Position numbers and translations under genes: made by a program
The notes under the pieces: model-generated
What the model was told of the DNA's origin: nothing
Database searches by the model: none
Seen by the model: only the letters and a program-made list of their open reading frames with translations
IMG/VR virus record: IMGVR_UViG_2585427767_000004
Source of the DNA: a virus
Lineage: Duplodnaviria > Heunggongvirae > Uroviricota > Caudoviricetes
Reading direction: 5' to 3' (one strand)
DNA length: 18,960 nucleotides
Shown here: positions 1 through 18,960 of the stretch, in pieces
Layout of the letters: every line of letters begins with the position of its first letter
How positions within the stretch are numbered: position 1 is the first letter of the stretch

Positions 1-884
1 ATGGGTATGCTGGAAAGAGAGATGAAAAACCTGGCGCGGCAGGCTGGCGGGGCGCACAAGATTGTCCATGACCGTATCGCCACGGCAGGACGGTTCTGTG
101 GACGCCTGATGGAACTGAACGTTCAGATACGCTATGTCCACCATTTAAAGACGAAGCATATTGAGGCGTATATTCAGATGCGGCTGGCGCAGGGGATTCA
201 GAAACAGACGCTGCATAATGAAACGGCGGCCATCCGTAAAATACTGACGCAGGCCGGGCGCGAAAAGCTGGCGCAGAGTGAGCGGATATCGAATAAATCG
301 CTGGGGCTGGCTGGCGTATCCCGCAACGGTACGCGGAAAGCCATTACGCCGGAATATTATCAACAGATGGCAGAGACTGCCCGGCTGAAAGACGCGGGAC
401 TGGAGGCAGCGCTGGAGCTGGCACGGCTGATGGGGTTACGTTCACAGGAAGCAGTACGCTGTTCCGGTTCACTAAAAACCTGGCGCGAAGCACTGGCGCA
501 CGGCGACACCCGGCTGACCGTGGTACTCGGCACCAAAGGCGGACGGCCCCGCGGCACCCTTATTCAGGATACTGGCGCAGTTAAACGGGCGCTTGAGACT
601 GCCATTGCGGTGACAGAACGGCGTAACGGCAGGCTGATTGATACGGCGAGCCTTAAACAGGCAATAAAATACTGGCGCAACCACACTTTGCGTATGGGCT
701 GACGGACAAATACTCCCCGCACTCACTGCGCTACGCCTGGGCGCAGGACGATATCCGCCGGTATCTGGCGCAAGGATTCAGCGAAAAAGAGGCGCTGGCA
801 ATGGTGGCGATGGGCCTGGGGCATGGCGACGGGCACGGTCGCTGGGTGAAGCAGGTGTACGCACACGAATGGAAGAAGGAATAA
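1..884 (+). pseudogene. Tyrosine recombinase (phage-type integrase), reading frame disrupted
   Basis: ORF 1..702 (233 aa) has an integrase-like N-terminal/central region including an Arg-containing box-I-like segment (RLTVVLGTKGGRPRG). TGA at 700-702 ends it, but the catalytic box II continues in another frame at 699..884 (LTDKYSPHSLRYAWAQDD...GLGHGDGHGRWVKQVYAHEWKKE, with His-x-x-Arg and a C-terminal Tyr). Either a real frameshift or a sequencing indel near 690-705. The ORF reaches the window start, so the true 5' end may lie upstream. Confidence 0.6.
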
Positions 885-1462
885 CAGCTTTCATGGCTGG
901 CGCAAAATAATACATTATGCAGTAACGGCGGTAATTTCTCTGATGCAGCTGTCAGGGAAAATCAAACCGGATAGCGCCGTTACTGCGTAACGCCAGCAAT
1001 TTACCACTCCCTCTTTACTGGATATGGCGCAGAGAGCAATGGGTATTGATTATACAGATCCAGACTACAATAACGCTTCTGGTGCAGGCTCTCATGATAC
1101 CTATCTGAATAAGCTGACTCCGTCAGAAAGGGAAAGGGTTATAAAGGTTAAAGGTGGCTAAGGGTAACAGCCCTGGCCGGAAAAGGCCGAAAACCAAAGG
1201 GCCACAAACTGGCGCAGTCCTGGATAGTTATGGTAGTTGAATGCAGGTTTGGTTGATCACAATACAGCCTGGTGTGTACAGCTTGTTCATTAACTGACCA
1301 CACTGCACGTTCACAACACCCCATCCAAAGAACAAAATGAATGCTTCCGGACTAACATCCTCACAGGCCGCTATATCGTGCCAAACAAGTACGCCAGTAA
1401 GTACGCGAGAGGAAAAATGAGAAGATCTTTATGAGAGGAAAAATTGTAACTCTTTGATTTAA

Positions 1463-1508
1463 ATGGTGCCGATAATAGGAGTCGAACCTACGACCTTCGC
1501 ATTACGAA
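1463..1508 (-). other. 3' fragment (about 46 nt) of tRNA-Thr(CGU), thrW-like; att core duplicate, not a functional tRNA
   Basis: Minus-strand sequence reads ATTCGTAATGCGAAGGTCGTAGGTTCGACTCCTATTATCGGCACCA: anticodon loop with CGT, T-arm GGTTCGACTCC, acceptor 3' strand and CCA. The sequence upstream of the anticodon loop (higher coordinates) does not form the D-arm or 5' acceptor strand, so only the 3' part is present. The match to E. coli thrW is from memory, not from a search. Confidence 0.8.
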
Positions 1509-2494
1509 TTATAAGAATCCGCTTCTAATTCAAAGCATTACCCCATTAACACTGCGCTCACACGTCCCACCACATCAAAACATGTAAAGCCTTGCAAGCC
1601 ATTGTGAGGCCTTATGTGTCTCAGTTTTGTCCCATCTTGTATTACGACTCGCATAGCCAATGAAGATAAACGTGACAACAAACGGCGAAGCAGTCTTCTT
1701 TTCTTTCACGCCTTCCCTGCACGCAGCATGCATACCTTTCTACCACAACTGAAGTGAATGCCTGTTATGAGCAACAAGCGGAAGTTAAATGGTTAGACGT
1801 TAGCATCGACTTACACAGGTCTAACCCAATGCGGCAGCTCCCGACAGGCTGGATGTTGTCAATGCTGAAAAGGGCAAGGGACGGGCAACCGCATATCTCG
1901 GCCTGCAGCGGCCCCTCCTGAAAGACGAGTCTCAGCGCTGGCATCGGCAGAATGCGTGACGGAACACATGACATCGATACGGGCGATGTTGAACAGTGTG
2001 CGTTCCCGTTCGGCAGGGGGGAGCGTGGTATGAACAGACCTGTTTTAGCCAGCCCGTATACCGGTCCCGTTTTCAGCTGTGTGAGGCGCTGAATGCCGTC
2101 GACGGGGTAGTCACTCACTTTTCCTGCGAGGGGCATCCCCGCGCCGCTGCGCGGCCATATGTTGTTTTCTCTTCCAGTGAGTTAGTGGCTCGCCGGACAG
2201 ACTGCGCAATCAGAATGGCTCACCGTCAGGGGCGCCTGCGGTACGTGTGGTGAGTGACAGGGGATTTCAGTGTTGCTTCGGGCAATTTTTTGTACTGCAT
2301 TGAACCCAATGATATCCGGTTAACCGGAAAGCCATGGCTGGGGTTAATCCCCCGCTGGCGAAGAAGGATAATGGATCACCATGCAACCTCTTGAAAATAC
2401 TTCCTTGATTATCAGAGTGTTTTTCCTCAAAATGTTTTTCTTTCAAACATTTTGTAATACACACTGCAATACACAACTTCTAAATGGATAAAGT

Positions 2495-3865
2495 ATGACT
2501 CTGAATGAATTTTCATCAACCACAGCATCTATTTTTGGTAATTTTGAAAAAATCATAAGAATGCTAAAAAGCATAAGTGACCCTAAATACATAACCGTTG
2601 CCAACAGAAGAAGCAAACTTTTGGGAAATATGTCCGAACATATTTCCATAATCAATAAATTCCATCCTTTCGCACATGCTGAATTCTTTACAAAAGAAGA
2701 AAAAGAAAATATCTTTTCACTACTAAAACTTACGGACAACTACATATCATCTATGATTTCTGATATTTTTTCAGATGATATTTATCGGAACATTATCACT
2801 ATCAATGATGATTTAATTAGGTATTCAAGAATATCTAAGTTTATCCAAGGCACGCATAATCAACCTAATACCTTAGCCATGTTCAAAAATCAAGCATCTA
2901 ATGAAATAGCCAAAGTGGTAGATCTGAAAAATGAAATTGAAATAAGTGCAACTCAAATCAGAGAGTTAGCAGTAAGAAATGCAAATTCTCATGATAAAAT
3001 CATTAAACTTGTTACGGACTTGAACGCCGAGACGAAAAAATTTGAAAGCGCCGGTTCTGAAATAGAATTCATACTAAAAAAGAGCAGAGATGCACTTATT
3101 GGTATAGAATCATCTAGTGAAAAGCTAAGAACTGTTGAAGAAACATTAAACAATATCGTTAATACAAACAAATCAATGCAAGACGAAATCATTAAAAAAT
3201 CTGCTGAGTCTGCCAGTGAGATTAAAAATCTCCTTGATAAAAAAAATGAAATTAAAGAATTAAAAACCATTATATCTGGTGAAATAAATAATGCGAAAGA
3301 ATTGAACTCTAAAGCTAATTCCGCATTGAATTTATCTGGAACATATAGGCTATCAAGACATTTTAGAGATGCATACAAAACCGCAAATAAAAACAAAAGG
3401 TTTTGGGCCTTTGTATCAATAGGAGCTGCAATCGTATGTATAGCATTCGTGGTTTATATGCTTGTCAAGATGAATGAAGTTAGTTCTTATCCTCCTACAG
3501 GCCAAGAGCCCAACTTATTATTATTATTCTTTGCTCGATTCTCAATGATTCCAGTATTAATAGGCTTCTTTGTATTTAGCGCCATACAATATGTTAAACA
3601 AAACAACATCAGTGAAGATTATGCGCATAAAAAATTGCTATCTGAAACTCTTGTATCTTTCAAGCAGGAAATCAATAAGAACGATACCGATAAATCATCA
3701 TTATTCATGGATAACATTCTTAAATCAGTATTAAGATCACCGCTTAGCTCCATAGACAAGAAGTCGCATCAAATGGAAATTGATAAAATAAACGAATTGA
3801 TTAATACGACATCTAAAATTAATAAAGAAATTATAGACCGCGTTTTGCCTGAGAAAGAGAAATAA
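2495..3865 (+). CDS. Hypothetical protein, 456 aa: coiled-coil-rich N-terminal domain, two predicted transmembrane helices, short C-terminal tail; candidate membrane effector (defence / superinfection exclusion); family not recognised
   Basis: Long uninterrupted ORF in a visibly AT-rich block, with ATG at 2495 and a weak GGA Shine-Dalgarno about 6 nt upstream. Residues about 309-330 (FWAFVSIGAAIVCIAFVVYMLV) and about 348-370 (LLLLFFARFSMIPVLIGFFVFSAI) are strongly hydrophobic. The N-terminal 300 aa are K/E/I/N-rich with heptad-like periodicity. No catalytic motif recognised. Confidence 0.8.
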   Translation: MTLNEFSSTTASIFGNFEKIIRMLKSISDPKYITVANRRSKLLGNMSEHISIINKFHPFAHAEFFTKEEKENIFSLLKLTDNYISSMISDIFSDDIYRNIITINDDLIRYSRISKFIQGTHNQPNTLAMFKNQASNEIAKVVDLKNEIEISATQIRELAVRNANSHDKIIKLVTDLNAETKKFESAGSEIEFILKKSRDALIGIESSSEKLRTVEETLNNIVNTNKSMQDEIIKKSAESASEIKNLLDKKNEIKELKTIISGEINNAKELNSKANSALNLSGTYRLSRHFRDAYKTANKNKRFWAFVSIGAAIVCIAFVVYMLVKMNEVSSYPPTGQEPNLLLLFFARFSMIPVLIGFFVFSAIQYVKQNNISEDYAHKKLLSETLVSFKQEINKNDTDKSSLFMDNILKSVLRSPLSSIDKKSHQMEIDKINELINTTSKINKEIIDRVLPEKEK

Positions 3866-4110
3866 CCTTATCTATAGCTACAAGGAAGGTAATATGCTTT
3901 TTGCAGTTACCTTCATGTAGCAGGTTTGCAATCACTACATATGTAATTTTTATTTCCCACTCATTCGCCCTAACTCAATTTGCATACTTACCTCATTAAT
4001 AGGCATTTTGTCTTCCATGAGTACATCCAAGCCTCTCCGGTCAGGGCATGAAGGGGCGCCAGTTCATAGACGGTGCAGTGATTCTGTCCAGTGCTGGCAT
4101 TCCGCATGCT

Positions 4111-4162
4111 GCAGCTGCGCGGCAAGCCTGAAATCTGCTGGCATACTTTACGCTCGGTGCGC
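4111..4162. repeat. Direct repeat R1 (about 51 bp), partner of 4306..4357
   Basis: GCAGCTGCGCGGCAAGCCTGAAATCTGCTGGCATACTTTACGCTCGGTGCG versus GCAGCTGCGCGGCCAGTCGGAAATCTGCTGGCATACTCTGCGCCCGGTGCG, near-identical by eye. Additional copies of a TGCTGGCA-like motif occur nearby (e.g. about 4091, 4181, 4362). Confidence 0.6.
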
Positions 4163-4305
4163 CGGTGAACACGGCCCGCAGCTGGCATCTTTACACATAA
4201 CCAGTACTGTAAAAGTCCCGTAATACCGTGTCGCCCGGTCATTTTCAAACCACCGTTTGGCCGCTACCATTCAGTACTTTTCGTCCTGCTGACAGATGTG
4301 CCATC

Positions 4306-4357
4306 GCAGCTGCGCGGCCAGTCGGAAATCTGCTGGCATACTCTGCGCCCGGTGCGG
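4306..4357. repeat. Direct repeat R2 (about 51 bp), partner of 4111..4162
   Basis: See R1; same orientation, about 195 bp apart, in a GC-rich segment with no convincing ORF. Confidence 0.6.
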
Positions 4358-4512
4358 TCGCAGAACTGCTGGCAGACAGTCCTTTCTTCATTTACCCACT
4401 ACCTGGACACAAAGCGTTGTACGTCCAGTTTGGGGGCGAATTATGATTAGGCAGGCTCCGGCAGTGCTCCCGGCTCTGTCAAAATTTAGTGACGTAAAGT
4501 CATGGAGGATCG

Positions 4513-4644
4513 GTGGGAGGAGGTGCAAATCCTCTCATACAAAAAATACGTAAAATCGGTAACGGCTGGAAATAATTCAATACTTGCACTATCGGAAGTT
4601 CACCAGCCAGCCGCAGCACGTTCTTGCATACGACGTGCCTGCGG
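4513..4644. repeat. Direct repeat A (about 130 bp), partner of 9108..9234; ends in a stem-loop
   Basis: Aligns by eye to 9108..9234 at roughly 80 percent identity (shared CAAATCCTCTC...GTAAAATCGGTA.C.GCTGGAAAT.ATTCAA...GCACTATCGGAAGTTCACCAGCC..CCGCAG). 3' hairpin CCGCAGCACG-loop-CGTGCCTGCGG followed by TTT. Confidence 0.7.
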
Positions 4645-5349
4645 TTTCAACTCCCGCCAGCCCACCAATCATGATTGGACGGTGTAAGGACAACACCAAA
4701 AAAACATGAAGTTAGCAGTCTCAGCGGAACACCGACCAGACGGTAAGCAGACAAAAAAGGATAAGCAAAGGAGCCGCAGTTCCCTAATGACACGAAAGCC
4801 CGCATTCTGATTAATTTGCTGTGCTTCACCTATCTCCATCAATAAAAACCATTCTTTTATAGCTTGTATATGCCAACTTGGCATGAATGCTTGTGATGAG
4901 TGAGGTGTGAAAGTTAGACGCAACATCCCCCTAGCGCCCACTCATTGCTATCGACGCCTTATTTTCAACATCAATGCAAATAGAAGTATGAAGATCGATG
5001 ATAGTAAACATTAGGTTAAAAAAACACGTAGTACTCTCCTTGGAGTATGAAGACGTTACTCACTTTAAGATTAGCATCCTCAAACCACTGTGAATTTGCT
5101 CCCATACGGAAAGAGGTGACTCAGACCTACAAAAATTTGTCAGGCCCGAAGGGTATCTTGCGCCAGCATAAAATACTGGATATAACCTAACTATTCATTT
5201 TAGCAATAGCCATTGCTTACGAGAGCTAGCTAATCTACGTAAATGCTAGGCATAACAGTGTCTTTAAAAGATATAGGTGGAATAAGTTCTGAAGTATGAG
5301 TGCTCTTCTTTTTCATCTATTCGTAATCAAAATGTGGATGTGATTGTTA

Positions 5350-8300
5350 ATGACAAATAAAAAAAATTTGAGTAATCCTTTTTCTACAGGCGGAGGCGGT
5401 GTTCATTTTGAAGCACATGTCCAAGCGTCTTTTGTTGCTCTAATGCTAACAGGCGGTAATGCACCTTGTCTTCCTTGTTGGCCCATAGTGGAGATAAATC
5501 TCCAGGGCAAGATTGATGGTTTTGATACCGACGACTTGATCGTCGTTGTTAAAGATTTCAACAGCAATGAAAAACGGAAGCTATTAGGACAAATAAAGCA
5601 TTCTATTTCATTTACGCAAGGTAATGCGATACTTGGGGAAGTTATACAGGCTGCTTGGAACGATTTCAACAATCCTGACTTGTTTACCAAGAACAAGGAT
5701 GTTATTGCACTGATCACCGGTCCGCTCAGTTCGACCGATACACACAATGTGCTCTGGTTATTGAATCAGGCTAGACACACAAAAACAGTCGATGAATTTT
5801 TGAGGAACGTTCAAAAAGCCAAGTTCAGCCCGCCTAAAAGTACTGAGAAACTGGAGGCCATCCAGTTTCATCTGAAGATGGCAAACAGTGGGAACGATTT
5901 AACAAACGATGAGCTTTATGACTTTTTGAACCATTTCCATTTACTAGGGTACGATCTGGGTAATGAATCAGGCGTCGTCCTTTCTTTGCTGCACTCCCAC
6001 ATAGCGCAATTCCATCAACAGTATCCTCAGTGGGTTTGGTCGCGGATAGTTGATATCGTACAAACTTGGAATAAAGATGCTGGCACTATCATTTCAAGTA
6101 AGCTACCTGAAGATCTTTTAGATGTTTTCAAACAAAGGGTTATTGCTGAAATACCTGAGAAGTTGAGGTTAGTACAACCGGTAGTCAAAACCGACTGGAC
6201 TCACCACCCAGATGCCTCTTATTTAGCCTTAGCAGTGTTGATTGGGCAATGGAATGATAAAAATGAGTGTGACCGAAATGTACTAACCCAATTGCTTGGT
6301 ATCAGCTATGACGAATGGCTAAGGAAGGCTCGAGAGATTTTACATAGCCCAGACAGTCCTTTGTCCCTAAAAAACGGCATTTGGAAAGTAACAAATCGAA
6401 TGGAGCTATGGAGTCTTCTTGGATCCCGCATTTTTGATCAGAATCTTGAATTGTTTAAGTCTTCCGCGATTTCCGTACTCAAAGAGCCAGACCCTGCTTT
6501 CGAATTACCTGCTGAAGAGCGTTACGCTGCTAGTATTCATGGTAAGGTGCTGAAGTTTTCATCCACGCTGCGACAAGGTATAGCAGAGGGTTTAGCCATA
6601 ATCGGGAGTCGGCCAGAGGTTTGCGTTAACTGCTCTCAGGGGAATGCTGAAACTTCCGTTAACGTCGCAATACATACAATTTTGACTGATGCAAACTGGG
6701 TTTTATGGGGTAGCCTAAACGGTTTGCTACCAACTTTGGCTGAAGCAGCTCCTGCAAAATTTCTTGATGCAGTTGAGAAGGCAATGCGTCAGACTCCTTG
6801 TGCATTTGATGAGCTTTTTTCTCAAGAAGTAAATGGTATCACTGGTGGTAATTATCTGACAGGACTGCTATGGGCTCTAGAAGAATTAGCCTGGGATGAG
6901 CAATACCTAGTACGCGTCTGTGTTGTACTGGCCGAACTTGCCAGCCACGATCCTGGGGGCAAGTGGGCTAATCGACCATCTAACTCGCTTACTACTATAT
7001 TATTACCGTGGTTTCCGCAAACGCTGGCATCTATAGAAAAACGAAAAGTTGCAGTCAACGTCATCTTGCAGGAATGGCCTGACATTGCCTGGAATTTACT
7101 CGTCCAGCTTCTACCCGGTCACCATCAAACCTCTTCTGGGTCACACAAGCCCTCTTGGCGCCGAATAATCCCAGATGATTGGGAAAGCAAAGTGACTAAT
7201 CAGGATTACTGGTTGCAGACATCTTTTTATGCTGAGCTTGCCGTCAAAAACGCCGGAGAAGATATCGAACGCCTTACCTTGTTGATTGATAATTTTGATG
7301 GCCTTCCATCTCCTGCTTTCGAACATCTTCTTAAGCACCTCTCTTCGGAAACAATTAATTGTCTTAATGAAGAGCAGCGAGTTGTAATTTGGGATCATCT
7401 TCATCGATTCGCAAATAAACATCGGCGATTCTCTAATGCTAATTGGGCTTTACCTGATGATCTGCTGACCAAAATCGAAAATGTTGCCGAGCAACTGGCA
7501 CCTACCAATCCATTCAACTTATATCAGCACCTTTTTTCAAATCGAGATTTTGATCTTTACTTAGAAAATGGCGATTGGGAAGAACGGAGAAATAAACTCG
7601 AATCAAGGCGCGAATCCGCAATATCAGAAATTCTTAAGCAAGATGGCGCAGAAGGCGTTATTCGATTTGCAGATCACGTTTCTGCGCCCCATCAAATAGG
7701 AAGTGTACTCGGCACTATCAACGATGATGTGTTCGAAAAACTTCTTTTGCCCCGTTTCCTCAATACAAAAGAAAATAAGTATAAGGCATTGGTAAGCGCT
7801 TTTATTTGGAAGCGTTTCTATCTCAAAGGCTGGGAGTGGTTCGACAATCTGGATAAAGCTGACTGGACTCCTGAACAGTTAGGCCAATTCTTTGCTTATC
7901 TGCCTTTTAACAAGGAGACCTGGACCCGAGTCTCTCATTATCCTCAAGCTTCCGAGAACGAATATTGGGCTCGCACCGATGCAAATCCTGACCTGGGTGA
8001 AGGTGACCTTACTAGTGCCATCGATAAGCTGATTGATCATGGCAGACCTCTTGCGGCAATCAATTGCCTGTGCAGGATGCATCAGACAAAGCAGCCAATC
8101 GATACTGAACAGTGTATCCGCGCTTTGCTTGCTGCCACTTCAACTAACGAATCTAGCTCCAACATGGATGGTTACAACATAACTACCCTTATCCAATTTC
8201 TTCAGACTGATCCCAAAGTGAATCCGGATAATCTTTTTCAGATCGAGTGGGCTTACCTTCCATTGCTCGATGGTCACCAAGATGCTGTGCCTAAGTTCCT

Positions 8301-8892
8301 TGAGAATAAAATGGCTAATGATCCAGAATTTTTCTGCGAAGTAATCCAACTCATTTATCGTTCTGACAAAGAAGACAATATGACAAGTGAACCAACAGAG
8401 GAATTGAAAGCAATCGCAAAAAATGCCTGGACTCTTTTGTACAACTGGAAGACACCGCCAGGAAGCCAATCAAATGGGACGTTCAACGGAGAACGCTTTA
8501 CTGAATGGCTTCAGAAAGTTAAGGAGGGTTCTACGGCATCAGGTCACCTGGACGTTGCACTCAGCAAAGTTGGTGAAGTCTTGATTTATACTCCCTCCGA
8601 ACCGAATGGCTTGTGGATAAACCGAGAGGTCGCAGCTGCTCTCAACGATCGAGATGCTGAGAGTATGCGCAGGGGCTACATGACAGGAGCCTACAACTCA
8701 CGAGGTGTTTATTGTGTTGACCCAACTGGAAAACCTGAGAGAGAGCTAGCTGACCAGTTCCGGGCAAAAGCAGAAGAAGTGGAAAACGCTGGTTTTCAGC
8801 GATTCGCCGTTACCTTAAGAGATTTAGCGGTTGGCTATGACCACGAAGCTGCACAGGTTATCAGCAATCTAAATATTGGAGAGGATGATTAA
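5350..8892 (+). CDS. Large hypothetical protein (about 1180 aa), no P-loop; family not recognised; candidate stand-alone defence or toxin protein
   Basis: Uninterrupted 3.5-kb ORF. The track starts at TTG 5344, but ATG 5350 (MTNKKNLSNPF...) is the more likely start. Moderately AT-rich compared with the tail genes. No Walker A (GxxxxGK[ST]) found on reading the translation. Gly-rich N-terminus (FSTGGGGVHFEAH), CxxC pairs (CLPC, CVNC), Trp-rich helical remainder. Putative terminator just downstream. Confidence 0.85.
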   Translation: MTNKKNLSNPFSTGGGGVHFEAHVQASFVALMLTGGNAPCLPCWPIVEINLQGKIDGFDTDDLIVVVKDFNSNEKRKLLGQIKHSISFTQGNAILGEVIQAAWNDFNNPDLFTKNKDVIALITGPLSSTDTHNVLWLLNQARHTKTVDEFLRNVQKAKFSPPKSTEKLEAIQFHLKMANSGNDLTNDELYDFLNHFHLLGYDLGNESGVVLSLLHSHIAQFHQQYPQWVWSRIVDIVQTWNKDAGTIISSKLPEDLLDVFKQRVIAEIPEKLRLVQPVVKTDWTHHPDASYLALAVLIGQWNDKNECDRNVLTQLLGISYDEWLRKAREILHSPDSPLSLKNGIWKVTNRMELWSLLGSRIFDQNLELFKSSAISVLKEPDPAFELPAEERYAASIHGKVLKFSSTLRQGIAEGLAIIGSRPEVCVNCSQGNAETSVNVAIHTILTDANWVLWGSLNGLLPTLAEAAPAKFLDAVEKAMRQTPCAFDELFSQEVNGITGGNYLTGLLWALEELAWDEQYLVRVCVVLAELASHDPGGKWANRPSNSLTTILLPWFPQTLASIEKRKVAVNVILQEWPDIAWNLLVQLLPGHHQTSSGSHKPSWRRIIPDDWESKVTNQDYWLQTSFYAELAVKNAGEDIERLTLLIDNFDGLPSPAFEHLLKHLSSETINCLNEEQRVVIWDHLHRFANKHRRFSNANWALPDDLLTKIENVAEQLAPTNPFNLYQHLFSNRDFDLYLENGDWEERRNKLESRRESAISEILKQDGAEGVIRFADHVSAPHQIGSVLGTINDDVFEKLLLPRFLNTKENKYKALVSAFIWKRFYLKGWEWFDNLDKADWTPEQLGQFFAYLPFNKETWTRVSHYPQASENEYWARTDANPDLGEGDLTSAIDKLIDHGRPLAAINCLCRMHQTKQPIDTEQCIRALLAATSTNESSSNMDGYNITTLIQFLQTDPKVNPDNLFQIEWAYLPLLDGHQDAVPKFLENKMANDPEFFCEVIQLIYRSDKEDNMTSEPTEELKAIAKNAWTLLYNWKTPPGSQSNGTFNGERFTEWLQKVKEGSTASGHLDVALSKVGEVLIYTPSEPNGLWINREVAAALNDRDAESMRRGYMTGAYNSRGVYCVDPTGKPERELADQFRAKAEEVENAGFQRFAVTLRDLAVGYDHEAAQVISNLNIGEDD

Positions 8893-8918
8893 TCTAAACA
8901 CCTAAATGTGGAGAAACT

Positions 8919-8962
8919 GGCTGTCAATCGATGTTCCTGTCACAGACAGCCAAGTTTTAGTT
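8919..8962 (+). terminator. Putative Rho-independent terminator downstream of the large ORF
   Basis: GGCTGTC...GACAGCC inverted repeat (7-bp stem; inner CTGTC-ACA-GACAG hairpin also possible) followed by AAGTTTTAGTT, 27 nt after the stop codon. Confidence 0.5.
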
Positions 8963-9107
8963 ATTCGCTGATCTGCACTTAGTTGATGAATATAAACTCA
9001 TCTTAGCAACGTACCTCTCCCTCTTGATTAAAGGTAGCGTACATCGCCCCGTTGAACTCACAGCACTAACAGTCCTCGTGACAGTGGTTATCTGTGATGT
9101 AGAGTCT

Positions 9108-9234
9108 GTGGAGGCGGTTCAAATCCTCTCAGGCAAAAATATGTAAAATCGGTAGCAGCTGGAAATCATTCAACACCCGCACTATCGGAAGTTCACCAGC
9201 CATCCGCAGTAACTTGTCATGGCAAGACACTGCG
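9108..9234. repeat. Direct repeat B (about 130 bp), partner of 4513..4644; ends in a stem-loop
   Basis: Same element as repeat A. Its hairpin is CCGCAGTAACTTG-loop-CAAGACACTGCGG: the stem is preserved with different inner base pairs, i.e. compensatory changes relative to copy A. Lies immediately 3' of the minus-strand gene 9246..9533. Confidence 0.7.
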
Positions 9235-9245
9235 GATTCTTATGC

Positions 9246-9533
9246 TTAACGGATCAACAGCCAGACCAGCAGACACGCCACCACCGGCACAGCAAAATCC
9301 ATCAGGCTTGCCACATCCCAAGCACGCGGATCAAAACCGCCCCACCACGGCATATTCATTCGCTTGCCATGCCCGAACATTTCAATCCAGCGATATTCTG
9401 CCTGGGTATGTTCACGAGCGATGAAGAACGTACAACCAGCTATCGCACCGTAAGCCCAGTTTCCGGTAAAAAGACCAACCAGTACCTGCGCAGCCACAGC
9501 ACAAAGTGCATGAAGTAAGGGGCTTATATCCAT
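9246..9533 (-). CDS. Small hydrophobic (membrane) protein, 95 aa, last gene of the tail-fibre operon; function unknown
   Basis: ORF with two to three hydrophobic segments (LLHALCAVAAQVLVGLF, AVPVVACLLVWLLI). Follows the tail-fibre genes on the same strand with a 13-nt gap. Confidence 0.65.
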   Translation of the reverse strand: MDISPLLHALCAVAAQVLVGLFTGNWAYGAIAGCTFFIAREHTQAEYRWIEMFGHGKRMNMPWWGGFDPRAWDVASLMDFAVPVVACLLVWLLIR

Positions 9534-9546
9534 TACTCCTCCTTTA

Positions 9547-10248
9547 TCAGATATCGTTTCGGGAAGTTGATAACAACTTTAATTCTGACTGAAGTTCATC
9601 AACTCTTTCTGTCAGTTTCTGGATATGGTGAATCAGTGGAACAACCAGACGTTCGTACATTACACCTTCGGCAACAAGGCCATTGCTGGAAATAGCTTCC
9701 GGTGCATCATCTTCGTTAGCTGGTCGCCAGTGTACAAACTGAGGGGCAATTTCTCCTACTTCCTCGGCAATCAATCCGTAGAATCCCCAGTCACGCCTGT
9801 CATTTTCGCATTGCGACCTGTACCACACAGGGCGCATCTTGAAAATGAGATCGGCGTGCTCTGAATCTATCGTCTCTACTGAATGTTTATAGCGAATAGA
9901 CGATGTTGACCGCAGTACAGACGAAATTGCGGGGTCAGGATTAAGATAAAGGTTTGCCGCCGCTGTAGTCGTGGCCAAATTCCATAAATAAAACGCTTCT
10001 CGACCTGTCAGCGGGTAAAAATCACCGCCATAACGACCGCTTTCCAGATCGTTCGCTTCCACTTTGTTTTTCAGCTTATTATCAACTTCAGTTTTTGTGT
10101 ATCTGGTGCTGATATCCTGCTTTGCACTGGTCATATCAGTCTGAAGCGTTGATACTTTTCCGTTAATTGAGGAAATATCTTCCTTAGCTTTACTGACATC
10201 TCCCTTTAGCGTGGTAATGTCTCCCGGAATTACTGTCGATGTAGCCAT
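9547..10248 (-). CDS. Tail fibre domain protein with C-terminal intramolecular chaperone (peptidase S74-like) domain
   Basis: N-terminal coiled-coil-like segment (GDITTLKGDVSKAKEDISSINGKVSTLQTDMTSAKQDIS) and C-terminal WGFYGLIAEEVGEIAPQFV...YERLVVPLIHHIQKLTERVDELQSEL, which matches the pattern I recall for endosialidase-chaperone-type C-terminal domains of phage fibres. Confidence 0.7.
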   Translation of the reverse strand: MATSTVIPGDITTLKGDVSKAKEDISSINGKVSTLQTDMTSAKQDISTRYTKTEVDNKLKNKVEANDLESGRYGGDFYPLTGREAFYLWNLATTTAAANLYLNPDPAISSVLRSTSSIRYKHSVETIDSEHADLIFKMRPVWYRSQCENDRRDWGFYGLIAEEVGEIAPQFVHWRPANEDDAPEAISSNGLVAEGVMYERLVVPLIHHIQKLTERVDELQSELKLLSTSRNDI

Positions 10249-10257
10249 TTTTCTTCC

Positions 10258-10539
10258 TCACATCCAGCCACGAAGTTGATGCTCAACAGCAACCACGTAT
10301 TCATCGAATATTGACAGTGTTTTCACATCATTAATGATGCGCACGTTTACAAAATATCCGTCTTCCTTAACACATACCGGTTCGCCATCTTCATTCAGTT
10401 CTCCGGTTTCTTTGTACACGTTACCTATCACGTCAATAAGAATATCATCCTGCATCGACTCGTCATCATAATAGCCAGTGCTATCCATAAAGGCCGAAAA
10501 GTCGGCCTTGTCTGCAAATTTAAGGGTTAAGTCTCTCAT
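10258..10539 (-). CDS. Hypothetical phage protein (93 aa), translationally coupled to stf
   Basis: Start codon overlaps the stf stop (ATGA overlap at 10536-10539). Acidic protein. Sits where lambda carries tfa but is shorter, and I do not recognise it as Tfa. Confidence 0.65.
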   Translation of the reverse strand: MRDLTLKFADKADFSAFMDSTGYYDDESMQDDILIDVIGNVYKETGELNEDGEPVCVKEDGYFVNVRIINDVKTLSIFDEYVVAVEHQLRGWM

Positions 10540-12596
10540 GATATTTTTTCTCCCATTTGTGTCTCGGTCAATTCTTTATGCCAGTTCCTAAAATTTCGAA
10601 TATGACCGAATAAGTGACGTTCACCCGTTGAAGTTTGCCCACCAAAACGAATGCTTGTATTCTTAGTTACATATCTCCACGCGGTTTTTTTAGGAACACT
10701 AGGAGGAATATCACCATTCAAAACAATATGAACACCATAATCTTTAGTAATTCTAAATCCAGCAACGAACTTTCTCTCTTTCGTTACCAGGTAACTATTA
10801 ACGCGTCCAGCATCTGCACCAACATCAATATAAGGGCTACCAGTATTTGCGGCAGTACCGCCACGGCAACCAAAAATAACGGCCTGGCCCGTTGGCACAC
10901 CGGAAAAATCCATTATACGTGGTGCTGCATTAGGAGGAAGTTCCCATTCCCAATTTCGATGAACTTCGGCTAAAATTGTAATAGGTGCGTCATACATATT
11001 ATTCTTAACAGGAATGTTAACCAAATCACTAGCGCGGGTAGCTGGTACGTCGTTAGTTATGATTAATGATGTTGCATGAGAACATTTCTCTACCTGAGCG
11101 GTTGCCGCCTTTATGTAATTTCCTGCGACCAATTCGCCGCCACTTTTAGCAAGCATTTCAGTACGAGCATAAACGCTCATATCTTCGGTAGCTTTAAATG
11201 TCGATTGGAAAAAATACCATCCACTAGCAGGATCATAATCAACGCGACTAGACAAAACATCACTAACTAGTTTAGCGGTATCAAGATCCAACATAGCATC
11301 AGCAATAAATGTGTTTCCGTTCCCGTCATCATTTAATTTTGAAATACGATGGCGAGCGCGACAACCAGCCCCCTTAACACGAATAGATATAGTAACATAT
11401 TCACCACCAACAACTGGAATCACACGGGATGTCCCAGTAGAAATCAACGTAACTGGCCCAGTGTCGGATGATTCTTTATAAGTGAATGTTGCTTGAGTAA
11501 AACCAAATTCATCAATAGAGTTTTCACTAACAGATAGACGGTTTGTATTTCTGTTCCAGTTCGCTGGTGAGTTACTATTAATAAAGTTATTAGTCGTAGT
11601 ACCTTCAATCAACAAACCATTTTTTTCGAAGCGTGGTTCGTCAATTGCAGCCTCCGTCAGTACACCAGATTTGTTAATGTAGGTTGCTTTCGATGCGCGT
11701 TTAAACTTTACAACCTTATCGCCAGGCATTGTTATTTCATCATCACCAATAACAATCTTTTTATATGATGGCGAAAAGCCCGTAATCATATCCAGTGAAT
11801 CGTTAAACGGTATCCACACATCGGGAAGCGGCTGCAAAACTTGTTTATACGGCTCCGCAGCCTGGCTTGCATACTCTCTGGCTGCGTCTTCACTTGCTTT
11901 AGCTGCTGTCTGGCTTGCTGCCGATGCTTTCGCCGAGTTCGCCGCCGCTGTTTCGCTCGCCTTTGCGTTGTTTTCACTGGTTTTTGCTGCTTTTTGGCTG
12001 TTGGCTGATGCAGTGGCAGAAATAGCCGCCTCGCTTGCAGATCCGGCTGCGGCACTCTCGCTTTCAGCTGCTGCATCCTGACTGTTTTTCGCCGCAGTTT
12101 CGCTGGCTTTAGCGTTCGTTTCGCTGGTCTTCGCTACCGTCTGGCTGGACTTTGCGTTAGTTTCGCTCGTCTTCGCTGCTTTCTGGCTGTTAGCAGCTGC
12201 AGTTTCGGATTTCTTTGCCGCCGCTGCGCTCTGAGAGGCGGCTTCAGCGTTGCGTGCTGCTTCTTCCACCATTGCCTCAAAACGACGCAATGCCTCCGGC
12301 ATGACATCATCTTCCGTCATGGCACCGAGAAAATCATTCAGCGTACCAGGTCTGGAACCTTCATAGACGGTAATGGTTCCGGCATGTGAAGGCGGAAAAC
12401 CTTCAACCAGCAGGGTGACGCTGTACTGGCCATGCTCAACATCCATGCTGTAACTCCCGGCTTCATCCGGATTTTCAGAGGCCACCGTGTTCACCAGTAC
12501 CGTGGTGCTGTTACGCTTTGCTTTGAGCTGAATAGTGCAGTTCTGTATTGGTTTTCCTGCACCGTCTTTCAGCACGCCTGAAATCTGTACTGCCAT
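10536..12596 (-). CDS. stf: Side tail fibre protein (lambda Stf-like) with Ala/Ser/Thr-rich repeat shaft and a distinct C-terminal domain
   Basis: N-terminus MAVQISGVLKDGAGKPIQNCTIQLKAKRNSTTVLVNTVASENPDEAGSYSMDVEHGQYSVTLLVEGFPPSHAGTITVYE closely resembles the lambda Stf N-terminus as I recall it. Start placed at ATG 12596 with GGAG 5 nt upstream; the track start at 12602 is an in-frame GTG. Confidence 0.9.
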   Translation of the reverse strand: MAVQISGVLKDGAGKPIQNCTIQLKAKRNSTTVLVNTVASENPDEAGSYSMDVEHGQYSVTLLVEGFPPSHAGTITVYEGSRPGTLNDFLGAMTEDDVMPEALRRFEAMVEEAARNAEAASQSAAAAKKSETAAANSQKAAKTSETNAKSSQTVAKTSETNAKASETAAKNSQDAAAESESAAAGSASEAAISATASANSQKAAKTSENNAKASETAAANSAKASAASQTAAKASEDAAREYASQAAEPYKQVLQPLPDVWIPFNDSLDMITGFSPSYKKIVIGDDEITMPGDKVVKFKRASKATYINKSGVLTEAAIDEPRFEKNGLLIEGTTTNNFINSNSPANWNRNTNRLSVSENSIDEFGFTQATFTYKESSDTGPVTLISTGTSRVIPVVGGEYVTISIRVKGAGCRARHRISKLNDDGNGNTFIADAMLDLDTAKLVSDVLSSRVDYDPASGWYFFQSTFKATEDMSVYARTEMLAKSGGELVAGNYIKAATAQVEKCSHATSLIITNDVPATRASDLVNIPVKNNMYDAPITILAEVHRNWEWELPPNAAPRIMDFSGVPTGQAVIFGCRGGTAANTGSPYIDVGADAGRVNSYLVTKERKFVAGFRITKDYGVHIVLNGDIPPSVPKKTAWRYVTKNTSIRFGGQTSTGERHLFGHIRNFRNWHKELTETQMGEKIS
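11855..12270 (-). repeat. Tandem short repeats inside stf encoding an (A)KTSETNAKAS-like Ala/Ser/Thr-rich shaft
   Basis: Protein residues about 112-250 consist of reiterated AAKTSETNAK / SQKAAKTSE / ASETAAKNS units; the DNA shows corresponding reiterated GCTTTAGC/GTTTCGCT/GTCTTCGC blocks. Confidence 0.55.
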
Positions 12597-12610
12597 ATTC
12601 ACTCCACAAA

Positions 12611-12635
12611 TAAAAAAGGCGCCATTTCTGGCGCC
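12611..12635 (-). terminator. Rho-independent terminator between J and stf
   Basis: On the minus strand: GGCGCC-AGAAAT-GGCGCC followed by TTTTTTA, beginning 21 nt after the J stop and ending just upstream of the stf ribosome-binding site. Confidence 0.65.
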
Positions 12636-12656
12636 CGTATTGGGGTTATAAATATT

Positions 12657-15600
12657 TCAACGGATACTGATACCGGAAGCAGCTTTTTTGGTCACAATCA
12701 CTGTACAGTCTGTGATGTTACCTGCGCCCTGATTGCCTTTCTGGAAAACCTTAAACTCCAGAGTGACGCTTCCCCTGCCACTCGGCATATCAATAACCGC
12801 ACTGTAGCTACCGGGAATGGCCCCTTTAGTTTCTCTGGATGCGATTAATACACCGTTTTTGCGAACTTCAAAACCATAACCCGTGTATCTTGTACCTCCC
12901 GGGTTATTACCACTTCCCGGATCGCTATACGCTATTCCGTTAAAGATAATGGGCGGAATAATGATTTGACGGTCAAAGTTATGATCATCGCTGATGGTGA
13001 CTGTAACCGTCCCGTTTGGTGTTTCCGTATTACCCCACGTACCAGCCTGTTTCGGGAATGATTTGGATACAGCTTTAACGAAGTCACCTCTGACCTGAGT
13101 CGCCTCCAGCATGCCCTTAATCGTACAGTTTTCATTTACCGTGACATTGTTGAACGTCCCGGCGTTCGCATTCACACTGCCACTGATATCCGCATTTTTA
13201 GCGGTCAGCTTTCCGTCTGATGTCAGGGAAAATGCCGGTGGATTTCCACCACTGGTAATGGTCGGGGCCGTCAGGCGCTTCAGGAACACGTCGTTCATAA
13301 ATATCTGATTGCCCTGCGCCACAAACATCGGCGTTTCATTCCCGTTTGCCGGGTCAATAAACGCGATACGGTTAGCGGCAACCAGAAACTGGCTCAGCTT
13401 GCCTTCTTCCGTGTCCTCCATGCTGAGGCCAATACCCGCGACATAATGTTTGCCGTCTTTGGTCTGCTCAATTTTGACGCCCCACATGGCATTCCACTTA
13501 TCGTTAGCGTCCTGCCACTCTTTCGAAAACTCCTCCAGTTTGCTGGCGTTATCCTCCGTCAGCTCGACTTTTTCCAGCAGCTCCTTGCCGAGATGGGATT
13601 CGGTTATCTGGCCTTTGAAAAAATCCAGGTAACCTTCCGCATCATCGCTCGCCTGACCGACAGCCTCCACGAATGCCGATTTGCCAACGGTGTTCACACT
13701 GCGGATATAAAAGTAATAATCATGGCCCGGTTTGATATTGATACTGGCGGCTATCCAGTACATCCCCGTGCCAAGATAGCGGGCTGTGGTTTCAACCTGC
13801 CTGATATCCGCAATCCGTTTTTCCGAGAACCAGAACTCAAACTGTACCGTCGGGTCATAAACCGCAAGATGCGGCGTGGCGGTTATCTGAAAATAGCCCG
13901 GTGTCAGCTCAATCCGAGACGGCGCTGCCGGTGCGGCAATCCGGAACGATACCGATGCCGGATCGCCCTGCTGTCCCCACGCATTTACCGCCCGGACTGT
14001 CAGCCTGTAGTTCCCCAGCGCCAGTTGCGTGAAGCGGTATGTGGTTTCCGCCGTCCGGGCCGTGCTGACCAGCCGCTCACTGCCGTCATCCGCTGCCACG
14101 GTCAGGCGAAGCATGAAACTCACGCCCTTCACCACCTTCGGCGTGTCCCAGCGGGCCAGCACCTGGTATTCCCCACTGTCTGCGGTGACTTCGGCAGTCA
14201 GGTGCTGCACCGCTGGCGGCGTGACACCATTCACCGTGCCGCTCTGGTCGCCGTCAAAGTGCGCCCCGTTATCCACGATGGCTTCTTTTTCCGGTACATG
14301 CTGCACGGCGGTGATGGCATACGTGCCGTCGTCGTTCTCACGGATACTCACGCAGCGGAACAGGCGCTGGCGCAGCGTCGGCAGCTTCAGCCCCCACACG
14401 CTGTATTCAGCAACGCCGTCAGGAACACGGCTCACTTTCACCTTCACGCCGTCGGTGACGGACTGAACCTCCACGCTGACCGGATTGCCACTTCCGTCAA
14501 CCAGGCTTATCAGCGTGGTACCGGAGGATGGCAGCGTGATTTCACGGTCGAGCGTCAGCGTCCGGGTCTGGCTGTTTACCGCCAGCACGCGCCCGCCGGT
14601 GCTGATACCGGCATAGTCATCATCACAGATTTCAATGACATCGCCCGGCACATGGCGAAGCCCTTCGGCACCCACGCTGAAGTCCACCGTCTGCGTTTCC
14701 AGCAGCTCCGTTTTAATCAGCCACAGCCCGGCGCGGTGTGCCTGCCCCCGGCTGGTACAGCCAAAGGCATCCATCTTCGTGACGTTACGACCGTAACGGG
14801 CAATGGCCTGCGAGTCCTCCACAAGCTCTGTTGCCGTCTCCCAGCCGTTATCCGGGTCAATCCAGTTCACCTCAACGGCATTATGGCGGTCTTTCAGGGC
14901 GCTGAAGCTGTAGCGGAACGGCGCGCCATCATCCGGCATCACCACATTACTGCGGTTATAGGTCCACACCTTATCCGACGGTCGGTCCTGCACGAACGTC
15001 AGCGTCTGCCCGTTCCATACCGGCATACAGCGCATCGCCGAGCAGAAATCACTGAGCACATCCCACGCCTTGCGCTGTGTGGTCAGGTATGCATTACAGG
15101 TGATGCGCGGCTCCGTGCCGCCAAAGCCGTCCGGTACTGACTGGTCGCAGTACTGGCCGATGACATACAGCGCCCATTTGTCCACATCCGCCGCACCAAG
15201 ACGTTTCCCCATGCCGTAGCGTGGATGGGTCAGCATATCCCACAGACACCAGGCCATGTTGTTGCTGTATGCCGGTTTAAACGTTCCGTCCCAGATACCG
15301 CTGTATTGCCGCGTCTGCGGGTTATAGTTCGACGGCACCTGCAGAATGCGCCCGCGAAGATGATAATTACGGCTCACCTGCTGGCTGCCGAACTGCTCCG
15401 AATCCACCTGTACGCCGACCAGTGCCGTGTTCGGGTAGCACTGTTTCACATCGATGATTTCGGTGTATGACGACCAGAGCGTTTTGTTCTGCAGCTGGTC
15501 TGTGGTGCTGTCCGGTGTCATCCTGCGCATCCGGATATTGAACGGGCGCGGCGGCAGGTTATCCACCACCACCGAGGCCAGATACTGCGAGGTGGTTTTG

Positions 15601-16070
15601 CCCTTAATGGTGATGTCTTTTTCCGTCACCCAGCCACCGTTACGCTGTATCTGAACCAGCAGGCGGACTTCCGACGGATTCCTGTCTCCCTTTGAGGTGG
15701 TTTCCACCAGTGCCTGTACACCGAAGGTAAAGCGCAGACGGTCGATGTTTGCCGACGTGATGGTCCGGGTGATCGGCGTGTCATATTTCACTTCCGTACC
15801 CAGCACCGTCTCGGAGCCGGAGGATTCAAATCCCTCCGGCGGTGACTGCTCCTGCTCACCGGCCCGGAACACCACCGTGACGCCGGAGATGTTGGTATTC
15901 CCCTCAGTGTCCAGCACCGGCGTACTGTTCAGCAGCACACTTTTTAATCCCTCCACCGGACCTTCAACCGGCCCTTCGCTGATGGCATCGATCACACTCA
16001 GCAACTGCGTGGACTTCAGGTTGTCCTTCGCTTCGCGCGGGGTATGCCCCTTACTGCTGCCTTTACCCAT
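12657..16070 (-). CDS. J: Host specificity protein J (central tail fibre / tip attachment protein)
   Basis: 1137-aa protein beginning [34 protein letters not shown], colinear with lambda J as I recall it over most of its length. The C-terminal roughly 130 aa (from about [20 protein letters not shown]) appear different. GGAG ribosome-binding site upstream. Confidence 0.95.
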
Positions 16071-16130
16071 TCCTCACGCTCCATAAACGACAAAACCGCC
16101 CGCAGGCGGTTTCACATAAAACATTTTGCA

Positions 16131-16778
16131 TCAGCGACCAATCACCACAACCTGACCACCGTCCCCTTCGTCTGCCGTGCTGATCTCCTGAGAAACCACG
16201 CGTGACCCCACGCGCATTTCCCCGTACAGAACAGGCAGAACATTGCCCTGGGCAACCATGTTATCCAGTGAGGAGAAATACGTGTTCTGTTTGCCGTTAT
16301 CCGTTGTCTGTGTGCGGGGAGTTCTGGCTTTCGGTGCCAGCATCTGCGCCACACCGCCCAGGATCATACTGGCCCCTGCCGCATACATGCCCGATACAGC
16401 CGCGGCACCCAGCCAGCCCACAGGGTTCCACCATGCCACCGCAATCAGCGCAGCCCCCAGCACTGCCTGAAAAACACCGCCACTTTTGGCACCCGCCAGA
16501 CGCGGTACGATGTGGATCACGGCACCATTTGCCAGCGGCTCATTAAGACGGGCAGATAATTCGTTTTCGCCTGCATCACGCCCGGCAATGCGCACCTGAT
16601 ACCAGCCCTCATTCAGTTTCTGACGAAACGCCGGGAGCTGCGTGGCCAGCGCCCGGATAGCTTCGGCTCCCGTTTTCACACGAAGGTCGATGCGGTGGCC
16701 AAATCGTTGCAAATCCCCGTAAAGGCAGATGCGTGCCATGCCCGGTGACGCCAGAGGGAGTGTGTGCGTCGCTGCCAT
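16131..16778 (-). CDS. I: Tail assembly protein I
   Basis: MAATHTLPLASPGMARICLYGDLQRFG... with C-terminal ...KQNTYFSSLDNMVAQGNVLPVLYGEMRVGSRVVSQEISTADEGDGGQVVVIGR, matching lambda gpI as recalled; position between K and J. Confidence 0.9.
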   Translation of the reverse strand: MAATHTLPLASPGMARICLYGDLQRFGHRIDLRVKTGAEAIRALATQLPAFRQKLNEGWYQVRIAGRDAGENELSARLNEPLANGAVIHIVPRLAGAKSGGVFQAVLGAALIAVAWWNPVGWLGAAAVSGMYAAGASMILGGVAQMLAPKARTPRTQTTDNGKQNTYFSSLDNMVAQGNVLPVLYGEMRVGSRVVSQEISTADEGDGGQVVVIGR

Positions 16779-17419
16779 TTGTCGGTATACCTCTCTCGTT
16801 TGCTCAGTTGTTCAGGAATATGGTGCAGCAGCTCGCCGTCGCCGCAGTAAATGGCGGCATGATTCGGCACCGATGAACCAAAGCAGCACAGCAGCACATC
16901 GCCCGGCTGCGCCTCTGTCAGTGCGGCACGGTAAAAACCAGTCGCCTCCATATTGTCAAGATAGAGATTCTGGCCGTTACGCCACCAGTCATCCCCGCGA
17001 TGAAAATCCGGCATCTCAATTCCCGCCAGATGGTAAGCGTCCCGGAACAGCGTGTAACAGTCCGTCACCCCGTGCTCAAAGCGCCGCCCGGTGAGATGCG
17101 GCACACAGCGGAACTTATGAATCGCCCCGCGGCAGACCAGCCACCACGGCAAATCACTCTGCACCTGCAGCCGCCGGTCGGCCTCACTCAGCCAGGGCAG
17201 ACCACCGGGGTGGCTGTGGACCAGCGCCACAATCTCACCCTGCATCTCTGCCTGCAGCCAGCCCTCCGGAGCCATCCGGAAATACTCCTCCGGCTCACCG
17301 GAAATATTCACGCAGGGAAAATATCTTTCCCCCTCCGGCGTTCTCACCACGAAGCCGCACGACTCCGCTGGCGCACATCGCCGGGCGTGCGCCAGAATCG
17401 CTGATTCTGTCTCTGTCAT
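16676..17419 (-). CDS. K: Tail assembly protein K (JAB/MPN metalloprotease-like plus NlpC/P60-like domains)
   Basis: MTETESAILAHARRCAPAESCGF...; JAMM-type motif HSHPGGLPWLSEAD (HxH-x7-S-x2-D) is visible. ORF overlaps the start of I by about 100 nt in a different frame. Confidence 0.9.
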   Translation of the reverse strand: MTETESAILAHARRCAPAESCGFVVRTPEGERYFPCVNISGEPEEYFRMAPEGWLQAEMQGEIVALVHSHPGGLPWLSEADRRLQVQSDLPWWLVCRGAIHKFRCVPHLTGRRFEHGVTDCYTLFRDAYHLAGIEMPDFHRGDDWWRNGQNLYLDNMEATGFYRAALTEAQPGDVLLCCFGSSVPNHAAIYCGDGELLHHIPEQLSKRERYTDKWQRRTHSLWRHRAWHASAFTGICNDLATASTFV

Positions 17420-17424
17420 GGGAT

Positions 17425-17968
17425 TTACTGCGAAAGTTTGTTAATGGAAAGGAAGCCGCCAAAGTTGCCGACGTTATTGCGGAACTTACAGCCGCTCAGG
17501 CATTTGCTGCATTTATCCTTCGTGATATCGGATGTTGGCTGGTCATATTCATCCGCGACAGCCGGACCGCTATAACCGCACTCATCACCGCGATAGGTCC
17601 AGGTGCAGGTGTTGGCCAGCATGATACGTCCCGGAAAAACAGCGCCATCCGTTTCCGTCGGTGTGGACAACACAAAGGAGGCACTTACCGCGCTCAGTTC
17701 GCTGCACTGCTCAATGCGCCAGCGGCTGATCACCTCCTGCTCTGGATCGGCGTCGCTGTTTCCGTTGACGAAGTTCACCGCATCCAGAAAACGGGCATAA
17801 ACCTTACGCCTGACCACCGTTCCGCCGACCAGACTCTGCAGGTCTTCCGCCATCCCGGTGACCATACCGTACAGGTTAGAAACCGTCAGCATGGGGCGCG
17901 TACTGGTGCCTTTGCCATTCAGTTCGAAACCACTCCCCTGAATGGGATACGCCTGATACTGTCGCCCC
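17425..17968 (-). pseudogene. L: Minor tail protein L, 5'-truncated by IS insertion
   Basis: From ...GRQYQAYPIQGSGFELNGKGTSTRP to the C-terminal ...GNFGGFLSINKLSQ resembles lambda gpL. The first codons of the track ORF (MSNIWGAVQ, 17969..17994) are encoded by the IS left end, and the expected N-terminal roughly 50 residues of L are absent from this side. Confidence 0.8.
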
Positions 17969-18010
17969 TGAACTGCACCCCAAATGTTGGACATAATCTG
18001 ACATCTGAAG

Positions 18011-18541
18011 GTGCAGTTTATGAAACATTCATTTGAAGTAAAACTTGCCGCTGTAAATCATTACCTGGCTGGTCATGCAGGCATCATTTCTACGGCAAAA
18101 CTCTTTCAACTTTCTCACACCAGCCTCTCACACTGGATTAATCTTTTTCTTCTTCACGGTCCTCGGGCACTGGATTGCAGACACAAGCGTAGCTATTCTC
18201 CTGAAGATAAACTTTGCGTGGTTCTTTATGCTCTCGGGCATTCTGAGTCTCTACCCCGGGTAGCTGCCCGGTTTAACATTCCCAGCCACAACACGGTTAA
18301 AAACTGGATAAAAGGCTACCGCAAATCTGGTAATGAGGCCTTTATCAGGCGCAGGAAGGAGAAAAGCATGACCCGTTCTGATGATACCCATGAAAACGAG
18401 GCAAACATGACGCCGGAAGAGATGAAGAATGAGCTGCGTTATCTTCGCGCAGAAAATGCATATCTGAAAGCCATGCAGGAGCATCTCCTGGAAAAAAAGC
18501 GCCAGGAGCTGGAGAAAAAACGAAAGTCATCCGGAGCCTGA
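18011..18541 (+). CDS. IS3-family transposase OrfA (HTH DNA-binding component)
   Basis: 176-aa ORF with helix-turn-helix-like N-terminus and a leucine-zipper-like C-terminus (ELRYLRAENAYLKAMQEHLLEKK). The true start may be ATG 18020 (MKHSFEVKLAAVNHY). Confidence 0.85.
   Translation: MQFMKHSFEVKLAAVNHYLAGHAGIISTAKLFQLSHTSLSHWINLFLLHGPRALDCRHKRSYSPEDKLCVVLYALGHSESLPRVAARFNIPSHNTVKNWIKGYRKSGNEAFIRRRKEKSMTRSDDTHENEANMTPEEMKNELRYLRAENAYLKAMQEHLLEKKRQELEKKRKSSGA
18493..18499 (+). promoter_or_regulatory. Programmed -1 ribosomal frameshift site (A AAA AAG) for OrfAB fusion
   Basis: Heptamer A-AAA-AAG in the orfA zero frame at 18493-18499, with orfB open in the -1 frame from here on. Confidence 0.6.
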
Positions 18542-18960
18542 GGTGCGGACACTGCCAGTCTGACCTGTTAAAGGCTGCAGGGCTGGCCAGAAGCACGCTG
18601 TACTACCAGCTGTCACTGCAGAAGGCTAAGGACAAGTATGCTGATGTGAAACAGCTCATAGCCTCCATCTTCCATGAACACCGGGGATGTTATGGGTACC
18701 GGCGGATCCATTGTGAGCTTCAGAAAAGAGGTCTTAAGTTCAGTGGCAAAACAGTGCGAAAACTGATGCAACAGCTCGGCCTGAAGTCTCCTGTGCGCCT
18801 GAAGAAATACCGGTCTTACCGGGGAAATATGGGACTCGCTGCAGAAAATATCCTTCAGCGACAGTTCAAAGCGGAAGCTCCCTGTGAGAAATGGGTGACA
18901 GATATCACCGAATTCAGGGCTGGCGGACAAAAACTGTACCTGTCCCCGATACTTGATTTG
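18493..18960 (+). CDS. IS3-family transposase OrfB (DDE integrase-like domain), reached by -1 frameshift; 3' end outside window
   Basis: In the -1 frame after the slippery site the translation reads ...LLKAAGLARSTLYYQ...HRGCYGYRRIHCELQKRGLKFSGKTVRKLMQQLGL...KWVTDITEF..., typical of the N-terminal part of IS3-family OrfB. No stop before the window end. Confidence 0.8.

Follow-up and report, generated by a model that had tools for sequence, protein, structure and literature searches.

A frameshifted PF12834/PF12835 gene at the thrW end of an Escherichia coli dnd/dpt island, probably the relic of a relaxase relative

The broken gene and its surroundings

The DNA analysed here, a viral stretch of 18,960 nucleotides (IMGVR_UViG_2585427767_000004; hereafter the window), opens with the ATG of a gene whose two parts are read in different frames. 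The 5' part (positions 1–702, + strand) occupies frame 1, in which the ORF listing and the three-frame translation give codons 1–233, ending in ...KYWRNHTLRMG, and then a premature TGA at 700–702. The 3' part (699–884, + strand) occupies frame 3, with codons 234–294 followed by TAA at 882–884; this frame is open from about position 654, and its translation runs ...LTDKYSPHSLRYAWAQ...MGLGHGDGHGRWVKQVYAHEWKKE up to the stop, the 3' part also being given as ...LTDKYSPHSLRYAWAQ...LGHGDGHGRWVKQVYAHEWKKE. Window positions 1–900 were aligned with the corresponding region of three complete genomes of E. coli, namely 33F4, whose intact allele (885 bp, 294 aa; locus L002, 6001–6885) served as the reference, and two genomes with frameshifted copies. 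Against 33F4, the alignment contains a single 1-bp gap, located in a run of G residues at 696–698 (+ strand): the window has GGG where intact alleles have GGGG (CGTATGGGGCTGACG in 33F4, CGTATGGGCTGACG in the window), a 1-bp deletion that moves the reading from frame 1 to frame 3. The initial annotation had described an integrase gene in two frames with a switch around 690–705, and had proposed alignment with intact homologues as the means of locating the indel; this description was correct, and the gap lies inside the proposed interval. The homologues are continuous ORFs of 290–300 aa, as expected for one gene broken by an indel and not for a natural stop. Positions 1–702 and 699–884 are therefore the two halves of one 294-codon gene.

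When the missing G is restored, a continuous 294-aa protein results, which matches PF12834 and PF12835 end to end in a Pfam scan. Within the 5' part lie the codons for the SAM-like DNA-binding domain (PF12834) and for the first half of the catalytic domain (PF12835). All six catalytic codons are present in the window, but they are divided between the frames: R147 (439–441) and K179 (535–537) are in frame 1, while H241 (720–722) and R244 (729–731) of the HxxR motif, which reads HSLRY here, H275 (822–824) of the LGH motif and the nucleophile Y287 (858–860) are in frame 3, so that no single product contains the whole set. The lesion lies seven codons ahead of the HxxR histidine (CAC). Owing to the loss of one G, translation stops at codon 233, and the HxxR motif, the His and the Tyr required for DNA cleavage are never made. 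The window gene is thus unable to yield a catalytic protein.

On the 3' side, the gene is followed by a non-coding tail (885–1226, + strand), parts of which are also conserved behind homologous genes of other islands, as judged by alignment and by blastn to two of the other loci (L004 and L005). The tail contains four exact direct copies of the 9-mer CTGRYGCAR, at 897, 940, 1079 and 1209; a scan of the window for this motif returned 16 matches against 1.55 expected, 10 of them within 184–1217 and all on the + strand. Next comes a spacer of 237 bp (1227–1463, no strand assigned) that is specific to thrW dnd islands: it was found at ≥80% coverage in only 25 of 5426 E. coli genomes, always at the thrW dnd locus, and it had no informative relatives. 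The spacer ends at a 46-nt fragment of the tRNA-Thr gene thrW (1464–1509, − strand), comprising the 3' end from the CCA terminus to the anticodon loop and representing an att duplication. This fragment was identified by alignment with the intact thrW of strain Ecol_316 and with a prophage end of strain A28, together with a pattern search; ARAGORN found no complete tRNA in the window. It marks the point at which the dnd island, on its left, meets the moron and tail end of a lambdoid prophage, on its right. The thrW fragment with prophage genes to its right therefore indicates that the prophage integrated into thrW and displaced the older island from the intact tRNA copy.

The rest of the element was to be sought upstream of position 1, and the contig that carries the exact window product bears the same island genes there. 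In Ecol_316, the order is proA, thrW, the pseudogene, dndBCDE, a DGQHR-protein gene, dptHGF, HTH genes, AbiEi/Eii and core genes, and the locus is a DNA-phosphorothioation restriction-modification island of ~21 kb. No other recombinase gene is present in the thrW dnd island. Searches of 885–1463 by tblastn and blastn, using P4-like integrases and their flanks as queries, revealed no remnant of a P4-like integrase, and no second thrW 3' end (25 nt, ≤3 mismatches) occurs within 40 kb in Ecol_316. The thrW dnd island consequently lacks the parts needed for excision, having neither att repeats at both ends nor a functional integrase. The proposal that the locus is a decaying remnant therefore applies to the mobility functions, given the inherited deletion, the further lesions and the absence of a P4-type integrase and of a distal att site, but does not extend to the dnd/dpt cargo genes, which are annotated as intact. 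A previous study of E. coli dnd islands (PMC4373003) likewise described dndBCDE with dptFGH in a mosaic island by a tRNA gene, with an 'integrase' as the first element, and reported islands at the thr tRNA gene. Its main text does not report the frameshift, and the study does not tell the PF12835 gene apart from canonical integrases.

Inheritance of the deletion and decay of the allele

The gene is matched in 161 of 5426 complete E. coli genomes, with ≥99% identity in 24. All 19 full-length copies with ≥99.8% identity span 884 bp rather than 885, and these 19 copies therefore carry the deletion. Three RefSeq records that we opened all annotate an 'integrase domain-containing protein, frameshifted'. 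The RefSeq/PGAP pseudogenes BE963_RS14955 (Ecol_316) and J1F19_RS18545 (EcPNK004) are the same gene in its 884-bp allele (99.9% identity); they share both the 1-bp deletion of the window and its place between dndB and thrW, and they had already been flagged as frameshifted. The window differs from these copies by one extra substitution, at G52, which gives Ala18 instead of Ser, and by the prophage in thrW on its right side. This prophage-in-thrW arrangement was found in GCA_000714265.1 and, at ≥80% coverage, in none of the 5426 complete genomes. The GenBank record for the 233-aa product is KEL75683.1. The exact product of the window, with Ala18, is recorded four times on contigs drawn from NCBI, ENA and Logan, GCA_000714265.1 being one of them, and the commonest variant of the 233-aa product (P0327) occurs on at least 1000 contigs. 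An intact copy of the window allele was found nowhere among 5.8 billion proteins, the best intact relative being 91–92% identical; nor was an intact window-type allele hidden inside the nearest cluster, whose members are all of this other type. Our analyses therefore show that the deletion is real and has been inherited by a widespread E. coli lineage.

Sister copies carry lesions of their own. A different frameshift yields a 171-aa product (187 contigs); an in-frame deletion of 84 bp (28 codons), running exactly between two CTGGCGCAG repeats at 184 and 268, yields a 205-aa product (40 contigs); and 5' truncations yield a 197-aa product. The dN/dS of the repaired window allele against four intact E. 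coli alleles is 0.18–0.25, the same as among the intact alleles themselves, so that most of the 8% divergence is older than the inactivation. The window allele has 12 private residues, and it departs from columns invariant in 27 more distant relatives at 13 positions, compared with 5–7 for the intact E. coli alleles. G236D, D272G and R279H are private substitutions located 3' of the break at positions conserved in relatives, and at columns with ≥90% conservation among 65 diverse relatives, no allele shows any departure other than R279H. The N-terminal part, too, has extra substitutions at invariant positions (T21I, A51T and M222I). These extra substitutions fit relaxed selection after the frameshift. 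Because they affect conserved residues, repair of the single base need not restore activity.

These observations bear on three other accounts of the break. According to one, raised in the initial annotation, the break is a homopolymer error of sequencing or assembly, the gene is intact in the living strain, and the element may still be mobile. The lesion, a 1-base length change in a G run, is indeed of the commonest sequencing-error type. However, the run is merely 3–4 bases long, the same deletion recurs in at least 19 complete genomes from many laboratories, and private substitutions at conserved residues have accumulated 3' of the break. The recurrence of the exact window product in three independent data sources, and of a 233-aa product on so many further contigs, together with the lack of any intact version of the allele in the databases searched, excludes a sequencing error for all practical purposes, and the idea of a still mobile element falls together with it. 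A functional break, by programmed −1 ribosomal frameshifting, transcriptional slippage or a phase-variable G tract, is likewise extremely improbable. A shift of −1 at ATG-GGC-TGA would bring the reading back into frame, and the stop codon follows directly after the site; however, the site (U AUG GGC UGA) lacks an X XXY YYZ slippery heptamer, the intact relatives examined (hundreds, of about 290–300 aa) are all single ORFs, no GGGG variant of the allele exists among the at least 19 genomes, and the allele gathers other inactivating lesions. Known contingency tracts are far longer than a run of 3–4 bases. We thus found neither a slippery heptamer or long tract, nor a conserved shift, nor length variants. 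In the third account, the truncated 233-aa product is still made and serves a non-catalytic role; with its DNA-binding domain and half of the catalytic domain, it might for instance bind the upstream site as a regulator or inhibit related islands. This account does not conflict with regarding the gene as dead in its catalytic function. It is consistent with the start codon, the ribosome-binding region and codons 1–233 all being intact in the window and in most copies, with the existence of repressor-only proteins of the recombinase fold (MrpR, YopR and SroF are among the structural matches), and with a dN/dS against intact alleles that is still low. Nevertheless, divergence older than the frameshift accounts for the low dN/dS, other copies have lost the 5' end or 28 internal codons or are cut at codon 159, and the substitutions T21I, A51T and M222I at invariant positions hit the N-terminal part as well. 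We therefore regard a retained role of the product as improbable, and the gene as an ordinary pseudogene in a fixed island, one that is already annotated publicly.

Protein family, module sites and the EFASI element

The repaired protein matches PF12834 with 107.2 bits (model positions 1–91 of 91) and PF12835 with 187.6 bits (1–149 of 149), while its score against PF00589 (Phage_integrase), 16 bits, is below the cut-off of 27.1. This architecture (Phage_int_SAM_2 + Integrase_1) is also that of the 120 closest relatives, all of them judged by precomputed Pfam domains. Across 67 diverse members of the family, R147, K179, H241, R244, H275 and Y287 are each invariant or conserved at ≥90%. By sequence, a profile built from 67 relatives retrieved no PDB chain at E ≤0.01. 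The AlphaFold2 model of an intact homologue (P0001, 91% identical; mean pLDDT 83) displays the two-domain tyrosine-recombinase fold, and its best PDB matches in Foldseek are lambda Int 75–356, an archaeal Xer, Tn1549 Int and Cre (probability 1.00, TM about 0.5). The conserved six residues and the two-domain fold thus identify the protein as a genuine member of the tyrosine-recombinase superfamily, in which the PF12834/PF12835 family forms a minor side branch; at 50% identity, it comprises about 780 clusters (E ≤0.001). A role as a plasmid resolvase was considered and rejected, since no copy of the gene exists on E. coli plasmids and relatives occur in only 52 plasmid records of PLSDB.

In E. 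coli, the module formed by the gene and its flanking DNA is located at tRNA-Thr (window, 33F4), at tRNA-Asp (A34, in a T6SS island) and in a defence island on the side of sslE-gsp (DSM 103246); in Klebsiella and Serratia, it adjoins tRNA-Phe. Well-preserved island ends are arranged in the order tRNA, P4-like integrase, PF12835 gene and cargo, the PF12835 gene being usually convergent with the integrase. The nucleotide identity of the module between islands at different tRNAs is 90–94%, and the two thrW alleles, those of the window and 33F4, are not each other's closest relatives.

Upstream of the gene, every locus examined contains a full-length match to the Rfam family EFASI (RF02957), at a distance of 93–250 bp and with scores of 109–122 bits. 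These loci span three genera, E. coli, Klebsiella and Serratia, and include the source contig of the window, although the element itself is outside the window, which begins at the ATG of the gene. Between islands, identity is 97–99% for EFASI, 94–96% for the proximal 535 bp of non-coding DNA and 90–94% for the gene; for the whole 800-bp upstream block it is 87–94%. EFASI, a conserved, structured and GC-rich element, and the conserved 535-bp stretch are located just 5' of the gene in all loci, and may be regarded as a candidate oriT region. In the portion of the description quoted in PMC12370729, the name stands for 'Enterobacteriaceae, Frequently Around STAXI and Integrases', and the Rfam guess is a trans-acting sRNA. 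The 'integrase' of this acronym appears to be the PF12834/PF12835 gene family. STAXI gave no match, either in positions 4800–7600 of locus L001 at E ≤1 or in the other loci, which were searched at the gathering score only. Predicted promoters and terminators in the vicinity of EFASI and the gene were no more numerous than in shuffled sequence. EFASI could also be merely the 5' leader of the gene.

Ancestral role of the intact protein

MpsA is an atypical, tyrosine-recombinase-like relaxase of Salmonella genomic island 1 (SGI1), in which oriT lies upstream of mpsA (PMC6414798), and PF12835 has been described by the Burrus laboratory as the MpsA-type 'INT_DTR_like' signature (PMC10484663). We recovered the mpsA–mpsB locus (L009), and hence the MpsA sequence, by scanning genome contigs with a primer from PMC6414798. 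The profile of the window family aligned with MpsA at an hhalign probability of 98.3% (E 1.2e-14) over 237 columns that span both domains. MpsA itself matches PF12835 with 43 bits, and BLASTP between MpsA and the window protein gave E 5e-6 over 86 residues at about 26% identity. The family is thus homologous to an experimentally characterised MOB_M member. MpsA and the window family both match PF12835 and both score below the PF00589 cut-off; the GLRxxE, GTKGGR, HxxR, LGHG and C-terminal Tyr motifs are common to the two; each is encoded in an island that targets a tRNA or another gene and possesses a separate integrase; and a conserved, GC-rich structured element is located upstream of each gene. 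The window family differs from MpsA in having its own fused N-terminal PF12834 domain. The window island also differs from SGI1, as no traG, traN or sgaCD genes are nearby and the cargo consists of defence systems instead of resistance integrons.

Several features count against a relaxase. The identity to MpsA is low, the gene sits by the tRNA in thrW islands, where an integrase is expected, and no MpsB-like partner ORF exists 3' of the gene, the only ORF there being one of 45 aa at 1024–1161. The full R-K-H-R-H-Y set does not discriminate, since both MpsA and a true recombinase would be expected to have it. The EFASI model did not match the oriT region upstream of mpsA in SGI1, where only sub-threshold 'Transposase-2' matches were obtained. 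In favour of a relaxase, a recent preprint (bioRxiv 10.64898/2026.01.13.699239) reports that relaxases of the MpsA-like MOB_M type outnumber all others in the chromosomes of E. coli, Salmonella and Klebsiella, that their annotation is often that of an integrase, that 96% of them are near an integrase, and that 56% are in islands without a mating apparatus. None of the MOB_M seed accessions of that preprint is among the family cluster members listed.

The principal competing explanation is that the gene was the island's own Cre/Xer-like integrase, acting at thrW, and that the frameshift locked the island in place. Such a role would be in keeping with the two-domain tyrosine-recombinase fold, for which lambda Int, Xer, Tn1549 Int and Cre gave the best matches, and with the conservation of all six catalytic residues. 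Furthermore, the thrW dnd island holds no other recombinase-like gene, the distance from this one to the tRNA is 580 bp, and published descriptions of E. coli dnd islands place an integrase gene first (PMC4373003). However, an enzyme that chooses the insertion site should track that site, and the PF12835 gene does not: the module occurs at tRNA-Thr, tRNA-Asp and tRNA-Phe and its alleles do not group by site, so that the site specificity does not follow the enzyme as would be expected of a P4-type integrase. Better-preserved islands have a P4-like integrase between the gene and the tRNA; the 33F4 island, with an intact copy, has the same proximal layout and no P4-type integrase annotated between the gene and thrW; and the Ecol_316 island is without a distal thrW repeat. 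The family profile is related to MpsA, whereas by sequence it is detectably related neither to solved recombinases nor to the neighbouring P4-like integrase (hhalign probability 0.45%, E 0.13). P4-type integrases share with the window gene the superfamily fold, the catalytic residues and the neighbourhood at the tRNA end of islands, but they consist of Arm-DNA-bind_3, Phage_int_M (PF22022) and PF00589 in about 400–430 aa, while the window gene encodes 294 aa with PF12834 and PF12835 only and no arm-binding domain. In intact islands, P4-type integrases are separate genes between the PF12835 gene and the tRNA, and they are absent from the window. The gene is therefore unlikely to have been the enzyme that inserted the island, although this is the one competing explanation to which we assign appreciable weight.

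We therefore consider mobilisation, rather than integration, the more likely ancestral role. Taken together, the evidence is best explained by a dead PF12834/PF12835 gene in a fixed island, which probably descends from a relative of MpsA-like (MOB_M-type) relaxases. That the intact protein was a relaxase-like mobilisation enzyme, acting on conserved upstream DNA beside a separate P4-like integrase, is slightly favoured by the homology and the gene order. In such a scheme, the intact protein would bind and nick the structured DNA just 5' of its own gene, in the EFASI region, beside the separate P4-like integrase, and a helper conjugative element would then transfer the island once it was excised. 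The window island would have lost both integrase and relaxase and kept its defence cargo, the loss of the relaxase-like gene meaning a loss of mobilisation in an island that was already fixed in the chromosome. More tentatively, the PF12834/PF12835 gene and the upstream DNA with EFASI might constitute a relaxase–oriT module shared within a large family of Enterobacterales defence islands that travel with a P4 integrase and have dnd/dpt, T6SS, AbiE or other cargo, with EFASI acting as a single-stranded DNA or oriT hairpin array and not as an sRNA; this broader proposal is possible, but we would not presently expect it to hold in full.

To conclude, the frameshift itself carries little weight, since decayed mobility genes of this kind are numerous in the islands of E. 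coli. To call the gene an 'integrase' is probably misleading and gives no basis for inferring mobility of the dnd/dpt island upon repair of the frame; the island is also without a P4-type integrase and a distal att site. Of wider relevance is the PF12834/PF12835 family, which constantly accompanies the EFASI motif and is related to the relaxase of SGI1. Should its members prove to be relaxases, many genes of Enterobacterales annotated as 'integrase domain-containing protein' would mark mobilisable defence islands, and EFASI would gain a function.

RNA motifs around the integrase-like gene and its relatives

The Rfam motif EFASI (RF02957; "Enterobacteriaceae, Frequently Around STAXI and Integrases") lies 5' of the integrase-like pseudogene, hereafter the gene, in all loci examined, with scores of 109–122 bits in E. 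coli, Klebsiella and Serratia (loci L012, L001, L002, L004–L006, L015, L017 and L018). It is absent from the window because the window begins at the ATG of the gene. In L012, a locus that extends further upstream, the motif occupies 9750–9883, which is 118–251 bp upstream of window position 1, and in L001 it occupies 5750–5883. EFASI is 97–99% conserved, whereas the gene is 90–94% conserved.

About 1.5 kb 5' of the gene, four islands also carry matches to the isrK Hfq-binding RNA, the C4 antisense RNA or both. Both RNAs were matched in L015 (8245–8437), L017 (8245–8437) and L018 (8217–8406), and C4 only in L006 (2890–2978). These matches directly precede an ORF of 124 or 153 amino acids and an HTH_35 gene, which suggests that a phage-like regulatory cassette has been kept in these islands. 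C4 is an immunity RNA of the P1/P7 type.

The SGI1-like loci L009 (7168–7235, plus strand) and L008 (7601–7668, minus strand) gave matches to the Rfam "Transposase-2 RNA" at 21 bits, below the cut-off of 42.7, and these may be due to chance. The match in L009 is located about 270–340 bp upstream of mpsA, which encodes the SGI1 relaxase, a probable relative of the gene family; this site corresponds roughly to the position of the SGI1 oriT (PMC6414798).

Repeats and decay of the allele

The window has 16 matches to the 9-mer CTGRYGCAR, where 1.55 would be expected, and this repeat may be a site of protein binding. Ten of the 16 matches fall within the first 1.2 kb (184–1217), all on the plus strand; six are inside the gene, where four encode LAQ or LTQ, and four are in the non-coding tail (897, 940, 1079 and 1209). 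Similar repeats are also found 3' of homologous genes in other islands.

Different damage is seen in other copies, whether of this allele or of a mosaic one: P0328 (171 aa) has a second frameshift near codon 159, P0329 (197 aa) is truncated at its 5' end, and P0082 (205 aa) has lost 28 codons. The ends of this 84-bp deletion coincide exactly with the CTGRYGCAR copies at 184 and 268. P0022 (233 aa), whose allele background is just 89% identical, has the same truncated C-terminus as the window product. Together, these variants point to repeated decay and to recombination of the alleles with each other.

The neighbouring prophage and the thrW junction

The right half of the window consists of tail genes of a lambdoid prophage, which runs from 1510 to the window end; they include a tail fibre gene (10536–12602) and gpJ (12657–16070), both on the minus strand. 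The similarity to related prophages stops at about 17970, and just past this point an ORF starts (18011–18541, plus strand) that encodes HTH domains of IS-type transposases (HTH_28, HTH_Tnp_1); an IS element has therefore probably inserted in the tail-gene region.

At its att-proximal (moron) end, the prophage has two large plus-strand orphan ORFs, which may encode defence or exclusion functions. The 456-aa ORF (2495–3865), in a stretch with a GC content of only 32–40%, gave only weak, sub-threshold matches, to SUR7 and to PADLOC DruC/ZorA, and the 1182-aa ORF (5344–8892) had no match in Pfam or PADLOC.

A 46-nt 3' fragment of the tRNA-Thr gene thrW (1464–1509, minus strand) marks the junction with the prophage, and shows that thrW is occupied in tandem, with the island as the older element and the prophage as the younger.

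What the first reader, a model, noticed from the sequence alone, without database searches (positions are those of the whole stretch)
1463..1508. Partial tRNA-Thr(CGU) marks a prophage junction, with geometry implying tandem elements at one tRNA hotspot
Only the 3' 46 nt of the tRNA is present, which is the signature of a displaced att core copy. Because the fragment is on the minus strand, the intact tRNA and the phage integrase should lie to the right of the window, beyond the tail and head genes. The lambda-like element therefore occupies coordinates above 1508. The disrupted integrase at 1..884 then lies outside that prophage and probably belongs to a second, older integrative element stacked at the same tRNA.
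Basis: partly seen in the sequence, partly recalled or inferred. Interest (0 to 1): 0.5.

Follow-up and report, generated by a model that had tools for sequence, protein, structure and literature searches.

The report
Prophage end at the thrW tRNA
The 46-base tRNA-Thr fragment is the ordinary displaced copy left where a lambda-like prophage, using the well-studied P22/Shigella-Sf integration module, inserted into the thrW tRNA gene next to an older defence island; it is a textbook case, not a new one.

Summary
No complete tRNA is present.

It is letter for letter the published att core of phages SfI, SfII, SfV, SfX and P22.
- Left side: 1..1463 is 99.9% identical to the DNA that follows an intact thrW in E. 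coli genomes without this prophage.
- Right side: 1510..1636 is 95-98% identical to the gtrA-side attP arm of SfIV, SfII, SfI and SfV.

So this is the integrase-distal prophage junction.

In related strain A28 the same junction starts a ~47 kb lambda-like prophage.

In this genome that far end cannot be reached. The window, and apparently its source contig, stops inside an IS1397 that cuts tail gene L.

ORF 1..884 is a frameshifted small tyrosine recombinase. It heads a ~21-25 kb dnd/dpt/AbiE defence island that sits beside thrW in genomes lacking this prophage. The "older stacked element" reading is therefore supported. However, I found no second thrW fragment at the island's far end.

Already known biology; low interest.

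The parts
1..884 (+). Pseudogene of a 294-aa tyrosine recombinase (Pfam Phage_int_SAM_2 + Integrase_1). A 1-nt deletion in a G run near 693-696 separates the N-terminal 233 codons from the part carrying HxxR and the catalytic Tyr. It reads towards the thrW fragment. It belongs to the older island, not to the prophage.
   Evidence: Pfam hits E 5e-46 and 3e-31. Alignment with the intact 885-bp gene of strain 33F4 shows a single 1-nt gap. Annotated 'integrase domain-containing protein, frameshifted' next to an intact thrW in Ecol_316.
885..1445 (.). Spacer between the recombinase pseudogene and thrW. It is native to island-bearing E. coli and has no annotated gene.
   Evidence: Part of the 1..1509 block that is 99.9% identical to a dozen genomes with an intact thrW and no prophage at this junction.
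1446..1463 (-). 18-nt thrW trailer (GTAACTCTTTGATTTAAA on the + strand). It is conserved at thrW across E. coli and imperfectly mimicked in Sf-type attP.
   Evidence: Hits start at window 1446. The A28 flank re-aligns with Ecol_316 from 18 nt before the tRNA end. Side-by-side sequences.
1464..1509 (-). Displaced 3' 46 nt of thrW tRNA-Thr(CGU). This is the att core of the junction far from the integrase.
   Evidence: Exact match to thrW nt 31-76 and to the core in SfIV attP and in A28 attL and attR. Identical to the published 46-base core. No full tRNA.
1510..1636 (.). Phage attP arm, the side that faces gtrA in the Shigella phages. This is the first prophage DNA.
   Evidence: 97.6% identity to SfIV, 96.1% to SfII and SfI, 95.3% to SfV. 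The region is annotated attP in AF021347. It lies between the core and gtrA in SfIV.
1637..9245 (.). Prophage accessory ('moron') region between the att junction and the tail-fibre genes. It includes the 456-aa ORF 2495..3865 (+) and the 1182-aa ORF 5344..8892 (+), both of unknown function.
   Evidence: 1662..4000 is 99.2% identical to a prophage integrated at ssrA in strain 19AR1321. No informative family or PDB hits.
9246..12602 (-). Tail-fibre module: ORFs 9246..9533, 9547..10248 (Peptidase_S74 chaperone domain), 10258..10539 and 10536..12602 (prophage tail fibre N-terminal domain).
   Evidence: Pfam, PHROGs.
12657..17419 (-). Lambda-type tail tip genes: J (12657..16070), I (16131..16778), K (16676..17419).
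   Evidence: Precomputed Pfam families for the identical genes: GpJ domains, Lambda_tail_I, Prok-JAB/NLPC_P60. RefSeq annotation of relatives.
17425..17947 (-). Minor tail gene L, truncated at its 5' end by the IS insertion.
   Evidence: 189-aa ORF here against 232 aa in relatives. Phage_tail_L family.
17948..18960 (+). Left part of IS1397 (IS3 family). The window, and apparently the source contig, ends inside it.
   Evidence: 99.3% identity to annotated IS1397 copies. Window 1..13865 is 100% identical to JOQV01000003.1, whose end falls 2 nt beyond the position corresponding to the window end.

Best explanation
Window 1464..1509 is the prophage/host junction far from the integrase. It was produced when a lambda-like temperate phage carrying the P22/Shigella-Sf-type int-xis-attP module integrated into the thrW tRNA-Thr(CGU) gene.

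Mechanism. The phage attP carries a copy of the last 46 nt of thrW. The tyrosine integrase exchanges strands within this shared block. The phage copy then completes the tRNA at the int-proximal end, next to proA. The bacterium's own 46 nt are displaced to the far end, where they are joined to the gtrA-side attP arm (1510..1636) and still followed by their native downstream DNA (1..1463).

That native downstream DNA is the thrW-proximal end of an older dnd/dpt/AbiE defence island. The island's own small tyrosine recombinase (1..884) was already frameshifted. The prophage was therefore inserted between thrW and a pre-existing island, giving two foreign elements in series at one tRNA gene.

Shown directly: the identity of core, arm and flank; the empty-site and occupied-site comparisons; the pseudogene.

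Inferred: that strand exchange happened in this lineage by Int; that the intact thrW plus int-xis still exist about 45 kb to the right in this genome; and that the older island originally arrived by site-specific integration.
For: - Core: exact 46/46 identity to thrW nt 31-76 and to the core inside SfIV attP. It is identical to the experimentally mapped SfI attP/attL/attR core, which that paper states is shared with SfII, SfV, SfX and P22. A 46-bp att site at both prophage ends is also reported for SfIV.
- Left flank: 1..1509 is 99.7-99.9% identical to a dozen complete E. coli genomes in which the match runs into an annotated intact tRNA-Thr followed by proA-proB.
- Right flank: 1510..1636 is 95-98% identical to the attP arm of SfIV, SfII, SfI and SfV. 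This arm lies on the gtrA side, opposite int.
- Whole-element model: strain A28 has the same junction, then lambda-like tails, heads, lysis and early genes, xis, an Int 99% identical to SfIV Int, intact thrW and proA. The two core copies are 47,047 bp apart.
- Frequency: 430 of 5,426 complete E. coli genomes carry core plus this arm.
- Same combination elsewhere: dndBCDE, the recombinase pseudogene, the core and this prophage end occur together in several draft genomes and metagenome scaffolds at 99.8-100% identity.
- Older island: the identical frameshifted gene sits beside an intact thrW in Ecol_316, which lacks this prophage, so the frameshift predates the prophage. An intact 294-aa version exists in strain 33F4 in the same place. 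A28 lacks the 24.6 kb between paoD and thrW, so the island is accessory DNA.
- Hotspot: strain EcPNK004 has the same island flank followed by a different, P22-like prophage with only about 17 nt of thrW. Strain HZ13 has a Zorya island beside the same kind of junction. Reviews list thrW among the most used tDNA hotspots.
Against: - The int-proximal end (intact thrW, int, xis) is not in the window and could not be reached in the same genome. The window ends in IS1397, which interrupts tail gene L, so a rearrangement beyond that point cannot be excluded.
- No complete RefSeq E. coli genome has this exact island-plus-prophage junction.
- No second thrW-derived repeat was found at the far end of the older island in Ecol_316 or 33F4. 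Its mode of arrival is therefore inferred only from position, from the recombinase gene and from its presence or absence across strains.
Confidence: 0.92

Rival explanations
1. The fragment is a decayed tRNA pseudogene or a deletion remnant of thrW, with no site-specific integration involved.
For: No intact tRNA is in the window. An IS element is present elsewhere in the window, so illegitimate rearrangements do occur in this region.
Against: The break falls to the base at the boundary of the published 46-nt att core. It is followed at once by 127 nt that are 95-98% identical to the attP arm of characterised thrW-integrating phages. The same junction occurs in 430 complete genomes.
Confidence: 0.02
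2. The junction is genuine, but in this genome the prophage is a truncated remnant. IS1397-mediated deletion or inversion has removed or relocated heads, early genes, int and the int-proximal junction, so no intact thrW or integrase lies 'to the right'.
For: IS1397 cuts gene L at 17948 and nothing beyond is visible. A second draft assembly, GCA_000714335.1, also breaks at this IS.
Against: Contig breaks at multicopy IS elements are the usual outcome of short-read assembly. The window end coincides with a contig end. A sibling assembly encoding an identical K protein has L intact and continues through tape measure, capsid and portal. Relative A28 is complete up to int-thrW-proA.
Confidence: 0.1
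3. The left-hand DNA (1..1463) is not a second integrative element that used thrW. It is a defence island that reached this variable region by other means, such as homologous recombination of flanks. The small recombinase is unrelated to the island's mobility or is a leftover of something else.
For: No thrW-derived direct repeat at the island's far end in two genomes. The 294-aa protein lacks the arm-binding N-terminal domain of classical phage integrases and scores only weakly against XerC and phage integrase profiles. A remnant of a different, P4-like integrase lies at the far end in 33F4, so the region is a patchwork.
Against: The recombinase gene sits beside thrW and converges on its 3' end, the same geometry as Sf-type int next to thrW. 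The protein keeps the tyrosine-recombinase motifs: Arg in GLRSQE, HSLRYAW, and Tyr near the C terminus. The island is absent from A28.
Confidence: 0.25

Closest known systems
thrW-specific int-xis-attP module of Shigella flexneri serotype-converting phages SfI, SfII, SfIV, SfV and SfX and of Salmonella phage P22
   Same: Identical 46-nt core. The adjoining attP arm is 95-98% identical. Same target gene next to proA. In the close relative A28 the integrase is 99% identical to SfIV Int.
   Different: Here the module is attached to a lambda-like siphovirus body (J, I, K, L and lambda-type heads in siblings). The position next to attP holds unknown-function genes instead of the gtrA-gtrB-gtr(type) O-antigen modification genes.
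Complete thrW prophage of E. coli A28 (NZ_CP028747.1, about 3,804,008-3,851,130)
   Same: Same core, arm, homologue of the 1182-aa gene, J, I, K and L, at about 97% identity over the shared parts. It shows the full layout from the displaced fragment to int-thrW-proA.
   Different: A28 has no dnd island beside the junction; a LysR fragment and paoD follow directly. It has ISSen4 in place of the 456-aa gene region, a different tail fibre plus Lom, and no IS1397 in gene L.
Tandem island arrays at tRNA genes as defined by Islander (Hudson, Lau & Williams 2015, PMC4383910)
   Same: The regenerated tDNA and its displaced fragment mark an island's ends. Several elements can lie in series at one tDNA, with the newest next to the intact gene.
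   Different: Islander accepts a tandem array only if each member has its own integrase and its own tDNA fragment. The older element here has a recombinase pseudogene but no detectable fragment.
Other thrW-associated islands of E. coli (for example PAI III536 and the vat/tsh islands of APEC) and CP4-6 of K-12
   Same: Same hotspot downstream of proBA-thrW. That CP4-6 sits at thrW in K-12 is from my own knowledge and was not tested here.
   Different: Different cargo (virulence genes versus dnd/dpt/AbiE defence genes) and different integrases. Not compared at sequence level here.

Membership tests
Integrase-distal att junction of a P22/Sf-type thrW-integrating prophage | Core identical to the 3' 46 nt of thrW and to the phage attP core | tested here: met
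   46/46 with thrW, SfIV attP, and A28 attL and attR. Identical to the published core string.
Integrase-distal att junction of a P22/Sf-type thrW-integrating prophage | One side of the core is the phage attP arm that lies opposite int | tested here: met
   1510..1636 is 95-98% identical to SfIV, SfII, SfI and SfV. In SfIV the order is int, core, this arm, gtrA.
Integrase-distal att junction of a P22/Sf-type thrW-integrating prophage | The other side of the core is the DNA that follows thrW at an unoccupied site | tested here: met
   1..1509 is 99.7-99.9% identical to genomes where an intact thrW and proA follow.
Integrase-distal att junction of a P22/Sf-type thrW-integrating prophage | A regenerated intact thrW, in the same orientation, with cognate int and xis at the other end of the element | not testable with these tools
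   The window and source contig end in IS1397. The junction scan of genome contigs found nothing. Integrase look-ups could not be directed to the sibling assemblies. The feature is met in relative A28.
Lambda-like (lambdoid, long non-contractile tail) prophage | Lambda-type tail tip and fibre genes in lambda order (L-K-I-J-fibre) reading towards the att end | tested here: met
   Pfam families Phage_tail_L, NLPC_P60/JAB, Lambda_tail_I, GpJ domains and phage_tail_N. A sibling locus adds tape measure, V-, U- and Z-like genes, capsid E, decoration protein and portal.
Tandem array of integrative islands at one tDNA (Islander criterion) | Each member has its own integrase gene | tested here: met
   The older element carries a frameshifted PF12834/PF12835 tyrosine recombinase at 1..884. 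The younger element's int was seen only in relatives.
Tandem array of integrative islands at one tDNA (Islander criterion) | Each member has its own displaced tDNA fragment | tested here: not met
   No thrW-like repeat longer than 13 nt (at most 12 nt exact) anywhere in 50 kb (Ecol_316) or 40 kb (33F4) downstream of thrW. Only the prophage has a fragment.
Functional tRNA gene | Complete cloverleaf recognised by tRNA finders | tested here: not met
   ARAGORN found 0 genes. No Rfam tRNA match at E<=1. The sequence 5' of nt 31 is phage arm, not tRNA.

The most novel reading that the evidence does not exclude
The att junction itself leaves no room for novelty. The most novel reading not excluded concerns its neighbours.

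(a) The 294-aa PF12835-type recombinase converging on thrW may be the dedicated integrase of a class of dnd/dpt/AbiE defence islands that insert beside thrW without duplicating any tRNA sequence.

(b) Alternatively or additionally, the att-proximal prophage cassette (456-aa and 1182-aa proteins with no known family) may be a new phage-carried defence or superinfection-exclusion system, sitting in a swappable slot bounded by ~100-nt repeats.
Probability: 0.15. Interest if true: 0.4.

Novelty: already known. Interest (0 to 1): 0.07.

Why it matters
It matters mainly for annotation. The fragment fixes one prophage boundary to the base (1509/1510). It tells an annotator that 1..1463 belongs to a different, older island, and it predicts where the integrase and the working thrW copy lie.

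It also gives a clean example of how tRNA hotspots accumulate elements in series: here a lambda-like prophage next to a DNA-phosphorothioation/AbiE defence island. The same island flank has been hit independently by at least two kinds of phage in different strains.

None of this changes current understanding. The core sequence, the target and the mechanism have been published for P22 and the Shigella Sf phages.

Tried and rejected
- A scan of genome contigs for the exact 116-nt junction found nothing. That collection holds one genome per species.
- No complete RefSeq E. coli genome holds the exact island-plus-prophage junction. The best full-length matches across 1380..1760 are only 90% identical, and no record covers at least 80% of the window.
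- I tried to reach the int-proximal end in sibling assemblies. A look-up of window protein K reached only as far as the portal gene. A homologue search with the A28 integrase returned cluster representatives carried on unrelated short contigs.
- I searched for a second thrW-derived repeat bounding the older island in Ecol_316 and 33F4. Only chance-level matches of at most 13 nt turned up.
- There is no second copy of the core or other att-like long repeat within the window.
- PDB sequence searches for the recombinase and the two cargo proteins gave no hits. Pfam, NCBIfam, PADLOC and PHROGs gave nothing informative for the cargo proteins beyond phrog_18693 (unknown function) and a weak DruC hit.
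- The only Rfam hit in the window (CssrB, 24 bits against a gathering score of 76, E 0.25) was rejected as a terminator-like chance match.

Full report
**Observation.** The window carries, on the minus strand at 1464..1509, the string ATTCGTAATGCGAAGGTCGTAGGTTCGACTCCTATTATCGGCACCA. This equals nucleotides 31-76 of the 76-nt thrW tRNA-Thr(CGU) gene as annotated in E. coli Ecol_316. It runs from the last base of the 5' anticodon-stem strand, through the CGT anticodon, to the CCA end. ARAGORN finds no tRNA in the window, and Rfam at E<=1 reports no tRNA. So only a fragment is present. Chance is excluded: 192 nt (core plus downstream flank) match the thrW locus at 100%, E = 8e-109. There is a single copy in the window.

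**What lies on each side.**
- Leftwards, window 1..1509 is 99.7-99.9% identical to about a dozen complete E. coli genomes. In those genomes the alignment runs into an annotated, intact tRNA-Thr.
- In Ecol_316 the order is dptH, dndEDCB, 'integrase domain-containing protein (frameshifted)', tRNA-Thr, proA, proB, phoE. So 1..1463 is the DNA that normally follows thrW in this lineage.
- Rightwards, identity to the tRNA stops at 1509/1510. The next 127 nt (1510..1636) are 97.6% identical to phage SfIV, 96.1% to SfII and SfI, and 95.3% to SfV. In the SfII record AF021347 this region is annotated as attP 'similar to P22 attP'.
- In SfIV, oriented like the window, the order is xis, int, the 46-nt core, this arm, gtrA-gtrB-gtrIV.
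- Placing the five sequences in register shows the classical four-way relation. The five are the window, the Ecol_316 empty site, SfIV attP, and the two A28 junctions. The window equals the left half of the empty site plus the core plus the right half of attP.

**Agreement with published experiments.** For SfI, the attP, attB, attL and attR sites were sequenced and the common core was given as the same 46 bases. That paper states the core is identical in SfII, SfV, SfX and P22, with integration into thrW next to proA (PMC3636060). The SfIV paper reports a 46-bp att site at both prophage ends and places the serotype-conversion genes next to int-attP (PMC3851460).

**Geometry.** attP reads int-arm / core / gtrA-arm. 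The bacterial site, in window orientation, reads downstream flank / core / tRNA 5' part / proA. Recombination therefore yields two junctions:
- downstream flank / core / gtrA-arm, followed by the phage. This is the window.
- phage, then int-arm / core / tRNA 5' part / proA.

The integrase and the complete tRNA must therefore lie at the other end, to the right of the window.

Strain A28 shows this directly. The partial core (L004 6009-6054) is followed by a homologue of the 1182-aa gene, tail fibre, Lom, J, I, K, L, M, tape measure, lambda-type heads, terminase, lysis genes, Q and early genes. Then come xis, a tyrosine integrase, an intact tRNA-Thr on the opposite strand, proA and proB. The two core copies are 47,047 bp apart. 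The A28 integrase is 99% identical to SfIV Int. This junction type (core plus this arm) occurs in 430 of 5,426 complete E. coli genomes.

**The prophage in the window.** From 1510 onward the window holds:
- an accessory region (456-aa and 1182-aa ORFs of unknown function);
- a tail-fibre module (9246..12602);
- lambda-type J, I and K;
- a 5'-truncated L gene, all on the minus strand.

At 17948 an IS1397 begins and runs to the window end. Window 1..13865 is 100% identical to draft contig JOQV01000003.1 of GCA_000714265.1. By coordinates, that contig ends 2 nt beyond the window end. So the window stops at an assembly break inside the IS. A sibling assembly encoding an identical K protein has L intact and continues through M, tape measure, tail tube, capsid and portal. 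The prophage body therefore exists in the lineage. The int-proximal end in this very genome could not be reached.

**The element on the left.**
- ORF 1..702 plus its continuation to 884 matches Pfam Phage_int_SAM_2 and Integrase_1 (E 3e-31 and 5e-46).
- Against the intact 885-bp gene of strain 33F4 (about 92% identity) it has a single 1-nt deletion in a G run near 693-696. The downstream frame still encodes HSLRYAW and the C-terminal Tyr region. It is a tyrosine-recombinase pseudogene.
- The identical frameshifted gene lies next to an intact thrW in Ecol_316, which lacks this prophage. So the frameshift predates the prophage.
- In Ecol_316 and 33F4 the gene heads an island of dndBCDE, a DGQHR or AIPR gene, dptFGH, HTH genes and AbiEi/AbiEii. 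The window's siblings carry the same dnd genes to the left of the recombinase.
- A28 lacks the 24.6 kb between paoD and thrW, so this is accessory DNA.
- The recombinase converges on the 3' end of thrW, the same arrangement as Sf-type int beside thrW.

One weakness remains: no thrW-derived repeat marks the island's far end in either genome examined. By the strict Islander rule (own integrase and own tDNA fragment for each member) a tandem array is therefore not demonstrated. A rival reading, that the island arrived by another route, keeps about 0.25.

**thrW as a hotspot.**
- In EcPNK004 the same island flank is followed by only about 17 nt of the thrW 3' end (with a 1-nt deletion) and then a different, P22-like prophage.
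- In HZ13 a Zorya defence island lies beside the same Sf-type junction, with a different prophage body.
- 33F4 has a P4-like integrase remnant at the far end of its island.
- A review lists thrW among the most frequently targeted tDNAs in E. coli (PMC7545054).

**Mechanism and confidence.** The best explanation (0.92) is integrase-mediated site-specific recombination between a P22/Sf-type attP and thrW, leaving the bacterium's own 46 nt as the displaced copy at the int-distal end.
- Shown: the sequence identities, the empty-site and occupied-site logic, the pseudogene.
- Inferred: the position of strand exchange within the 46-nt block, the continued presence of int-xis and intact thrW in this genome, and the origin of the older island.

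Because the core is exact and the arm is 95-98% identical to arms of inducible phages, this junction is probably still a substrate for excision. The IS in gene L should nevertheless prevent production of infectious particles (inference).

**Novelty and score.** The core, the target, the mechanism and the serial accumulation of elements at tRNA genes are all in the literature. The finding is correct and useful for annotation, but it is already known. Interest 0.07.

Noticed in passing
window 17948..18960 (and 17425..17947): IS1397 (IS3 family, 99.3% identical to annotated copies) is inserted in lambda-type minor tail gene L, removing its first ~43 codons. The window end falls 2 nt short of the end of draft contig JOQV01000003.1, so the sequence stops at an assembly break inside the IS.
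   Followed up: partly
window 4516..4616 and 9110..9209: Two ~100-nt direct repeats (87-89% identical) bracket the 1182-aa ORF. In other prophages the alignment jumps from about 4551 straight to about 9255. This looks like a swappable accessory-gene slot just past the tail-fibre genes.
   Followed up: partly
window 5344..8892 (+): 1182-aa protein with no Pfam, NCBIfam, PADLOC or PDB match. It matches only PHROG 18693 (unknown function, E 1e-118). It is conserved next to the att end in A28 and in sibling assemblies.
   Followed up: partly
window 2495..3865 (+): 456-aa protein of unknown function, with only a weak PADLOC DruC hit (E 1e-4, 19 bits) and a sub-threshold SUR7 hit. The same gene (99.2% DNA identity over 1662..4000) sits at the end of a prophage integrated at ssrA in strain 19AR1321. 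The cassette therefore moves between prophages with different integration sites. The exact protein is indexed in 154 blocks of the assembly collection.
   Followed up: partly
L019 (NZ_CP071439.1, EcPNK004) about 10464..10480: The same dnd-island flank and frameshifted recombinase are followed by only about 17 nt of the thrW 3' end (with a 1-nt deletion) and then a P22-like prophage (DNA ejection proteins, Abi, PerC). This is an independent insertion at thrW with a shorter shared block.
   Followed up: partly
L018 (NZ_CM147849.1, 33F4) 22752..22975: A C-terminal remnant of a different, P4-like site-specific integrase lies just beyond AbiEii at the far end of the dnd/dpt island. It hints at still older layers of elements downstream of thrW.
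   Followed up: no
window 1446..1463; L003 3437..3454; L004 5991..6008; L005 4038..4055: Similarity between phage attP and the bacterial site continues imperfectly for 18 nt beyond the tRNA 3' end: GTAACT[C/T][T/A]TTGATTT[A/T]AA. The two A28 junctions carry reciprocal mixtures of the two variants. This cannot be interpreted without knowing the ancestral phage and host versions.
   Followed up: no
L014 (CP050222.1, a 6.29-Mb record) 8313 onward: This record has the same prophage end, core and spacer at 99.97% identity. Its left flank diverges at window position 807, inside the recombinase pseudogene, and is replaced by unrelated genes (ParE/RelB, IclR, DUF6750). This is a rearrangement or a different host background.
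   Followed up: no
L008 (NZ_CP128609.1, HZ13) about 6000..6375: A type I Zorya defence island with a YagK/YfjJ gene lies on the host side of the same Sf-type thrW junction. The prophage on the other side has an e14/P2-like tail module (pinE, tfaE, stfP, baseplate J). The att module is therefore shared among unrelated phage bodies.
   Followed up: no

What the first reader, a model, noticed from the sequence alone, without database searches (positions are those of the whole stretch)
1509..9245. Mosaic cargo region between attR and the tail-fibre operon with sharp compositional shifts
By eye the region alternates between GC-rich segments lacking credible ORFs (about 1800-2260 and 3990-4700), a very AT-rich gene (2495-3865) and a moderately AT-rich gene (5350-8892). 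That pattern suggests several independent acquisition events at one hotspot rather than a single operon. About 1 kb next to the att fragment (1509-2494) has only short overlapping ORFs and may be decayed DNA or non-coding RNA.
Basis: seen in the sequence. Interest (0 to 1): 0.5.

Follow-up and report, generated by a model that had tools for sequence, protein, structure and literature searches.

The report
Prophage cargo hotspot with defence genes
The DNA between the prophage's attachment-site scar and its tail-fibre genes is a patchwork of at least seven pieces of different origin, laid out as two swap-in slots that hold known anti-phage genes in related E. coli prophages; here they hold two uncharacterised genes, one of which looks like an uncatalogued single-protein nuclease immune sensor.

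Summary
GC in 300-bp windows runs from 0.29 to 0.61 across 1509-9245, 2.7 times the spread of shuffled sequence. The interpretation (several acquisitions at one hotspot) is supported by comparison with other genomes. The region is the non-essential 'b region' of a lambdoid prophage integrated in thrW. Short conserved linkers, shared with many E. coli prophages and with phage lambda itself, bound two variable slots. In other genomes slot 1 holds AbiTii, a PD-T7-1-like gene, other unrelated genes, or no annotated gene. Slot 2 holds a type II restriction-modification system plus PD-T4-3. Here slot 1 holds a 31%-GC gene for a 456-aa coiled-coil, two-transmembrane protein. It arrived with about 0.6 kb of Citrobacter-like GC-rich flank and lies beside a 72-nt Gabija scar and a plasmid-like repeat. 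Slot 2 holds an 1180-aa protein: a nuclease domain resembling Cap4 and Avs3 on a roughly 900-aa helical-repeat body. That body recurs in at least 6,600 protein clusters, and some relatives replace the nuclease with SIR2, FRG, phosphoesterase or glycosyltransferase heads. Pfam, NCBIfam and PADLOC have no model for it. Neither defence function has been tested. The hotspot is an ordinary kind of feature; the 1180-aa family is the part worth following up.

The parts
1464..1509 (-). Displaced 3' part (46 nt) of tRNA-Thr thrW; the prophage attR core
   Evidence: Window 1-1509 is 99.9% identical to L005, where tRNA-Thr is annotated at the positions that map to window 1464-1539. Homology ends at 1509. 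ARAGORN finds no complete tRNA in the window.
1510..1788 (.). Conserved prophage arm. 1510-1642 is specific to this thrW prophage family. 1643-1788 is 'linker A', also present in an ssrA-integrated prophage and in phage lambda between ea59 and attP.
   Evidence: Window 1446-1782 is 92.6-93.2% identical to L006-L009, and shorter parts of it match L001 (1446-1763, 93.4%) and L003 (1446-1708, 89.1%). Window 1643-1782 matches L002 at 87%. Window 1643-1788 matches lambda at 81%.
1768..1839 (-). Scar of a Gabija locus: the last 8 codons of gajB (LPHWVRPV*, 1811-1837) plus downstream sequence
   Evidence: The match to L010 is 100% over 1783-1839 and extends back to about 1768. Translations of the two ends agree. 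The L010 genes score as GajB (E 3.8e-132) and GajA (E 1.1e-211) in PADLOC.
1872..4022 (+). Citrobacter-like segment that carries the AT-rich gene. The gene's own unit is about 2372-3891.
   Evidence: 96.3% identical to a Citrobacter chromosome locus, L015 6391-8534. Only 2372-3891 is shared (76.8%) with Klebsiella aerogenes L018.
2495..3865 (+). Gene for a 456-aa protein: N-terminal coiled coil, two transmembrane helices (about aa 301-331 and 339-367), and a conserved juxtamembrane core (aa 274-430). Candidate membrane-acting defence or exclusion factor.
   Evidence: ORF and translation. GC 0.313. 25 homologues, and every one that carries a source name is from Enterobacterales. Conserved core. 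Hydropathy. dN/dS 0.11-0.25. Only weak PADLOC hits, to DruC and ZorA.
4023..4489 (.). GC-rich non-coding element with an internal direct repeat spaced 195 nt apart (4111-4161 and 4306-4356)
   Evidence: Repeat family D2. Similar sequence lies in unannotated DNA of Klebsiella, Salmonella and Pantoea plasmids, most of them predicted conjugative. Folding is no better than shuffles, z -0.19 and -0.66. In E. coli it occurs only in the two genomes that carry the module, plus one weak plasmid hit.
4488..4640 (.). Linker B, copy 1: a conserved lambdoid b-region sequence (in lambda, the ea31-ea47 intergenic region)
   Evidence: 87.9% identical to lambda at window 4488-4644 (lambda position). About 91% identical to L006-L009. 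Aligned in A2.
4641..4803 (+). Relic of an ssrA-type attachment site: a core resembling the 3' end of tmRNA (about 4641-4668) plus the adjoining prophage arm
   Evidence: Window 4641-4804 is 93% identical to L002 6001-6166, which begins in the last 28 nt of the annotated ssrA gene.
4804..5153 (.). AT-rich spacer of unassigned origin at the left edge of slot 2; IS1 sits at position 5031 in other genomes
   Evidence: GC of 4804-5349 is 0.379. In L003 and L004, homology to the window starts at 5031 directly after an IS1.
5154..8978 (+). Mobile unit of the 1180-aa gene: upstream region, CDS 5350-8892, and about 86 nt downstream
   Evidence: Kosakonia L012 matches 5154-5274 (78.5%) and 5336-8978 (84.8%).
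5350..8892 (+). Gene for the 1180-aa protein: N-terminal PD-(D/E)xK nuclease domain resembling Cap4/Avs3 (aa about 17-285), a probable winged helix (about 289-347), and a helical-repeat solenoid. Candidate single-protein anti-phage sensor-effector.
9063..9245 (.). Linker B, copy 2. It forms a direct repeat with copy 1 (4516-4616 against 9110-9209, 87-89% identical) and carries a 39-aa ORF mis-annotated elsewhere as 'capsid protein'.
   Evidence: Repeat families D1 and D3. Window 9063-9209 matches lambda at 84.7%. Annotation in L001 and L003. The crossover between the copies was mapped in L002.
9246..9533 (-). 95-aa gene (phrog_1443). It is the first gene of the conserved tail-end module and marks the right border of the cargo region.
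   Evidence: PHROG hit, E 9.9e-58. Conserved next to linker B in L002 and in phage PhiR11_1.

Best explanation
**What it is.** Window 1510-9245 is the accessory ('b') region of a lambdoid prophage integrated in thrW. It lies between the displaced 3' part of the tRNA and the tail-fibre module.

**Layout.** Short conserved linkers separate two variable slots.
- Linker A is 1643-1788.
- Linker B is 4488-4640, with a second copy at 9063-9245.
- Slot 1 (about 1789-4487) sits where lambda has ea59-ea31.
- Slot 2 (about 4804-9109) sits where lambda has ea47.
- An ssrA-type att relic (4641-4803) follows linker B copy 1, so the region reads as two b-region cassettes in tandem.

**How it changes.**
- Shown: cargo differs completely between otherwise similar prophages.
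- Shown: a related locus is an exact recombinant between the two linker-B copies.
- Shown: each cargo piece brought its own foreign flanks.
- Inferred: cassettes are gained and lost by homologous recombination in the linkers. This is tolerated because the region is dispensable for phage growth.

**What the cargo does.** This part is inferred, not shown. The cargo most likely protects the lysogen against other phages.
- The 1180-aa protein would use its helical-repeat body to sense a phage component. It would then release or assemble its Cap4/Avs3-like nuclease head to cut DNA and abort the infection.
- The 456-aa coiled-coil, two-transmembrane protein would act at the inner membrane, either by abortive infection or by blocking entry. 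Support for this is much weaker.
For: **Position and borders.**
- att fragment and Dnd-island neighbour.
- Tail module on the minus strand from 9246.

**Linkers.**
- Both linkers match E. coli prophages that sit next to the same thrW att fragment at 89-93%.
- Both match lambda at 81-88%.
- Lambda ea47, ea31 and ea59 are non-essential: PMC10695390.

**Variable slots.**
- Six slot-1 alleles share no sequence, and the two slot-2 alleles are unrelated.
- Some alleles score as AbiTii (E 6.7e-32), PD-T7-1 (E 2.3e-68), PD-T4-3 (E 7.6e-140) and a type II restriction enzyme (E 1.5e-233) in PADLOC; annotation.
- A Gabija remnant sits at the slot-1 edge.

**Recombination.** L002's single linker B matches copy 1 at every informative site up to 4521 and copy 2 from 4525/9119 onward.

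**Foreign origins.** Citrobacter-like 1872-4022 at 96.3%, a plasmid-like repeat, and a gene unit shared with Kosakonia.

**1180-aa protein.**
- Fold and matches to defence nucleases.
- Invariant E21, D61, D62, Q81 and K83.
- The C-terminal roughly 900 aa recur with SIR2_2, FRG, Metallophos or GT4-conflict heads.
- Neighbours elsewhere include type I R-M, GmrSD, a large SIR2 protein, CcdAB, ArdC and a reverse transcriptase.
- Patchy distribution, 8 of 5,426 E. coli genomes.
- Purifying selection, dN/dS 0.08-0.17.

**456-aa protein.**
- Intact and under purifying selection.
- Homologues sit as cargo beside capsid genes in phage- or satellite-like elements, or as single-gene islets.
Against: - No experiment shows defence by either gene.
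- Neither gene hits a PADLOC model convincingly. The 1180-aa protein has none. The 456-aa protein has only weak coiled-coil-type hits to DruC (E 9.8e-05) and ZorA (E 0.0019).
- The nuclease assignment rests on a predicted structure. Pfam DUF4297 is not hit even at E <= 1. The third catalytic position is Q-x-K rather than (D/E)-x-K.
- The 1180-aa protein keeps about 70% identity across phyla, which is unusual for a sensor in an arms race.
- Some slot-1 alleles are not defence genes. L001 has a PLP-dependent aminotransferase plus a DMT transporter, and L003 has an AraC regulator. Position alone therefore does not prove function.
- The promoter and terminator scans found no more sites than in shuffled sequence, so independent expression in the lysogen is assumed, not shown.
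- The order of events that produced the tandem cassettes and the ssrA relic cannot be reconstructed from these data.
Confidence: 0.75

Rival explanations
1. The cargo genes are lysogenic-conversion or phage-benefit genes of another kind rather than anti-phage defence. Examples would be a membrane protein for host fitness or virulence, and a DNA-processing or counter-defence protein used by the prophage itself. The hotspot architecture would be the same and only the function would differ.
For: Some alleles at slot 1 are metabolic or regulatory: a PLP-dependent aminotransferase plus DMT transporter, and an AraC regulator. Neither window gene has a convincing hit in PADLOC, Pfam or NCBIfam. The 1180-aa protein is unusually conserved across phyla, unlike most rapidly diversifying sensors. 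The 456-aa homologues in Citrobacter, K. aerogenes and Enterobacter are single-gene islets among ordinary chromosomal genes.
Against: The five best structural matches of the N-terminal domain are all defence effector nucleases: Avs3, Cap4 (two structures), HamA and LmuA. Some relatives replace that domain with SIR2, FRG or metallophosphatase heads that match PADLOC defence or defence-candidate effector models. Genomic neighbours elsewhere are restriction-modification, GmrSD and toxin-antitoxin genes and mobile elements. The alternative occupant of slot 2 is a restriction system plus PD-T4-3.
Confidence: 0.2
2. Slot 2 was not built by linker recombination. It was built by site-specific integration: a lambdoid phage with ssrA specificity integrated into a secondary site at the end of linker B in a resident thrW prophage. 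Recombination between the two sets of homologous phage genes then deleted one copy, leaving two b regions in tandem.
For: The ssrA-like core starts exactly where similarity to lambda's linker B ends, at a shared CTGCGG/CGCGGG motif. The arm after the core is the same as the one next to the genuine ssrA gene in L002. A second linker B copy closes the cassette. L002 shows the mirror-image nesting: an ssrA prophage that contains linker A.
Against: There is no second ssrA-like core at the right end of the cassette. No integrase gene lies within this window's prophage sequence, 1510-18960. The composite middle block is already present in the sampled E. coli genomes (L001, L006-L009), so the event, if it happened, is old, and later exchanges such as the L002 crossover are plainly homologous.
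Confidence: 0.3
3. The region is a single ancestral operon or block, and its uneven composition only reflects gene-specific codon or amino-acid bias, or decay in place.
For: Both long genes are on the same strand. The AT-rich gene with its GC-rich flanks and repeat element (1643-4616) also travels as one block in L002.
Against: The parts have different, separately traceable relatives. The two genes are never found together in 5,426 complete E. coli genomes. Homology to related prophages breaks at the linkers.
Confidence: 0.03

Closest known systems
Phage lambda b region (ea47-ea31-ea59, between tfa and attP)
   Same: It has the same position relative to the tail-fibre genes and the att site. 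The same two linker sequences are present at 81-88% identity. It is non-essential for phage growth (PMC10695390).
   Different: The cargo is different. Here linker B is duplicated, an ssrA-type att relic sits between the two slots, and the att specificity is thrW.
Defence hotspots of P2-like phages and P4-like satellites (Rousset et al. 2022, PMC9122126)
   Same: Conserved flanks surround a slot whose content varies between closely related prophages and is rich in anti-phage systems.
   Different: It is a different phage family and a different position (att-proximal b region). It has two slots in series, and here remnants of earlier cargo and co-transferred foreign flanks can be traced.
Cap4-type (DUF4297-like) PD-(D/E)xK effector nucleases of Avs3, CBASS Cap4, Hachiman HamA and Lamassu LmuA
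   Different: There is no sequence-level hit to Pfam or PDB. The motif is Q-x-K. The partner module is a helical-repeat body in the same chain, not a STAND NTPase, SAVED domain, helicase or SMC protein.
DSR2 (SIR2 effector fused to a helical-repeat sensor for a phage protein; description from my own knowledge of the published work, not tested here)
   Same: The architecture is similar: an N-terminal toxic effector plus a long alpha-helical repeat region in one polypeptide, with no NTPase. Relatives of the window protein carry SIR2 in place of the nuclease.
Upx (single-protein nuclease defence; PMC13099982, PMC13601566)
   Same: It is a single large protein (1212 aa) with PD-(D/E)xK nuclease activity that responds to phage proteins.

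Membership tests
Lambdoid prophage accessory (b-region / moron) hotspot | Lies between the tail-fibre genes and the attachment site | tested here: met
   The att fragment is at 1464-1509 and the tail module starts at 9246.
Lambdoid prophage accessory (b-region / moron) hotspot | Conserved flanks with unrelated content among related prophages | tested here: met
   The arms and linkers are 89-93% identical, while six slot-1 and two slot-2 alleles share no sequence.
Lambdoid prophage accessory (b-region / moron) hotspot | Cargo dispensable for phage growth and expressed independently in the lysogen | not testable with these tools
   The homologous lambda genes are non-essential (PMC10695390). The cargo genes are on the opposite strand to the tail genes. 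The promoter and terminator scan was uninformative.
Anti-phage defence hotspot | Alternative occupants of the same slots are recognised defence systems | tested here: met
   PADLOC scores other occupants as AbiTii, PD-T7-1-like, PD-T4-3 and a type II restriction enzyme. The remnant at 1768-1839 comes from a locus that scores as GajA/GajB.
Anti-phage defence hotspot | The occupants of this window protect against phage | not testable with these tools
   This needs plaque assays. The only computed support is by position, fold and neighbourhood.
Cap4/DUF4297-type PD-(D/E)xK nuclease domain | Restriction-endonuclease core fold (alpha-beta-beta-beta-alpha-beta) most similar to Cap4-type domains | tested here: met
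Cap4/DUF4297-type PD-(D/E)xK nuclease domain | Catalytic D ... (D/E)-x-K motif | tested here: inconclusive
   E21, D61, D62, Q81 and K83 are invariant. The motif reads Q-I-K, not (D/E)-x-K. Activity has not been tested.
Cap4/DUF4297-type PD-(D/E)xK nuclease domain | Sequence match to the family model (Pfam DUF4297) | tested here: not met
   There is no Pfam hit for 18 family members even at E <= 1. A profile search against PDB sequences found nothing.
Avs (antiviral STAND NTPase) | Central STAND NTPase with Walker A/B motifs | tested here: not met
DSR1/DSR2 (defence-associated sirtuins) | N-terminal SIR2 NADase domain and a match to Dsr models | tested here: not met
   The window protein has a nuclease head, not SIR2. 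There are no Dsr hits in PADLOC for it or for its SIR2-headed relatives.
Upx | Match to the Upx model or structure over the whole protein | tested here: not met
   The only hit in 1-10000 is a weak CssrB match at 4612-4683, at 24 bits against a gathering score of 76.

The most novel reading that the evidence does not exclude
The 1180-aa protein would represent a large family of NTPase-free, single-protein immune sensors that Pfam, NCBIfam and PADLOC v2 have no model for. The family spans at least 6,651 clusters at 50% identity. Its conserved winged-helix plus helical-repeat body (aa about 280-1180) carries interchangeable N-terminal effectors: a Cap4-like nuclease here, and SIR2, FRG, a metallophosphatase or a conflict-type glycosyltransferase in some relatives. 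The nuclease form moves between phyla while keeping about 70% identity and a fixed length. The same slot logic would make the 456-aa coiled-coil, two-transmembrane protein a second unknown membrane-acting defence gene.
Probability: 0.5. Interest if true: 0.75.

Novelty: new member of a known kind. Interest (0 to 1): 0.5.

Why it matters
The hotspot itself is an expected feature of temperate phages. Here, though, it can be read at base-pair resolution:
- the linkers are shared with lambda;
- a crossover was mapped to a 3-nt interval;
- a Gabija remnant is left from earlier cargo;
- a piece of Citrobacter-like chromosome rode in with an AT-rich gene;
- a relic of a second attachment site marks the join of two cassettes.

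That makes it a clean example of how prophages trade accessory genes. It also gives a simple rule for finding new defence genes in the many E. coli prophages that carry these linkers: take whatever lies between linker A, linker B and the tail-fibre module.

The practical pay-off is the 1180-aa protein. It belongs to a very large family spanning several phyla with no curated model. It has the hallmarks of an immune sensor-effector and a small set of invariant residues to test.

Tried and rejected
**Non-coding RNA.** The Rfam scan of 1-10000 at E <= 1 gave nothing in 1509-2494 and only a sub-threshold CssrB hit at 4612-4683. The ncRNA idea was dropped.

**Structured DNA in the GC-rich repeat element.** I considered a plasmid leading-region hairpin promoter for 4020-4490. 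Neither strand folds better than shuffles. Rejected.

**Promoter and terminator scan of 1400-9600.** It found fewer sites than in shuffled sequence and was uninformative.

**Sequence-family searches that found nothing useful.**
- Pfam, NCBIfam, PADLOC and PDB sequence searches gave no usable hit for either protein.
- A PHROG match to phrog_18693 (unknown function) covers only aa 282-1168.
- An N-terminal profile against PDB sequences, and Pfam at E <= 1, found nothing.

**Candidate relatives ruled out.**
- The 1269-aa SIR2 protein next to the Vibrio homologue is not a detectable homologue. It counts only as defence-island context.
- A 456-aa ORF in the b region of phage PhiR11_1 has the same length by coincidence and no similarity.
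- Upx and DSR2 are not supported as relatives.

**Other searches.**
- tblastn of the 1180-aa protein against 50,697 phage records found no match.
- Literature searches for the family, including by RefSeq accession, found nothing.


Full report
**1. Observation**

- GC is 0.58 at 1783-2260.
- GC is 0.31 in the 456-aa gene (2495-3865; GC3 0.28).
- GC is 0.55 at 3990-4489.
- GC is 0.44 in the 1180-aa gene (5350-8892).

The spread of 300-bp GC values across 1509-9245 has sd 0.074 and a range of 0.29-0.61. That is 2.7 times the mean of 200 shuffles and twice the largest shuffle. Both long ORFs are present.

The att fragment is real. Window 1-1509 is 99.9% identical to the end of a Dnd island plus thrW in E. 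coli Ecol_316. The match stops inside tRNA-Thr, leaving its 3' 46 nt at 1464-1509 on the minus strand. ARAGORN finds no complete tRNA.

**2. What the region is**

Genes from 9246 rightwards are tail genes on the minus strand: a 95-aa phrog_1443 gene, tail-fibre proteins and J. The finding therefore covers the DNA between the tail-fibre module and attR of a lambdoid prophage. This is the equivalent of lambda's b region.

No complete E. coli genome out of 5,426 carries the whole arrangement. Parts of it are common, however. Local BLAST against fetched loci shows short blocks shared with other E. coli prophages that sit next to the same thrW att fragment:
- 1446-1782 at about 93%;
- 4490-4803 at about 91%;
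- a partial second copy of the latter at 9110-9209.

Two of these blocks are also in phage lambda itself.
- Window 1643-1788 matches lambda DNA between ea59 and attP/int at 81%.
- Window 4488-4644 and 9063-9209 match the ea31-ea47 intergenic region at 88% and 85%.

I call these linker A and linker B. Slot 1 (about 1789-4487) is therefore where lambda has ea59-ea31. Slot 2 (about 4804-9109) is where lambda has ea47. CRISPRi mapping scored all three lambda genes as non-essential (PMC10695390).

**3. The slots are variable and hold defence genes elsewhere**

Between the same arm and middle block, other genomes carry in slot 1:
- AbiTii plus a DUF6650 protein (L006);
- 986 bp with no annotated intact gene (L007);
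- a 321-aa hypothetical (L008);
- a PD-T7-1-like protein plus a 156-aa hypothetical (L009);
- a PLP-dependent aminotransferase plus a DMT transporter (L001);
- an AraC regulator with insertion sequences (L003).

Six slot-1 alleles were compared, counting the window's own and excluding L003. They share nothing beyond a few bases at the linker edge.

In L006-L009 slot 2 holds a type II restriction enzyme, a cytosine methyltransferase and a GIY-YIG protein. In this window, L001 and L003 it holds the 1180-aa gene. In L004 the same gene follows an IS1, and homology to the window starts only at 5031.

PADLOC scores these occupants as follows:
- AbiTii, E 6.7e-32;
- PD-T7-1, E 2.3e-68;
- PD-T4-3, E 7.6e-140;
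- type II restriction enzyme, E 1.5e-233.

The slot-1 module of this window is in only 2 of the 5,426 genomes. The 1180-aa gene is in 8. None has both.

**4. Fine structure of slot 1**

Slot 1 is itself a mosaic.

- *Gabija scar.* Positions 1768-1839 are identical or near-identical to the end of a Gabija locus in strain EC102. They keep the last eight codons of gajB (LPHWVRPV*) and the DNA downstream of it, after which similarity stops. PADLOC confirms that the EC102 genes are GajA and GajB. I read this as a scar of earlier cargo.
- *Citrobacter-like segment.* Positions 1872-4022 are 96.3% identical to a Citrobacter chromosome, where the 458-aa homologue sits alone between an AraC-type regulator and an iron ABC transporter. 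In Klebsiella aerogenes only 2372-3891 is shared (76.8%). That interval is therefore the gene's own unit, and 1872-2371 is GC-rich flank that travelled with it. Its short ORFs hit no Pfam family. The gene is about 31% GC in hosts whose flanking DNA is about 54% GC.
- *Repeat element.* Positions 4023-4489 are a GC-rich element with a direct repeat spaced 195 nt apart. Related sequence lies in unannotated DNA of Klebsiella, Salmonella and Pantoea plasmids, most of them predicted conjugative. It shows no folding signal. Its role is unknown.

**5. The middle block and the tandem cassettes**

Alignment A2 shows that linker B copy 1 follows the lambda sequence up to a hairpin ending in CTGCGG. It then switches to the last roughly 26-28 nt of ssrA (tmRNA) and the DNA that follows the genuine ssrA gene in an ssrA-integrated prophage, L002. 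Positions 4641-4803 are therefore a relic of an ssrA-type attachment site inside a thrW prophage.

L002 shows the mirror image:

ssrA - same arm - SOS-response-associated peptidase (SRAP) and umuDC - linker A - the whole slot-1 module of this window - one linker B - tail genes.

L002's single linker B matches copy 1 at every informative site up to window 4521, and copy 2 from 4525/9119 onward. The two arrangements thus differ by one crossover within a 3-nt interval of the roughly 100-nt direct repeat (D1/D3). That crossover adds or removes the cassette 4522-9118. This is direct evidence that the linkers act as recombination joints. Whether the first join of the two cassettes came from an integration into a secondary site or from recombination cannot be decided; I list it as a rival.

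**6. The 1180-aa protein**

*No curated family.* There is no hit in Pfam, NCBIfam, PADLOC or PDB sequences. One PHROG of unknown function covers only aa 282-1168.

*Large and conserved family.*
- An exhaustive HMMER search of 1.84 billion cluster representatives finds 6,651 clusters at E <= 0.001 and 3,111 at E <= 1e-30.
- Full-length relatives of almost constant length keep 68-72% identity in records named Vibrio, Alloalcanivorax, Microbulbifer, Acidithiobacillus, Chlorobium and Planctomycetes.
- dN/dS is 0.08-0.17.

*Swapped heads.* Other relatives match only from about aa 280 onward and have different N-termini. Of the eight I scanned, five have a recognisable head:
- SIR2_2 in two of them;
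- FRG;
- calcineurin-like phosphoesterase;
- 'GT4-conflict' glycosyltransferase.

The SIR2, FRG and phosphoesterase heads also match PADLOC defence or defence-candidate models.

*Predicted structure.*
- The AlphaFold2 model has mean pLDDT 82.6. It shows an alpha-beta-beta-beta-alpha-beta domain at 17-123 extended to about 285, then a helix-strand pattern at 289-347 that fits a winged helix, then helical repeats to the end.
- The full-length model gives the same top hits. For the rest it gives only generic ARM/HEAT-type repeat proteins and small winged-helix regulators.
- E21, D61, D62, Q81 and K83 are invariant.
- There is no Walker A motif.

*Neighbours elsewhere.*
- A type I restriction system in a Kosakonia island whose genes include antirestriction, RadC and CbtA/CbeA.
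- GmrSD, an AAA_15 ATPase and a large SIR2 protein in Vibrio.
- CcdAB, ArdC and a reverse transcriptase in Dickeya.
- SymE and Fic in Alloalcanivorax.

**7. The 456-aa protein**

- It has a long N-terminal coiled coil and two hydrophobic helices at about 301-331 and 339-367. Its invariant core spans aa 274-430.
- Only 25 homologues were found, and every one that carries a source name is from Enterobacterales.
- dN/dS is 0.11-0.25.
- Homologues are single-gene AT-rich islets in Citrobacter, K. aerogenes and Enterobacter.
- In Klebsiella pneumoniae and Rahnella they sit beside capsid genes in phage- or satellite-like elements within lambdoid prophages.
- PADLOC gives only weak hits to DruC and ZorA over aa 127-275, within the coiled-coil region.

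I rate a membrane-acting abortive-infection or exclusion role as the most likely function, with low confidence (about 0.35).

**8. Verdict**

The region is a two-slot accessory hotspot built on lambda-type linkers. It has at least seven pieces of separate origin:
- the arm with linker A;
- the Gabija scar;
- the Citrobacter-like segment;
- the repeat element;
- linker B with the ssrA relic;
- the 1180-aa unit with its spacers;
- linker B copy 2.

As a kind of feature it is known, so I file it as a new member of a known kind. The part that deserves follow-up is the 1180-aa family.

Noticed in passing
window 1-1463: This is the end of a DNA-phosphorothioation (Dnd) island, with a frameshifted integrase-domain gene at 1-884. 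In E. coli Ecol_316 the island lies directly 3' of thrW. Two mobile elements are therefore stacked at the same tRNA gene here.
   Followed up: partly
L024-L026 (Klebsiella pneumoniae) and L029-L030 (Rahnella), around 6001-7400 of each locus: Homologues of the 456-aa gene lie between two ClpP-protease/capsid fusion genes, next to a DUF1441 gene and a D5 or AAA_25 primase-helicase. This looks like a capsid-encoding satellite, or a second phage, recombined into the head region of a lambdoid prophage.
   Followed up: no
window 4612-4683 (minus strand): There is a sub-threshold Rfam match to CssrB, a chromosome-encoded Shigella sRNA (24 bits against a gathering score of 76). It overlaps the hairpin at the end of linker B and the ssrA-like core.
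   Followed up: no
window 4516-4545 and 9110-9139: Both copies of linker B begin with a motif that resembles a tRNA T-loop (GGTGCAAATCC and GGTTCAAATCC). It might be an older, decayed tRNA-type att relic, but this is speculation. ARAGORN calls no tRNA.
   Followed up: no
L002 6001-12529 (E. coli 19AR1321, prophage at ssrA): This is the mirror-image arrangement of the window. An ssrA-integrated prophage carries an SOS-response-associated peptidase and umuDC-like genes, then linker A, then the whole slot-1 module of this window.
   Followed up: partly
L033 1-7779 (Vibrio parahaemolyticus): Here the 1183-aa homologue is preceded by a 1269-aa SIR2_2 protein, which is not a detectable homologue, and by GmrSD and an AAA_15/AAA_21 ATPase. 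The context looks like a defence island.
   Followed up: partly
window 11851-12150: There is a strong AT skew (-0.61) with GC 0.57 inside the 688-aa tail-fibre gene (10536-12602, minus strand). It is probably a repetitive glycine-rich segment of the fibre.
   Followed up: no
window 13446-15140 (plus strand): A 564-aa ORF lies antisense to the tail gene J. It is most likely a by-product of the high GC content of J rather than a gene.
   Followed up: no
window 5031: In several E. coli genomes (L003, L004 and others) an IS1 sits exactly at this position upstream of the 1180-aa gene, and everything to the left is replaced. The gene has therefore also moved or been rearranged by IS activity.
   Followed up: partly

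What the first reader, a model, noticed from the sequence alone, without database searches (positions are those of the whole stretch)
4090..4385. Array of TGCTGGCA-containing repeats in a GC-rich non-coding spacer, with sigma-54-like GG/GC spacing
Two 51-bp direct repeats (4111..4162 and 4306..4357) plus extra TGCTGGCA-like copies occur within 300 bp. In both long repeats the TGGCA is followed by a GC dinucleotide at the spacing expected for a -24/-12 promoter (TGGCAT-N-ACGC / TGGCAT-N-TGCGC). Each repeat also carries an internal inverted repeat (CAGCTGCGCGG ... CCGCAGCTG). This could be a regulatory region, a protein-binding array or a structured RNA. It is speculative, but it is not explained by any ORF.
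Basis: inference. Interest (0 to 1): 0.4.

Follow-up and report, generated by a model that had tools for sequence, protein, structure and literature searches.

The report
Non-coding plasmid-type repeat cassette
The repeats are real but are not sigma-54 promoters or a folded RNA: they form a rare, non-coding cassette of plasmid type, bounded by short palindromic junction sites that mark where gene modules are swapped in enterobacterial plasmids and lambda-like prophages.

Summary
A 51-nt direct repeat lies at 4111-4161 and 4306-4356 (88% identical). Six co-oriented TGCTGGCA-type boxes lie within 283 bp.

The real unit, R, is about 125 nt. It has three boxes 44 bp apart, separated by near-invariant blocks and variable spacers of fixed length. 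The window holds R1, an 85-nt segment S, and R2. The whole module (4068-4427) is bounded by 23-nt quasi-palindromic junction sites, J (GGACrttcagGTnaTTCTGTCCA).

The same module occurs in Pantoea, Klebsiella, Salmonella and E. coli plasmids, in metagenome contigs and in a few prophages. A 750-bp long form also exists. The window copy lacks 396 bp of it, as expected from S x S' recombination.

Tests did not support coding, structured RNA, an Frpo/ssi-type ssDNA fold, or sigma-54. Indels are 2 and 8 nt, and pN/pS is 0.74-0.84, like control frames. Alifold gave -11/-8 kcal/mol with no covariation. Mean fold z was about -0.3. The -12 GC is not conserved.

J sites mark module boundaries. 82 of 267 homology breakpoints lie at J against 9 expected, and one cassette differs between two loci by a precise J-to-J indel.

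Best reading: a DNA-level protein-binding cassette tied to J-mediated module exchange, here probably a passenger. Its function is inferred, not shown.

The parts
4068..4090 (+). Left junction site J: AGACGGTGCAGTGATTCTGTCCA. It has 1 mismatch at the 12 anchor positions and lies directly next to box 1.
   Evidence: Scan. L043 and L057 have the same site type at the same place.
4091..4199 (+). Repeat unit R1 with three boxes at 4092-4099, 4136-4143 and 4180-4187, 44 nt apart. Its 3' part is the 'R1 type' that is joined to S.
   Evidence: nhmmer hit at 4067-4199, E=2.8e-33. Boxes. Alignment.
4111..4161 (+).
4190..4287 (+). Segment S, a conserved non-coding spacer. In this window it is a hybrid: its left part is S-type and its right part is S'-type. 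That is the expected scar of an S x S' deletion removing 396 bp of the long form.
   Evidence: nhmmer hit E=1.5e-30 and alignment. Long forms.
4273..4387 (+). Repeat unit R2 with boxes at 4287-4294 (TGCTGACA), 4331-4338 and 4367-4374. The last spacing is 36 nt rather than 44 because one copy of the 8-nt tandem CCGGTGCG is missing near 4351.
   Evidence: nhmmer E=1.4e-27. Alignments. Boxes.
4306..4356 (+). Second copy of the 51-nt direct repeat (inside R2).
4405..4427 (.). Right junction site J core (GGACACAAAGCGTTGTACGTCCA). It reads better on the minus strand (GGACGTACAACGCTTTGTGTCCA, 1 mismatch), so it is an inverted J fused head-to-head to R2's own upstream context.
   Evidence: L004 7503 and L045 4567 have the same J type, and L057 and L001 have the same arrangement.
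4428..4476 (-). Conserved context of the inverted J (CTAATCATAATTCGCCCCCAAACT on the minus strand), plus the start of a neighbouring module. In L057 that module continues into a 258-aa gene. Here it is cut off before the unrelated element at 4488-4803.
   Evidence: Alignment of window, L001 and L057. J contexts.
4064..4144 (-). Small minus-strand ORF that starts at the reverse complement of box 2 (MPADFRLAAQLQHAECQHWTESLHRL). Tested as a rival reading and not supported.
   Evidence: Translation. pN/pS is no better than control frames, and some relatives have stops or non-ATG starts.
4271..4339 (-). Paralogous small minus-strand ORF in R2 (MPADFRLAAQLRWHICQQDEKY). Tested and not supported.

Best explanation
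SHOWN. Window 4068-4427 is one non-coding cassette of plasmid type. It consists of J, R1, S, R2 and an inverted J. Each R unit carries three co-oriented TGCTGGCA boxes at a 44-bp pitch. Between the boxes lie two near-invariant blocks (GCAGCTGCGCGGCCAG and CCGGTGCGGTCGCAGAAC) and variable spacers of fixed length. The window copy is the short form of a 750-bp module. It lacks the 396 bp between S and S', which in the long form carry a 36-codon ORF on the minus strand. The 23-nt J sites bound this cassette. In related plasmids and prophages they also bound gene-sized modules whose order, orientation and presence differ between replicons.

INFERRED. R works as double-stranded DNA, as a multi-site binding platform for a still unknown protein. 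In layout it resembles the arm-type or accessory sites that sit beside the core sites of recombination systems, or an operator array. J sites are the crossover points at which cassettes are gained, lost or inverted by a RecA-independent, probably site-specific, mechanism. In this prophage the cassette is most likely a passenger that arrived with plasmid-like cargo, and it probably has no promoter role for the neighbouring genes.
For: Anatomy and family. Profile hits to R and S occur in plasmids, metagenome contigs and viral contigs. Consensus strings show invariant blocks against variable spacers.

Long and short forms. Different short-form loci have different crossover points inside S.

Not coding. 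Indels are 2 and 8 nt. pN/pS is 0.74-0.84, compared with 0.59-1.46 in the other five frames. No Pfam or NCBIfam hit.

Not structured. Rfam gives nothing. Alifold gives -11.4 and -7.6 kcal/mol with covariance about 0. ssDNA fold z-scores run from -2.0 to +1.65 with a mean near -0.3 on both strands.

J as module boundary. Plasmid pET826 has 7 J copies, all on one strand and all within 5 kb, against 0.2 expected. 82 of 267 homology breakpoints lie within 45 nt of a J, against 9.3 expected (maximum 21 in 1000 randomisations). Outside R +/-300 nt the figure is 21 of 124 against 3.3. L045 and L053 differ by a precise J-to-J indel of an 860-nt cassette. Module order differs between L004 and L010. The window, L001 and L057 carry an inverted J junction, and the adjoining gene is inverted in L057. 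The longest exact identity between J copies of one array is 6-19 nt, which is short for RecA-dependent exchange (established knowledge).

About a third of J sites are followed directly by a TGCTGG-type box, so box 1 of R is part of a recurrent J+box composite.
Against: No binding protein or recombinase has been identified. The ResD-type recombinase found near R in five loci is 87-91% identical to F-plasmid ResD in L003 and L010 (about 43% in L005) and may be only a backbone neighbour.

J does not resemble the dif, cer, attC or lox core sequences as I recall them. This comparison was from memory, not run with a tool.

The 44-bp pitch is not an exact multiple of 10.5 bp.

The module-boundary pattern could partly reflect ascertainment, because the loci were collected through R. 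The control outside R reduces this concern but does not remove it.

Substitutions I tallied by eye within the GCAGCTGCGCGGCCAG block from the listing avoid second codon positions of the minus-strand ORF (about 9:1:7 for positions 1:2:3, p about 0.05). Some translation therefore cannot be excluded.

The element is rare: 3 of 5,426 complete E. coli genomes and 38 of 72,556 plasmids. It is therefore not a core plasmid function.
Confidence: 0.45

Rival explanations
1. CUP-like regulon. J plus the adjacent TGCTGGCA box is a shared promoter and operator region for a plasmid-encoded regulator. R is an array of extra operator or -35-like sites, acting as a titration or regulatory array. Module shuffling at J is then only a by-product of the repeated regulatory DNA.
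For: Several J sites are followed by GTTCTGCTGGCA, then 18 nt, then TGnTAnnAT, then a Shine-Dalgarno sequence and a gene (L004 5770, L068 341 and 951, L003 3478). CTGGCA matches TTGACA at 4 of 6 positions. IncN plasmids offer a precedent: CUP repeats carry promoters and ArdK operators (PMC6289460).
Against: Many J sites lie at the 3' ends of genes, or between convergent genes, with no + strand gene after them. The R boxes have no -10 element at 17-18 nt, and the promoter scan found no site in 3800-5400. The genes after J+promoter sites are small membrane proteins, not regulators. R46 CUP repeats show no similarity to J or R. Identities of 6-19 nt are short for homologous exchange.
Confidence: 0.2
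2. Minus-strand leader. R is transcribed on the minus strand and encodes a 19-27 aa peptide that starts at the reverse complement of box 2 (ATGCCAGCA = Met-Pro-Ala). It acts as a leader or 5' region for a downstream minus-strand gene.
For: An ATG is present at box 2 in most copies, and a GAGGG Shine-Dalgarno sequence lies 6-7 nt upstream in several (L010, L005, L050, L043). Leu, Ala and Gln codons vary synonymously in some copies, and second codon positions rarely change. In about half of the loci a minus-strand gene lies just downstream, for example L010 and L045.
Against: pN/pS of 0.74-0.84 is no better than control frames. Relatives show stops (L043 R1, L011, L020), an ACG start (L050) and GTG starts (L063, L014), and peptide length varies from 11 to 36 aa. 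The three boxes fall in three different frames, so translation cannot explain why the boxes are conserved. In the window the downstream gene is on the other strand. No NCBIfam hit.
Confidence: 0.12
3. Single-strand element. R or J act on the transferred single strand, as an ssDNA promoter of the Frpo/ssi type or a priming signal, or R is a structured RNA.
For: In pET826 all J sites and R lie on the strand inferred to be the transferred strand, just beyond the leading region. TGCTGGCA is nearly self-complementary if G-T pairs are allowed, so boxes can pair with each other, as in the hairpin in R2.
Against: There is no similarity to the F leading region, which holds the Frpo copies. Fold z-scores are near zero on both strands for nine R copies and for the whole module. 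There is no covariation and no Rfam hit. Genes in the arrays face both ways, unlike in leading regions (PMC11541004).
Confidence: 0.07
4. Sigma-54 promoters. The TGGCA boxes would be -24 elements, with a GC at -12.
For: Three boxes in the window have GG and GC at the right spacing. Box 1 matches 9 of 12 consensus positions.
Against: Scores of 7-9 of 12 are weak. The -12 GC is absent in most diverged relatives although the boxes are invariant. Neither large flanking ORF matches any family with an enhancer-binding domain. The nearest + strand gene starts about 950 nt away. The box count reflects the repeat structure, and 50 of 200 shuffles reach the same motif count.
Confidence: 0.03
5. Decaying remnant of a protein-coding gene or of an internal gene duplication.
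For: The region is GC-rich and has several overlapping ORFs of 40-86 aa. PGAP annotates one 48-aa 'hypothetical protein' here in E. coli 19AR1321.
Against: No Pfam family matches any ORF. Relatives differ by 2- and 8-nt indels yet keep invariant blocks. No frame is open in all copies. Block-and-spacer conservation across distant replicons points to selection on the DNA itself.
Confidence: 0.05

Closest known systems
CUP (conserved upstream) repeats of the IncN plasmid leading region (pKM101/R46; Delver and Belogurov 1997, cited in PMC6289460)
   Same: Both are repeated non-coding elements lying between small accessory or establishment genes next to a umuDC-type operon (mucAB). Some copies carry a promoter, and the repeats sit at boundaries between gene modules.
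   Different: There is no sequence similarity: R46 has no J, R or S. CUPs are 240-650 nt and always lie upstream of genes, with an ArdK operator. J is about 23-50 nt and is often at gene 3' ends. R has no detectable promoter.
pdif / dif modules of Acinetobacter plasmids (XerC/XerD sites flanking discrete modules; PMC13141974, PMC9947245)
   Same: Short sites with dyad symmetry bound gene-sized modules. Module content, order and orientation differ between related plasmids, and modules often hold toxin-antitoxin or small accessory genes.
   Different: As I recall the dif sequence, J does not resemble the 11-6-11 XerC/XerD site. This was a comparison from memory, not a tool test. pdif sites alternate in orientation, whereas J copies are mostly co-oriented. 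No recombinase has been tied to J.
Integron attC sites and gene cassettes
   Same: Co-oriented sites sit at the 3' end of each cassette. Single cassettes show presence/absence differences. The variable part of the site travels with the upstream cassette.
   Different: J lacks the RYYYAAC/GTTRRRY core as I recall it (not tested with a tool), and forms no long attC-type hairpin. Cassettes face both ways and carry their own promoters and terminators. No IntI-type integrase lies at the end of the array.
Arm-type or accessory binding sites of complex recombination sites (lambda attP arm sites; Tn3 res subsites; integron attI DR1/DR2)
   Same: R has several short direct repeats at a fixed pitch next to a dyad-symmetric core. 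It is non-coding, and its sequence blocks are conserved while the spacers vary.
   Different: This is a resemblance of layout only, drawn from memory. No binding has been shown and no cognate recombinase identified.
Frpo/ssi single-stranded DNA promoters of plasmid leading regions (PMC11541004)
   Same: Both are non-coding repeated elements near the leading region, on the strand inferred to be transferred in pET826.
   Different: R shows no sequence similarity to the F leading region, no long stable hairpin, and no -35/-10 pair.

Membership tests
Sigma-54 (-24/-12) promoter | GG and GC dinucleotides 10 nt apart (TGGCAC-N5-TTGCW) | tested here: met
   Present at 4095, 4139 and 4334, but 50 of 200 shuffles give as many matches.
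Sigma-54 (-24/-12) promoter | Strong match to the extended consensus, with the -12 element conserved in homologues | tested here: not met
   Scores are 9, 8 and 7 of 12 in the window. The -12 GC is absent after box 2 in most diverged family members.
Sigma-54 (-24/-12) promoter | A nearby enhancer-binding protein or upstream activator site, and a downstream gene | tested here: not met
   The flanking ORFs (456 aa and 1182 aa) have no Sigma54_activat or other Pfam/NCBIfam domain. The next + strand gene is about 950 nt away.
Frpo/ssi ssDNA promoter | Sequence similarity to known Frpo copies | tested here: not met
   nhmmer and blastn against the F leading region 48-68 kb found nothing above chance.
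Frpo/ssi ssDNA promoter | A long stable hairpin of the single strand that mimics duplex -35/-10 elements | tested here: not met
   DNA folds give z from -2.0 to +1.65, mean about -0.3, on both strands. The whole module gives z of -0.66 and -1.03.
Structured non-coding RNA | Match to a curated family, or a conserved fold with covariation | tested here: not met
   No Rfam hit in 4060-4440. Alifold on 18 R copies gives -11.4/-7.6 kcal/mol with covariance about 0. S gives -3.3/-7.0 kcal/mol.
Protein-coding gene or pseudogene | A conserved open frame, indels in multiples of three, excess synonymous change, domain hits | tested here: not met
Integron cassette array (attC) | Co-oriented short sites bounding single cassettes, with cassette presence/absence differences | tested here: met
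Integron cassette array (attC) | attC core sequences (RYYYAAC...GTTRRRY) with an extended imperfect hairpin, and an adjacent intI gene | not tested
   Compared by eye only, against the consensus as I recall it: the J consensus cT GGACattcagGTnaTTCTGTCCA g has a 5-6 bp dyad only. No IntI gene appears in the annotated loci.
Xer/dif modules | A 28-bp site with XerC and XerD arms around a 6-8 bp centre | not tested
   Compared by eye only: J does not match the dif/cer arms as I recall them. No profile or alignment was run.
IncN CUP repeats | Homology to R46/pKM101 CUP sequences with an ArdK operator | tested here: not met
   No J, R or S was found in R46, and its CUP repeats are unrelated 240-650 nt repeats.
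Plasmid centromere or iteron array | Regularly spaced repeats next to, and used by, par or rep genes | tested here: not met
   Regular 44-bp spacing is present, but the neighbouring parAB operon has its own 16-bp palindromes upstream of parA. Most R copies have no par or rep gene nearby.
Site-specific recombination site (general) | Recombinase-dependent, RecA-independent exchange at the site | not testable with these tools
   Only indirect evidence is available: breakpoints lie at J, one indel is precise, and shared identity is 6-19 nt.

The most novel reading that the evidence does not exclude
The 23-nt J sites define an undescribed cassette-exchange system that resembles integrons or dif modules but is unrelated to either in sequence. 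It would operate in the accessory region next to SRAP-umuDC and parAB of F-like and IncR-like plasmids, and in the b-region of lambdoid prophages. The R unit, with three TGCTGGCA boxes, would be its non-coding accessory or primary site, where the still unidentified recombinase or partner protein assembles.
Probability: 0.2. Interest if true: 0.7.

Novelty: new variant of a known kind. Interest (0 to 1): 0.45.

Why it matters
If J sites really are recombination junctions, enterobacterial plasmids and lambda-like prophages would share a compact way to swap small cargo modules. These modules include type I toxins, small membrane proteins and candidate defence or anti-defence genes. The mechanism would be separate from integrons, Xer/dif modules and insertion sequences. 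This could explain mosaic accessory regions next to umuDC and parAB, and would give a sequence tag for finding such cargo.

For this window the practical result is narrower. The repeat array should not be annotated as sigma-54 promoters, as an RNA gene or as a 'hypothetical protein'. It marks plasmid-derived DNA inside a prophage cargo region.

Tried and rejected
1. Sigma-54 promoters. Weak scores, and the -12 element is not conserved.
2. Rfam families. None at the gathering threshold. In the 3800-5400 region only a weak CssrB-like hit at 4612-4683, outside the feature.
3. Consensus RNA structure of R and of S on both strands. None found.
4. Frpo/ssi. No similarity to the F leading region and no unusual ssDNA stability.
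5. Plus-strand Cys-rich ORF and minus-strand MPA... ORF. Frames are not conserved, pN/pS matches the control frames, and there are no family hits.
6. Type I toxin-antitoxin link through dqlB. dqlB is simply a neighbouring J-bounded module.
7. Resolution site for the ResD-type recombinase. In L003 and L010 the recombinase is 87-91% identical to F-plasmid ResD. At up to 2 mismatches, F has no J site in the 42-48.5 kb region fetched.
8. parAB centromere. The par operon has its own palindromes.
9. Homology with IncN CUP repeats. None.
10. An antisense target of R elsewhere in the plasmid. Only chance-level 11-13-mers were found.
11. Sigma-70 promoter in S on the minus strand (TTGAAA, 17 nt, TATTAC). 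It lacks the invariant final T, the -35 is poor in most relatives, and the scan tool finds nothing.
12. Literature searches by sequence string and by concept. No description of J or R was found. The library is incomplete, so this does not prove the elements are new.
Full report
OBSERVATION

The repeats are real. The repeat finder reports a 51-nt direct repeat at 4111-4161 and 4306-4356, 88% identical and spaced 195 nt, plus a third partial copy at 4357-4377.

TGCTGGCA with at most one mismatch occurs six times between 4092 and 4374. All six are on the + strand, with start-to-start spacings of 44, 44, 107, 44 and 36 nt. Four of the six exact copies in the 18,960-nt window lie here.

The motif TGGCAY-N7-GC is present at 4095, 4139 and 4334. 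The inverted repeat CAGCTGCG/CGCAGCTG exists in R1 only. No ORF through the region matches a protein family.

TRUE EXTENT

Alignment with relatives shows that the repeat unit, which I call R, is about 125 nt. Its layout is:
- box 1, TGCTGGCAT
- a variable stretch of about 10 nt
- the block GCAGCTGCGCGGCCAG
- 4 variable nt, then AAA, then 2 variable nt
- box 2, TGCTGGCAT
- about 13 variable nt
- the block (TGCG)CCGGTGCGGTCGCAGAAC
- box 3, TGCTGGCA

The window holds R1 (4091-4199), an 85-nt conserved segment S (4190-4287) and R2 (4273-4387). The last box spacing in R2 is 36 nt rather than 44. One copy of an 8-nt tandem CCGGTGCG is missing there, and the same indel appears in an unrelated copy, L014.

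RELATIVES

In 5,426 complete E. coli genomes the module occurs in only three. Two are chromosomal prophage copies and one is on a plasmid. In PLSDB, 38 of 72,556 plasmids have a match. They come from Klebsiella, Salmonella, Pantoea, Escherichia, Kosakonia, Enterobacter, Lelliottia and Citrobacter, and most are conjugative IncF-type plasmids.

A pattern scan of metagenome contigs, filtered with a profile, added about 20 loci. One viral contig (L107) carries the same R1-S-R2 as the window. Only one of the GTDB species-representative genomes matched.

Many loci have two direct R copies 180-600 nt apart, so the pair is a family trait.

LONG AND SHORT FORMS

E. coli 19AR1321 (L001), Pantoea pCB1C (L002), L047, L057 and L084 carry a long form, R1-S-X-S'-R2. 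Here S and S' are 83-nt direct repeats, and X is about 313 nt.

X carries a 36-codon ORF on the minus strand, with a GAGGAA ribosome-binding site. It matches no NCBIfam family.

The window's S is S-type on its left and S'-type on its right. L043 and L060 are S-type throughout. The short forms therefore arose at least twice, by recombination between S and S'.

WHAT IT IS NOT

Coding.
- Relatives differ by 2-nt and 8-nt indels.
- No frame is open in all copies.
- The most attractive small ORF lies on the minus strand and starts at the reverse complement of box 2 (ATGCCAGCA = Met-Pro-Ala). Its pN/pS is 0.74-0.84, within the range of the five control frames (0.59-1.46).
- Some copies of that ORF have stops, or ACG or GTG starts.
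- The three boxes fall in three different frames.
- One reservation remains. By my own count from the listing, substitutions in one block avoid second codon positions, at about 9:1:7. That is marginal.

RNA.
- There is no Rfam hit over the feature.
- RNAalifold on 18 diverse R copies gives -11.4 kcal/mol on the + strand and -7.6 on the - strand, with a covariance term near zero.
- S gives -3.3 and -7.0 kcal/mol.

Single-stranded DNA structure.
- The 401-nt module folds with z of -0.66 and -1.03.
- Nine R copies give z from -2.0 to +1.65 on either strand.
- There is no similarity to the F leading region, which holds the Frpo copies.

Sigma-54.
- The window boxes match TGGCACG-N4-TTGCW at 9, 8 and 7 of 12 positions.
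- In most diverged relatives the GC is not at the -12 spacing, although the boxes are invariant.
- Neither large flanking ORF matches any family with an enhancer-binding domain.

Centromere. The neighbouring parAB operon has its own 16-bp palindromes.

Sigma-70. The scan found no promoter-like site in 3800-5400.

JUNCTION SITES

Every complete R is bounded by a 23-nt quasi-palindrome, which I call J. The consensus from 43 distinct copies is cT GGACattcagGTnaTTCTGTCCA g.

About 25 nt of upstream context is also conserved (TTAnnTAATyCC...CGCGCCAC). A rho-independent terminator often lies just before it.

J is not specific to R. It recurs between neighbouring cargo genes in the same loci, almost always on the same strand as R.

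In the complete F-type plasmid pET826 (NZ_CP100904.1) there are seven copies.
- All are on one strand and all lie in 39.8-44.7 kb, against 0.2 expected by chance.
- The array follows, in order from oriT, the leading region, SRAP-umuDC and parAB.
- It splits the DNA into modules of 260-1,400 bp whose genes face either way.
- One module is S-R itself.

Several lines of evidence mark J as a module boundary.
- Among 21 non-redundant loci, 82 of 267 BLAST homology end points lie within 45 nt of a J centre. The random expectation is 9.3, with a maximum of 21 in 1,000 randomisations.
- After excluding everything within 300 nt of R, the figure is 21 of 124 against 3.3, maximum 9.
- L053 reads R-J-flank, whereas L045 reads R-J-[860 nt with a 258-aa gene]-J-same flank. 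The two alignments overlap exactly on the J core.
- Module order differs between plasmids. The dqlB module lies before R in L004 and after R in L010.
- J copies within one array share only 6-19 nt of exact identity.
- Where two loci share the module to the right of a J but differ to its left, or the reverse, the variable centre of J follows the left module. This places the exchange within or near TTCTGTCCA (my reading).

THE WINDOW'S JUNCTIONS

The left J lies at 4068-4090.

The right J core (4405-4427) reads better on the minus strand, and its conserved context lies at 4428-4452. It is therefore an inverted J joined head-to-head to R2's own upstream context. L001 and L057 show the same arrangement.

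In L057 the following module, a 258-aa gene, is inverted relative to L004, L011 and L045. In the window that module is cut off after about 50 nt. An unrelated, very widespread element follows at 4488-4803.

INTERPRETATION

The following points are shown:
- The feature is a non-coding cassette of plasmid type. It has a conserved block-and-spacer architecture and defined ends, and it exists in a long and a short form.
- It sits in a class of J-bounded module arrays found in plasmids and in lambdoid prophages next to SRAP/umuDC (L001, L102).

The following points are inferred:
- R acts as double-stranded DNA that binds a protein at several sites. The support is that invariant blocks with fixed spacing survive across distant replicons, while the coding, RNA and single-strand tests did not support those readings.
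- J sites are crossover points for RecA-independent exchange.
- In this prophage the cassette is probably a passenger.

The main alternative is a CUP-like regulon in which J plus a box is a promoter and operator region. That fits a minority of J sites, where a good extended -10 promoter and a gene follow. It does not fit the many J sites at gene 3' ends.

I could not identify the protein partner. The ResD-type recombinase found near R in five loci is 87-91% identical to F-plasmid ResD in L003 and L010, and about 43% identical in L005. It is part of the IncR/IncF backbone (PMC9412624).

COMPARISON WITH KNOWN SYSTEMS

In layout the arrays resemble IncN CUP repeats, Acinetobacter pdif modules and integron cassettes. 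R resembles arm-type or accessory sites of complex recombination sites.

None of these is a membership. R46 has no related sequence. J does not look like the dif or attC cores as I recall them, which I did not test with a tool. No integron-type integrase is present in the annotated loci.

My literature searches found no description of J or R. The library is incomplete, so this is weak evidence of novelty.

VERDICT

The sigma-54 and RNA readings are not supported. The feature itself is a rare non-coding plasmid cassette, and I rate its interest as moderate.

It is the possibility of a J-based cassette-exchange system, which I put at about 0.2 probability.

LIMITS
- There are no expression or binding data.
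- The loci were collected through R.
- Strand co-orientation with the transferred strand was checked in one plasmid only.
- Comparisons with the dif, attC and lox cores were made from memory.

Noticed in passing
window 4488-4803: A separate element is present in 3,412 of 5,426 complete E. coli genomes and in the lambda b region (J02459 24162-24318, 88% identical). It lies just upstream of variable cargo: a type II restriction enzyme and cytosine methylase next to paoD in one strain, and the 1182-aa ORF here. A weak CssrB-like hairpin lies on the minus strand at 4612-4683 (24 bits, gathering score 76). It may be the flank of a cargo hotspot or an sRNA gene.
   Followed up: partly
window 5344-8892 (+): This 1182-aa ORF has no Pfam, NCBIfam or PADLOC match. 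In E. coli SC418 the same gene follows the same upstream element. It is a candidate for an unknown defence or cargo gene.
   Followed up: partly
window 2495-3865 (+): This 456-aa ORF has no Pfam or NCBIfam match, and only weak PADLOC hits to DruC and ZorA (E 1e-4 and 2e-3). In E. coli 19AR1321 it follows an SRAP-umuC-umuD cluster next to ssrA.
   Followed up: partly
window 1-702 (+): A tyrosine integrase of the PF12834/PF12835 type. The catalytic-domain match stops at profile position 132 of 149 and the ORF ends at 233 aa, so the gene may be truncated. The first 1,509 nt match an 'integrase | tRNA-Thr' locus in other E. coli at 99.9%, although ARAGORN finds no tRNA in the window.
   Followed up: no
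window 13446-15140 (+), inside the gpJ gene (12657-16070, -); also L102 731-2425 (-): A 564-aa ORF runs antisense to the tail-tip gene J. An antisense ORF of exactly the same length lies in the J gene of an unrelated viral contig. It is either a conserved long antisense frame or a codon-bias artefact.
   Followed up: no
L001 6419-6713; L002 4188-4500 (segment X of the long form): A 36-codon ORF on the minus strand (MYMYQLIKLYGGQMAPNPSEYRILFQGKYLAAIWIYA) with a GAGGAA ribosome-binding site. By my own comparison of the aligned sequences, three of the five differences between versions are synonymous. No NCBIfam match. It is absent from the window.
   Followed up: partly
L098 26834-36794 (plasmid pET826): umuC is split by a roughly 8.7-kb insertion that carries two tyrosine recombinases, a type II restriction enzyme and methylase, and an AAA ATPase. 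This recalls the integron-like elements that target rulB on pWW0 (PMC4542609).
   Followed up: no
L010 1846-1861 and 2066-2081: Two copies of the perfect 16-bp palindrome GATTTCGCATGCGAAATC lie upstream of parA. They are probably the ParB operator or centromere of this plasmid group.
   Followed up: no
L108 about 5960-6000 (F plasmid, downstream of resD): On the minus strand, F carries TTCTGTCCATTGCTGAC. This is a J right half-site followed by a box-like sequence, with a poor left half. It is a degenerate relative of the J+box composite in the classical F plasmid.
   Followed up: no
L010 4345 and 4553 (dqlB module): Two direct copies of GTTAGATTGAAAGTTTC lie upstream of the DinQ-like type I toxin gene dqlB. 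This recalls the agrA/agrB antisense RNA repeats of dinQ. The whole dqlB module is bounded by J sites.
   Followed up: no

Follow-up and report, generated by a model that had tools for sequence, protein, structure and literature searches.

The direct repeats around an accessory gene in a tailed-phage sequence are two members of an unannotated lambda-family module of leader and terminator-type hairpin

In phage lambda, tI/sib places a terminator and an RNase III site beside attP. Multi-copy non-coding RNAs with conserved terminator-proximal parts are also found in E. coli at fixed positions beside cargo insertion sites, and include AgvB and AsxR (RF02702, RF02703), which are located downstream of pR', and PasA–D, of which PasB lies between tail genes I and J; for these RNAs there is Hfq and Northern evidence. 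Accessory genes which have their own promoter and terminator and sit between backbone genes are referred to as morons (Juhala et al. 2000, in the definition cited in PMC4104026), and De Paepe et al. (2014; PMC3945230) have described mosaic joints which arise by relaxed homologous recombination between lambdoid phages and defective prophages, as well as the ability of Red-type recombinases to recombine short, diverged lambda/prophage homologies. Here we compare these systems with a pair of direct repeats found in an 18,960-nt tailed-phage sequence (IMG/VR record IMGVR_UViG_2585427767_000004, hereafter the window). Sequence comparison shows the repeats to be two members of one unannotated non-coding lambda-family module made up of a leader and a terminator hairpin, and this module is probably a terminator of the leftward accessory region which doubles as a homologous-recombination joint for cargo exchange.

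The two repeats, copy A (4516–4646) and copy B (9110–9237), are both on the + strand and bracket the 1180-aa ORF (Table 1). An earlier note had described them as imperfect direct repeats of ~130 bp around the large gene with an estimated identity of about 80 percent, and global alignment over the coordinates it gave (4513–4644 and 9108–9234) returns 104/132 identical positions (78.8%), so the much lower identity that it had allowed for was not found. Identity increases to 87.1% over 101 nt (4516–4616 compared with 9110–9209) and to 88.9% in a 72-nt core, and weaker similarity continues for ~30 nt more upstream, to ~4487 and ~9081. The similarity between the copies is significant in blastn (E = 1e-29), and a repeat finder recovers the same pair as repeats D3 (75 nt, 89% identical) and D5 (30 nt, 87%), whose spacing is 4593–4594. 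The hairpin parts are only 62% identical and both fold. It should be noted that the 5' extension is confined to one class of family members and therefore lies outside the universal core; in copy A it includes a T-arm-like stem-loop (GGAGG-TGCAAAT-CCTCT at ~4519–4535), which may resemble the T-arm of tRNA-Pro. The end of the copy B hairpin and the stop codon of the convergent 95-aa ORF are 8 nt apart, and wherever this hairpin type occurs in the family the 95-aa ORF module is always next downstream.

Table 1. Location of the repeat copies and of neighbouring features in the window.
Feature	Position	Strand	Remarks
Copy A, optional 5' extension	4487–4549	+	Aligns with copy B 9081–9142 and the lambda copy
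Copy A, conserved leader (core), GTAAAATCGGTAACGGCTGGAAATAATTCAATACTTGCACTATCGGAAGTTCACCAGCC	4550–4608	+	Nearly invariant across 109 distinct family members with unrelated flanks
Copy A, terminator-type hairpin	4609–4646	+	Arms 4609–4622 / 4632–4646, loop 4623–4631, tail UUUCAACU
Putative fossil att-site core like the ssrA 3' end (GCGGTTTCAACTCCCGCCAGCCCACCA, 4641–4667), followed by phage arm	4641–4800	+	Aligns with L003 5003–5160
Cargo gene (1180 aa, RefSeq hypothetical protein)	5350–8892	+	Same strand as the repeats
Copy B, 5' extension	9081–9142	+	Includes GGAGGCGGTTCAAATCCTCTC; A/B alignment, repeat D5
Copy B, conserved leader (core)	9143–9201	+	Repeat D3, blastn, family alignment
Copy B, hairpin (variant type)	9202–9237	+	Outer stem AUCCGCAGU/ACUGCGGAU, inner CUUGU/GCAAG, tail UCUUAUGC
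95-aa ORF (last of the tail region, phrog_1443)	9246–9533	–	Convergent with the repeats

The protein encoded between the copies has a sole family match, to phrog_18693 of unknown function, with no match in Pfam, NCBIfam, PADLOC or the PDB, and its gene has a GC content of 0.40–0.45 compared with 0.50–0.62 for the tail genes. A low-GC accessory gene amid backbone modules, with a terminator hairpin after the gene, is also what is seen for morons. The window differs from these in that the terminators are homologous across unrelated cargo and come with a conserved leader, and in that a crude scan found no sigma-70-like promoter for the cargo between 4650 and 5350. On the other side of copy A, the annotated tmRNA gene of L003, the sequence which aligns with the att-like stretch, ends at 5028, and the phage arm at 4641–4800 is the arm found after the genuine ssrA gene in ssrA-integrated prophages; the same junction of hairpin and ssrA-like sequence was seen again in ~15 distinct family members. 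Copy A is like tI/sib in having a hairpin which adjoins an att core on the int-cargo strand, and is unlike it in that the hairpin is on the int side of the core, so that integration would not part it from int. Most members of the family are, again unlike tI/sib, away from any att core.

The module family is widely distributed. It is present in 5408 of the 5426 complete E. coli genomes (99.7%), where the median number of places is 3, and 192 phage records have it too, among them those of lambda, phi80, mEp460 and Stx phages. Exact matches in non-Escherichia assemblies were set aside as contamination, since the contigs which carry them are tiny, of low coverage and identical to lambda or E. coli sequence. 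Its members occur singly as well as in pairs, and many sites carry hairpin-only copies without the leader. The earlier notion that the repeats were special to this cassette or had been made by its insertion therefore has to be given up in favour of two members of a ubiquitous lambda-family module. In lambda itself there is a full copy at 24160–24340 on the leftward strand between ea31 and ea47, located 3.5 kb from attP, and a hairpin-only copy at 22572–22614, just after ea47 and between this gene and tfa; two lambda records have no annotated feature at either position, and a search of the literature on lambda b-region transcripts and on the sequence of the element returned lambda control primers only. 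The lambda b-region copies have a leader ~90% identical to that of the window and the same strand relative to the tail genes, and in both phages one accessory gene has a full copy before it and a hairpin after it. They differ in that the downstream lambda copy consists of the hairpin only and both copies in the window are full ones, in the lack of a U-tract after the lambda full copy (GGCUCUACC), and in the cargo, which is ea47 in lambda and the 1180-aa protein in the window. Among the cryptic prophages of E. coli K-12, Qin has a full copy, and Rac and DLP12 have the hairpin only.

Alignment of 109 distinct family members with unrelated flanks indicates that the ~65-nt leader barely varies and is far more constant than the hairpin, with the qualification that the copies were gathered using search patterns which bias the sample toward conserved leaders; nhmmer profile hits are found at 234 places in the retrieved loci. 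At the 5' edge of the leader there is a −10-like hexamer in which every variant keeps A2 and nearly every one keeps T6 (TAAAAT, CAAAAT, TATAAT, TAGAAT and TACAAT).

The hairpins of copies A and B are predicted to fold at −20.0 kcal/mol (z = −4.3) and −18.7 kcal/mol (z = −4.5), respectively, and 91 of the 97 distinct family variants fold at −10 kcal/mol or lower (mean −17.6 kcal/mol compared with −9.0 kcal/mol in shuffles). Many different stem sequences are found among the 97 variants, including length variants with other stems, and it was because of the length variants that RNAalifold missed the hairpin when run on a plain MAFFT alignment; we replaced this analysis with per-sequence folding and a gapless subset of the sequences. 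In the resulting 32-sequence alignment 94.9% of cells pair, compared with 26–53% in slid controls, compensatory changes on both sides are seen in 4 of the 14 stem pairs, and two-sided changes occupy 13 cells where 2.2 were expected, a value reached by none of 500 shuffles. The covariation in homologues whose absence had been considered beforehand is thus present, and the observation made earlier on the window copies, that the outer stem CCGCAG/CTGCGG is common to both and the inner stems (GCACG/CGTGC in A and CTTG/CAAG in B) differ and still pair, is confirmed.

Signals expected of a terminator vary across the family. The window tails UUUCAACU and UCUUAUGC each have 4 U in 8 nt and are weak U-tracts, and a simple consensus terminator scan called neither copy. 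In the 8 nt which follow the stem, 51 of the 97 variants have four U or more and 29 have two or fewer, and some members, including the lambda full copy, have no U-tract at all. Published Term-seq data for MG1655 place 'orphan' RNA 3' ends in vivo at positions 1632571 and 1632574 (+), just where the U5 tract of the Qin hairpin ends, with a low read count that is ~1000-fold below MgrR; none are listed for the Rac and DLP12 hairpins, so that one of the three K-12 copies has a mapped end. The compensatory changes in the family and the Term-seq 3' end at the Qin U-tract support the conserved terminator-type RNA structure proposed earlier. Termination by the two window copies themselves is an inference, and so would be any specific role of the leader.

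The module also has a fixed polarity, as none of 77 copies is on the strand of the tail gene J, which lies downstream in 77/77, and the same is true of stf, lom and the 95-aa ORF. The alternative that the element is no more than the 3' UTR of the neighbouring tail-fibre operon fails, since it is opposite to the tail-gene strand in all 77 scorable loci. The most common context, seen in 75 of 193, has a co-oriented DinI-like gene ending 6 nt before the leader, while the convergent tfa, 95-aa ORF or pin begin 13–38 nt after the hairpin, and together these neighbours fit the end of a transcription unit. In 41 of 42 loci the homologue of the 95-aa ORF is found downstream on the other strand, with a median separation of 208 nt.

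What surrounds the module is by comparison freely reassorted, with 15 upstream and 22 downstream flank classes found in 46 combinations. The cargo segment of the window is 99.5–99.8% identical in seven other genomes and this similarity stops at window positions 9108–9208, inside copy B, beyond which the shared segment is joined to three different tail modules. In related phages the same slot is occupied by other cargo, including sitABCD, ompT, and genes for a hydrolase, NleG, GIY-YIG and DUF4145 proteins. The earlier suggestion that the repeats mark homologous-recombination boundaries is supported by this comparison, given that the flanks reassort and that the shared segment ends inside copy B and continues into three different tail modules. 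The module is like the mosaic joints of De Paepe et al. (2014) in being a short, diverged patch of homology (~100 nt, 80–95% identity) common to segments which are otherwise unrelated, with reassorting flanks and junctions inside the patch; their account (PMC3945230) covers the general process and leaves the element unnamed, whereas here one patch is reused at one defined genome position with fixed polarity. The role as a recombination joint is drawn from these comparative patterns, for which homologous crossover would be the means of exchange.

In the explanation we favour, the module is placed in the leftward-transcribed accessory region (the 'b region', or cargo/effector locus), which has the integration end on one side and the tail-fibre genes on the other. 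Its GC-rich hairpin, preceded by the nearly constant ~65-nt leader, would act as an intrinsic terminator for transcripts on the cargo strand. Each accessory transcription unit would be closed by one module, with copy A ending the upstream unit and copy B ending the 1180-aa gene, and termination would keep cargo transcription from entering the convergent late tail operon as antisense. As a ~100-nt sequence found in almost every lambdoid phage or prophage, the module would also provide a homology patch for phage and host recombinases, and crossovers inside it would swap whatever stands on either side; such crossovers would explain why the same cargo is found with different tail modules, and different cargo in the same slot.

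A role in termination does not account for the hairpin being far more variable than the 65-nt leader. That the leader is itself a functional RNA, either a regulatory RNA (derived from a 3' UTR or transcribed independently) or an element which acts in cis on processing or stability, is conceivable though doubtful; if true, lambda and the lambdoid prophages of nearly every E. coli would have a functional leader RNA in common, one left unannotated despite decades of lambda work. We consider it unlikely that the whole module is a small RNA gene or 3'-UTR-derived sRNA of ~95 nt, starting after TAAAAT or cut from the upstream mRNA, in which the invariant leader would be a single-stranded seed, the hairpin the 3' end, and the two copies alleles of a trans-acting regulator. 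An invariant 5' region with a covarying terminator stem is a pattern typical of base-pairing small RNAs, and the preserved −10-like hexamer, a predicted fold with two stem-loops and a U-tail, and the 'orphan' Qin 3' end, which has no annotated gene upstream on its strand, would all suit such an RNA. Yet the hexamer has no −35 and no extended −10 and was not called by a promoter scan, conservation begins only ~3–10 nt upstream of it, and in the first stem-loop of the leader (GGCUGG/CCAGCC) compensatory changes are absent and the closing pair is broken in 12 of 32 sequences. Many copies are also without the U-tail required for Hfq binding, the Qin Term-seq signal is far below that of MgrR, and the ydfJ–ydfK interval which holds the K-12 copy is absent from the RIL-seq-based prediction tables and Hfq CLASH supplements that we searched. 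The AgvB/AsxR and Pas RNAs differ from the module in the Hfq and Northern evidence behind them and in their positions. A search of Rfam for a known RNA returned no family at gathering or permissive thresholds, and only a sub-threshold match to CssrB (RF02799, chromosome-encoded Shigella sRNA B), whose 3'-terminal hairpin corresponds to the module hairpin on the opposite strand; the match covers the hairpin only (24.3 bits for the window, minus strand, and 18.4 for the lambda copy, against a gathering threshold of 76) and no other part of the 180-nt model aligns. With no Rfam family, no convincing promoter and, for the K-12 copy, no record of an interaction with Hfq, the earlier idea of two copies of a small regulatory RNA is not supported.

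It is quite improbable that the leader is a functionless relic, such as what was once the 3' UTR of the prophage dinI-like gene, or the remnant of a tRNA or att site, homogenised by recombination while only the hairpin is selected. The most common context directly downstream of a DinI-like gene, the hairpin-only copies that are evidently enough at many sites, and the bias of the collection patterns toward conserved leaders would be consistent with this, but among copies whose flanks are unrelated the leader varies less than the hairpin, which is under selection, the orientation is invariant, and the leader is kept in functional phages such as lambda and phi80. Even less credible is a DNA site rather than an RNA, that is an att arm or other integrase, IHF or excisionase binding region kept for site-specific recombination, to which the ssrA-like att core adjoining the hairpin in copy A and ~15 other variants and the position of the element 0.3–1.5 kb from the record end in many prophage-derived phage records might point. 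Against it, the lambda copy is well away from attP, many loci adjoin tfa or other genes with no att core nearby, the stem covaries to keep pairing, which is not required of DNA sites bound by proteins, and an RNA 3' end maps to the module. Several other identities were rejected. There is no tRNA or tmRNA gene or pseudogene, as ARAGORN found 0 genes and no tRNA or tmRNA Rfam model matched at E up to 10, and the likeness to tmRNA is limited to the 27-nt fragment at 4641–4667 that resembles the ssrA 3' end. PasB of strain E2348/69 is located at ~1466260–1466305 on the minus strand between tail genes I and J, and in the window the I–J gap is 60 nt and the element is elsewhere; AgvB and AsxR are found at the pR' moron site and have no Rfam match in the window. 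A 61-aa ORF runs across copy A, but indels interrupt its frame in copy B and no 3-nt periodicity is seen in the variable columns, and the 39-aa 'capsid protein' annotated by RefSeq on the opposite strand of the module is probably spurious. A transposable element (MITE or IS end) does not fit, as neither copy is enclosed by a pair of inverted repeats, the 5' boundary is not the same from one context class to another, and some copies consist of the hairpin alone.

The leader, which is conserved in lambda and in 99.7% of the complete E. coli genomes, has neither an Rfam family nor an assigned function. If the module is a terminator of accessory units which doubles as a recombination joint, then a ~100-nt sequence with fixed polarity would be a general landmark for the ends of accessory units and for crossover points in lambda-like prophages, and would account for the movement of the same cargo between phages with different tail modules. 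It may also be used to delimit and catalogue the cargo carried in E. coli genomes, including virulence effectors, defence candidates and transporters.

Two imperfect direct repeats flank the 1180-aa gene where the earlier note had placed them, and they are 78.8% identical (104/132) over its own coordinates, with 87.1% identity between 4516–4616 and 9110–9209 and 88.9% over a 72-nt core (the pair are D3 and D5 in the output of a repeat finder, with a spacing of 4593–4594 nt, and blastn aligns copy A with copy B at E = 1e-29). The description of a common outer stem with differing inner stems that still pair was also borne out. The hairpin portions of the two copies are just 62% identical, and both nonetheless fold strongly. 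A second, GC-rich direct repeat of 51 nt (4111–4161 and 4306–4356, 88% identity, 195 nt apart) is found just upstream of copy A.

Positions of the element copies and associated features in the window, lambda and K-12
Feature	Coordinates	Strand or location	Folding or composition
Window copy A	4516–4646	+	
Window copy A hairpin	4609–4646		-20.0 kcal/mol, z = -4.3
attP-like site	4641–4800	overlaps copy A hairpin	degenerate ssrA 3' end + phage arm
1180-aa ORF	5350–8892	same strand as copies A and B, between the two	
Window copy B	9110–9237	+	
Window copy B hairpin	9202–9237		-18.7 kcal/mol, z = -4.5
Lambda full copy	24160–24340	leftward strand, between ea31 and ea47	
Lambda hairpin-only copy	22572–22614	between ea47 end and convergent tfa	
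K-12 full module		Qin, between truncated ydfJ and ynfT/ydfK	
K-12 hairpin-only copy		Rac, near ttcC	
K-12 hairpin-only copy		DLP12, just 3' of ybcY	

Copies A and B are two members of a family and not a private pair, and a reading of the repeats as specific to this cassette is not supported, since matches to a 146-nt query are present in 5408 of 5426 complete E. coli genomes (median of three places per genome, maximum 11) and in 192 phage records, among them lambda, phi80, mEp460, phiP27 and many Stx-converting phages. Exact-word scans of IMG/VR returned more than 200 loci, and the profile made from these gave 234 places. An alignment of 109 distinct copies shows three layers: the hairpin, which is also found by itself; an almost invariant leader of about 65 nt directly upstream of it, GTAAAATC..GGCTGGAAATCATTCAATACTCGCACTATCG.AAGTTCACCAGCC; and an optional 5' extension of about 80 nt, restricted to one class and present in copies A, B and lambda. 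Outside these layers the flanks are unrelated from class to class. It should be noted that exact lambda-type copies also occur in assemblies of unrelated bacteria (loci L008–L029, with labels such as Streptomyces, Enterococcus, Vibrio and Pseudoxanthomonas), and these are most likely lambda or E. coli contamination because the contigs involved are tiny and of low coverage. A 39-aa RefSeq 'capsid protein' (WP_106121378.1) annotated over the element, but on the other strand, in three comparison loci (L001 16644–16763, L231 10099–10218 and L233 9965–10084), corresponding to window positions ~9130–9248 on the minus strand, probably reflects erroneous gene calling in non-coding DNA.

The hairpin has been retained as a structure: 91 of 97 distinct variants have a fold energy of -10 kcal/mol or lower (mean -17.6, compared with -9.0 for shuffles) with more than 30 different combinations of stem sequences. 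In a gapless alignment of 32 sequences the 14-bp stem is paired in 94.9% of cells, compared with just 26–53% in slid controls, and four stem pairs have changed on both sides (A-U/G-C, C-G/U-A, C-G/A-U and A-U/U-A), giving 13 both-side-changed cells where 2.2 were expected, a number reached by none of 500 shuffles. MG1655 Term-seq data (Adams et al. 2021, PMC7815308) place two + strand 3' ends, both listed as 'orphan', at 1632571 and 1632574, and the sequence printed beside them consists of the Qin hairpin and then UUUUU. This is direct evidence for transcript termination, on the element's own strand, by one member of the family. Covariation and these 3' ends together support the terminator proposed in the earlier note. 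Read counts at the Qin copy are low, and no 3' ends are listed there for the Rac and DLP12 hairpins; the tails of copies A and B have only a moderate U content, with neither called by a consensus terminator scan, and some variants, including the lambda full copy, lack the U-tract. Read from the other strand, the hairpin gives a sub-threshold match to the 3' end of CssrB (Rfam RF02799), a hint that it may serve as a 3' end in either direction. A further 'orphan' Term-seq 3' end is listed at 1632744 (+) in K-12 (NC_000913.3, L004), ~170 nt downstream of the Qin copy and upstream of ynfT.

That the leader might be a small RNA, with two copies in the window, would suit its conservation pattern, a -10-like TAAAAT with key positions kept, and the orphan 3' end. 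However, this reading is not supported, as there is no -35 and the promoter scan made no call at the site, the predicted first stem-loop shows no covariation, no Rfam family matches, and the K-12 Hfq supplements that we searched hold no record of the element. PasB, located between tail genes I and J, and AgvB and AsxR, at the pR' moron site, were ruled out by location; no tRNA was found in the element, and it is not convincingly coding. Each leader includes GCTGGTGA on the minus (tail-gene) strand (4600–4607 and 9193–9200), a 7/8 match to the Chi octamer GCTGGTGG, and no family member in our sample has a perfect Chi at this position, which may be the site of the lambda chi+B mutation.

A role as an attachment-site arm is conceivable for one subclass, because the copy A hairpin continues from its 3' arm into GCGGTTTCAACTCCCGCCAGCCCACCA (4641–4667), which differs from the 3' end of ssrA (tmRNA) at two of 27 nt, and the same junction occurs in ~15 other variants; such a role is not conceivable for lambda or most copies. 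The following ~130 nt match the sequence found past the genuine ssrA of strain MS21324, which has a lambdoid prophage integrated at that gene, and the window thus holds an uninterrupted attP-like arrangement, a fossil attachment site. A 233-aa integrase fragment (window 1–702; Pfam Phage_int_SAM_2 and Integrase_1), below the length of a complete tyrosine recombinase, lies ~4 kb from this core.

Returning to the terminator, its orientation to neighbouring genes is highly regular. J homologues are downstream on the opposite strand in all 77 loci containing both, as are stf (58/58) and lom (54/54); for the 95-aa ORF that ends the tail region, the strand is opposite in 42/42 and the position downstream in 41/42. 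The commonest nearest upstream ORF is a co-oriented DinI-like gene (Pfam PF06183) with its stop 6 nt before the leader (75 of 193 contexts), followed by the lambda ea31 type. Downstream, the nearest ORF is either a convergent tfa, 95-aa ORF family member or Pin invertase starting 13–38 nt past the hairpin, or co-oriented further cargo (ea47, a GIY-YIG protein, YdfK, a DUF4145 protein or the type III effector NleG). The module's place is therefore the 3' end of an accessory unit facing the late tail operon. With a full copy on one side and a hairpin-only copy on the other, lambda ea47 is bracketed like the 1180-aa gene; two lambda records have no annotated feature at either position.

When the 88 nt on either side were clustered for 133 distinct copies, upstream flanks fell into 15 classes and downstream flanks into 22, and these occur in 46 combinations; each of the two main upstream classes is joined to six or more of the eight commonest downstream ones. 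Seven E. coli genomes share the cargo segment at 99.5–99.8% identity, and in all seven the match ends inside copy B (9108–9208), beyond which they have tfa with a long tail fibre or an acetyltransferase with tfa, and the window has the 95-aa ORF and other tail genes. This reassortment of flanks and the end of the match inside copy B support the suggestion that the repeats mark recombination boundaries. Hairpin type tracks the downstream module and leader variants the upstream side, and related phages have sitABCD, ompT, a hydrolase or ybcY in the same slot. Experiments have shown that lambda and defective prophages undergo relaxed homologous recombination over short diverged homology (PMC3945230), and we infer that exchanges at this element arose in the same way.

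The 1180-aa cargo protein is encoded by low-GC DNA and its sole match is phrog_18693, of unknown function, with none in Pfam, NCBIfam, PADLOC or PDB; only ~8 E. coli genomes were found to have a near-identical copy, invariably in this slot. Elsewhere in the window, a 456-aa ORF (2495–3865) in very low-GC DNA (0.32–0.40) has just weak matches to the DruC and ZorA defence-protein models (E = 1e-4 and 2e-3), and the 688-aa side tail fibre gene has internal repeats of 33–72 nt with periods of 42, 63 and 147 nt (11881–12207).

Our analyses support the element as an unannotated intrinsic terminator of accessory units that also serves as a mosaic joint. Both are known kinds, and this element, with its conserved leader, is itself new.

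What the first reader, a model, noticed from the sequence alone, without database searches (positions are those of the whole stretch)
9246..10539. Three small genes downstream of stf where lambda has tfa: coupled 93-aa ORF, chaperone-domain fibre protein and a small membrane protein
Instead of a recognisable tail-fibre assembly gene, stf is followed by a translationally coupled acidic 93-aa ORF, a 233-aa protein ending in an intramolecular chaperone-like domain, and a 95-aa hydrophobic protein. The last of these could be a lysogenic-conversion or exclusion factor, since small membrane proteins at the end of tail operons often are. It lies directly against repeat B and the cargo cassette.
Basis: partly seen in the sequence, partly recalled or inferred. 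Interest (0 to 1): 0.4.

Follow-up and report, generated by a model that had tools for sequence, protein, structure and literature searches.

The report
Two-part side tail fibre plus membrane protein
The three small genes after stf are real and conserved: an accessory protein that always accompanies this type of side tail fibre, a short second fibre that folds with its own self-cleaving chaperone domain, and a small membrane protein that temperate phages repeatedly place behind receptor-binding genes; the set is common in E. coli prophages, and two of the three proteins have no known function.

Summary
On the minus strand, stf (688 aa) is followed by a 93-aa acidic ORF whose start overlaps the stf stop (ATGA), a 233-aa ORF with a Peptidase_S74 intramolecular-chaperone domain, and a 95-aa three-helix hydrophobic ORF. 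None is Tfa-like.

The set is not unusual. About 740 of 5,426 complete E. coli genomes carry the 233-aa gene and about 1,900 carry the 95-aa gene, including the Qin prophage of BL21.

The stf / ~92-aa / second-fibre cassette recurs in lambdoid, T1-like and T5-like phages (IrisVonRoten gp22-23-24). The second fibres differ in length and sequence but share an invariant N-terminal motif (M[AV]TxTVIPxDIxxLK) and a C-terminal chaperone domain. This fits a distal fibre docked on a proximal Stf that carries a hypervariable lectin domain.

The 93-aa protein follows that Stf C-terminal domain in every lineage examined, with or without a second fibre. It is an Stf accessory; whether it acts as a chaperone or a structural joint is unresolved.

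The 95-aa protein belongs to a broad proteobacterial family. It is a chromosomal gene in Aeromonas and sphingomonads. In many unrelated prophages it sits directly behind receptor-binding genes, and it is absent from the four virulent phages examined (three with the full cassette). An exclusion or lysogenic-conversion role is plausible but untested.

Verdict: an ordinary module with two uncharacterised protein families.

The parts
10536..12602 (-). stf, 688 aa. Proximal side tail fibre with a lambda-type N-terminal anchor, an Ala-rich shaft and a C-terminal lectin-like domain.
   Evidence: Pfam phage_tail_N at residues 3-133, E 2e-66. NCBIfam GTA_spike_fiber at 331-524. PHROG phrog_1419 'tail protein'. 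The N-terminus matches PDB 9e7m 'Tail fiber protein', E 3e-47.
10623..11615 (-). Hypervariable part of stf (about aa 330-660), the presumed receptor-binding lectin domain.
   Evidence: Among 67 distinct Stf alleles, identity to the window is 20-45% here, against about 90% for aa 1-320 and 77% for aa 661-680. A distant homologue in Chelativorans (L324, phrog_5939/1419) hits Pfam Laminin_G_3, the ConA-like lectin family.
10258..10539 (-). orf93. Acidic 93-aa accessory protein of this Stf class (PHROG phrog_1361, unknown function).
   Evidence: ATGA overlap with the stf stop, pI 4.09. phrog_1361 match, E 1e-44. Homologues lie directly downstream of fibres with the same C-terminal domain in lambdoid, Drexlerviridae, Demerecviridae, Vequintavirus, Dhillonvirus and JenP1 phages. 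No Pfam, NCBIfam or PDB match.
9547..10248 (-). orf233. Short distal (second) fibre precursor.
   Evidence: 97% identical to the IdasGreatGrand homologue and 57% identical over its full length to tinuso_66 of a virulent T1-like phage. Matches the C-terminal ends of long-fibre PHROGs 3299, 454 and 1699. dN/dS 0.18-0.39.
10204..10248 (-). Codons 1-15 of orf233 (MATSTVIPGDITTLK), the conserved N-terminal docking motif.
   Evidence: M1, T3, T5, V6, I7, P8, D10, I11, L14 and K15 are invariant in five second fibres of 224-576 aa from lambdoid, T1-like and T5-like phages that are otherwise unalignable. A gene with this motif is preceded by an orf93 homologue in all 79 viral contigs where upstream sequence was available.
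9550..9903 (-). Residues 116-233 of orf233: the intramolecular chaperone (Peptidase_S74) domain, with predicted autocleavage at Ser116.
   Evidence: Pfam PF13884 at residues 116-172 against profile positions 1-57. S116 and K121 occupy the Ser/Lys positions of the S-D-x-R-x-K cleavage motif; this motif is from my own knowledge of endosialidase chaperone domains. The region also aligns to PDB 8hqz residues 953-1028.
9246..9533 (-). orf95. Three-helix inner-membrane protein (PHROG phrog_1443, unknown function).
   Evidence: AlphaFold2 pLDDT 97, helices 4-23, 26-53 and 74-94. The family has 431 clusters at 50% identity, all about 90-120 aa, with R40, E41 and W72 invariant. The gene is present in 1,900 of 5,426 complete E. 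coli genomes.
9534..9546 (-). 13-nt spacer with a strong ribosome-binding site (AAGGAGG) between orf233 and orf95.
   Evidence: Read directly from the sequence. A 13-nt gap (10 nt in one locus) also joins the ~92-aa gene directly to the membrane-protein gene in Lambda_2E9-type prophages that lack the second fibre.

Best explanation
The three ORFs finish the late tail operon of a lambdoid prophage, which is probably defective. Together with stf they form a two-fibre host-recognition cassette followed by a gene specific to temperate phages.

(1) Stf is the proximal fibre. Its lambda-type N-terminus anchors it to the tail. Its C-terminal part carries a hypervariable lectin-like domain, related to the GTA head-spike fibre and ConA/LamG folds, that probably binds a surface glycan.

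(2) The 93-aa acidic protein is a dedicated accessory of that Stf C-terminal domain. It is made in step with Stf through the ATGA overlap. It acts either as a non-Tfa assembly factor or as a small structural piece at the distal end of Stf. My split is about 50:30, with the remainder for something else.

(3) The 233-aa protein is a short distal fibre. Its invariant N-terminal 15 residues dock it onto the Stf/93-aa end. A coiled coil of about 55 residues and a tip of about 45 residues follow. The C-terminal S74 chaperone domain trimerises the fibre and then cleaves itself off after Ser116, so no Tfa is needed.

(4) The 95-aa protein is not a fibre component. It is an inner-membrane protein, predicted N-in/C-out with a conserved cytoplasmic loop of about 34 residues. 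Temperate phages have captured it from a cellular family and placed it behind receptor-binding genes. It most likely alters the host envelope or blocks entry of incoming phage.

Shown here: gene reality, domain content, co-occurrence patterns and conservation. Inferred: docking, cleavage, the role of the 93-aa protein, the topology and the function of the 95-aa protein.
For: The cassette recurs. Stf-type fibre / ~92-aa / second fibre is found in IdasGreatGrand and Tritos (lambdoid), tinuso (Drexlerviridae), and EC100 and IrisVonRoten (Tequintavirus).

Every fibre followed by an orf93 homologue shares the window Stf C-terminal ~450 aa at 33-61% identity.

The second-fibre N-terminal motif is invariant across otherwise unrelated second fibres, and all of them end in a chaperone domain. 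All 79 motif-bearing genes with upstream sequence have an orf93 homologue immediately upstream. The T1-like and T5-like loci L292 and L294-L296 show the same arrangement.

The BASEL follow-up paper models IrisVonRoten Gp24 attached to a proximal fibre with a galectin-like C-terminal domain (10.1101/2024.09.12.612763). DT57C LtfB is likewise inferred to attach through LtfA by a conserved N-terminus (PMC4728585).

orf93 stays 88-97% identical while the Stf lectin region drops to 20-45%. It is also present where no second fibre exists, in Lambda_2E9-type prophages and Vequintavirus.

orf95 is absent from virulent tinuso, EC100 and IrisVonRoten, which carry the full cassette, and from Vequintavirus JeffSchatz, which carries the fibre and small protein. 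It is present in nearly all lambdoid loci that extend far enough.

In other taxa it lies directly behind tailspike, tail-fibre or J genes: Salmonella, Aeromonas salmonicida (P2-like), Leclercia, Chelativorans, Desulfovibrio, Acidovorax and Comamonas.

It has chromosomal homologues with conserved neighbours, beside ligA in sphingomonad-type alphaproteobacterial genomes and beside pirin in Aeromonas.

Its GC content of 52% contrasts with 42-45% for orf93 and orf233. K+R counts favour a cytoplasmic loop, 5.4 in the loop against about 0 in the TM1-TM2 turn.
Against: No complex prediction could be run, so docking of the second fibre and the place of orf93 rest only on co-occurrence. Most of that co-occurrence comes from closely related E. 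coli prophages.

The orf93 model has low confidence (pLDDT 54), so its fold is unknown.

orf93 without a second fibre shows it is not merely an adaptor for that fibre.

For orf95, no sigma-70-like promoter or terminator was found. Nothing upstream of its ribosome-binding site is conserved between arrangements. This suggests late-operon expression rather than expression in the lysogen.

The prophage in this window has gene L cut by an IS element, so these genes may no longer be used here.
Confidence: 0.6

Rival explanations
1. orf93 is purely a folding or assembly chaperone for the Stf C-terminal domain. It would be a functional analogue of lambda Tfa that is unrelated in sequence and absent from the virion. 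The second fibre would then dock on Stf itself.
For: It sits immediately downstream of the fibre gene and is translationally coupled to it, as Tfa-type chaperones are. It accompanies this C-terminal domain in every lineage, with or without a second fibre. Stf has no chaperone domain of its own and no tfa follows it.
Against: It does not co-vary with the hypervariable part of Stf: 97% against 54-60% identity. The lectin domain is a per-chain jelly roll (my inference), which may not need a trimerisation chaperone. BASEL annotators named the homologue bas32_0023 'tail fiber protein'. No homology to Caudo_TAP or to any chaperone was found.
Confidence: 0.35
2. orf233 is a decayed remnant, the C-terminal fragment of a once long fibre gene, and has no function.
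For: It aligns to the last ~240 positions of the 1385-position profile phrog_3299. The mature part would be only about 116 residues. The prophage in this window is already damaged.
Against: It has a proper start codon, a ribosome-binding site (GAGGAAGAAAA) and the N-terminal motif shared by full-length second fibres. Its length is fixed at 233-234 aa in about 30 distinct alleles. dN/dS is 0.18-0.39. A 57%-identical full-length homologue sits in the virulent phage tinuso, which keeps few dispensable genes.
Confidence: 0.07
3. orf95 acts late in the lytic cycle rather than in the lysogen. For example, it could stop progeny from re-adsorbing to or injecting into the dying cell, or it could help lysis or release.
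For: It lies 13 nt behind the last tail gene with a strong ribosome-binding site, and no promoter of its own was detected. In Chelativorans and Comamonas kerstersii it is ATGA-coupled to the gene upstream.
Against: Virulent phages with the same fibres lack it. It has no charged C-terminal tail and no lysis-cassette context, so it does not resemble a holin. Chromosomal homologues outside prophages point to a cellular activity.
Confidence: 0.3
4. orf95 is a host-fitness cargo gene unrelated to phage infection. Its position behind fibre genes would only reflect a permissive insertion site at the end of the late operon.
For: The end of the tail operon and the b region form a known cargo hotspot. 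In this window a repeat-flanked cassette lies next to the gene, and Lambda_2E9 carries sitABCD there. Cellular homologues exist.
Against: In Salmonella it lies between two tailspike genes. In the P2-like Aeromonas prophage it lies between the tail fibre and further tail genes, not at an operon end. Adjacency to receptor-binding genes recurs in at least seven unrelated tail-module types.
Confidence: 0.15

Closest known systems
IrisVonRoten (Bas32, Tequintavirus) lateral tail fibre locus gp22-gp23-gp24
   Same: Same three-gene order. gp22 shares the Stf C-terminal region at 42% identity, the 92-aa gp23 is 40% identical to orf93, and gp24 has the same N-terminal motif and a C-terminal chaperone domain (the motif was aligned for its 51%-identical relative EC100). 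The BASEL paper models gp24 on a proximal fibre that carries a galectin-like domain.
   Different: gp24 is a 574-aa T-shaped fibre with two receptor-binding domains, whereas the second fibre here is only 233 aa. The proximal fibre there has a T5-type anchor, not a lambda-type one. That locus has no membrane-protein gene. The paper does not discuss the role of gp23.
Branched lateral tail fibres of T5-like phages DT57C and DT571/2 (LtfA/LtfB)
   Same: Two adjacent fibre genes. The second fibre is inferred to attach through the first by a conserved N-terminal segment, and it has an autocleaving pfam13884 domain (PMC4728585; PMC10713586).
   Different: In DT57C both fibres end in a chaperone domain and no small ORF is reported between them. 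Here Stf ends in a lectin domain and a 93-aa gene intervenes. The N-terminal motifs are different.
Lambda Stf/Tfa
   Same: Same N-terminal Stf anchor domain (phage_tail_N) and the same position after J in the late operon.
   Different: The C-terminal half of Stf is different. Tfa is absent and orf93 has no Caudo_TAP similarity.
Exclusion proteins encoded next to receptor-binding genes (Cor of phi80/N15/HK022, Llp of T5)
   Same: A small envelope protein encoded next to the receptor-binding gene. These examples are from my own knowledge; Llp adjacency is mentioned in PMC4728585.
   Different: Cor and Llp are outer-membrane lipoproteins that block FhuA. orf95 has no lipobox, is a three-helix inner-membrane protein, has cellular homologues, and no phenotype is known.
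Inner-membrane superinfection-exclusion proteins (P22 SieA, HK97 gp15, T4 Imm)
   Same: Small prophage-encoded inner-membrane proteins, and HK97 gp15 lies within a tail operon. These examples are from my own knowledge; the paper found reports SieA.
   Different: No sequence similarity was detected in Pfam, PHROG or PADLOC searches. Function was not tested.

Membership tests
Tail fibre assembly protein Tfa (Pfam Caudo_TAP) | Profile match of orf93 or orf95 to Tfa-family models | tested here: not met
   orf93 has no Pfam family even at E <= 10, and no NCBIfam family. orf95 has only a PhoR hit at E 0.08. The PHROG matches of both carry 'unknown function'.
Peptidase_S74 intramolecular chaperone domain (orf233) | Profile match above the curated cut-off at the C-terminus | tested here: met
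   PF13884 scores 27.5 bits against a 22-bit cut-off, at residues 116-172 on profile positions 1-57. The region also matches PDB 8hqz, E 1e-6.
Peptidase_S74 intramolecular chaperone domain (orf233) | Ser and Lys at the cleavage motif (S-D-x-R-x-K) | tested here: met
   S116-S-I-R-Y-K121 aligns to the start of the profile. R119 and K121 are invariant in all five second fibres aligned. That these residues are catalytic comes from my own knowledge.
Peptidase_S74 intramolecular chaperone domain (orf233) | Autoproteolytic release after trimerisation | not testable with these tools
   Needs protein expression or virion mass spectrometry.
Lambda-type side tail fibre (Stf) | N-terminal phage_tail_N anchor domain and a position after J | tested here: met
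   PF08400, E 2e-66. PDB 9e7m tail fibre N-terminus, E 3e-47. The J homologue lies at 12657-16070.
Stf / ~92-aa / second-fibre cassette (IrisVonRoten gp22-24 type) | Homologues of all three genes in the same order | tested here: met
Stf / ~92-aa / second-fibre cassette (IrisVonRoten gp22-24 type) | Physical attachment of the second fibre to the distal end of Stf | not testable with these tools
   No multimer prediction was available. Only co-occurrence (79 of 79) and published models for the T5-like homologue bear on it.
DT57C-type branched fibre (LtfA/LtfB) | Both fibre proteins end in an autocleaving chaperone domain | tested here: not met
   Stf has no Peptidase_S74 hit. It ends in a lectin-like domain.
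Cor/Llp-type receptor-blocking lipoproteins (orf95) | Signal peptide with a lipobox cysteine | tested here: not met
   The residues before C11 are H-A-L, which is not a lipobox, and C11 is not conserved in the family. The lipobox consensus is from my own knowledge.
Holin (orf95) | Lysis-cassette context and a charged C-terminal tail | tested here: not met
   The gene lies at the end of the tail operon. The C-terminal tail averages 4.7 residues with 0.7 K+R. Only 1 of 100 family members gave a weak Phage_holin_8 hit, E 0.004.
Moron (independent transcription unit) (orf95) | Own promoter and terminator | tested here: inconclusive
   A simple consensus scan found no minus-strand promoter upstream of orf95 and no terminator. 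No upstream sequence is conserved between arrangements. The GC content differs from its neighbours. The scan is too crude to exclude a promoter.
Known anti-phage defence systems (orf93, orf95) | Match to PADLOC-DB models | tested here: not met
   No families for either protein.

The most novel reading that the evidence does not exclude
The 95-aa protein may represent a widespread, unrecognised family of inner-membrane proteins. Temperate phages of many tail types (lambda-like, P2-like, tailspike-bearing) would have recruited it from a cellular gene and placed it next to their receptor-binding genes, to change the envelope or block entry of related phages. That would make it a new, broadly distributed class of exclusion or lysogenic-conversion factor. 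Separately, the ~93-aa family, which includes a distant Comamonas relative with the same gene neighbours, could be a new type of fibre joint or assembly protein shared by at least five phage families.
Probability: 0.3. Interest if true: 0.6.

Novelty: new member of a known kind. Interest (0 to 1): 0.35.

Why it matters
Side-tail-fibre cassettes set the host range of lambdoid, T1-like and T5-like coliphages, and they are being swapped to retarget engineered phage particles. A cassette of this kind would need its ~93-aa partner gene, and its second fibre is a plug-in module with a 15-residue docking motif and its own chaperone domain. Both points give practical rules for building chimeras. The 95-aa gene is present in about a third of complete E. 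coli genomes, including BL21, yet is annotated only as hypothetical. If it is an exclusion or conversion factor, it would affect phage susceptibility in many clinical and laboratory strains. It is also easy to test.

Tried and rejected
- **Tfa identity.** Rejected for orf93 and orf95. Pfam, NCBIfam, PHROG and PDB sequence searches found nothing Tfa-like.
- **Structure of orf93.** Only near-identical homologues could be submitted, and the model is unreliable (pLDDT 54). I did not use it for fold search. A second homologue search with a diverse profile again listed only close relatives.
- **Holin, lipoprotein or known defence protein for orf95.** Rejected.
- **Own promoter or terminator for orf95.** None found with the simple scan.
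- **orf233 as a gene remnant.** Rejected on conservation, motif and dN/dS.
- **Literature.** Searches found no paper that assigns a function to either small family.
- **Comamonas relative of orf93.** The profile comparison is only weakly significant (hhalign E 0.0056). I treat the relationship as supported by gene order, not proven.
Full report
**1. Observation**

The window carries a lambda-like tail gene block on the minus strand: a truncated L, then K, I, a 1137-aa J and a 688-aa stf.

- orf93 (10258-10539): its ATG overlaps the stf stop as ATGA. Its pI is 4.09.
- orf233 (9547-10248): it starts 9 nt after orf93, behind a GAGGAAG ribosome-binding site.
- orf95 (9246-9533): it starts 13 nt after orf233, behind AAGGAGG.

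Pairwise dN/dS against homologues is 0.31-0.52 for orf93, 0.18-0.39 for orf233 and 0.11-0.32 for orf95. These are real genes.

**2. What the proteins are by sequence**

Stf has the lambda-type anchor, Pfam phage_tail_N at residues 3-133. It matches the tail-fibre N-terminus in PDB 9e7m. Its C-terminal half belongs to PHROG 1419 and includes the NCBIfam 'GTA head spike fibre' domain at residues 331-524.

orf233 matches Peptidase_S74, the intramolecular chaperone domain, above the curated cut-off at residues 116-172. S116 and K121 lie at the cleavage-motif positions. The preceding part is a coiled coil that resembles P22 gp26 and the repeats of the 8hqz 'L-shaped tail fiber assembly' chain.

orf93 (PHROG 1361) and orf95 (PHROG 1443) have no Pfam, NCBIfam, PADLOC or PDB match.

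**3. The module is common**

- The whole 1.6-kb region is at least 80% covered in 719 of 5,426 complete E. coli genomes.
- orf233 alone is present in about 740 genomes and orf95 alone in about 1,900, with a median of two copies per genome that has any.
- BL21 carries the module in its Qin prophage, where stf is truncated by IS3.
- An IMG/VR contig (L010) is 100% identical at the protein level for all four genes.

**4. A recurrent cassette across phage families**

tblastn with orf93 finds 186 phage records. They include lambdoid phages, Drexlerviridae, Dhillonvirus, JenP1, Tequintavirus/Epseptimavirus and Vequintavirus. In nearly all listed records the match abuts or overlaps a gene annotated as tail fibre or tail protein.

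In every locus examined, the upstream fibre shares the C-terminal ~450 residues of the window Stf at 33-61% identity.

A second fibre gene follows in IdasGreatGrand (234 aa), tinuso (224 aa, 57% identical to orf233 over its full length), Tritos (346 aa), EC100 (576 aa) and IrisVonRoten (574 aa). These proteins are otherwise unalignable. They share an invariant N-terminus, M[AV]TxTVIPxDIxxLK, and a C-terminal chaperone domain.

A DNA pattern for that motif recovered 80 genes in viral contigs. All 79 with upstream sequence are preceded by an orf93 homologue. Most of these are related E. coli prophages, so the cross-family cases carry more weight.

The converse does not hold. Lambda_2E9-type prophages (about 45 loci) and Vequintavirus have the small gene but no motif-bearing second fibre.

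**5. Where variation lies**

Among 67 distinct Stf alleles, residues 1-320 are about 90% identical to the window. Residues 330-660 fall to 20-45%, and residues 661-680 rise to 77%. In the same loci orf93 stays 88-97% identical.

So the lectin-like region is the hypervariable, presumably receptor-binding part. orf93 does not track it.

The stf variable region, orf93 and orf233 have 41-45% GC, against 56-60% for J, K and I. This fits exchange with virulent siphophages.

**6. Mechanistic reading of the fibre genes**

The published model for the T5-like homologue places the T-shaped gp24, which carries a chaperone domain, on a proximal fibre whose C-terminus bears a protruding galectin-like domain (10.1101/2024.09.12.612763). 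For DT57C, LtfB is inferred to attach through LtfA by a conserved N-terminal segment (PMC4728585; PMC10713586).

By the same logic I read orf233 as a short distal fibre docked by its N-terminal motif. It would fold with its own chaperone domain and be cleaved after Ser116. That explains why no tfa is present.

orf93 is the constant partner of the Stf C-terminal domain. Its position, coupling and acidity fit an assembly factor. Its lack of co-variation with the variable domain, and the BASEL annotation 'tail fiber protein' for bas32_0023, fit a structural joint. I could not separate these two roles. The only model obtainable has pLDDT 54, and no multimer prediction was available.

**7. The 95-aa protein**

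AlphaFold2 gives a confident three-helix model (pLDDT 97). The family has 431 clusters at 50% identity, all about 90-120 aa. R40, E41 and W72 are invariant. H8, Q44, A45, E46, R58 and P83 are nearly invariant. K+R counts, 5.4 in the 40-73 loop against about 0 in the TM1-TM2 turn, suggest an N-in/C-out topology with the conserved loop in the cytoplasm.

The gene context falls into two classes.

(a) Chromosomal, with conserved neighbours:
- beside pirin in Aeromonas (L008, L303, L308);
- beside NAD-dependent DNA ligase in sphingomonad-type alphaproteobacterial genomes (L349, L359, L361).

(b) In prophages, directly after receptor-binding genes:
- between two tailspike genes in Salmonella;
- ATGA-coupled to a P2-type tail fibre in Aeromonas salmonicida;
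- after a tailspike in Leclercia;
- after an S74-bearing tailspike in Desulfovibrio;
- ATGA-coupled to a LamG tail protein of PHROG 5939/1419 in Chelativorans;
- after J-type genes in Comamonas and Acidovorax.

Comamonas kerstersii even has the trio of a LamG tail protein, a 95-aa 'DVIG...GFHINL' small protein and the membrane protein, all ATGA-coupled. The small protein aligns weakly to the orf93 family (hhalign E 0.0056).

In E. coli the gene follows either the second fibre or, in Lambda_2E9-type loci, the ~92-aa gene directly, with a 13-nt gap in nearly every case. It is missing from the four virulent phages examined, three of which carry the full cassette.

It is therefore not a fibre component. 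It is a gene specific to temperate phages and linked to receptor-binding genes. An exclusion or envelope-conversion role is the most economical reading.

Two points count against a classic moron. No promoter or terminator was found, and nothing upstream of the ribosome-binding site is conserved. Late-operon expression is therefore a live alternative. Fold searches gave nothing specific.

**8. Comparison and novelty**

The fibre part is a new member of a known kind: two-component side or lateral fibres in which the distal subunit bears a chaperone domain. It differs from DT57C in that Stf ends in a lectin domain and a small gene intervenes.

The two small families are uncharacterised but very common. 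Nothing in this window differs from hundreds of database copies.

The most novel reading not excluded is that the orf95 family is a broad, unrecognised class of exclusion or conversion factors with cellular ancestry (probability about 0.3).

**9. Verdict**

The module is ordinary and widespread. Interest is moderate to low (0.35), and it rests mainly on the two testable unknown families.

Noticed in passing
window 4516-4616 and 9110-9209: Direct repeats of about 100 nt (87-89% identical), each with a tRNA T-arm-like GGT(T/G)CAAATCC. They bracket a 4.6-kb cassette whose only long ORF (5344-8892, plus strand, 1182 aa) has no Pfam or PADLOC match. This looks like a repeat-flanked cargo insertion at the end of the tail operon.
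   Followed up: partly
window 17425-18541: An IS3-family orfA (18011-18541, plus strand; HTH_28 and HTH_Tnp_1) interrupts tail gene L. The remaining L ORF matches Phage_tail_L profile positions 24-206 only, so the prophage is probably defective.
   Followed up: partly
window 2495-3865: A 456-aa ORF with very low GC (31%) and only a weak PADLOC DruC hit (E 1e-4). It may be defence-related cargo.
   Followed up: no
window 1-702: An ORF of 233 aa that begins at the first base of the window and matches integrase domains (Phage_int_SAM_2 and Integrase_1). The cargo region therefore lies between the tail fibres and int, as in the lambda b region.
   Followed up: no
window 10623-11615 (stf aa 330-660): The lectin-like part of Stf is hypervariable: 20-45% identity among 67 alleles, between flanks that are 77-90% identical.
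   Followed up: yes
L302 3551-5294 (Comamonas kerstersii): Three ATGA-coupled genes: a 388-aa LamG-type tail protein (PHROG 5939), a 95-aa small protein with the motif DVIG...GFHINL, and a 98-aa homologue of orf95. The trio may predate the split between beta- and gammaproteobacteria, or it may have been transferred as a unit.
   Followed up: partly
L349, L359, L361 (sphingomonad-type alphaproteobacteria); L008, L303, L308 (Aeromonas): orf95 homologues are chromosomal genes with conserved neighbours, next to NAD-dependent DNA ligase and next to pirin respectively, outside any prophage.
   Followed up: partly
L002 about 5280-5320 (Tritos) and Tritos-type loci: A GC-rich hairpin followed by a T-run (GGGGCCGAGCGCCCCGTTTTATT) lies between the 346-aa second fibre and the membrane-protein gene. 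It is absent from the window arrangement.
   Followed up: no
L364 (E. coli BL21 Qin prophage, NZ_CP060121.1 1552900-1556127): BL21 carries the same module with stf truncated by IS3. A tfa remnant and pinQ lie downstream of the membrane-protein gene.
   Followed up: no
L216 and L010 (IMG/VR genome 2585427747): One host genome carries both cassette arrangements in two prophages: one with the 233-aa second fibre and one of the Lambda_2E9 type without it.
   Followed up: no

Follow-up and report, generated by a model that had tools for sequence, protein, structure and literature searches.

The J and Stf fibre tips of a lambda-like Escherichia coli prophage differ from those of phage lambda

The closest described counterparts of the locus analysed here are the tail tip protein J of phage lambda (gpJ; PDB 8IYK and 8XCJ), the side tail fibre Stf of Ur-lambda, and the lateral tail fibres of several virulent coliphages. 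For J, Maddamsetti et al. 2018 (PMC6646904) published a recombining, modular 'specificity region' with indel hot spots. Lambda J binds LamB; phages 434 and phi330 both use OmpC, though their J alleles are only 35-40% identical (PMC12502783), and phage 21 J natively uses LamB and reaches OmpC through one mutation (PMC11336670). Ur-lambda Stf, together with Tfa, binds OmpC; an N-terminal collar domain is followed by a repeat-rich coiled-coil shaft and a distal gp37-like needle/RBD with its Tfa chaperone (PMC12617516). The lateral fibre module of the PeterMerian type is ordered as fibre, ~92-aa protein and ~231-aa S74-domain 'chaperone'. An O-antigen or other glycan has been proposed as the primary receptor of such Drexlerviridae-type lateral fibres, phage homologs included.

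We analysed a window of 18,960 nucleotides from a lambda-like E. coli prophage that encodes intact J and Stf proteins (Table 1), and established how its sequences relate to known ones, where the breakpoints lie, how frequent the alleles are, the modelled fold of Stf domain D1 and a length polymorphism. ARAGORN found no tRNA within the window, and PADLOC, Pfam and NCBIfam scans returned no significant match for neighbouring cargo ORFs. Comparison of the sequences confirms the initial observation that the J and Stf tips are unlike those of phage lambda: in alignments, the C-terminal modules of both proteins diverge from lambda J and Stf rather than being near-identical to them.

Table 1. Features of the J-Stf region and its surroundings in the window.
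Feature	Position	Strand	Evidence
orf233, N-terminal coiled coil plus Peptidase_S74 intramolecular-chaperone domain, in place of lambda tfa	9547..10248	-	Pfam PF13884
orf93, small conserved protein of lateral-fibre module	10258..10539	-	phrog_1361 E=1e-44
stf, encoding the 686-aa side (lateral) tail fibre in a single intact ORF	10536..12596	-	translation; exact protein in assemblies
Distal domain D2 (aa ~544-686), hypervariable tip, conserved end motif GGQTSTGERHLFGHIRNFRNWHK	10539..10967	-	homolog comparison
Distal domain D1 (aa ~346-496), predicted concanavalin-A-like lectin beta-sandwich	11109..11561	-	structure model
Conserved neck of distal module (aa 256-340, PLPDVWIPFNDSLDMITGFSPSYKK...)	11577..11831	-	invariant alignment columns; nearly invariant across family
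Ala/Ser/Thr/Lys/Glu-rich heptad-repeat shaft of Stf (aa ~102-255)	11832..12293	-	degenerate 42-nt/21-nt periodic repeats
Junction of 315-nt in-frame shaft length polymorphism (686-aa versus 791-aa forms)	12196..12210	-	alignment with L015
Stf N-terminal domain (aa 1-131), fibre attachment as collar on tail tip	12204..12596	-	PF08400, PDB 9e7m, lambda nt identity
J, central tail fibre/tip attachment protein, 1137 aa, intact	12657..16070	-	NCBIfam lambda_TipJ, Pfam, lambda identity
J C-terminal receptor-binding ('specificity') module, aa ~991-1137, Ig-like domain	12657..13100	-	homology; receptor binding predicted
Lambda-like J body (aa 1-~990): hub, FNIII domains, alpha-helical shaft, central straight fibre	13101..16070	-	blastn
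Tail gene L, 189-aa ORF without first ~50 codons	17425..17994	-	Pfam Phage_tail_L positions 24-206 only
IS3-family element interrupting L	17971-18960		identity to intact L003-L005 prophage stops at window 17970
IS3-type transposase OrfA	18011-18541

J had been described as lambda-like over most of its length, and global alignment bears this out, with 97.3% identity to lambda J across lambda residues 1-959, 73% across 960-989 and 40.1% across 990-1132. At the nucleotide level, J positions 1-2970 form an unbroken blastn match to lambda 15505-18474 (95.3% identity), and the longer stretch at window 17552-13101 is 93% identical to lambda 14000-18474. The two proteins share their length class and domain order; NCBIfam lambda_TipJ covers window J at full length (aa 1-1137; 2290 bits, cutoff 1950), and all six Pfam J domains (FNIII-A, Phage-tail_3, Ig_J, Ig_J_second, Phage_Tail_Tip and Ig_GpJ_C) score above their gathering thresholds. 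In its hub and central-fibre parts J is nearly that of lambda, and from about codon 950-990 onward it holds another allele of lambda's Ig-like trimeric receptor-binding domain (RBD).

Inspection of this C-terminal module reveals that DNA similarity to lambda stops near codon 990; the final 429 nt of the lambda gene have no match in the window. The final ~145 residues of lambda J are only 40% identical to those of window J, and the divergent part spans about 147 residues, slightly more than the roughly 130 given in the initial annotation. Despite this divergence, the module matches Pfam Ig_GpJ_C at 90.9 bits (cutoff 26.2) and the lambda J structures at E=3e-35 (phmmer), so that, judged by sequence homology, it is a diverged homologue of the lambda-type Ig-like receptor-binding domain. 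The best match among solved structures is the homologous Ig-like RBD of the OmpC-binding 'A8 gpJ 713' (PDB 9wca, E=4e-44), and the OmpC-type J RBDs of phages 434 and phi330 are likewise Ig-like and homologous. The J tip of Gifsy-1, considered as a further relative, barely aligns (15% identity over 94 columns).

The module has close counterparts elsewhere. The last 143-150 residues of window J are 100% identical to those of phage cdtI (AB285204), and J nucleotides 2851-3300 match cdtI at 98-100%, with 94% across the last ~115 nt. RBD modules 96-100% identical to that of window J also occur in O157 long-tailed Stx1a/Stx2c phages, WGPS6, Ayreon, phi458 and Perceval. PhiR49_1 is another phage with the window's J allele. 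In contrast, the J bodies of the cdtI/Stx-type phages are unlike that of window J (WGPS6 J is 75% identical overall); cdtI J carries an indel near nt 2500-2580 and shares 54-85% nucleotide identity across nt ~2400-2850. In these phages, unlike in the window, lom separates J from stf, and the side fibres are different ones. Among 5426 complete E. coli genomes, the window's C-terminal allele is present in 2112 (39%), whereas lambda's own LamB-binding allele is rare (98 genomes). The J allele is of the cdtI/long-tailed Stx-phage type, which predominates in natural E. coli. The unusualness implied for the modules in the initial annotation finds no support: this J allele is the common natural form, and the swap of J C-termini is already known as the modular specificity region published in 2018 (PMC6646904).

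What the J allele recognizes was considered next to the phages with assigned receptors. By analogy with lambda (LamB) and 434/phi330 (OmpC), its docking site should be an outer-membrane protein, and docking should set off the opening of the tail; no receptor for the cdtI-type allele was found in the literature searched. We infer receptor identity here, and the receptor is likely not LamB. Phi330 resembles WGPS6 genome-wide, and its OmpC assignment was considered for window J. Its RBD, however, is a separate allele, 47-53% identical, so the assignment is not transferable; across the last 150 residues J of phi330 (PV189401) is 47% identical to window J, with different loop lengths. The allele might instead still use LamB, or be a drifted lambda-type RBD, leaving recognition through J unchanged. 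Fold and family are indeed shared with the lambda RBD, phage 21 J, a natural user of LamB, gains access to OmpC by a single mutation, and the common use of OmpC by 434 and phi330 despite their divergent alleles means that divergence alone is no proof of a new receptor. Yet identity to lambda has fallen to 40% with nucleotide similarity gone, and the indels relative to lambda (aa 1011/12, 1043/44, 1078/79 and 1109-14) coincide exactly with the published hot spots, positions tied to lambda receptor switching (PMC6646904). In natural E. coli the window allele also outnumbers that of lambda about 20-fold, a sign that its ecological niche may be a distinct one. Continued use of LamB is therefore unlikely, and we favor a different receptor for the window allele.

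Stf begins at the ATG at 12596 (MAVQISG...) rather than the GTG at 12602, and the exact protein is present in at least 51 assembly blocks. Its N-terminus is lambda-like, as first described: the domain matches PF08400, the prophage tail fibre N-terminal domain, at 222 bits (cutoff 26.6) and the solved lambda Stf N-domain (PDB 9e7m) at E=2.6e-47, with lambda-like sequence over residues 1-~117 and 84% nucleotide identity at window 12613-12247. Such a domain would mount a trimeric fibre on the tail-tip collar, with the heptad-repeat shaft acting as a spacer. By analogy with residues 102-393 of Ur-lambda Stf (PMC12617516), the shaft is probably a coiled coil, roughly half as long as the proximal one of lambda. 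The (A)KTSETNAKAS-type repeats attributed to it stand at the protein level, where three AKTSE(T/N)NAK(A/S)S copies occur, whereas the DNA repeats are weak: a 42-nt unit is present in 2.1 copies (81-85% match, 12088-12189), and dispersed copies spaced in multiples of 21 nt are 64-76% identical.

The shaft had also been named as a likely site of length variation, and one concrete case supports this. The 791-aa homolog P0179 is 99.5% identical to the 686-aa Stf in its distal domain, the difference being a single in-frame block of 105 aa in the shaft. In the alignment with L015 the only gap, of 315 nt, follows stf nt 399 and has AACTGC(A/T)GCGGC on its flanks, and the two L015 blastn segments overlap at the junction. 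An imperfect direct repeat of 12-15 nt bounds the block. Among homologs with a common shaft-end junction motif, shaft length classes of 149, 170 and 212 aa lie apart by multiples of 7 aa. Shaft length changes as repeat blocks are gained or lost in frame. The proposal of a hot contingency locus is weakened by the low identity of the DNA repeats and by the 170-aa spacing shared by 69 of 81 lambdoid homologs.

Beyond the shaft, the claim of a distal domain unlike lambda's is upheld. BLASTP of Stf gave no match to lambda orf314 (the gp37-like distal part) better than E=2.5 and none to lambda Tfa, and residues ~250-686 are without similarity to either. These distal 430 residues are instead 50-60% identical to lateral tail fibres of T1-like Drexlerviridae (PeterMerian Bas05, at 59%, and SLUR29), Dhillonvirus and T5-like phages. 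Window Stf differs from those fibres in its lambdoid PF08400-type attachment domain and in its tip (aa ~550-660), a distinct, rare allele. The distal part is a module common to all three groups, composed of a neck, a ConA-like D1 and a hypervariable D2. The neck is the only distal part with 84-88% nucleotide matches in complete E. coli genomes. D1 is modelled as a jelly-roll beta-sandwich of the Concanavalin-A-like lectin/glucanase superfamily fold. The AF2 model is of a monomer (mean pLDDT 65), with the neck (aa 247-340) poorly modelled and D2 at low-to-moderate confidence (10-residue pLDDT means 38-84, parts below 50); the neck and the weakly modelled parts of D2 are probably ordered only in the trimer.

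D2 is hypervariable, residues 571-660 being 9-43% identical to every compared homolog. An exhaustive representative search, on which its rarity rests, found only 45 representatives of 1.84 billion matching the D2 tip, the best at 50% identity; a word-index search with the tip gave fragments only and missed the parent protein. Pfam Laminin_G_3 comes close to its gathering score on D2 of homologs P0020 and P0122, and window D2 has no Pfam match at E<=1. By its sequence relationships, the tip is a rare allele of a known lectin-like family. From the ConA-like lectin fold of the model we infer a glycan target: Stf may bind reversibly to a surface glycan (O-antigen, other LPS or a polysaccharide motif) rather than to OmpC as lambda Stf does. 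Replacement of the gp37-like needle by a lectin-like beta-sandwich in the model makes a target different from lambda's likely. An enzymatic role of the distal region, as a glycanase, lyase or esterase degrading O-antigen or capsule, seems highly unlikely to us, and a passive lectin-type binder is the preferred reading.

The module extends into the genes that follow stf. ORFs downstream of stf match no tail-fibre-assembly family in Pfam or NCBIfam, and where Ur-lambda has its needle and Tfa the window has predicted lectin-fold domains, orf93 and orf233. Orf93 is 50% identical to the syntenic PeterMerian gene; with the version common in E. coli prophages it shares 85% identity. Orf233 residues 116-172 match PF13884 (27.5 bits, cutoff 22), and the protein is 58% identical to the PeterMerian 'putative lateral tail fiber chaperone' and 96% to the L002 version. 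With the fibre itself included, all three PeterMerian genes are therefore represented (59%, 50% and 58% identity) in the same order, as in a Drexlerviridae-type lateral fibre module. The Stf distal module would then bring its own partner genes, orf93 followed by the S74-chaperone-domain protein in place of tfa.

Taken together, the full reading that we consider probable is that both host-recognition devices of this lambda-type E. coli prophage are mosaics produced by whole-module exchange. As such, the tip differences are ordinary module swapping, and little in them is new. A more tentative extension, which we hold to be possible and somewhat doubtful, is that the J allele uses an outer-membrane protein besides LamB and OmpC and that the Stf tip defines a new glycan specificity; as part of it, Stf assembly may depend on the separately encoded S74 intramolecular-chaperone protein. 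Least credible is the view of J and stf as decaying relics of a defective prophage without current host-recognition function: the essential tail gene L is broken by the IS3-family element at window ~17970, so that J and Stf may never enter virions in this genome, but J, stf, orf93, orf233 and orf95 are all intact, and strains L003-L005 carry the same prophage, at 99.6-99.97% identity to the window, with L intact and a full lambda-type tail gene set, which marks the insertion as recent and strain-specific.

The case illustrates a route by which lambdoid prophages turn to other hosts and still keep their tail machine: only the last ~150 residues of J and the distal two-thirds of Stf are exchanged. 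The LamB-binding tip of laboratory lambda is a natural rarity, and the window allele is the commonest J tip among E. coli prophages; knowing its receptor would help to predict the host range of Stx- and CDT-converting long-tailed phages. With the Stf allele, a large, predicted lectin-like family of lateral fibres in temperate and virulent coliphages gains a further variant.

Inspection of the window reveals, on the minus strand of an E. coli chromosome, the right arm of a lambda-type prophage, with the order L (truncated), K, I, J, stf, orf93, orf233, orf95, a pair of large cargo ORFs and a gene with an integrase domain. A contig of assembly GCA_000714265.1 is 100% identical to the window, and the same prophage is found in other E. 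coli assemblies (loci L003-L005) at 99.6-99.97% identity, where the tail set is complete and lambda-like (U, V, G, T, H, M, L, K, I, J) with a tape-measure protein, H, of 848 or 853 aa. In these assemblies L is intact at 232 aa; in the window it is interrupted by an IS3-family element, and the prophage of this strain is therefore tail-defective. Only a ~60-nt spacer (12597-12656) lies between J and stf, where lom is missing, in contrast to lambda, cdtI, WGPS6, phi330 and the closest complete-genome prophage (L002), which carry a Lom/Ail-family gene at this position. A compositional artefact is the most likely explanation for the open frame antisense to J, which lies where the gene is GC-rich.

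Features of the prophage arm and its flank
Feature	Coordinates	Strand	Length	Remarks
Integrase-domain ORF	within 1-1509		233 aa	PF12834/PF12835
Cargo ORF	2495-3865	+	456 aa	~30-32% GC
Cargo ORF	5344-8892	+	1182 aa	~43% GC
orf95	9246-9533			phrog_1443
orf233	9547-10248			syntenic with PeterMerian 'putative lateral tail fiber chaperone', 58% identical
orf93	10258-10539			syntenic with PeterMerian 'hypothetical protein', 50% identical
J	12657-16070		1137 aa	lambda J, 1132 aa
Open frame antisense to J	13446-15140	+	564 aa	
L' (remnant of tail gene L)	17425-17994			
IS3-family element	17971-18960			OrfA 18011-18541; breaks L at ~17970, ~codon 51

The initial annotation described J as lambda-like except for its last ~130 residues. 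Pairwise alignment with lambda J bears out this division, with aa identity of 97.3% over lambda residues 1-959, 73% over 960-989 and 40.1% over 990-1132, such that the C-terminal domains are far from near-identical; the divergent stretch itself measures ~147 residues rather than ~130. The DNA match stops likewise: J nt 1-2970 are 95.3% identical to lambda, blastn aligns window 17552-13101 with lambda 14000-18474 in a single segment at 93%, and finds no match in the window for the final 429 nt of lambda J. A foreign domain at the J end is ruled out by its Pfam Ig_GpJ_C score (90.9 bits, cutoff 26.2) and by matches to solved J receptor-binding domains (RBDs), namely those of lambda (8xcj, 8iyk; E~1e-35), and the chain deposited as 'A8 gpJ 713' (9wca) is matched at E=4e-44.

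The J module is both known and common. Phage cdtI matches its last 143-150 residues at 100% identity; many long-tailed O157 Stx1a/Stx2c phages, phi458, Evi and 2B8 match them at 98.6%, and WGPS6 at 96%. At the nucleotide level the gene and that of cdtI agree at 98-100% across nt 2851-3300 and at 94% in the final ~115 nt; they depart from one another at nt ~2400-2850. Because a cdtI-like tip is joined to a lambda-like body, and the body of cdtI differs, one RBD module is carried on different J bodies; the alignments put the crossover around codons 950-990, where the central straight fibre meets the RBD. By megablast, the window RBD (12657-13100) is present in 2,112 of 5,426 complete E. coli genomes and the lambda RBD (4476-4904 of the lambda sequence L001) in 98, the three carriers listed being the laboratory strains K-12, B and C43(DE3). 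Lambda J residues 960-1132 have been described as an independently recombining 'specificity region', with indel hot spots at 1012, 1048-49, 1077-78 and 1107, from a data set that took in cdtI and Ayreon (Maddamsetti et al. 2018, PMC6646904). Indels of the window allele (lambda positions 1011/1012, 1043/1044, 1078/1079, 1099/1100 and 1109-1114) coincide with these hot spots. Given this agreement and the inclusion of cdtI, the J half of the observation is a phenomenon already described in an allele already sequenced.

Among related phages, LamB serves as receptor for lambda and phage 21 (phage 21: PMC11336670), OmpC for 434 and phi330 (PMC12502783), and OmpC, OmpX and BtuB for Gifsy-1. The J alleles of 434 and phi330 are 35-40% identical yet have OmpC in common (PMC12502783), and therefore J divergence by itself is no proof of a new receptor. 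Phage phi330 resembles WGPS6 genome-wide, and its RBD is a separate allele, of the 9wca type, 47% identical to that of the window in the last 150 residues; the Gifsy-1 tip is scarcely alignable with the window tip (15%). For the cdtI-type allele, the literature searched yielded no assigned receptor. A receptor other than LamB is likely for the J of the window.

The true start of stf is ATG 12596 (MAVQISG..., lambda-like), which opens a single intact frame of 686 aa. The proposed lambda-like N-terminus and (A)KTSETNAKAS-type shaft are both present: residues 1-~117 show 84% nt identity to lambda, a PF08400 score of 222 bits and a match to the solved lambda Stf N-domain (9e7m, E=2.6e-47), and the shaft holds three AKTSE(T/N)NAK(A/S)S units. 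In Ur-lambda the N-domain forms a dodecameric collar carrying four trimeric fibres, and a coiled coil then occupies residues 102-393 (PMC12617516); the Ala/Ser/Thr/Lys/Glu-rich window shaft (aa ~102-255) is approximately half as long.

The shaft had also been put forward as a site of length variation, which is supported by an in-frame 315-nt block and by distinct length classes. The 90% cluster of the window Stf contains both 686-aa and 791-aa members. One 791-aa relative, from cryptic-clade Escherichia (P0179), is 98.3% identical overall and 99.5% in aa 257-686, and differs by one in-frame 105-aa extra block of the same shaft repeats after aa 131 (protein alignment) or codon 133 (DNA alignment). 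At the DNA level the two forms are separated by one 315-nt gap, the ends of which fall in an imperfect direct repeat, AACTGC(A/T)GCGGC (window 12196-12210), supporting repeat-mediated change of shaft length. Spacing between LNDF and the distal-start motif (regex P[LV]P[DN]VW) was compared in 81 lambdoid homologs: 69, the window among them, have 170 aa, nine have 212 aa (42 more) and one has 149 aa (21 fewer); two with another shaft end give 162 and 142 aa. Tandem-repeat analysis indicates a 42-nt period with repeats only 64-85% alike, and this low identity, together with one dominant length class, argues against a high-frequency length switch.

From aa ~250, similarity to lambda orf314 or Tfa was looked for and not found, consistent with the distal domain having been called unlike that of lambda. 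The distal family is large (2,465 matches at E<=1e-5). Lateral tail fibres of T1-like Drexlerviridae (SLUR29, PeterMerian) and of Dhillonvirus-like, Queuovirinae-like and T5-like phages share 50-60% identity with the distal part, and the 685-aa Stf that is common among E. coli prophages shares 53%. Comparison with four homologs reveals Stf to be a mosaic: a 727-aa E. coli allele shares ~90-100% identity with residues 1-330, save in one 30-residue bin affected by a shaft indel, a metagenomic protein shares 70-93% with residues 271-540, and residues ~571-660 show only 9-43% identity to all homologs compared. A HMMER scan with aa 531-686, exhaustive over 1.84 billion representatives, returned 45 relatives, the best 50% identical, with the match located C-terminally in full-length relatives. 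No near-identical distal region occurs in complete E. coli genomes; the exact protein is present in at least 51 assembly blocks, mainly drafts. Sequence comparison identifies the distal module as a rare new allele of a known family whose function is predicted.

Synteny of orf93 and orf233, directly after stf, with PeterMerian genes indicates that the Stf module brings its own accessory genes instead of tfa. The product of orf233 scores over the Pfam threshold for the Peptidase_S74 intramolecular-chaperone domain. Such a domain is usually the C-terminal part of a fibre and is then cleaved off; orf233 is free-standing, with an N-terminal coiled coil preceding the domain. It is 96% identical to its L002 counterpart, whose neighbouring Stf tip is very different, and therefore does not co-vary with the tip. 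Immediately beyond the fibre module, orf95 encodes a small, strongly hydrophobic protein and is a possible exclusion or moron gene acting at the membrane.

Both cargo ORFs accompany the prophage at every locus examined. Pfam and NCBIfam yielded no match for either; with PADLOC there was no result for the 1182-aa product and just weak, non-significant DruC/ZorA matches for the 456-aa product. The integrase ORF and its flank have 99.9% identical copies beside tRNA-Thr in strains where the match stops at window 1509, and cargo-region matches in other genomes begin at 1446-1463. The ~64-nt overlap (1446-1509) may represent the prophage/chromosome junction.

Overall, the initial annotation's observation is confirmed and its interpretation, a different host receptor specificity, is partly supported. 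The lectin-like Stf distal module with its hypervariable tip would most likely make a reversible first contact with a surface glycan. Such a role is proposed for Drexlerviridae lateral fibres though 'never directly demonstrated'; it is shown for T5 and, on the LPS core, for the Gifsy-1 Stf. By analogy with lambda, where docking of the J RBD trimer triggers tail opening (PMC11101478), the window RBD trimer would then dock on an outer-membrane protein and the tail would open. Together, the changes in J and Stf are ordinary lambdoid mosaicism.

Follow-up and report, generated by a model that had tools for sequence, protein, structure and literature searches.

The hairpin between J and stf in a lambda-like phage region is probably the conserved J terminator, located at an empty lom site

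A rho-independent terminator is annotated in GenBank between J and lom of phage mEp460 (JQ182728, 18380-18406), and annotated terminators of phage Ayreon likewise lie in the J-lom region. In lambda, the 61-nt gap after J contains a hairpin (CGTCCG-GGAA-CGGGCG, followed by TTTTATTAT) with a U-rich tail before the next RBS, and lom is followed by stf, which is preceded by lom's terminator, in a late operon antiterminated by Q. The lambda J-lom hairpin is presumably one of the tandem late-operon terminators t'J downstream of J (Luk and Szybalski, Mol Gen Genet 1983). RNA polymerase loaded with Q remains modified and transcribes the late genes uninterrupted (PMC12360218; PMC7547250, the latter with Term-seq of E. 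coli O157:H7 Sakai). Lambdoid phages that lack lom include ev207 (Jouyvirus), Tritos, HannyBb, PhiR63_1, PhiR11_1 and many E. coli prophages. Among these, ev207 is a complete lambda-type phage with a single late operon and carries a gene annotated as 'anti-termination protein Q-like' (42166-42549) upstream of the holin gene.

The DNA analyzed here, hereafter the window, is an 18,960-nt stretch from a Caudoviricetes virus (IMG/VR record IMGVR_UViG_2585427767_000004). Its minus-strand genes were arranged in the lambda-like order L-K-I-J followed by stf, as identified by matches to Phage_tail_L, JAB/NlpC (K), Lambda_tail_I, the gpJ domains and phage_tail_N (Table 1). J, which ends in a TGA codon at 12659-12657 (minus strand), matched Phage-tail_3, FNIII-A_GpJ, Ig_J, Ig_J_second, Phage_Tail_Tip and Ig_GpJ_C, each with E <= 1e-25, and stf also matched the tail fibre families phrog_1419 and phrog_3279. 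Only 60 nt separated the two genes, and the GC content was 56% in J and 46% in stf, a drop of about 10-11 points that falls exactly at the hairpin described below and marks a compositional and mosaic module boundary. The stf gene and the three genes downstream of it (9246..10539 for the three) were tightly packed, with gaps of -4, 9 and 13 nt, and generic and relaxed scans detected no terminator-like sites between them. PADLOC and NCBIfam searches with large ORFs from the window's left part returned nothing reliable.

Table 1. Positions of genes and RNA features at and near the J-stf junction of the window
Feature	Position	Strand	Basis or remark
J, tail tip / host specificity protein, 1137 aa	12657..16070	-	ORF list and Pfam
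stf, side tail fibre, 686 aa	10536..12596	-	Pfam phage_tail_N, E 2e-66
93-aa gene downstream of stf	10258-10539	-	overlaps stf stop in ATGA
233-aa gene downstream of stf	9547-10248	-	Peptidase_S74 chaperone domain
95-aa gene, last of three downstream of stf	9246-9533	-	
20-nt spacer AAUAUUUAUAACCCCAAUAC, J stop to hairpin	12637..12656	-	sequence; varies more than stem among homologues
Probable terminator stem-loop GGGCGCCA-GAAA-UGGCGCCU	12617..12636	-	scan, fold, covariation
U-run UUUUUUAUUU (= TTTTTTATTT), U6AU3	12608..12617	-	sequence; lom cassette joint in relatives
stf leader: GU, GGAG RBS (12605-12602), 5-nt spacer, ATG (12596-12594)	12594..12607	-	
Second terminator-like hairpin, I-J gap; U-rich tail into J RBS	16094..16111	-	relaxed scan

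The initial annotation had described J as followed, after 21 nt, by a perfect GGCGCC-N6-GGCGCC hairpin with a U-run leading into the stf RBS. This arrangement was recovered on the minus strand, where GGCGCC (12635-12630), AGAAAT and GGCGCC (12623-12618) form an inverted repeat 21 nt (12656-12636) past the J stop. The repeat is perfect, but the true stem is longer and contains 8 bp: a G.U pair, GGCGCC/GGCGCC and an A-U pair (6 G-C, 1 A-U, 1 G.U), capped by a GAAA tetraloop (5′ arm 12636-12629, loop 12628-12625, 3′ arm 12624-12617, all minus strand). The dG of the hairpin (12636-12617) was -15.1 kcal/mol. The U-run starts at the final stem position, directly 3′ of the stem, and ends only 6 nt from the stf RBS; on the plus strand, no U-run follows the stem. 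The features by which such terminators are recognized, namely a G+C-rich stem of ~5-12 bp with a short loop, a 3′ U-run and a position downstream of J on the same strand, were all present.

A generic terminator scan returned 20 sites in the window against 19.7 expected, a total that is uninformative overall, and the J-stf hairpin ranked first among these sites. A number of sites no higher than in shuffles would fit a chance inverted repeat without function. However, under a strict definition (>=7 perfect pairs, >=5 G-C, >=6 T in 8) the J-stf hairpin was the sole site on both strands of the window, and the same definition gave a mean of 0.0067 sites in 300 dinucleotide-preserving shuffles, or 0.7% per window. 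The hairpin is also intergenic and correctly oriented, and its stem is kept by the compensatory changes described below. The probability of a chance repeat is therefore close to nil, this reading being effectively refuted by the strict shuffle test and the compensatory changes. Folding of the 76-nt hairpin region gave z = -3.3, with equally good folds in 0 of 200 shuffles, and Rfam covariance models yielded no match at the gathering threshold in the whole window. The initial annotation was thus right to call the hairpin strong and of the intrinsic-terminator type, as it ranked first in the scan, was unique under the strict test and folded at the energy given above.

Conservation was assessed in 31 distinct homologous variants, which were gathered with anchors that excluded the hairpin. 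Stem positions were paired in 99.2% of cells, compared with 34-63% in slid controls. Two stem pairs had changed on both sides (G-C to A-U in 5 sequences, C-G to U-A in 8), and the variants included each of the single-step G.U intermediates. Because the variants come from Escherichia phages closely related to one another, the covariation reflects few substitution events spread by recombination, and its score, reached by 0 of 500 shuffles, comes from a control that overstates the independence of the sequences. The covariation also lacks deep divergence, since the loci found by a cross-species contig scan were all from Escherichia/Shigella or from mis-binned MAG contigs. The T columns of the U-run were invariant or nearly so in the 31 variants, with T46-T49 and T51 invariant in alignment A1. 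Within this set of aligned homologues, the compensatory changes show that the stem structure has been maintained in evolution.

The annotated mEp460 terminator reads GGGCGTCAGGAATGACGCC-T6ATT and the window hairpin GGGCGCCAGAAATGGCGCC-T6ATT. The two are homologous, lie at equal distance past homologous J stop codons and share an 8-bp stem and 4-nt loop, differing in one pair, U-A in mEp460 and C-G in the window (a compensatory change), and in one loop base. After the U-run, mEp460 continues with the lom RBS, whereas the window continues with the stf RBS. The lambda J-lom hairpin occupies the same position and has the same layout, with a hairpin and U-rich tail before the next RBS, but its sequence is unrelated and its stem is weaker (6 bp, -9.0 kcal/mol). 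Because the anatomy is canonical, the stem carries compensatory changes and the element is homologous to an annotated J-lom terminator, the window hairpin is, judged from sequence and with a probability of roughly 0.8, the conserved rho-independent terminator downstream of J in lambda-like E. coli phages, and as such is already known.

In the window, tblastn with lambda and mEp460 Lom gave only chance matches, the best at an E of about 1, and a blastn search with the lom cassette gave nothing real; together with the short J-stf gap, this bears out the remark that no lom-like gene stands between J and stf. A degraded lom remnant was also considered and was rejected, as neither tblastn nor blastn supported it. 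Loci that carry lom read TTTTTTATT joined to GCAGAAAAG...lom, while lom-less loci read TTTTTTATT joined to TGTGGAGTGA. The lom cassette consists of an RBS, lom and lom's own terminator, about 670 bp in total. Comparison of the two kinds of locus shows that the cassette, where present, lies exactly between the J terminator's U-run and the stf RBS, with boundaries defined to the base by the empty site. By the same comparison, the window carries a junction already known to be polymorphic, in its lom-less form; the window shares with phages carrying the lom moron (moron concept, PMC3594210) the cassette site and lacks the cassette itself. Lom-less junctions made up 15-25% of sampled IMG/VR loci, and absence of lom is a known and common variant rather than a peculiarity of the window. 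Beside its RBS, gene and terminator, the cassette as delimited leaves no visible room for a lysogenic promoter of lom.

In the lom-less phages named above, the J-terminator-stf junction was the same as in the window except for one base of the stf leader (GAGTATG in ev207, GAATATG in the window), with 94-96% identity over 661 bp; identity to E. coli strain 118UI was 97.7%, and matching places in complete E. coli genomes numbered 15,708. The downstream fibre operon differs, with a 791-aa Stf and two small genes in ev207 and a 686-aa Stf and three genes in the window. Among relatives, lambda included, the stf leader GTGG(A/G)GTG(A/G)(A/G)TATGGCAG was identical or near-identical after four different terminators, and two of three stem alleles occurred both with and without lom. 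The third and fourth terminator types before stf were considered as signs of other morons, and this idea was rejected: they correspond to an IS200-type insertion downstream of lom and to a lom variant whose 3′ end differs.

Terminator-like hairpins were also present elsewhere in these operons. The I-J gap of the window (60 nt), which contains the second hairpin listed in Table 1, folded at -21 kcal/mol, and in ev207 a hairpin follows the major capsid gene inside the same late operon. Such hairpins are normal within lambdoid late operons and are no sign of independently regulated units. A single-sequence fold showed a long-range helix in which the sequence just past the J stop paired with the RBS and start codon of stf, suggestive of translational coupling or occlusion. 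This outer helix was rejected, as it was lost in J ends with a 2-nt indel and was not recovered in a consensus fold of 10 lom-less variants.

For stf and the three genes downstream, the initial annotation had offered read-through or a separate promoter as routes to expression. No sigma-70-like site was found on the minus strand from 12597 to about 13500. Because the U-run lies only 6 nt from the RBS and no such site is nearby, stf is not expected to have a promoter after the terminator; without one, read-through would be its only route to expression, and of the two routes only this one was retained. An independent transcription unit with a promoter in or near the J-stf gap is highly improbable. 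It would fit the general assumption that genes downstream of strong terminators require promoters, but none was found, the distance from U-run to RBS is very short, any promoter further upstream would fire into the terminator, and the promoter count of the whole window was below chance (17 against 25 expected).

Most likely, stf is expressed through read-through by Q-modified polymerase. Polymerase unmodified by Q would stop at the J terminator, as when stray transcription runs through J in a lysogen, and the tail fibre module would thereby be insulated from such transcription. Once the phage is induced, Q-loaded polymerase that started at the late promoter would read through, and stf and its three downstream genes would be co-expressed with the late operon. 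Relative levels may be tuned, as a secondary effect, by some residual termination or by protection of the 3′ end of J mRNA. Q, qut and pR' all lie outside the 18.96-kb window and are expected from the relatives. An analogy, and no more than that, is Tn916 T1/canT (PMC11658703), with the proposed logic that internal terminators block unmodified polymerase and are bypassed only via the element's own antitermination system; Tn916 differs in being another element in another host, with an RNA element rather than the Q protein as antiterminator.

The hairpin might alternatively act as a partial attenuator, at which a fixed fraction of Q-modified polymerase terminates so that Stf and its partners are made at lower or more variable levels than J. 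That it is the strongest terminator-like site of the window, that it lies at the compositional and mosaic boundary between J (56% GC) and stf (46% GC) and that side tail fibres of lambda are dispensable for plaque formation (10.1101/2023.05.14.540688) would all agree with attenuation, but Q complexes are highly processive over the entire late operon (PMC12360218), phages that carry lom have stf behind two terminators in series and yet have a functional fibre gene, and no sequence sign of regulated read-through was seen, there being no alternative structure and no conserved outer helix; attenuation is accordingly unlikely. It is the mildest form of the separate tuning that the initial annotation had envisaged. 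A role mainly as an mRNA 3′-end stabilizer or processing boundary, shielding J mRNA against 3′ exonucleases instead of stopping transcription, is very unlikely. Stable GNRA-capped hairpins do stand at gene ends elsewhere in the operon (after the capsid gene in ev207; in the I-J gap of the window), but the U-run, which a stabilizer would not need, is conserved with the stem, and stabilization is in any case compatible with termination. Quite unlikely, too, is a combined reading in which the U-run may be a preferred recombination joint for cargo and fibre modules and the terminator may leak controllably, giving side fibres at a fraction of the J level that is either set or variable. Its basis lies in the gain and loss of lom at the U-run, the IS200 insertion nearby, the attachment of different stf modules, the two of three stem alleles found with and without lom, the four terminators joined to one stf leader and the GC step at the hairpin. 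If it were true, side fibres would be an optionally dosed host-range accessory.

Read-through by Q-modified polymerase, the preferred reading, would place stf within the late operon. The further proposal that the stf genes could be regulated separately from the main tail operon is not supported by the hairpin or by the lom-less layout. It fails because relatives that carry lom have this terminator after J as well, with an analogous one in lambda, because in lom-carrying phages stf comes directly after lom's terminator, because a hairpin in the I-J gap also precedes J, and because ev207 has the same junction in a single late operon with a Q-like antiterminator. As a homologous terminator is already annotated, the hairpin itself matters little. 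Its value is for annotation, in that the hairpin is placed as the probable conserved J terminator and the window as an empty lom site, and as a caution that, under Q antitermination, internal terminators of lambdoid late operons are not operon boundaries.

The minus strand carries both the hairpin and the genes, and the 60-nt gap between J (tail tip/host specificity) and stf (side tail fibre) reads, 5′ to 3′, AAUAUUUAUAACCCCAAUAC GGGCGCCA GAAA UGGCGCCU UUUUUAUUU GU GGAG UGAAU, followed by AUG. The GGCGCC-N6-GGCGCC repeat that the initial annotation had placed 21 nt past the J stop was found exactly so; beyond it the stem is extended by an A-U pair on the inside and a G.U pair on the outside, and the whole has the canonical anatomy of an intrinsic terminator. 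The same annotation had called the locus lom-less, and a search of the whole window for lom-like sequence likewise found none.

Features of the J-stf junction and of other loci in the window
Feature	Position	Strand	Details
Window-edge ORF	1-702	+	weak integrase-like match (phrog_1, E 3e-5)
456-aa ORF	2495-3865	+	31% GC
1182-aa ORF	5344-8892	+	convergent with tail fibre operon
Long hairpin	about 9200-9236	-	AUCCGCAGUG…UUACUGCGGAU; region about -22 kcal/mol
233-aa ORF	9547-10248	-	in stf operon; Peptidase_S74 intramolecular-chaperone domain
Three genes after stf, tightly packed		-	93, 233, 95 aa; gaps -4, 9, 13 nt
stf	ATG at 12596	-	686 aa; phage_tail_N domain, E 2e-66
stf RBS GGAG	12605-12602	-	about 2-6 nt from U-run
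U-run	12617-12608	-
Terminator stem-loop	12636-12617	-	8 pairs, GAAA tetraloop, dG -15.1 kcal/mol
J TGA stop	12659-12657	-
J	12657-16070	-	1137 aa; all gpJ Pfam domains match, E <= 1e-25
I-J gap	16071-16130	-	60 nt, like J-stf gap; fold -21 kcal/mol
Second terminator-like hairpin, I-J gap	16094-16111	-	AAACCGCC-UGCG-GGCGGUUU

Terminator prediction by a generic scan ranked the J-stf hairpin first, among 20 terminator-like sites versus 19.7 in shuffles; because shuffles yield as many sites, such a match alone says little and would allow for a chance repeat. Under a strict definition (≥7 perfect pairs, ≥5 of them G-C, and ≥6 T in the next 8 nt), it was the sole site on both strands of the 18.96-kb window, with a mean of 0.0067 sites per shuffle (300 dinucleotide-preserving shuffles). 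The 76-nt region folded at -24.1 kcal/mol (z = -3.3; 0/200 shuffles folded as well), and the hairpin is intergenic and oriented like the gene upstream of it. For conservation, 31 distinct post-J variants were gathered using anchors that excluded the hairpin and were aligned (alignment A1). Three stem alleles were present, GGCGCC/GGCGCC, GGCGTC/GACGCC and GGCACC/GGTGCC, together with every single-step G.U intermediate between them. In the 8-pair structure 99.2% of cells were paired; pairing fell to 34-63% once the partner was shifted by 1-3 columns. Both-side changes occurred at two stem pairs (13 cells), and the covariation score was 0.194 versus 0.110 in shuffles (0/500 reached 0.194), the sources being closely related, recombining phages with few substitution events behind the counts. 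The alignment shows that stem and U-run are under selection, and chance is effectively excluded as the origin of the repeat.

The hairpin was already known as an annotated terminator. The record of the lom-carrying phage mEp460 (JQ182728) annotates rho-independent terminators at J-lom and at lom-stf, and annotated terminators also lie under the junction match in the Ayreon record. In a side-by-side comparison, which establishes homology to an annotated terminator, the window hairpin matched the mEp460 J-lom terminator (GGGCGTCAGGAATGACGCC-TTTTTTATT), and the stf leader GTGGAGTGAATATG matched the leader after lom's own terminator (…GGCGGGCTTTTTT-GTGGGGTGAATATG). Both homologies place a lom cassette, consisting of RBS, lom and terminator, exactly between the J-terminator U-run and the stf RBS; the window has this site empty. 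Lambda differs, its hairpin at this post-J position being weaker and unrelated (CGTCCG-GGAA-CGGGCG + TTTTATTAT, -9.0 kcal/mol); tandem terminators t'J downstream of J in lambda were reportedly described by Luk and Szybalski in 1983. Compared with phage genomes by megablast, the junction returned 213 records, the majority aligning in two pieces around a ~670 bp insert annotated Lom, while ev207, Tritos, HannyBb, PhiR63_1 and PhiR11_1 aligned in one piece and lack lom. Lom-less junctions occur in several sequenced phages and in many prophages. The lom gene is a textbook moron (PMC3594210; PMC7067206). In lom-carrying relatives such as mEp460 (L002 3353-3375), only 21-24 nt separate the J-terminator U-run from the lom ATG, leaving no promoter room, despite which lom is described as a lysogen-expressed moron.

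For stf, the initial annotation had proposed expression by read-through or from its own promoter. The spacing between U-run and RBS, together with a search near the J-stf gap that found no sigma-70-like site on the minus strand, leaves no room for the latter, and an independent stf promoter is effectively excluded; only the read-through option was retained, with polymerase passing through the hairpin as the sole route to stf. Read-through would be due to antitermination by Q, whose gene lies beyond the window: unmodified polymerase would be stopped at the hairpin and Q-modified polymerase would pass. The complete lambda-type phage ev207, with an identical junction, encodes N-like and Q-like genes and has a single late operon running from holin through J and stf to two small genes. 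Once loaded at the late promoter, Q proteins stay on the elongation complex, giving uninterrupted late transcription (PMC12360218); in lysogens, pR' transcripts halt at tR' until Q lifts the block upon induction (PMC7547250). Insulator-plus-antiterminator logic has been shown experimentally in Tn916 (PMC11658703), to which the likeness is an analogy only.

Separate regulation of stf, as initially suggested, was not supported. The operon has similar hairpins elsewhere: one follows the major capsid gene in ev207, and another sits in the window's I-J gap, where the U-rich tail (UGUCGUUUAU) leads into the J GGAG RBS in the layout of the J-stf site; by the same logic J itself would be "separately regulated", and the inference fails. 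Partial attenuation at the hairpin, tuning Stf relative to J, is unlikely, and a role as an mRNA 3′-end stabiliser is considerably less probable still; both are compatible with the terminator reading.

Several other loci were recorded. The 456-aa ORF, between the integrase-like ORF and the fibre operon, had no Pfam, NCBIfam or PHROG match and only weak PADLOC matches (DruC, E 1e-4; ZorA, E 2e-3); it may be foreign cargo or a defence gene. Pfam, NCBIfam and PADLOC gave no match for the 1182-aa ORF; its only match is to phrog_18693, of unknown function (E 1e-118), and >99% identical copies labelled "hypothetical protein" are present in several E. coli genomes. The integrase-like ORF lies <9 kb from the fibre genes and is encoded on the other strand, an arrangement shared with the vegetative map of lambda. 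The 233-aa ORF, apparently the C-terminal piece of a tail fibre standing on its own, aligned to the final ~240 residues of the phrog_3299 profile (1385 positions); the otherwise similar ev207 operon lacks it. The long hairpin immediately past the final gene of the fibre operon (stop 9246) has no U-run and is not a canonical intrinsic terminator.

Matches to the junction query were found in 4864/5426 complete E. coli genomes, one-piece and two-piece forms being mixed through the whole ranking. With the J-stop flank as anchor, ~15% of 120 IMG/VR loci were lom-less; with the Stf N-terminus as anchor, 20/80 were. The loci examined included E. ruysiae, E. albertii and Shigella, and in all of them stf started directly after a terminator U-run, the terminator being that of J, that of lom, a variant at the lom 3′ end or the end of an IS200-type insertion. 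Three loci (L165, L197, L202; about 916-1374) carry an IS200-type transposase (MGNEKSLAHTRWNCKYHIVFAPKYRR…) between lom and stf, and the element-end hairpin now occupies the spot directly upstream of the stf RBS. Three others (L210, lom-stf; L216, J-stf; L211, stf only) place an E. coli phage region, with Stf N-terminal identity of 86-100%, on Clostridiales- or Collinsella-labelled metagenome-assembled contigs, which are most likely mis-binned. The CGCC/GGCG and CACC/GGTG alleles occurred with and without lom (CGTC/GACG with lom only), so gain, loss or recombination at the joint has happened more than once. Across 10536-16070, GC content is 56.4% in J, 45.6% in stf and 45.7% in the three small fibre genes, dropping exactly at the terminator; the hairpin marks the border between the conserved tail module and the mosaic fibre module.

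Follow-up and report, generated by a model that had tools for sequence, protein, structure and literature searches.

The 103-nt out-of-frame overlap of tail genes K and I in a lambda-like prophage: a conserved junction with two classes of predicted I start

The K-I junction in lambda, in its relatives and in the window

In the RefSeq record of phage lambda (NC_001416), the tail genes K (14276..14875) and I (14773..15444) share 103 nt, and a 103-nt overlap is also annotated in phage 21, in Stx2a_WGPS2, in phiSTEC1575-Stx2k and in a PGAP-annotated E. coli prophage with 99.3% identity to the DNA studied here. In N15, the T1-like phages (Drexlerviridae) and Dhillonvirus, K and I are homologous, adjacent and usually overlapping, but the K tail is shorter and the overlaps, of 1-26 nt, are of the stop/start coupling type (1 nt in N15, 8 nt in KLB28, 8 nt in LittleDog, 10 nt in bov11C2, 20 nt in DTL, 20 nt in SECphi27 and 26 nt in SegesCirculi). 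The same operon holds another pair of tail-assembly frames overlapping in the -1 register, G/G-T of lambda, which needs a slippery heptamer and makes a fusion. As to function, Iyer et al. (2006) predict that K, through its JAB domain, cuts I at the C-terminal Gly of the ubiquitin-like domain and so releases that domain (PMC1779556). Cryo-EM of lambda virions resolved only residues 134/135-223 of gpI, gpK being absent (PMC10721106, PMC12617516), and only the C-terminal part of the F-pyocin homologue PA0640 is likewise visible (bioRxiv 10.64898/2026.02.24.707460). A literature search brought up nothing specific on the K/I overlap, on its ribosome profiling or on the extra G at lambda 14266 that is described below.

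The window, i.e. the whole stretch of 18 960 nt analysed here, carries these genes in the order L-K-I-J, all on the minus strand, at 17425-17994 (Phage_tail_L), 16676-17419, 16131-16778 and 12657-16070 (GpJ domains). The original prediction, made from the letters of this DNA, had noted an out-of-frame overlap of about 100 nt between K and I, and the ORF list confirms it: the common stretch, 16676-16778 on the minus strand, measures 103 nt, that is 100 coding nt plus the TGA of K. Gene I is read in the -1 frame relative to K, with position 1 of its codons falling on K position 3. The features of the region are:

17419 to 16676 (16676..17419), minus strand: gene K, tail tip assembly protein K, 247 aa (ORF list)
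17126-17410, minus strand: JAB/MPN domain of K, aa 4-98 (PF14464, E = 1.2e-13)
16748-17089, minus strand: NlpC/P60 domain of K, aa 111-224 (PF00877, E = 2.7e-12)
Minus strand, after the NlpC/P60 domain: C-terminal tail of K, 23 aa
16790..16797, minus strand: Shine-Dalgarno-like GAGAGAGG for I, within the K codons R-E-R
16131..16778, minus strand: gene I, tail tip assembly / plug protein I, 215 aa (ORF list), laid out as a 13-aa leader, a ubiquitin-like domain, a Gly-rich hydrophobic linker and a C-terminal plug domain
16676..16778, minus strand: K/I overlap, I codons 1-34 and K codons 214-247 plus stop
16776..16778, minus strand: ATG1, the proposed I start, in which the final A of K codon 214 (AAA) is followed by the TG of Trp215
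16745..16765, minus strand: K motif T-H-S-L-W-R-H, the conserved end of the NlpC/P60 domain
16737..16739, minus strand: ATG14, second in-frame ATG of I, equivalent to the I start of Pasteurellaceae and Budvicia
16488-16739, minus strand: ubiquitin-like domain of I (Lambda_tail_I), aa 14-97 (PF06805, match from residue 14)
16698..16721, minus strand: I motif Y-G-D-L-Q-R-F-G, overprinted on T-G-I-C-N-D-L-A of the K tail
16676..16678, minus strand: K stop codon, TGA

In every sequence-level feature that we tested, the pair fits the lambda-type TAPK/TAPI. In a 10-sequence alignment the K columns E19, H68, H70, S78, D81, C121, H187 and H200 (catalytic) are invariant, and the JAB and NlpC catalytic residues of the window K are intact. 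The window I matches the lambda gpI chain 8iyk_I over its full length (E = 1.6e-108), its C-terminal part matches 9e7m, and it has the Gly-rich motif …AGAKSGG…. Window and lambda share gene order, the 103-nt overlap, the start context and the K stop. They differ in that I has 215 aa in the window and 223 aa in lambda gpI (79% identity), because the Gly-rich hydrophobic linker is not the same, in that K is an intact 247-aa ORF in the window but 199 aa in the reference lambda record, and in that the window prophage, unlike lambda, is truncated in L by an IS element. We consider it very likely that the window shows the K-I junction in its usual form for a lambda-type tail operon (L'-K-I-J), where two real genes share 103 nt and I starts at ATG1.

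This reading draws on conservation, because it would be no great surprise for a second frame to stay open over about 45 codons (probability of roughly 0.1 in random sequence, by our estimate). Alignment of K and I with lambda and close homologues, proposed in the original prediction, revealed a nearly identical junction DNA with an equal 103-nt overlap; over 233 columns, the window, lambda, phage 21, 569R4 and Ayreon have a mean column identity of 97%. The comparison was widened by 160 loci, 80 being close relatives in IMG/VR and 80 coming from contigs of one genome per species (45-94% K identity); in 115 fetched loci, 89 of them unique, both the junction and the frames are equal to those of the window. 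The gpI chains deposited in the PDB begin MAATHTLPLASPGMAR…. Megablast finds the K-I stretch in 4408 of 5426 complete E. coli genomes (median copy number per genome, 3); as a DNA match only, this count tells how common the K-I module is and says nothing of the frames. It had been stated beforehand that homologues with the same overlap and lengths would make the overlap ordinary, and lambda, phage 21, phiSTEC1575, Stx2a_WGPS2 and the PGAP-annotated E. coli prophage are such homologues. Judged by these comparisons, the K/I overlap is an ordinary and already known feature of the lambda type, and appears to involve no sequencing or annotation error.

Constraint on the two reading frames

Among the 89 unique lambda-like sequences, which were aligned without gaps, diversity at K position 3 drops from 0.175 in the 240 nt upstream of the overlap to 0.033 inside it, and diversity at I position 3 is 0.349 in the 240 nt downstream as against 0.067 inside. 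Since local mosaicism adds to regional differences in close relatives, the test was repeated on a divergent set, made of 13 representatives from seven genera of the larger class of loci (class A, see next section). Identity at I position 3 is then 0.86, 0.75 and 0.72 for codons 1-10, 11-20 and 21-30, and 0.33-0.44 thereafter, with a mean of 0.73 for codons 2-34 vs 0.38 for codons 35-110 (Mann-Whitney p = 6e-10). For K position 3, it is 0.53-0.73 in the last 40 codons vs 0.33-0.56 upstream, the means being 0.60 and 0.42 (p = 1.5e-4). A like step in wobble conservation is seen in the second class of loci (class B), over about 20 codons, which matches the shorter overlap there. There is thus purifying selection in both frames of the overlap.

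The constraint is not evenly spread. In the 13 divergent sequences, the K wobble positions under the I motif YGDLQRFG, i.e. the end of beta-strand 1 and the next loop of the ubiquitin-like domain, are invariant, whereas those under I leader codons 4-13 vary at background level (0.29-0.62). The K motif T-H-S-L-W-R-H, read in the I frame, corresponds to leader residues about 5-12 (…LPLASP…), and the wobble positions of I in the leader are K position 2, fixed by the K motif THSxWRH. With the K wobble free and the I wobble fixed in this way, the 13-residue leader would be mostly a passenger of K: residues 1-13 of I are probably weakly constrained and largely dictated by THSxWRH. From I residue 14 on, both proteins appear to constrain the DNA, so that the ubiquitin-like domain and the K tail would limit one another. 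K/I is in this respect a clean small case of two proteins restricting each other's codons, and one that opens no new question.

The partners are also a predicted enzyme-substrate pair, in which the JAB/NlpC peptidase K would act on the ubiquitin-like domain of I. Removal of that domain by K is a prediction, and it is consistent with the resolution of only gpI residues 134/135-223 in the virion. The overlap would hold K and I physically inseparable and make them hard to part by recombination, and it may likewise influence their stoichiometry.

Start codon and ribosome-binding site of I

The loci fall into two classes with respect to the I start. Class A comprises the lambda and Stx types of Escherichia as well as Citrobacter, Edwardsiella, Morganella, Proteus, Providencia and Xenorhabdus, and taking its first usable ATG as the start makes the overlap 97-106 nt long. 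The residues R-E precede ATG1 in 51 of 52 unique class A K tails, mostly encoded as CGN GAG A/G, which places a GAGG/GAGA motif 10-13 nt 5' of ATG1; in a few unique tails the Arg codon is AGR. In the window itself, the GAGGT of the Shine-Dalgarno-like site ends 10 nt 5' of ATG1, and the I frame opens only 33 nt 5' of ATG1, with no ATG, GTG or TTG in those 33 nt. In the divergent class A set (13 sequences), neither the G of the GAG before ATG1 nor the A of ATG1 varies, even though the K codon that the latter closes may be AAA, TCA, CGA or AGA (Lys, Ser or Arg).

In class B, a sister group (Pasteurellaceae, Budvicia, Limnobaculum, Zophobihabitans, Oceanimonas and Oceanisphaera), K and I again overlap out of frame over a long stretch, I being read in the -1 frame relative to K, and the ribosome-binding site again sits inside K codons. 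It differs from the window in that stop codons block the I frame upstream; I begins at the equivalent of Met14, 39-42 nt further downstream than in class A, and the overlap is 55-67 nt. The site is now TGGAG(A/G), supplied by the K codons W-R, and stands 8-10 nt 5' of the ATG: the Arg codon is AGA or AGG in 24/24 genuine cases (the single exception, L121, has a K truncated at a contig end). In class A the SxWR Arg is CGN in 52/52 unique K tails, so that no ribosome-binding site precedes ATG14; in the window, ATG14 follows CTCTGGCGTCACCGGGC, without such a site. The codon is CGG in three non-overlapping sequences of Mannheimia type. A putative ribosome-binding site hence stands before whichever ATG is usable. 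As the classes follow clades, this pattern does not amount to a set of independent events. The two-class picture of the predicted I start, with its matching switch of the ribosome-binding site, is the modest addition of the present work. It yields simple rules for annotators: in lambda- and Proteus-type loci, GAGG followed by ATG 10-13 nt on, with an overlap of about 100 nt; in Pasteurellaceae-type loci, TGGAGR, then ATG, with an overlap of about 60 nt.

These data point to translation of I starting most likely de novo at ATG1 (16778), by means of the GAGG-type site in the K codons R-E-R, while ribosomes on K would run 34 more codons past the I start and stop at 16676. Translational coupling had been put forward for an overlap of this size; classical termination-reinitiation does not fit, because the K stop lies 100 nt 3' of the I start, and a stop near the start is found only in distant relatives, e.g. 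N15 and KLB28. Initiation at I would then be independent of termination on K. The idea that RNA structure hides the I start was also considered and dropped: a single script-based fold of the native sequence from -70 to +50 around ATG1 (MFE -25.5 kcal/mol) gave no sign of sequestration, the probability of being unpaired being about 0.56-0.60 for the ribosome-binding site and AUG1 vs 0.53 overall.

Not everything speaks for ATG1. The spacing of 10-13 nt from ribosome-binding site to ATG1 is at the long end of the workable range and counts against it. Furthermore, ATG14 could contribute in the genomes that keep it, the window included, because the Pfam model and distant homologues begin at residue 14 and the leader is little constrained. 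One possibility, which we regard as rather unlikely, is that gpI exists as two isoforms, with and without the 13-residue leader, in the lambda/Citrobacter/Edwardsiella lineage that has kept both ATG1 and ATG14. Were it true, the isoform ratio could follow ribosome traffic on K, and recognition or processing by K could differ between the forms. The N-terminal peptide would be (M)AATHTLPLASPGMAR from ATG1 and (M)ARICLYGDLQR from ATG14; the N-terminal tryptic peptide of gpI is absent from the mass-spectrometry table of PMC10721106, which has a single gpI peptide. A more modest reading is that the leader records a shift of the I start by 39-42 nt upstream, into the most conserved K motif, and that the ribosome-binding site switched with it from TGGAGR to GAGAGG.

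Another possibility is that I truly starts at ATG14 (16739), ATG1 being only a by-product of an A before the conserved Trp215 codon of K. We judge this quite unlikely. It would agree with the beginning of the Pfam Lambda_tail_I domain at residue 14, with distant homologues that align from residues 14-17, with the use of exactly that start in the Pasteurellaceae and Budvicia relatives, and with leader codons 4-13 adding almost no constraint to K wobble positions. However, in the 52/52 class A sequences the required ribosome-binding site is missing, and the A of ATG1 stays fixed while the K residue switches between Lys, Ser and Arg. Moreover, Leu stands in place of Met14 in Stx-type loci and in most of those from Morganella, Proteus, Providencia and Xenorhabdus (Met14 persists in one Providencia locus). 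This leaves ATG1 there as the only ATG placed for a complete I N-terminus and, scattered non-conserved TTG codons aside, as the only start codon that spares beta-strand 1. It is the only in-frame start codon of any kind in Stx2a_WGPS2 and, save for scattered non-conserved TTG codons, in the Morganella, Proteus and Providencia relatives. Even a start at ATG14 would leave an out-of-frame overlap of 64 nt. For the same reasons, i.e. the conservation of ATG1, the pattern of ribosome-binding sites and the lack of another start codon in several relatives, a mis-set I start, as had been envisaged at first, is unlikely.

The K tail, public annotations and the state of the prophage

The original prediction had also raised a frame change that gave K a C-terminal extension, and an uncorrected indel. 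In a broader form, the overlap would be an artefact, either of such an event or of an I start that really lies at TTG23 or GTG34 (overlap 37 or 4 nt); annotators do disagree, a TTG start being given for vB_EcoS-569R4 and a GTG start for Ayreon. Against the first variant stands the K tail. In the 10-sequence alignment, the conserved core of K ends …THSxWR(H/Y), with R224 invariant, and the lambda-type K goes on for about 21 more residues (AWHASAFTGICNDLATASTFV). This tail is found in about 40 Enterobacterales and Pasteurellales prophages, and its protein sequence (…WRHRAWHASAFTGICNDLATASTFV) is conserved even in relatives whose K is only about 46% identical. Mannheimia phage 1152AP2 has it as well: its K carries the recognisable lambda-type tail …LDFDGILNDIAVNN, ends …WRHKLADKLDFDGILNDIAVNN and stops 268 nt before I. 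Lineages in which K and I lie apart keep this tail at the protein level, so neither a frame change nor an indel in the window can explain it, and both proposals are excluded. Against the second variant, TTG23 is TTA in lambda, phage 21 and Ayreon, a start at codon 23 or 34 would delete beta-strand 1 and YGDLQRFG, the best-conserved part of I, and position-3 conservation of I sets in at codon 1. Given in addition the equal frames and lengths in the 115 loci and in the lambda reference, an artefact seems to us highly improbable. A programmed -1 frameshift in the overlap, giving a K-I fusion as in lambda G/G-T, has the right frame relation and recalls the rare prophages with TAPI fused to a JAB protein (Iyer et al., PMC1779556), but we give it practically no weight since the K frame has neither a canonical nor a relaxed X XXY YYZ heptamer from the opening of the I frame to the K stop, I has its own conserved start codon and ribosome-binding site, and no fusion product has been reported. 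The remaining proposal, that the overlap is genuine, is thus borne out by frames conserved in lambda and its relatives, as the only one to survive. In practice, a lambda-like K/I overlap should be annotated as it is, with a K of 247 aa and I from the first ATG, and not 'repaired'; in lambda-like prophages it is no evidence of an indel.

The separation of K from I in other phages is due to small extra ORFs, seen in Mannheimia 1152AP2, in the HK97-like mEp234 and in Proteus Pm34; these regions lie at 963-1198 of our locus L006 (the Mannheimia phage), 915-1139 of L009 and 629-1129 of L008. In Mannheimia 1152AP2, a predicted terminator is also present between the two genes, and the usual overlap is broken. 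A different deviation occurs in Morganella psychrotolerans DI-3 (L141, about 2124-2508), where the K frame misses its usual stop and continues into I for about another 285 nt; this prophage copy seems to have lost the stop codon or to carry an indel.

Public annotations of the I start differ between near-identical phages, namely ATG1 (103 nt overlap), TTG23 (37 nt) and GTG34 (4 nt). Examples are ON470598 (L002, 1038-1619) and MF807953 (L004, 1072-1620 and 476-1075), which have differing I starts and a K of 247 or 199 aa. The short versions delete conserved parts, i.e. the ubiquitin-like domain of I or the JAB domain of K. The two-class picture of the I start accounts for the inconsistent public I starts.

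The short K of lambda has a separate origin. Compared with seven independent lambda-identical contigs and all relatives, NC_001416 is without one G after lambda 14266 (about position 1267 of the locus). The seven contigs (L104, L106, L107, L109, L113, L115 and L117) differ from the lambda reference at this one position in 2701 nt, and the extra G is also present in phage 21 and phiSTEC1575. The missing G splits K, which is why lambda K is annotated with 199 aa (start 14276) and a truncated JAB domain; with the extra G, lambda K has 247 aa and starts 5 nt after L. The +G at 14266 is presumably also listed in notes on commercial lambda DNA. An apparent long K ORF in the lambda reference, with an alignment from residue 17, turned out to be tblastn reading through a stop codon.

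Many short lambda or lambda-like contigs, often at about 1x coverage where coverage is given, turned up in assemblies of unrelated organisms (Neobacillus, Pseudoxanthomonas, Shewanella, Bradyrhizobium, Paenibacillus, Kitasatospora, etc.): L104-L117, L121, L122, L124, L125, L129, L132, L148, L157 and L159. They are almost certainly laboratory lambda DNA contamination and not prophages of those species; the seven that we compared are identical to the lambda reference apart from the one base.

As to the prophage of the window, L is cut at its 5' end: only nt 154-699 of lambda L align, to window positions 17970-17425. Directly upstream of the remnant, positions 18011-18541 hold, on the plus strand, the orfA of an IS-type transposase (HTH_28/HTH_Tnp_1). 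Because the IS element truncates L and everything upstream of L is lost, this E. coli-type prophage is defective, and with L truncated its late operon may have ceased to express K and I. The K ATG (17419-17417) comes 5 nt after the L stop TAA (17427-17425) and has no recognisable Shine-Dalgarno sequence before it (…GCAGTAAATCCCATG). With a 5-nt gap and no such site, translation of K looks coupled to termination of L, whereas I has its own internal site. At the other end of the window, an integrase ORF occupies 1-702 (Integrase_1/Phage_int_SAM_2); its Pfam match reaches the last residue at model position 132/149. The tail-fibre genes are at 10536-12602 (phage_tail_N) and 9547-10248 (Peptidase_S74 chaperone domain), and between them and the integrase lies cargo, with ORFs at 2495-3865 (456 aa) and 5344-8892 (1182 aa) that have no Pfam match.

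What the first reader, a model, noticed from the sequence alone, without database searches (positions are those of the whole stretch)
17425..18960. IS150-group element inserted into tail gene L: prophage likely defective while cargo genes remain intact
The IS left end (TGAACTGCACCC... at 17969) abuts L codons corresponding to about residue 45 of lambda L, and the first nine codons of the apparent L ORF are IS-derived. Disruption of an essential tail gene should prevent production of infectious particles. Meanwhile the two cargo genes retain long intact reading frames, consistent with selection on cargo in a domesticated prophage. The IS has the A-AAA-AAG frameshift site and an intact orfA, so it may be active.
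Basis: partly seen in the sequence, partly recalled or inferred. Interest (0 to 1): 0.5.

Follow-up and report, generated by a model that had tools for sequence, protein, structure and literature searches.

The report
IS1397 inserted in prophage tail gene L
A known E. coli insertion sequence (IS1397) has recently inserted into tail gene L of an otherwise intact lambda-like prophage, which is an ordinary event except that this element normally inserts only into intergenic REP palindromes.

Summary
A lambda-type L gene (minus strand) loses homology at 17968-17970, and IS1397 begins at 17969 (TGAACTGCACC) and runs to the window end inside orfB. IS1397 is an IS3-family, IS150-like element, 99.9-100% identical here to copies in 1722 of 5426 complete E. 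coli genomes. The break is at L codon 52/53, not about 45. The A AAA AAG slippery site (18493-18499) is in phase and orfA (173 aa) is intact.

I recovered the missing right junction from the same strain (E. coli 5-366-08_S3_C3; IMG genome 2585427747). It reads IS right end, then CCC, then L codons 53 to 1, so this is a simple insertion with a 3-bp duplication. It is not an assembly artefact.

The "domesticated prophage, cargo under selection" reading is not supported. A sister prophage without the IS differs by 2 bases in 11.3 kb. In the IS-bearing strain all genes from Nu1 to M and from K to the tail fibres are full length. The insertion is therefore recent, and intact cargo genes say nothing about selection. 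Loss of tail assembly is inferred from L being split inside its N-terminal domain.

The only unusual point is the target. IS1397 normally inserts in REP/PU loops (71 of 73 surveyed flanks). Here it inserted in a coding site with a perfect PU left-arm motif at the usual distance but no hairpin.

The parts
17425..17970 (-). 3' part of lambda-type tail gene L (codons 52-232 plus stop). It is strictly L-derived up to 17968; 17969-70 (TG) is shared with the IS end.
   Evidence: Pfam PF05100 and TIGR01600 match from ORF residue 9. It is 99.98% identical to the intact L locus in L003 up to 17970.
17971..17994 (-). Eight IS-derived codons (MSNIWGAV, with ATG at 17994-17992) that give the truncated L an apparent start codon.
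   Evidence: Translation and alignment to IS1397 copies.
17951..17958 (+). GCCTGATA, a perfect match to the left-arm motif of REP/PU sequences, ending 10 nt before the IS (the modal distance).
   Evidence: Survey of 73 distinct IS1397 left flanks: 64 carry GCC[GT]GAT[AG] ending 7-11 nt from the IS, with mode 10 (35 of 73). Only 0.07% of position/orientation pairs in the window satisfy this rule.
17966..17968 (.). Left copy of the 3-bp target-site duplication (CCC).
   Evidence: The left flank (window) and right flank (L140) overlap by exactly 3 nt (CCC) on the uninterrupted L003 sequence. Only the 3-bp prediction of the chimeric protein exists in the protein collection.
17969..18960 (+). First 992 bp of IS1397 (1432 bp in full), running to the window end.
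   Evidence: 100% identity over 971 nt to RefSeq 'IS3-like element IS1397' copies, found in 1722 of 5426 genomes. One synonymous difference from L001 at 18861.
17969..17993 (+). Left terminal inverted repeat (TGAACTGCACCCCAAATGTTGGACA), imperfectly matching the right end.
   Evidence: Comparison of the two ends of the L001 copy and with the IS150 ends.
18020..18541 (+). orfA (173 aa, HTH domains), intact.
   Evidence: Pfam HTH_28 and HTH_Tnp_1. It is an exact protein seen on more than 1000 contigs.
18493..18499 (+). A AAA AAG slippery heptamer for -1 programmed frameshifting, in phase with orfA.
   Evidence: Frame computed. The -1 fusion gives 449 aa, the length of the RefSeq 'programmed frameshift' CDS.
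18499..18960 (+). 5' part of orfB in the -1 frame (HTH_21 and the start of the integrase core). The rest lies beyond the window.
   Evidence: Pfam HTH_21 in the window part. rve and rve_2 appear only in the full-length protein. The full orfB is open in L140 from the same strain.
12657..17419 (-). Downstream late-operon tail genes K (16676-17419), I (16131-16778) and J (12657-16070), all full length.
   Evidence: ORF list, Pfam labels, and the same gene sizes as in intact prophages.

Best explanation
One copy of IS1397 (a 1432-bp IS3-family element of the IS150 type, mobilised by a DDE transposase made through -1 frameshifting at A AAA AAG) inserted into gene L of a lambda-like prophage in E. 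coli 5-366-08_S3_C3. The insertion lies between codons 53 and 54, in antisense orientation to the late operon, and duplicated 3 bp (CCC). It splits L into two fragments. One is a 77-aa N-terminal piece (53 L residues plus 24 residues read from the IS). The other is a C-terminal piece (residues 52-232) that acquires an ATG from inside the IS end. The split falls inside the N-terminal hub (HDI) beta-sandwich of gpL, so neither piece should assemble into the tail tip, and the prophage by itself should produce tailless heads on induction. That last step is inferred, not shown. The event is recent: an IS-free copy of the same prophage is almost base-identical, and every other head and tail gene examined is intact. 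The target is not a REP/PU palindrome, which is the usual IS1397 target. It is a coding sequence carrying the PU arm motifs at the canonical spacing, which suggests the transposase selected it by primary-sequence resemblance.
For: IS identity:
- The IS part differs at one base from a RefSeq-annotated IS1397 copy and is 100% identical over 971 nt to other copies.
- The element is 1432 bp, with a 173-aa OrfA and a 449-aa OrfAB.
- Domains are HTH_28, HTH_21, rve and rve_2.
- IS150 is its closest K-12 relative.

Left junction:
- It lies at 17968/17969.

Right junction:
- L140 reads ...GGGGTTCAGTTCA|CCC|TGCCAGGTGACC..., and its 269-nt flank is identical to the intact sister L003.
- The predicted 77-aa chimera is an exact database entry from the same strain. 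Predictions for duplications of 0, 1, 2, 4, 5 or 6 bp are absent.
- The truncated L in the window is annotated in that same strain.

Recent event:
- L003 shows 2 mismatches in 11,295 bases and has an intact 232-aa L.
- L267 shows 2 mismatches in 9185 bases with no gaps, and carries full-length Nu1, A, B, E and H among others.

L function:
- gpL forms the trimeric hub ring with gpJ, and its HDI domain spans residues 1-166 (PMC10721106).

Target:
- GCCTGATA (8/8) ends 10 nt before the IS.
- TGACCGGC (6/8 to the right-arm motif) starts 10 nt after it. Both are the modal positions.
- The site has no hairpin potential: -3.5 kcal/mol, z 0.08, against -15 kcal/mol, z -5.5 for a real PU.
Against: - Physical adjacency of the two L halves is not shown on a single contig. 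Both contigs end inside the IS, overlapping by about 1 kb of IS sequence that is also repeated elsewhere in the genome.
- The IS sequence at contig ends may be a consensus of several copies, so "intact transposase in this copy" is not certain.
- No experiment shows loss of particle production, and another lambdoid prophage in the same cell could supply L in trans.
- The part of the prophage beyond Nu1/cos (lysis, early, immunity and integration genes) was not retrieved.
- The target-mimicry argument rests on essentially one event. The right-arm match (6/8) has a chance probability of about 1% per offset.
Confidence: 0.9

Rival explanations
1. The L/IS junction is an assembly artefact: a chimeric contig end created by collapsing repeats.
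For: The window and both isolate contigs end inside the IS, which is a multi-copy repeat. No complete E. coli genome among 5426 carries the junction.
Against: The same left junction occurs in two isolate assemblies and in an independent ENA metagenome contig. The reciprocal right junction exists in the same strain, with a perfect 3-bp duplication and a flank identical to the intact sister. A second variant of the chimeric product occurs in ENA data.
Confidence: 0.01
2. The prophage is an old, domesticated remnant kept for its cargo genes, and the IS hit is one of many decay lesions.
For: The 1180-aa cargo gene persists beside clearly degraded prophage remnants in other strains. The lysis, early and integration half of this prophage was not seen.
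Against: An IS-free sister prophage is 99.98% identical. Every head and tail gene from Nu1 to the tail fibres, except L, is full length in the IS-bearing strain. No other lesion was seen in about 27 kb of prophage examined.
Confidence: 0.07
3. After insertion, recombination between IS1397 copies rearranged the chromosome, so the two L halves are no longer adjacent and part of the prophage sits elsewhere.
For: The two halves are on separate contigs of 458 kb and 33.5 kb. IS1397 is multi-copy in many genomes. Several metagenome contigs show IS1397 with non-matching flanks.
Against: Matching 3-bp duplications on both flanks are what a simple insertion leaves. Short-read assemblers break at any repeated IS regardless of rearrangement.
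Confidence: 0.05
4. The prophage is genetically L-minus but still yields infectious particles, because another lambdoid prophage in the same cell supplies a compatible L protein in trans.
For: E. coli genomes that carry this L-K-I region have a median of 3 such places. L proteins of different prophages are more than 90% identical.
Against: It is unknown whether this strain has a second L gene or whether such prophages are co-induced. Progeny genomes would still carry L::IS1397 and could not propagate alone.
Confidence: 0.2

Closest known systems
IS1397 (IS3 family; described in natural E. coli isolates; Clement et al. 1999 J Bacteriol 181:6929, cited in PMC1525189)
   Same: The sequence is essentially identical, with 100% identity over 971 nt to RefSeq-annotated copies. 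It is 1432 bp with TG...CA ends. It has orfA and orfB with an A AAA AAG frameshift site, and 3-4 bp target duplications.
   Different: The published hallmark is insertion into the loop of REP/PU palindromes in intergenic BIMEs. This copy sits in a protein-coding phage gene at a site that cannot form the hairpin.
IS150 of E. coli K-12 (insJ/insK)
   Same: It has the same architecture. OrfA is 173 aa in both, OrfB is 51% identical over 277 aa, the terminal repeats are similar (TGTACTGCACCC... against TGAACTGCACCC...), and it uses the same type of slippery heptamer.
   Different: It is a different element (OrfA only 27% identical), and RefSeq names the two families separately. As far as I know, IS150 is not REP-specific.
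PU-independent transposition of IS1397 in Yersinia pestis (Wilde et al. 2002 J Bacteriol 184:4739; reference confirmed, paper not readable here)
   Same: IS1397 can use targets that are not canonical PUs. From my memory of the abstract, this was taken to favour direct target recognition by the transposase.
   Different: That was an experimental system in a host without PUs. Here a natural E. coli, full of genuine PUs, carries an insertion in a PU-like coding site.
Cryptic lambdoid prophages of E. coli K-12 (DLP12, Rac, Qin), from general knowledge
   Same: They are lambda-type prophages unable to make particles, while some of their accessory genes are retained.
   Different: Those have lost whole modules by deletion. 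Here a single IS insertion is the only lesion seen across about 27 kb.

Membership tests
IS3 family / IS150 group / IS1397 | Two consecutive overlapping ORFs (orfA with HTH, orfB with a DDE integrase core) joined by -1 programmed frameshifting at an A AAA AAG-type heptamer | tested here: met
   orfA is 173 aa. The heptamer at 18493-18499 is in phase. The fusion is 449 aa with HTH_28, HTH_21, rve and rve_2. The catalytic core lies outside the window but is present in L140 from the same strain.
IS3 family / IS150 group / IS1397 | Imperfect terminal inverted repeats ending 5'-TG...CA-3' | tested here: met
   The left end TGAACTGCACCCC is at 17969. The right end ...GGGGTTCAGTTCA is in L140.
IS3 family / IS150 group / IS1397 | 3-4 bp target-site duplication | tested here: met
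   CCC is duplicated. Other copies show duplications of 3 or 4 bp.
IS3 family / IS150 group / IS1397 | Closest relationship to IS150 rather than to IS3 or IS2 group elements | tested here: met
   OrfB is 51% identical to IS150 InsK, against 33% (partial) to IS3 InsF and 23% to IS2 InsD. IS51 and IS407 group references were not compared, and ISfinder was not available.
IS3 family / IS150 group / IS1397 | Near-identity to the named element IS1397 | tested here: met
   100% over 971 nt to copies annotated 'IS3-like element IS1397 family transposase'.
IS1397 target specificity | Insertion into the loop of a REP/PU palindrome in an intergenic BIME | tested here: not met
   The target is inside the L coding sequence. 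Left-arm motif 8/8 and right-arm motif 6/8 lie at canonical distances, but the inner stem is not complementary and no hairpin is predicted.
Lambda gpL (Phage_tail_L, PF05100 / TIGR01600) | Full-length protein of about 232 aa with an N-terminal HDI domain and a C-terminal Fe-S domain | tested here: not met
   Only residues 52-232 are encoded at this place. Residues 1-53 are on the other side of the IS. The sequence is clearly L, but the gene is split.
Domesticated / cryptic prophage | Multiple inactivating lesions or module loss, with accessory genes preferentially conserved | tested here: not met
   There is one lesion in about 27 kb examined. The sister prophage is 99.98% identical and uninterrupted. 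The lysis, early and integration region was not examined.

The most novel reading that the evidence does not exclude
The lambda-type L gene contains a cryptic, non-palindromic mimic of a REP/PU: GCCTGATA-N7-CCC-N7-TGACCGGC. IS1397 transposase would recognise it by primary sequence alone, making it a recurrent insertion site. On this reading, the two L::IS1397 variants arose by independent insertions at the same nucleotide. One variant is the isolate lineage. The other is an ENA metagenome lineage that differs by 6 clustered SNPs on one side and a C20S change on the other, while the IS-free sister is almost identical to the isolate. This natural 'half-target' would show that hairpin formation is dispensable for REP targeting by this transposase.
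Probability: 0.25. Interest if true: 0.3.

Novelty: already known. Interest (0 to 1): 0.15.

Why it matters
Practically, this prophage should be annotated as L::IS1397 and probably tail-defective. It should not be described as an anciently domesticated element, and its intact accessory genes should not be read as evidence of selection. More generally, a near-identical IS-free sister can date such lesions. The one point of wider interest is small. A REP-specific IS was found in a coding site that keeps the REP arm motifs and spacing but cannot fold. This is a natural data point on how IS1397 transposase recognises its target (by sequence rather than by hairpin), and it would be easy to test.

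Tried and rejected
- Junction scan of GTDB species representatives: no hit.
- Megablast of the L'+IS segment against 5426 complete E. coli genomes: no genome carries the junction.
I reached the contig through the IS right-end pattern instead.
A rarer tape-measure 40-mer worked.
- The remaining about 18 kb of the 33.5-kb contig could not be reached, because no fetched locus extends past its cos-proximal end.
- The primary IS1397 papers (PMC94167, PMC95333, PMC169884, PMC135288) are not held. No paper mentions the strain name.
- tRNA and Rfam scans of the window: nothing.
- No sigma-70-like outward promoter near the junction.
- Pfam, NCBIfam and PADLOC gave no function for the two cargo genes. 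The PDB sequence search of the 1180-aa gene gave none either.
- I considered the second A-run (18515-18520) as the frameshift site. I rejected it because it is not a phased X XXY YYZ heptamer.

Full report
**What is at the coordinates**

The window carries the tail end of a lambda-like prophage on the minus strand: J (12657-16070), I (16131-16778), K (16676-17419) and an L ORF (17425-17994). The L ORF matches Pfam Phage_tail_L and TIGR01600 only from its ninth residue. Comparison with intact L genes shows that DNA homology ends at 17970. From 17969 the sequence is TGAACTGCACCCC..., the left end of an insertion sequence that RefSeq annotates as "IS3-like element IS1397".

The TG at 17969-70 fits both L and the IS. 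Eight codons of the apparent ORF (MSNIWGAV) are purely IS-derived, and the ninth (Q52) is shared. The break is therefore at L codon 52/53 of 232, not about 45.

**Identity and state of the IS**

- A full copy is 1432 bp. The window holds its first 992 bp, which differ from the L001 copy by one synonymous base.
- Those 992 bp are 100% identical to copies in other genomes. IS1397 occurs in 1722 of 5426 complete E. coli genomes, with a median of 2 and up to 40 copies.
- orfA (18020-18541) is an intact 173-aa protein.
- A AAA AAG at 18493-18499 is in the orfA phase. A -1 shift there gives a 449-aa OrfAB, the same length as the RefSeq "programmed frameshift" CDS. Its domains are HTH_28, HTH_21, rve and rve_2.
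- Among K-12 IS3-family elements the closest is IS150. OrfB is 51% identical, OrfA is also 173 aa, and the terminal repeats are similar.
- The window itself stops before the catalytic core.

**The missing right end**

The window ends inside the IS, as do the draft contigs that carry the same junction. I predicted the protein that would be encoded if the IS had inserted with target duplications of 0-6 bp. That protein is L codons 1-53 reading on into the reverse complement of the IS right end.

Only the 3-bp prediction exists in the 15-billion-protein collection. It is a 77-aa protein annotated in E. coli 5-366-08_S3_C3, on contigs up to 33,552 bp. The truncated L in the window is annotated in the same strain, on contigs of 17,592 and 458,209 bp.

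IMG/VR holds both contigs of that genome (IMG 2585427747). L136 is the left-junction contig. L140 is the start of the 33,552-bp contig.

L140 reads IS1397 nt 27-1432, then CCC, then TGCCAGGTGACC..., which is L codons 53 to 1, followed by M. Its 269-nt flank is identical to the uninterrupted relative. The two flanks overlap by exactly CCC on that reference.

This is a simple insertion with a 3-bp duplication, and both halves of L are present. The IS reconstructed from the two contigs has open orfA and orfAB frames. One caveat applies: IS sequence at contig ends may be a consensus of several copies.

**Not an artefact**

The left junction is seen in two isolate assemblies and in an ENA metagenome contig, L006. 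A one-residue variant of the chimeric 77-aa product also occurs in ENA data.

**Age of the event and state of the prophage**

- A 340-kb contig of another assembly (L003, GCA_041221415.1) carries the same prophage with an intact 232-aa L. It differs from the window by 2 bases in 11,295.
- In the IS-bearing strain, the 13.6 kb following L140 (L267) is contiguous with it. It differs from L003 by 2 bases in 9185, without gaps.
- L267 encodes full-length H (853 aa), T, G, V, U, Z, FII, FI, E (341), D, C, B (533), A (641) and Nu1 (181).

L is thus the only lesion seen across roughly 27 kb of prophage, and the insertion is very recent. The lysis, early and integration half of the prophage could not be retrieved.

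**Consequence for the phage (inferred)**

In lambda, gpL forms the trimeric hub ring of the tail tip together with gpJ. Residues 1-166 form one beta-sandwich (HDI) domain, and residues 154-232 form the Fe-S domain (PMC10721106). A split after residue 53 cuts the HDI domain, so neither fragment should assemble, and the prophage alone should make no tails.

This is an inference from established lambda biology, not a test. Genomes that carry this L-K-I region have a median of three such places, so L could be supplied in trans by another prophage.

**The unusual aspect: the target**

IS1397 is known for inserting into REP/PU palindromes (PMC1525189). I surveyed 73 distinct left flanks of IS1397 in metagenome contigs:

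- 64 carry GCC[GT]GAT[AG] ending 7-11 nt before the IS, with mode 10 (35 of 73).
- 7 more carry a one-mismatch version, and only 2 have none.
- Where both flanks belong together, duplications are 3 or 4 bp.
- The right-arm motif most often starts 10 nt after the IS.

The L site has GCCTGATA (8/8) ending exactly 10 nt before the IS, and TGACCGGC (6/8) starting exactly 10 nt after it. Its inner arms are not complementary. As single-stranded DNA it shows no hairpin through the site (-3.5 kcal/mol, z 0.08), against -15 kcal/mol (z -5.5) for a genuine PU.

Only 0.07% of position/orientation pairs in the window satisfy the left-arm rule, so the site choice is unlikely to be random. The insertion looks like an off-target hit on a sequence mimic of a PU.

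PU-independent transposition of IS1397 has been reported experimentally in Yersinia pestis. That reference was confirmed, but the paper was not readable. This is therefore a small addition rather than a new principle. None of the 5485 IS1397 places in complete genomes is at this junction, so the site is a rare target.

**Open point**

The ENA lineage with the same insertion differs from the isolate by 6 SNPs clustered in 17342-17584 and by C20S on the other side. The IS-free sister is nearly identical to the isolate. Either one insertion was followed by recombination between prophages, or the same site was hit twice. I could not decide between these.

**Verdict**

This is a real, well-defined and ordinary event: a known IS in a known phage gene. 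The IS identification, the disruption of L, the 3-bp duplication and the location of the other L half are established. "Defective" is plausible but inferred. "Domesticated, cargo under selection" is not supported.

Noticed in passing
window 5350-8892 (+): An 1180-aa ORF with no Pfam, NCBIfam, PADLOC or PDB-sequence match, and GC of 40-45% against 58% in the tail genes. It matches PHROG 18693 (unknown function, E 1e-118). In other E. coli it always sits next to the tail-fibre end of lambdoid prophages at the paoD/ykgJ locus, and it is kept even where the prophage is reduced to a remnant. It is a candidate accessory (possibly defence) gene of unknown function.
   Followed up: partly
window 2495-3865 (+): A 456-aa ORF in a 32-40% GC islet, with only weak sub-threshold similarity to the DruC and ZorA models of PADLOC. 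It is also present (at least 90% identical) in Citrobacter, Enterobacter and Cronobacter, so it is likely mobile on its own.
   Followed up: partly
window 1-1509: An integrase-like gene (Pfam Phage_int_SAM_2 plus Integrase_1) starts at base 1. In other genomes the matching stretch is annotated 'integrase domain-containing protein | tRNA-Thr'. ARAGORN finds no tRNA in the window, so at most a partial tRNA or att remnant may be present.
   Followed up: no
L006 (ENA contig), aligned to window 17319-18108: It has the same L::IS1397 junction but 6 SNPs, all within 17342-17584 and none in the 384 nt next to the IS. The matching right-junction product in ENA data has C20S. This is either a mosaic recombination boundary or an independent insertion.
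   Followed up: partly
L017, L021, L031, L034, L038 and other metagenome loci: Many metagenome contigs show IS1397 flanked by PU halves that do not belong together (no target duplication). These are either chimeric assemblies across IS copies or recombination between copies.
   Followed up: no
L056 (metagenome contig): This is another IS1397 copy in a poor PU. GCCGGATG lies at the canonical distance on the left and only CCGGC at +14..+18 on the right, with a 3-bp duplication (ACC). It resembles the L site.
   Followed up: no
window 18861: The window has A where the sibling contig (L004), L140 and L001 have G (synonymous CGA/CGG in orfB). This may reflect mixing of reads from different IS copies at a contig end.
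   Followed up: no
L131, L133 (GTDB representatives): Exact IS1397 left ends appear in short contigs labelled Parasporobacterium MAG and Microbacterium sp. These are most likely E. coli contamination of those assemblies.
   Followed up: no
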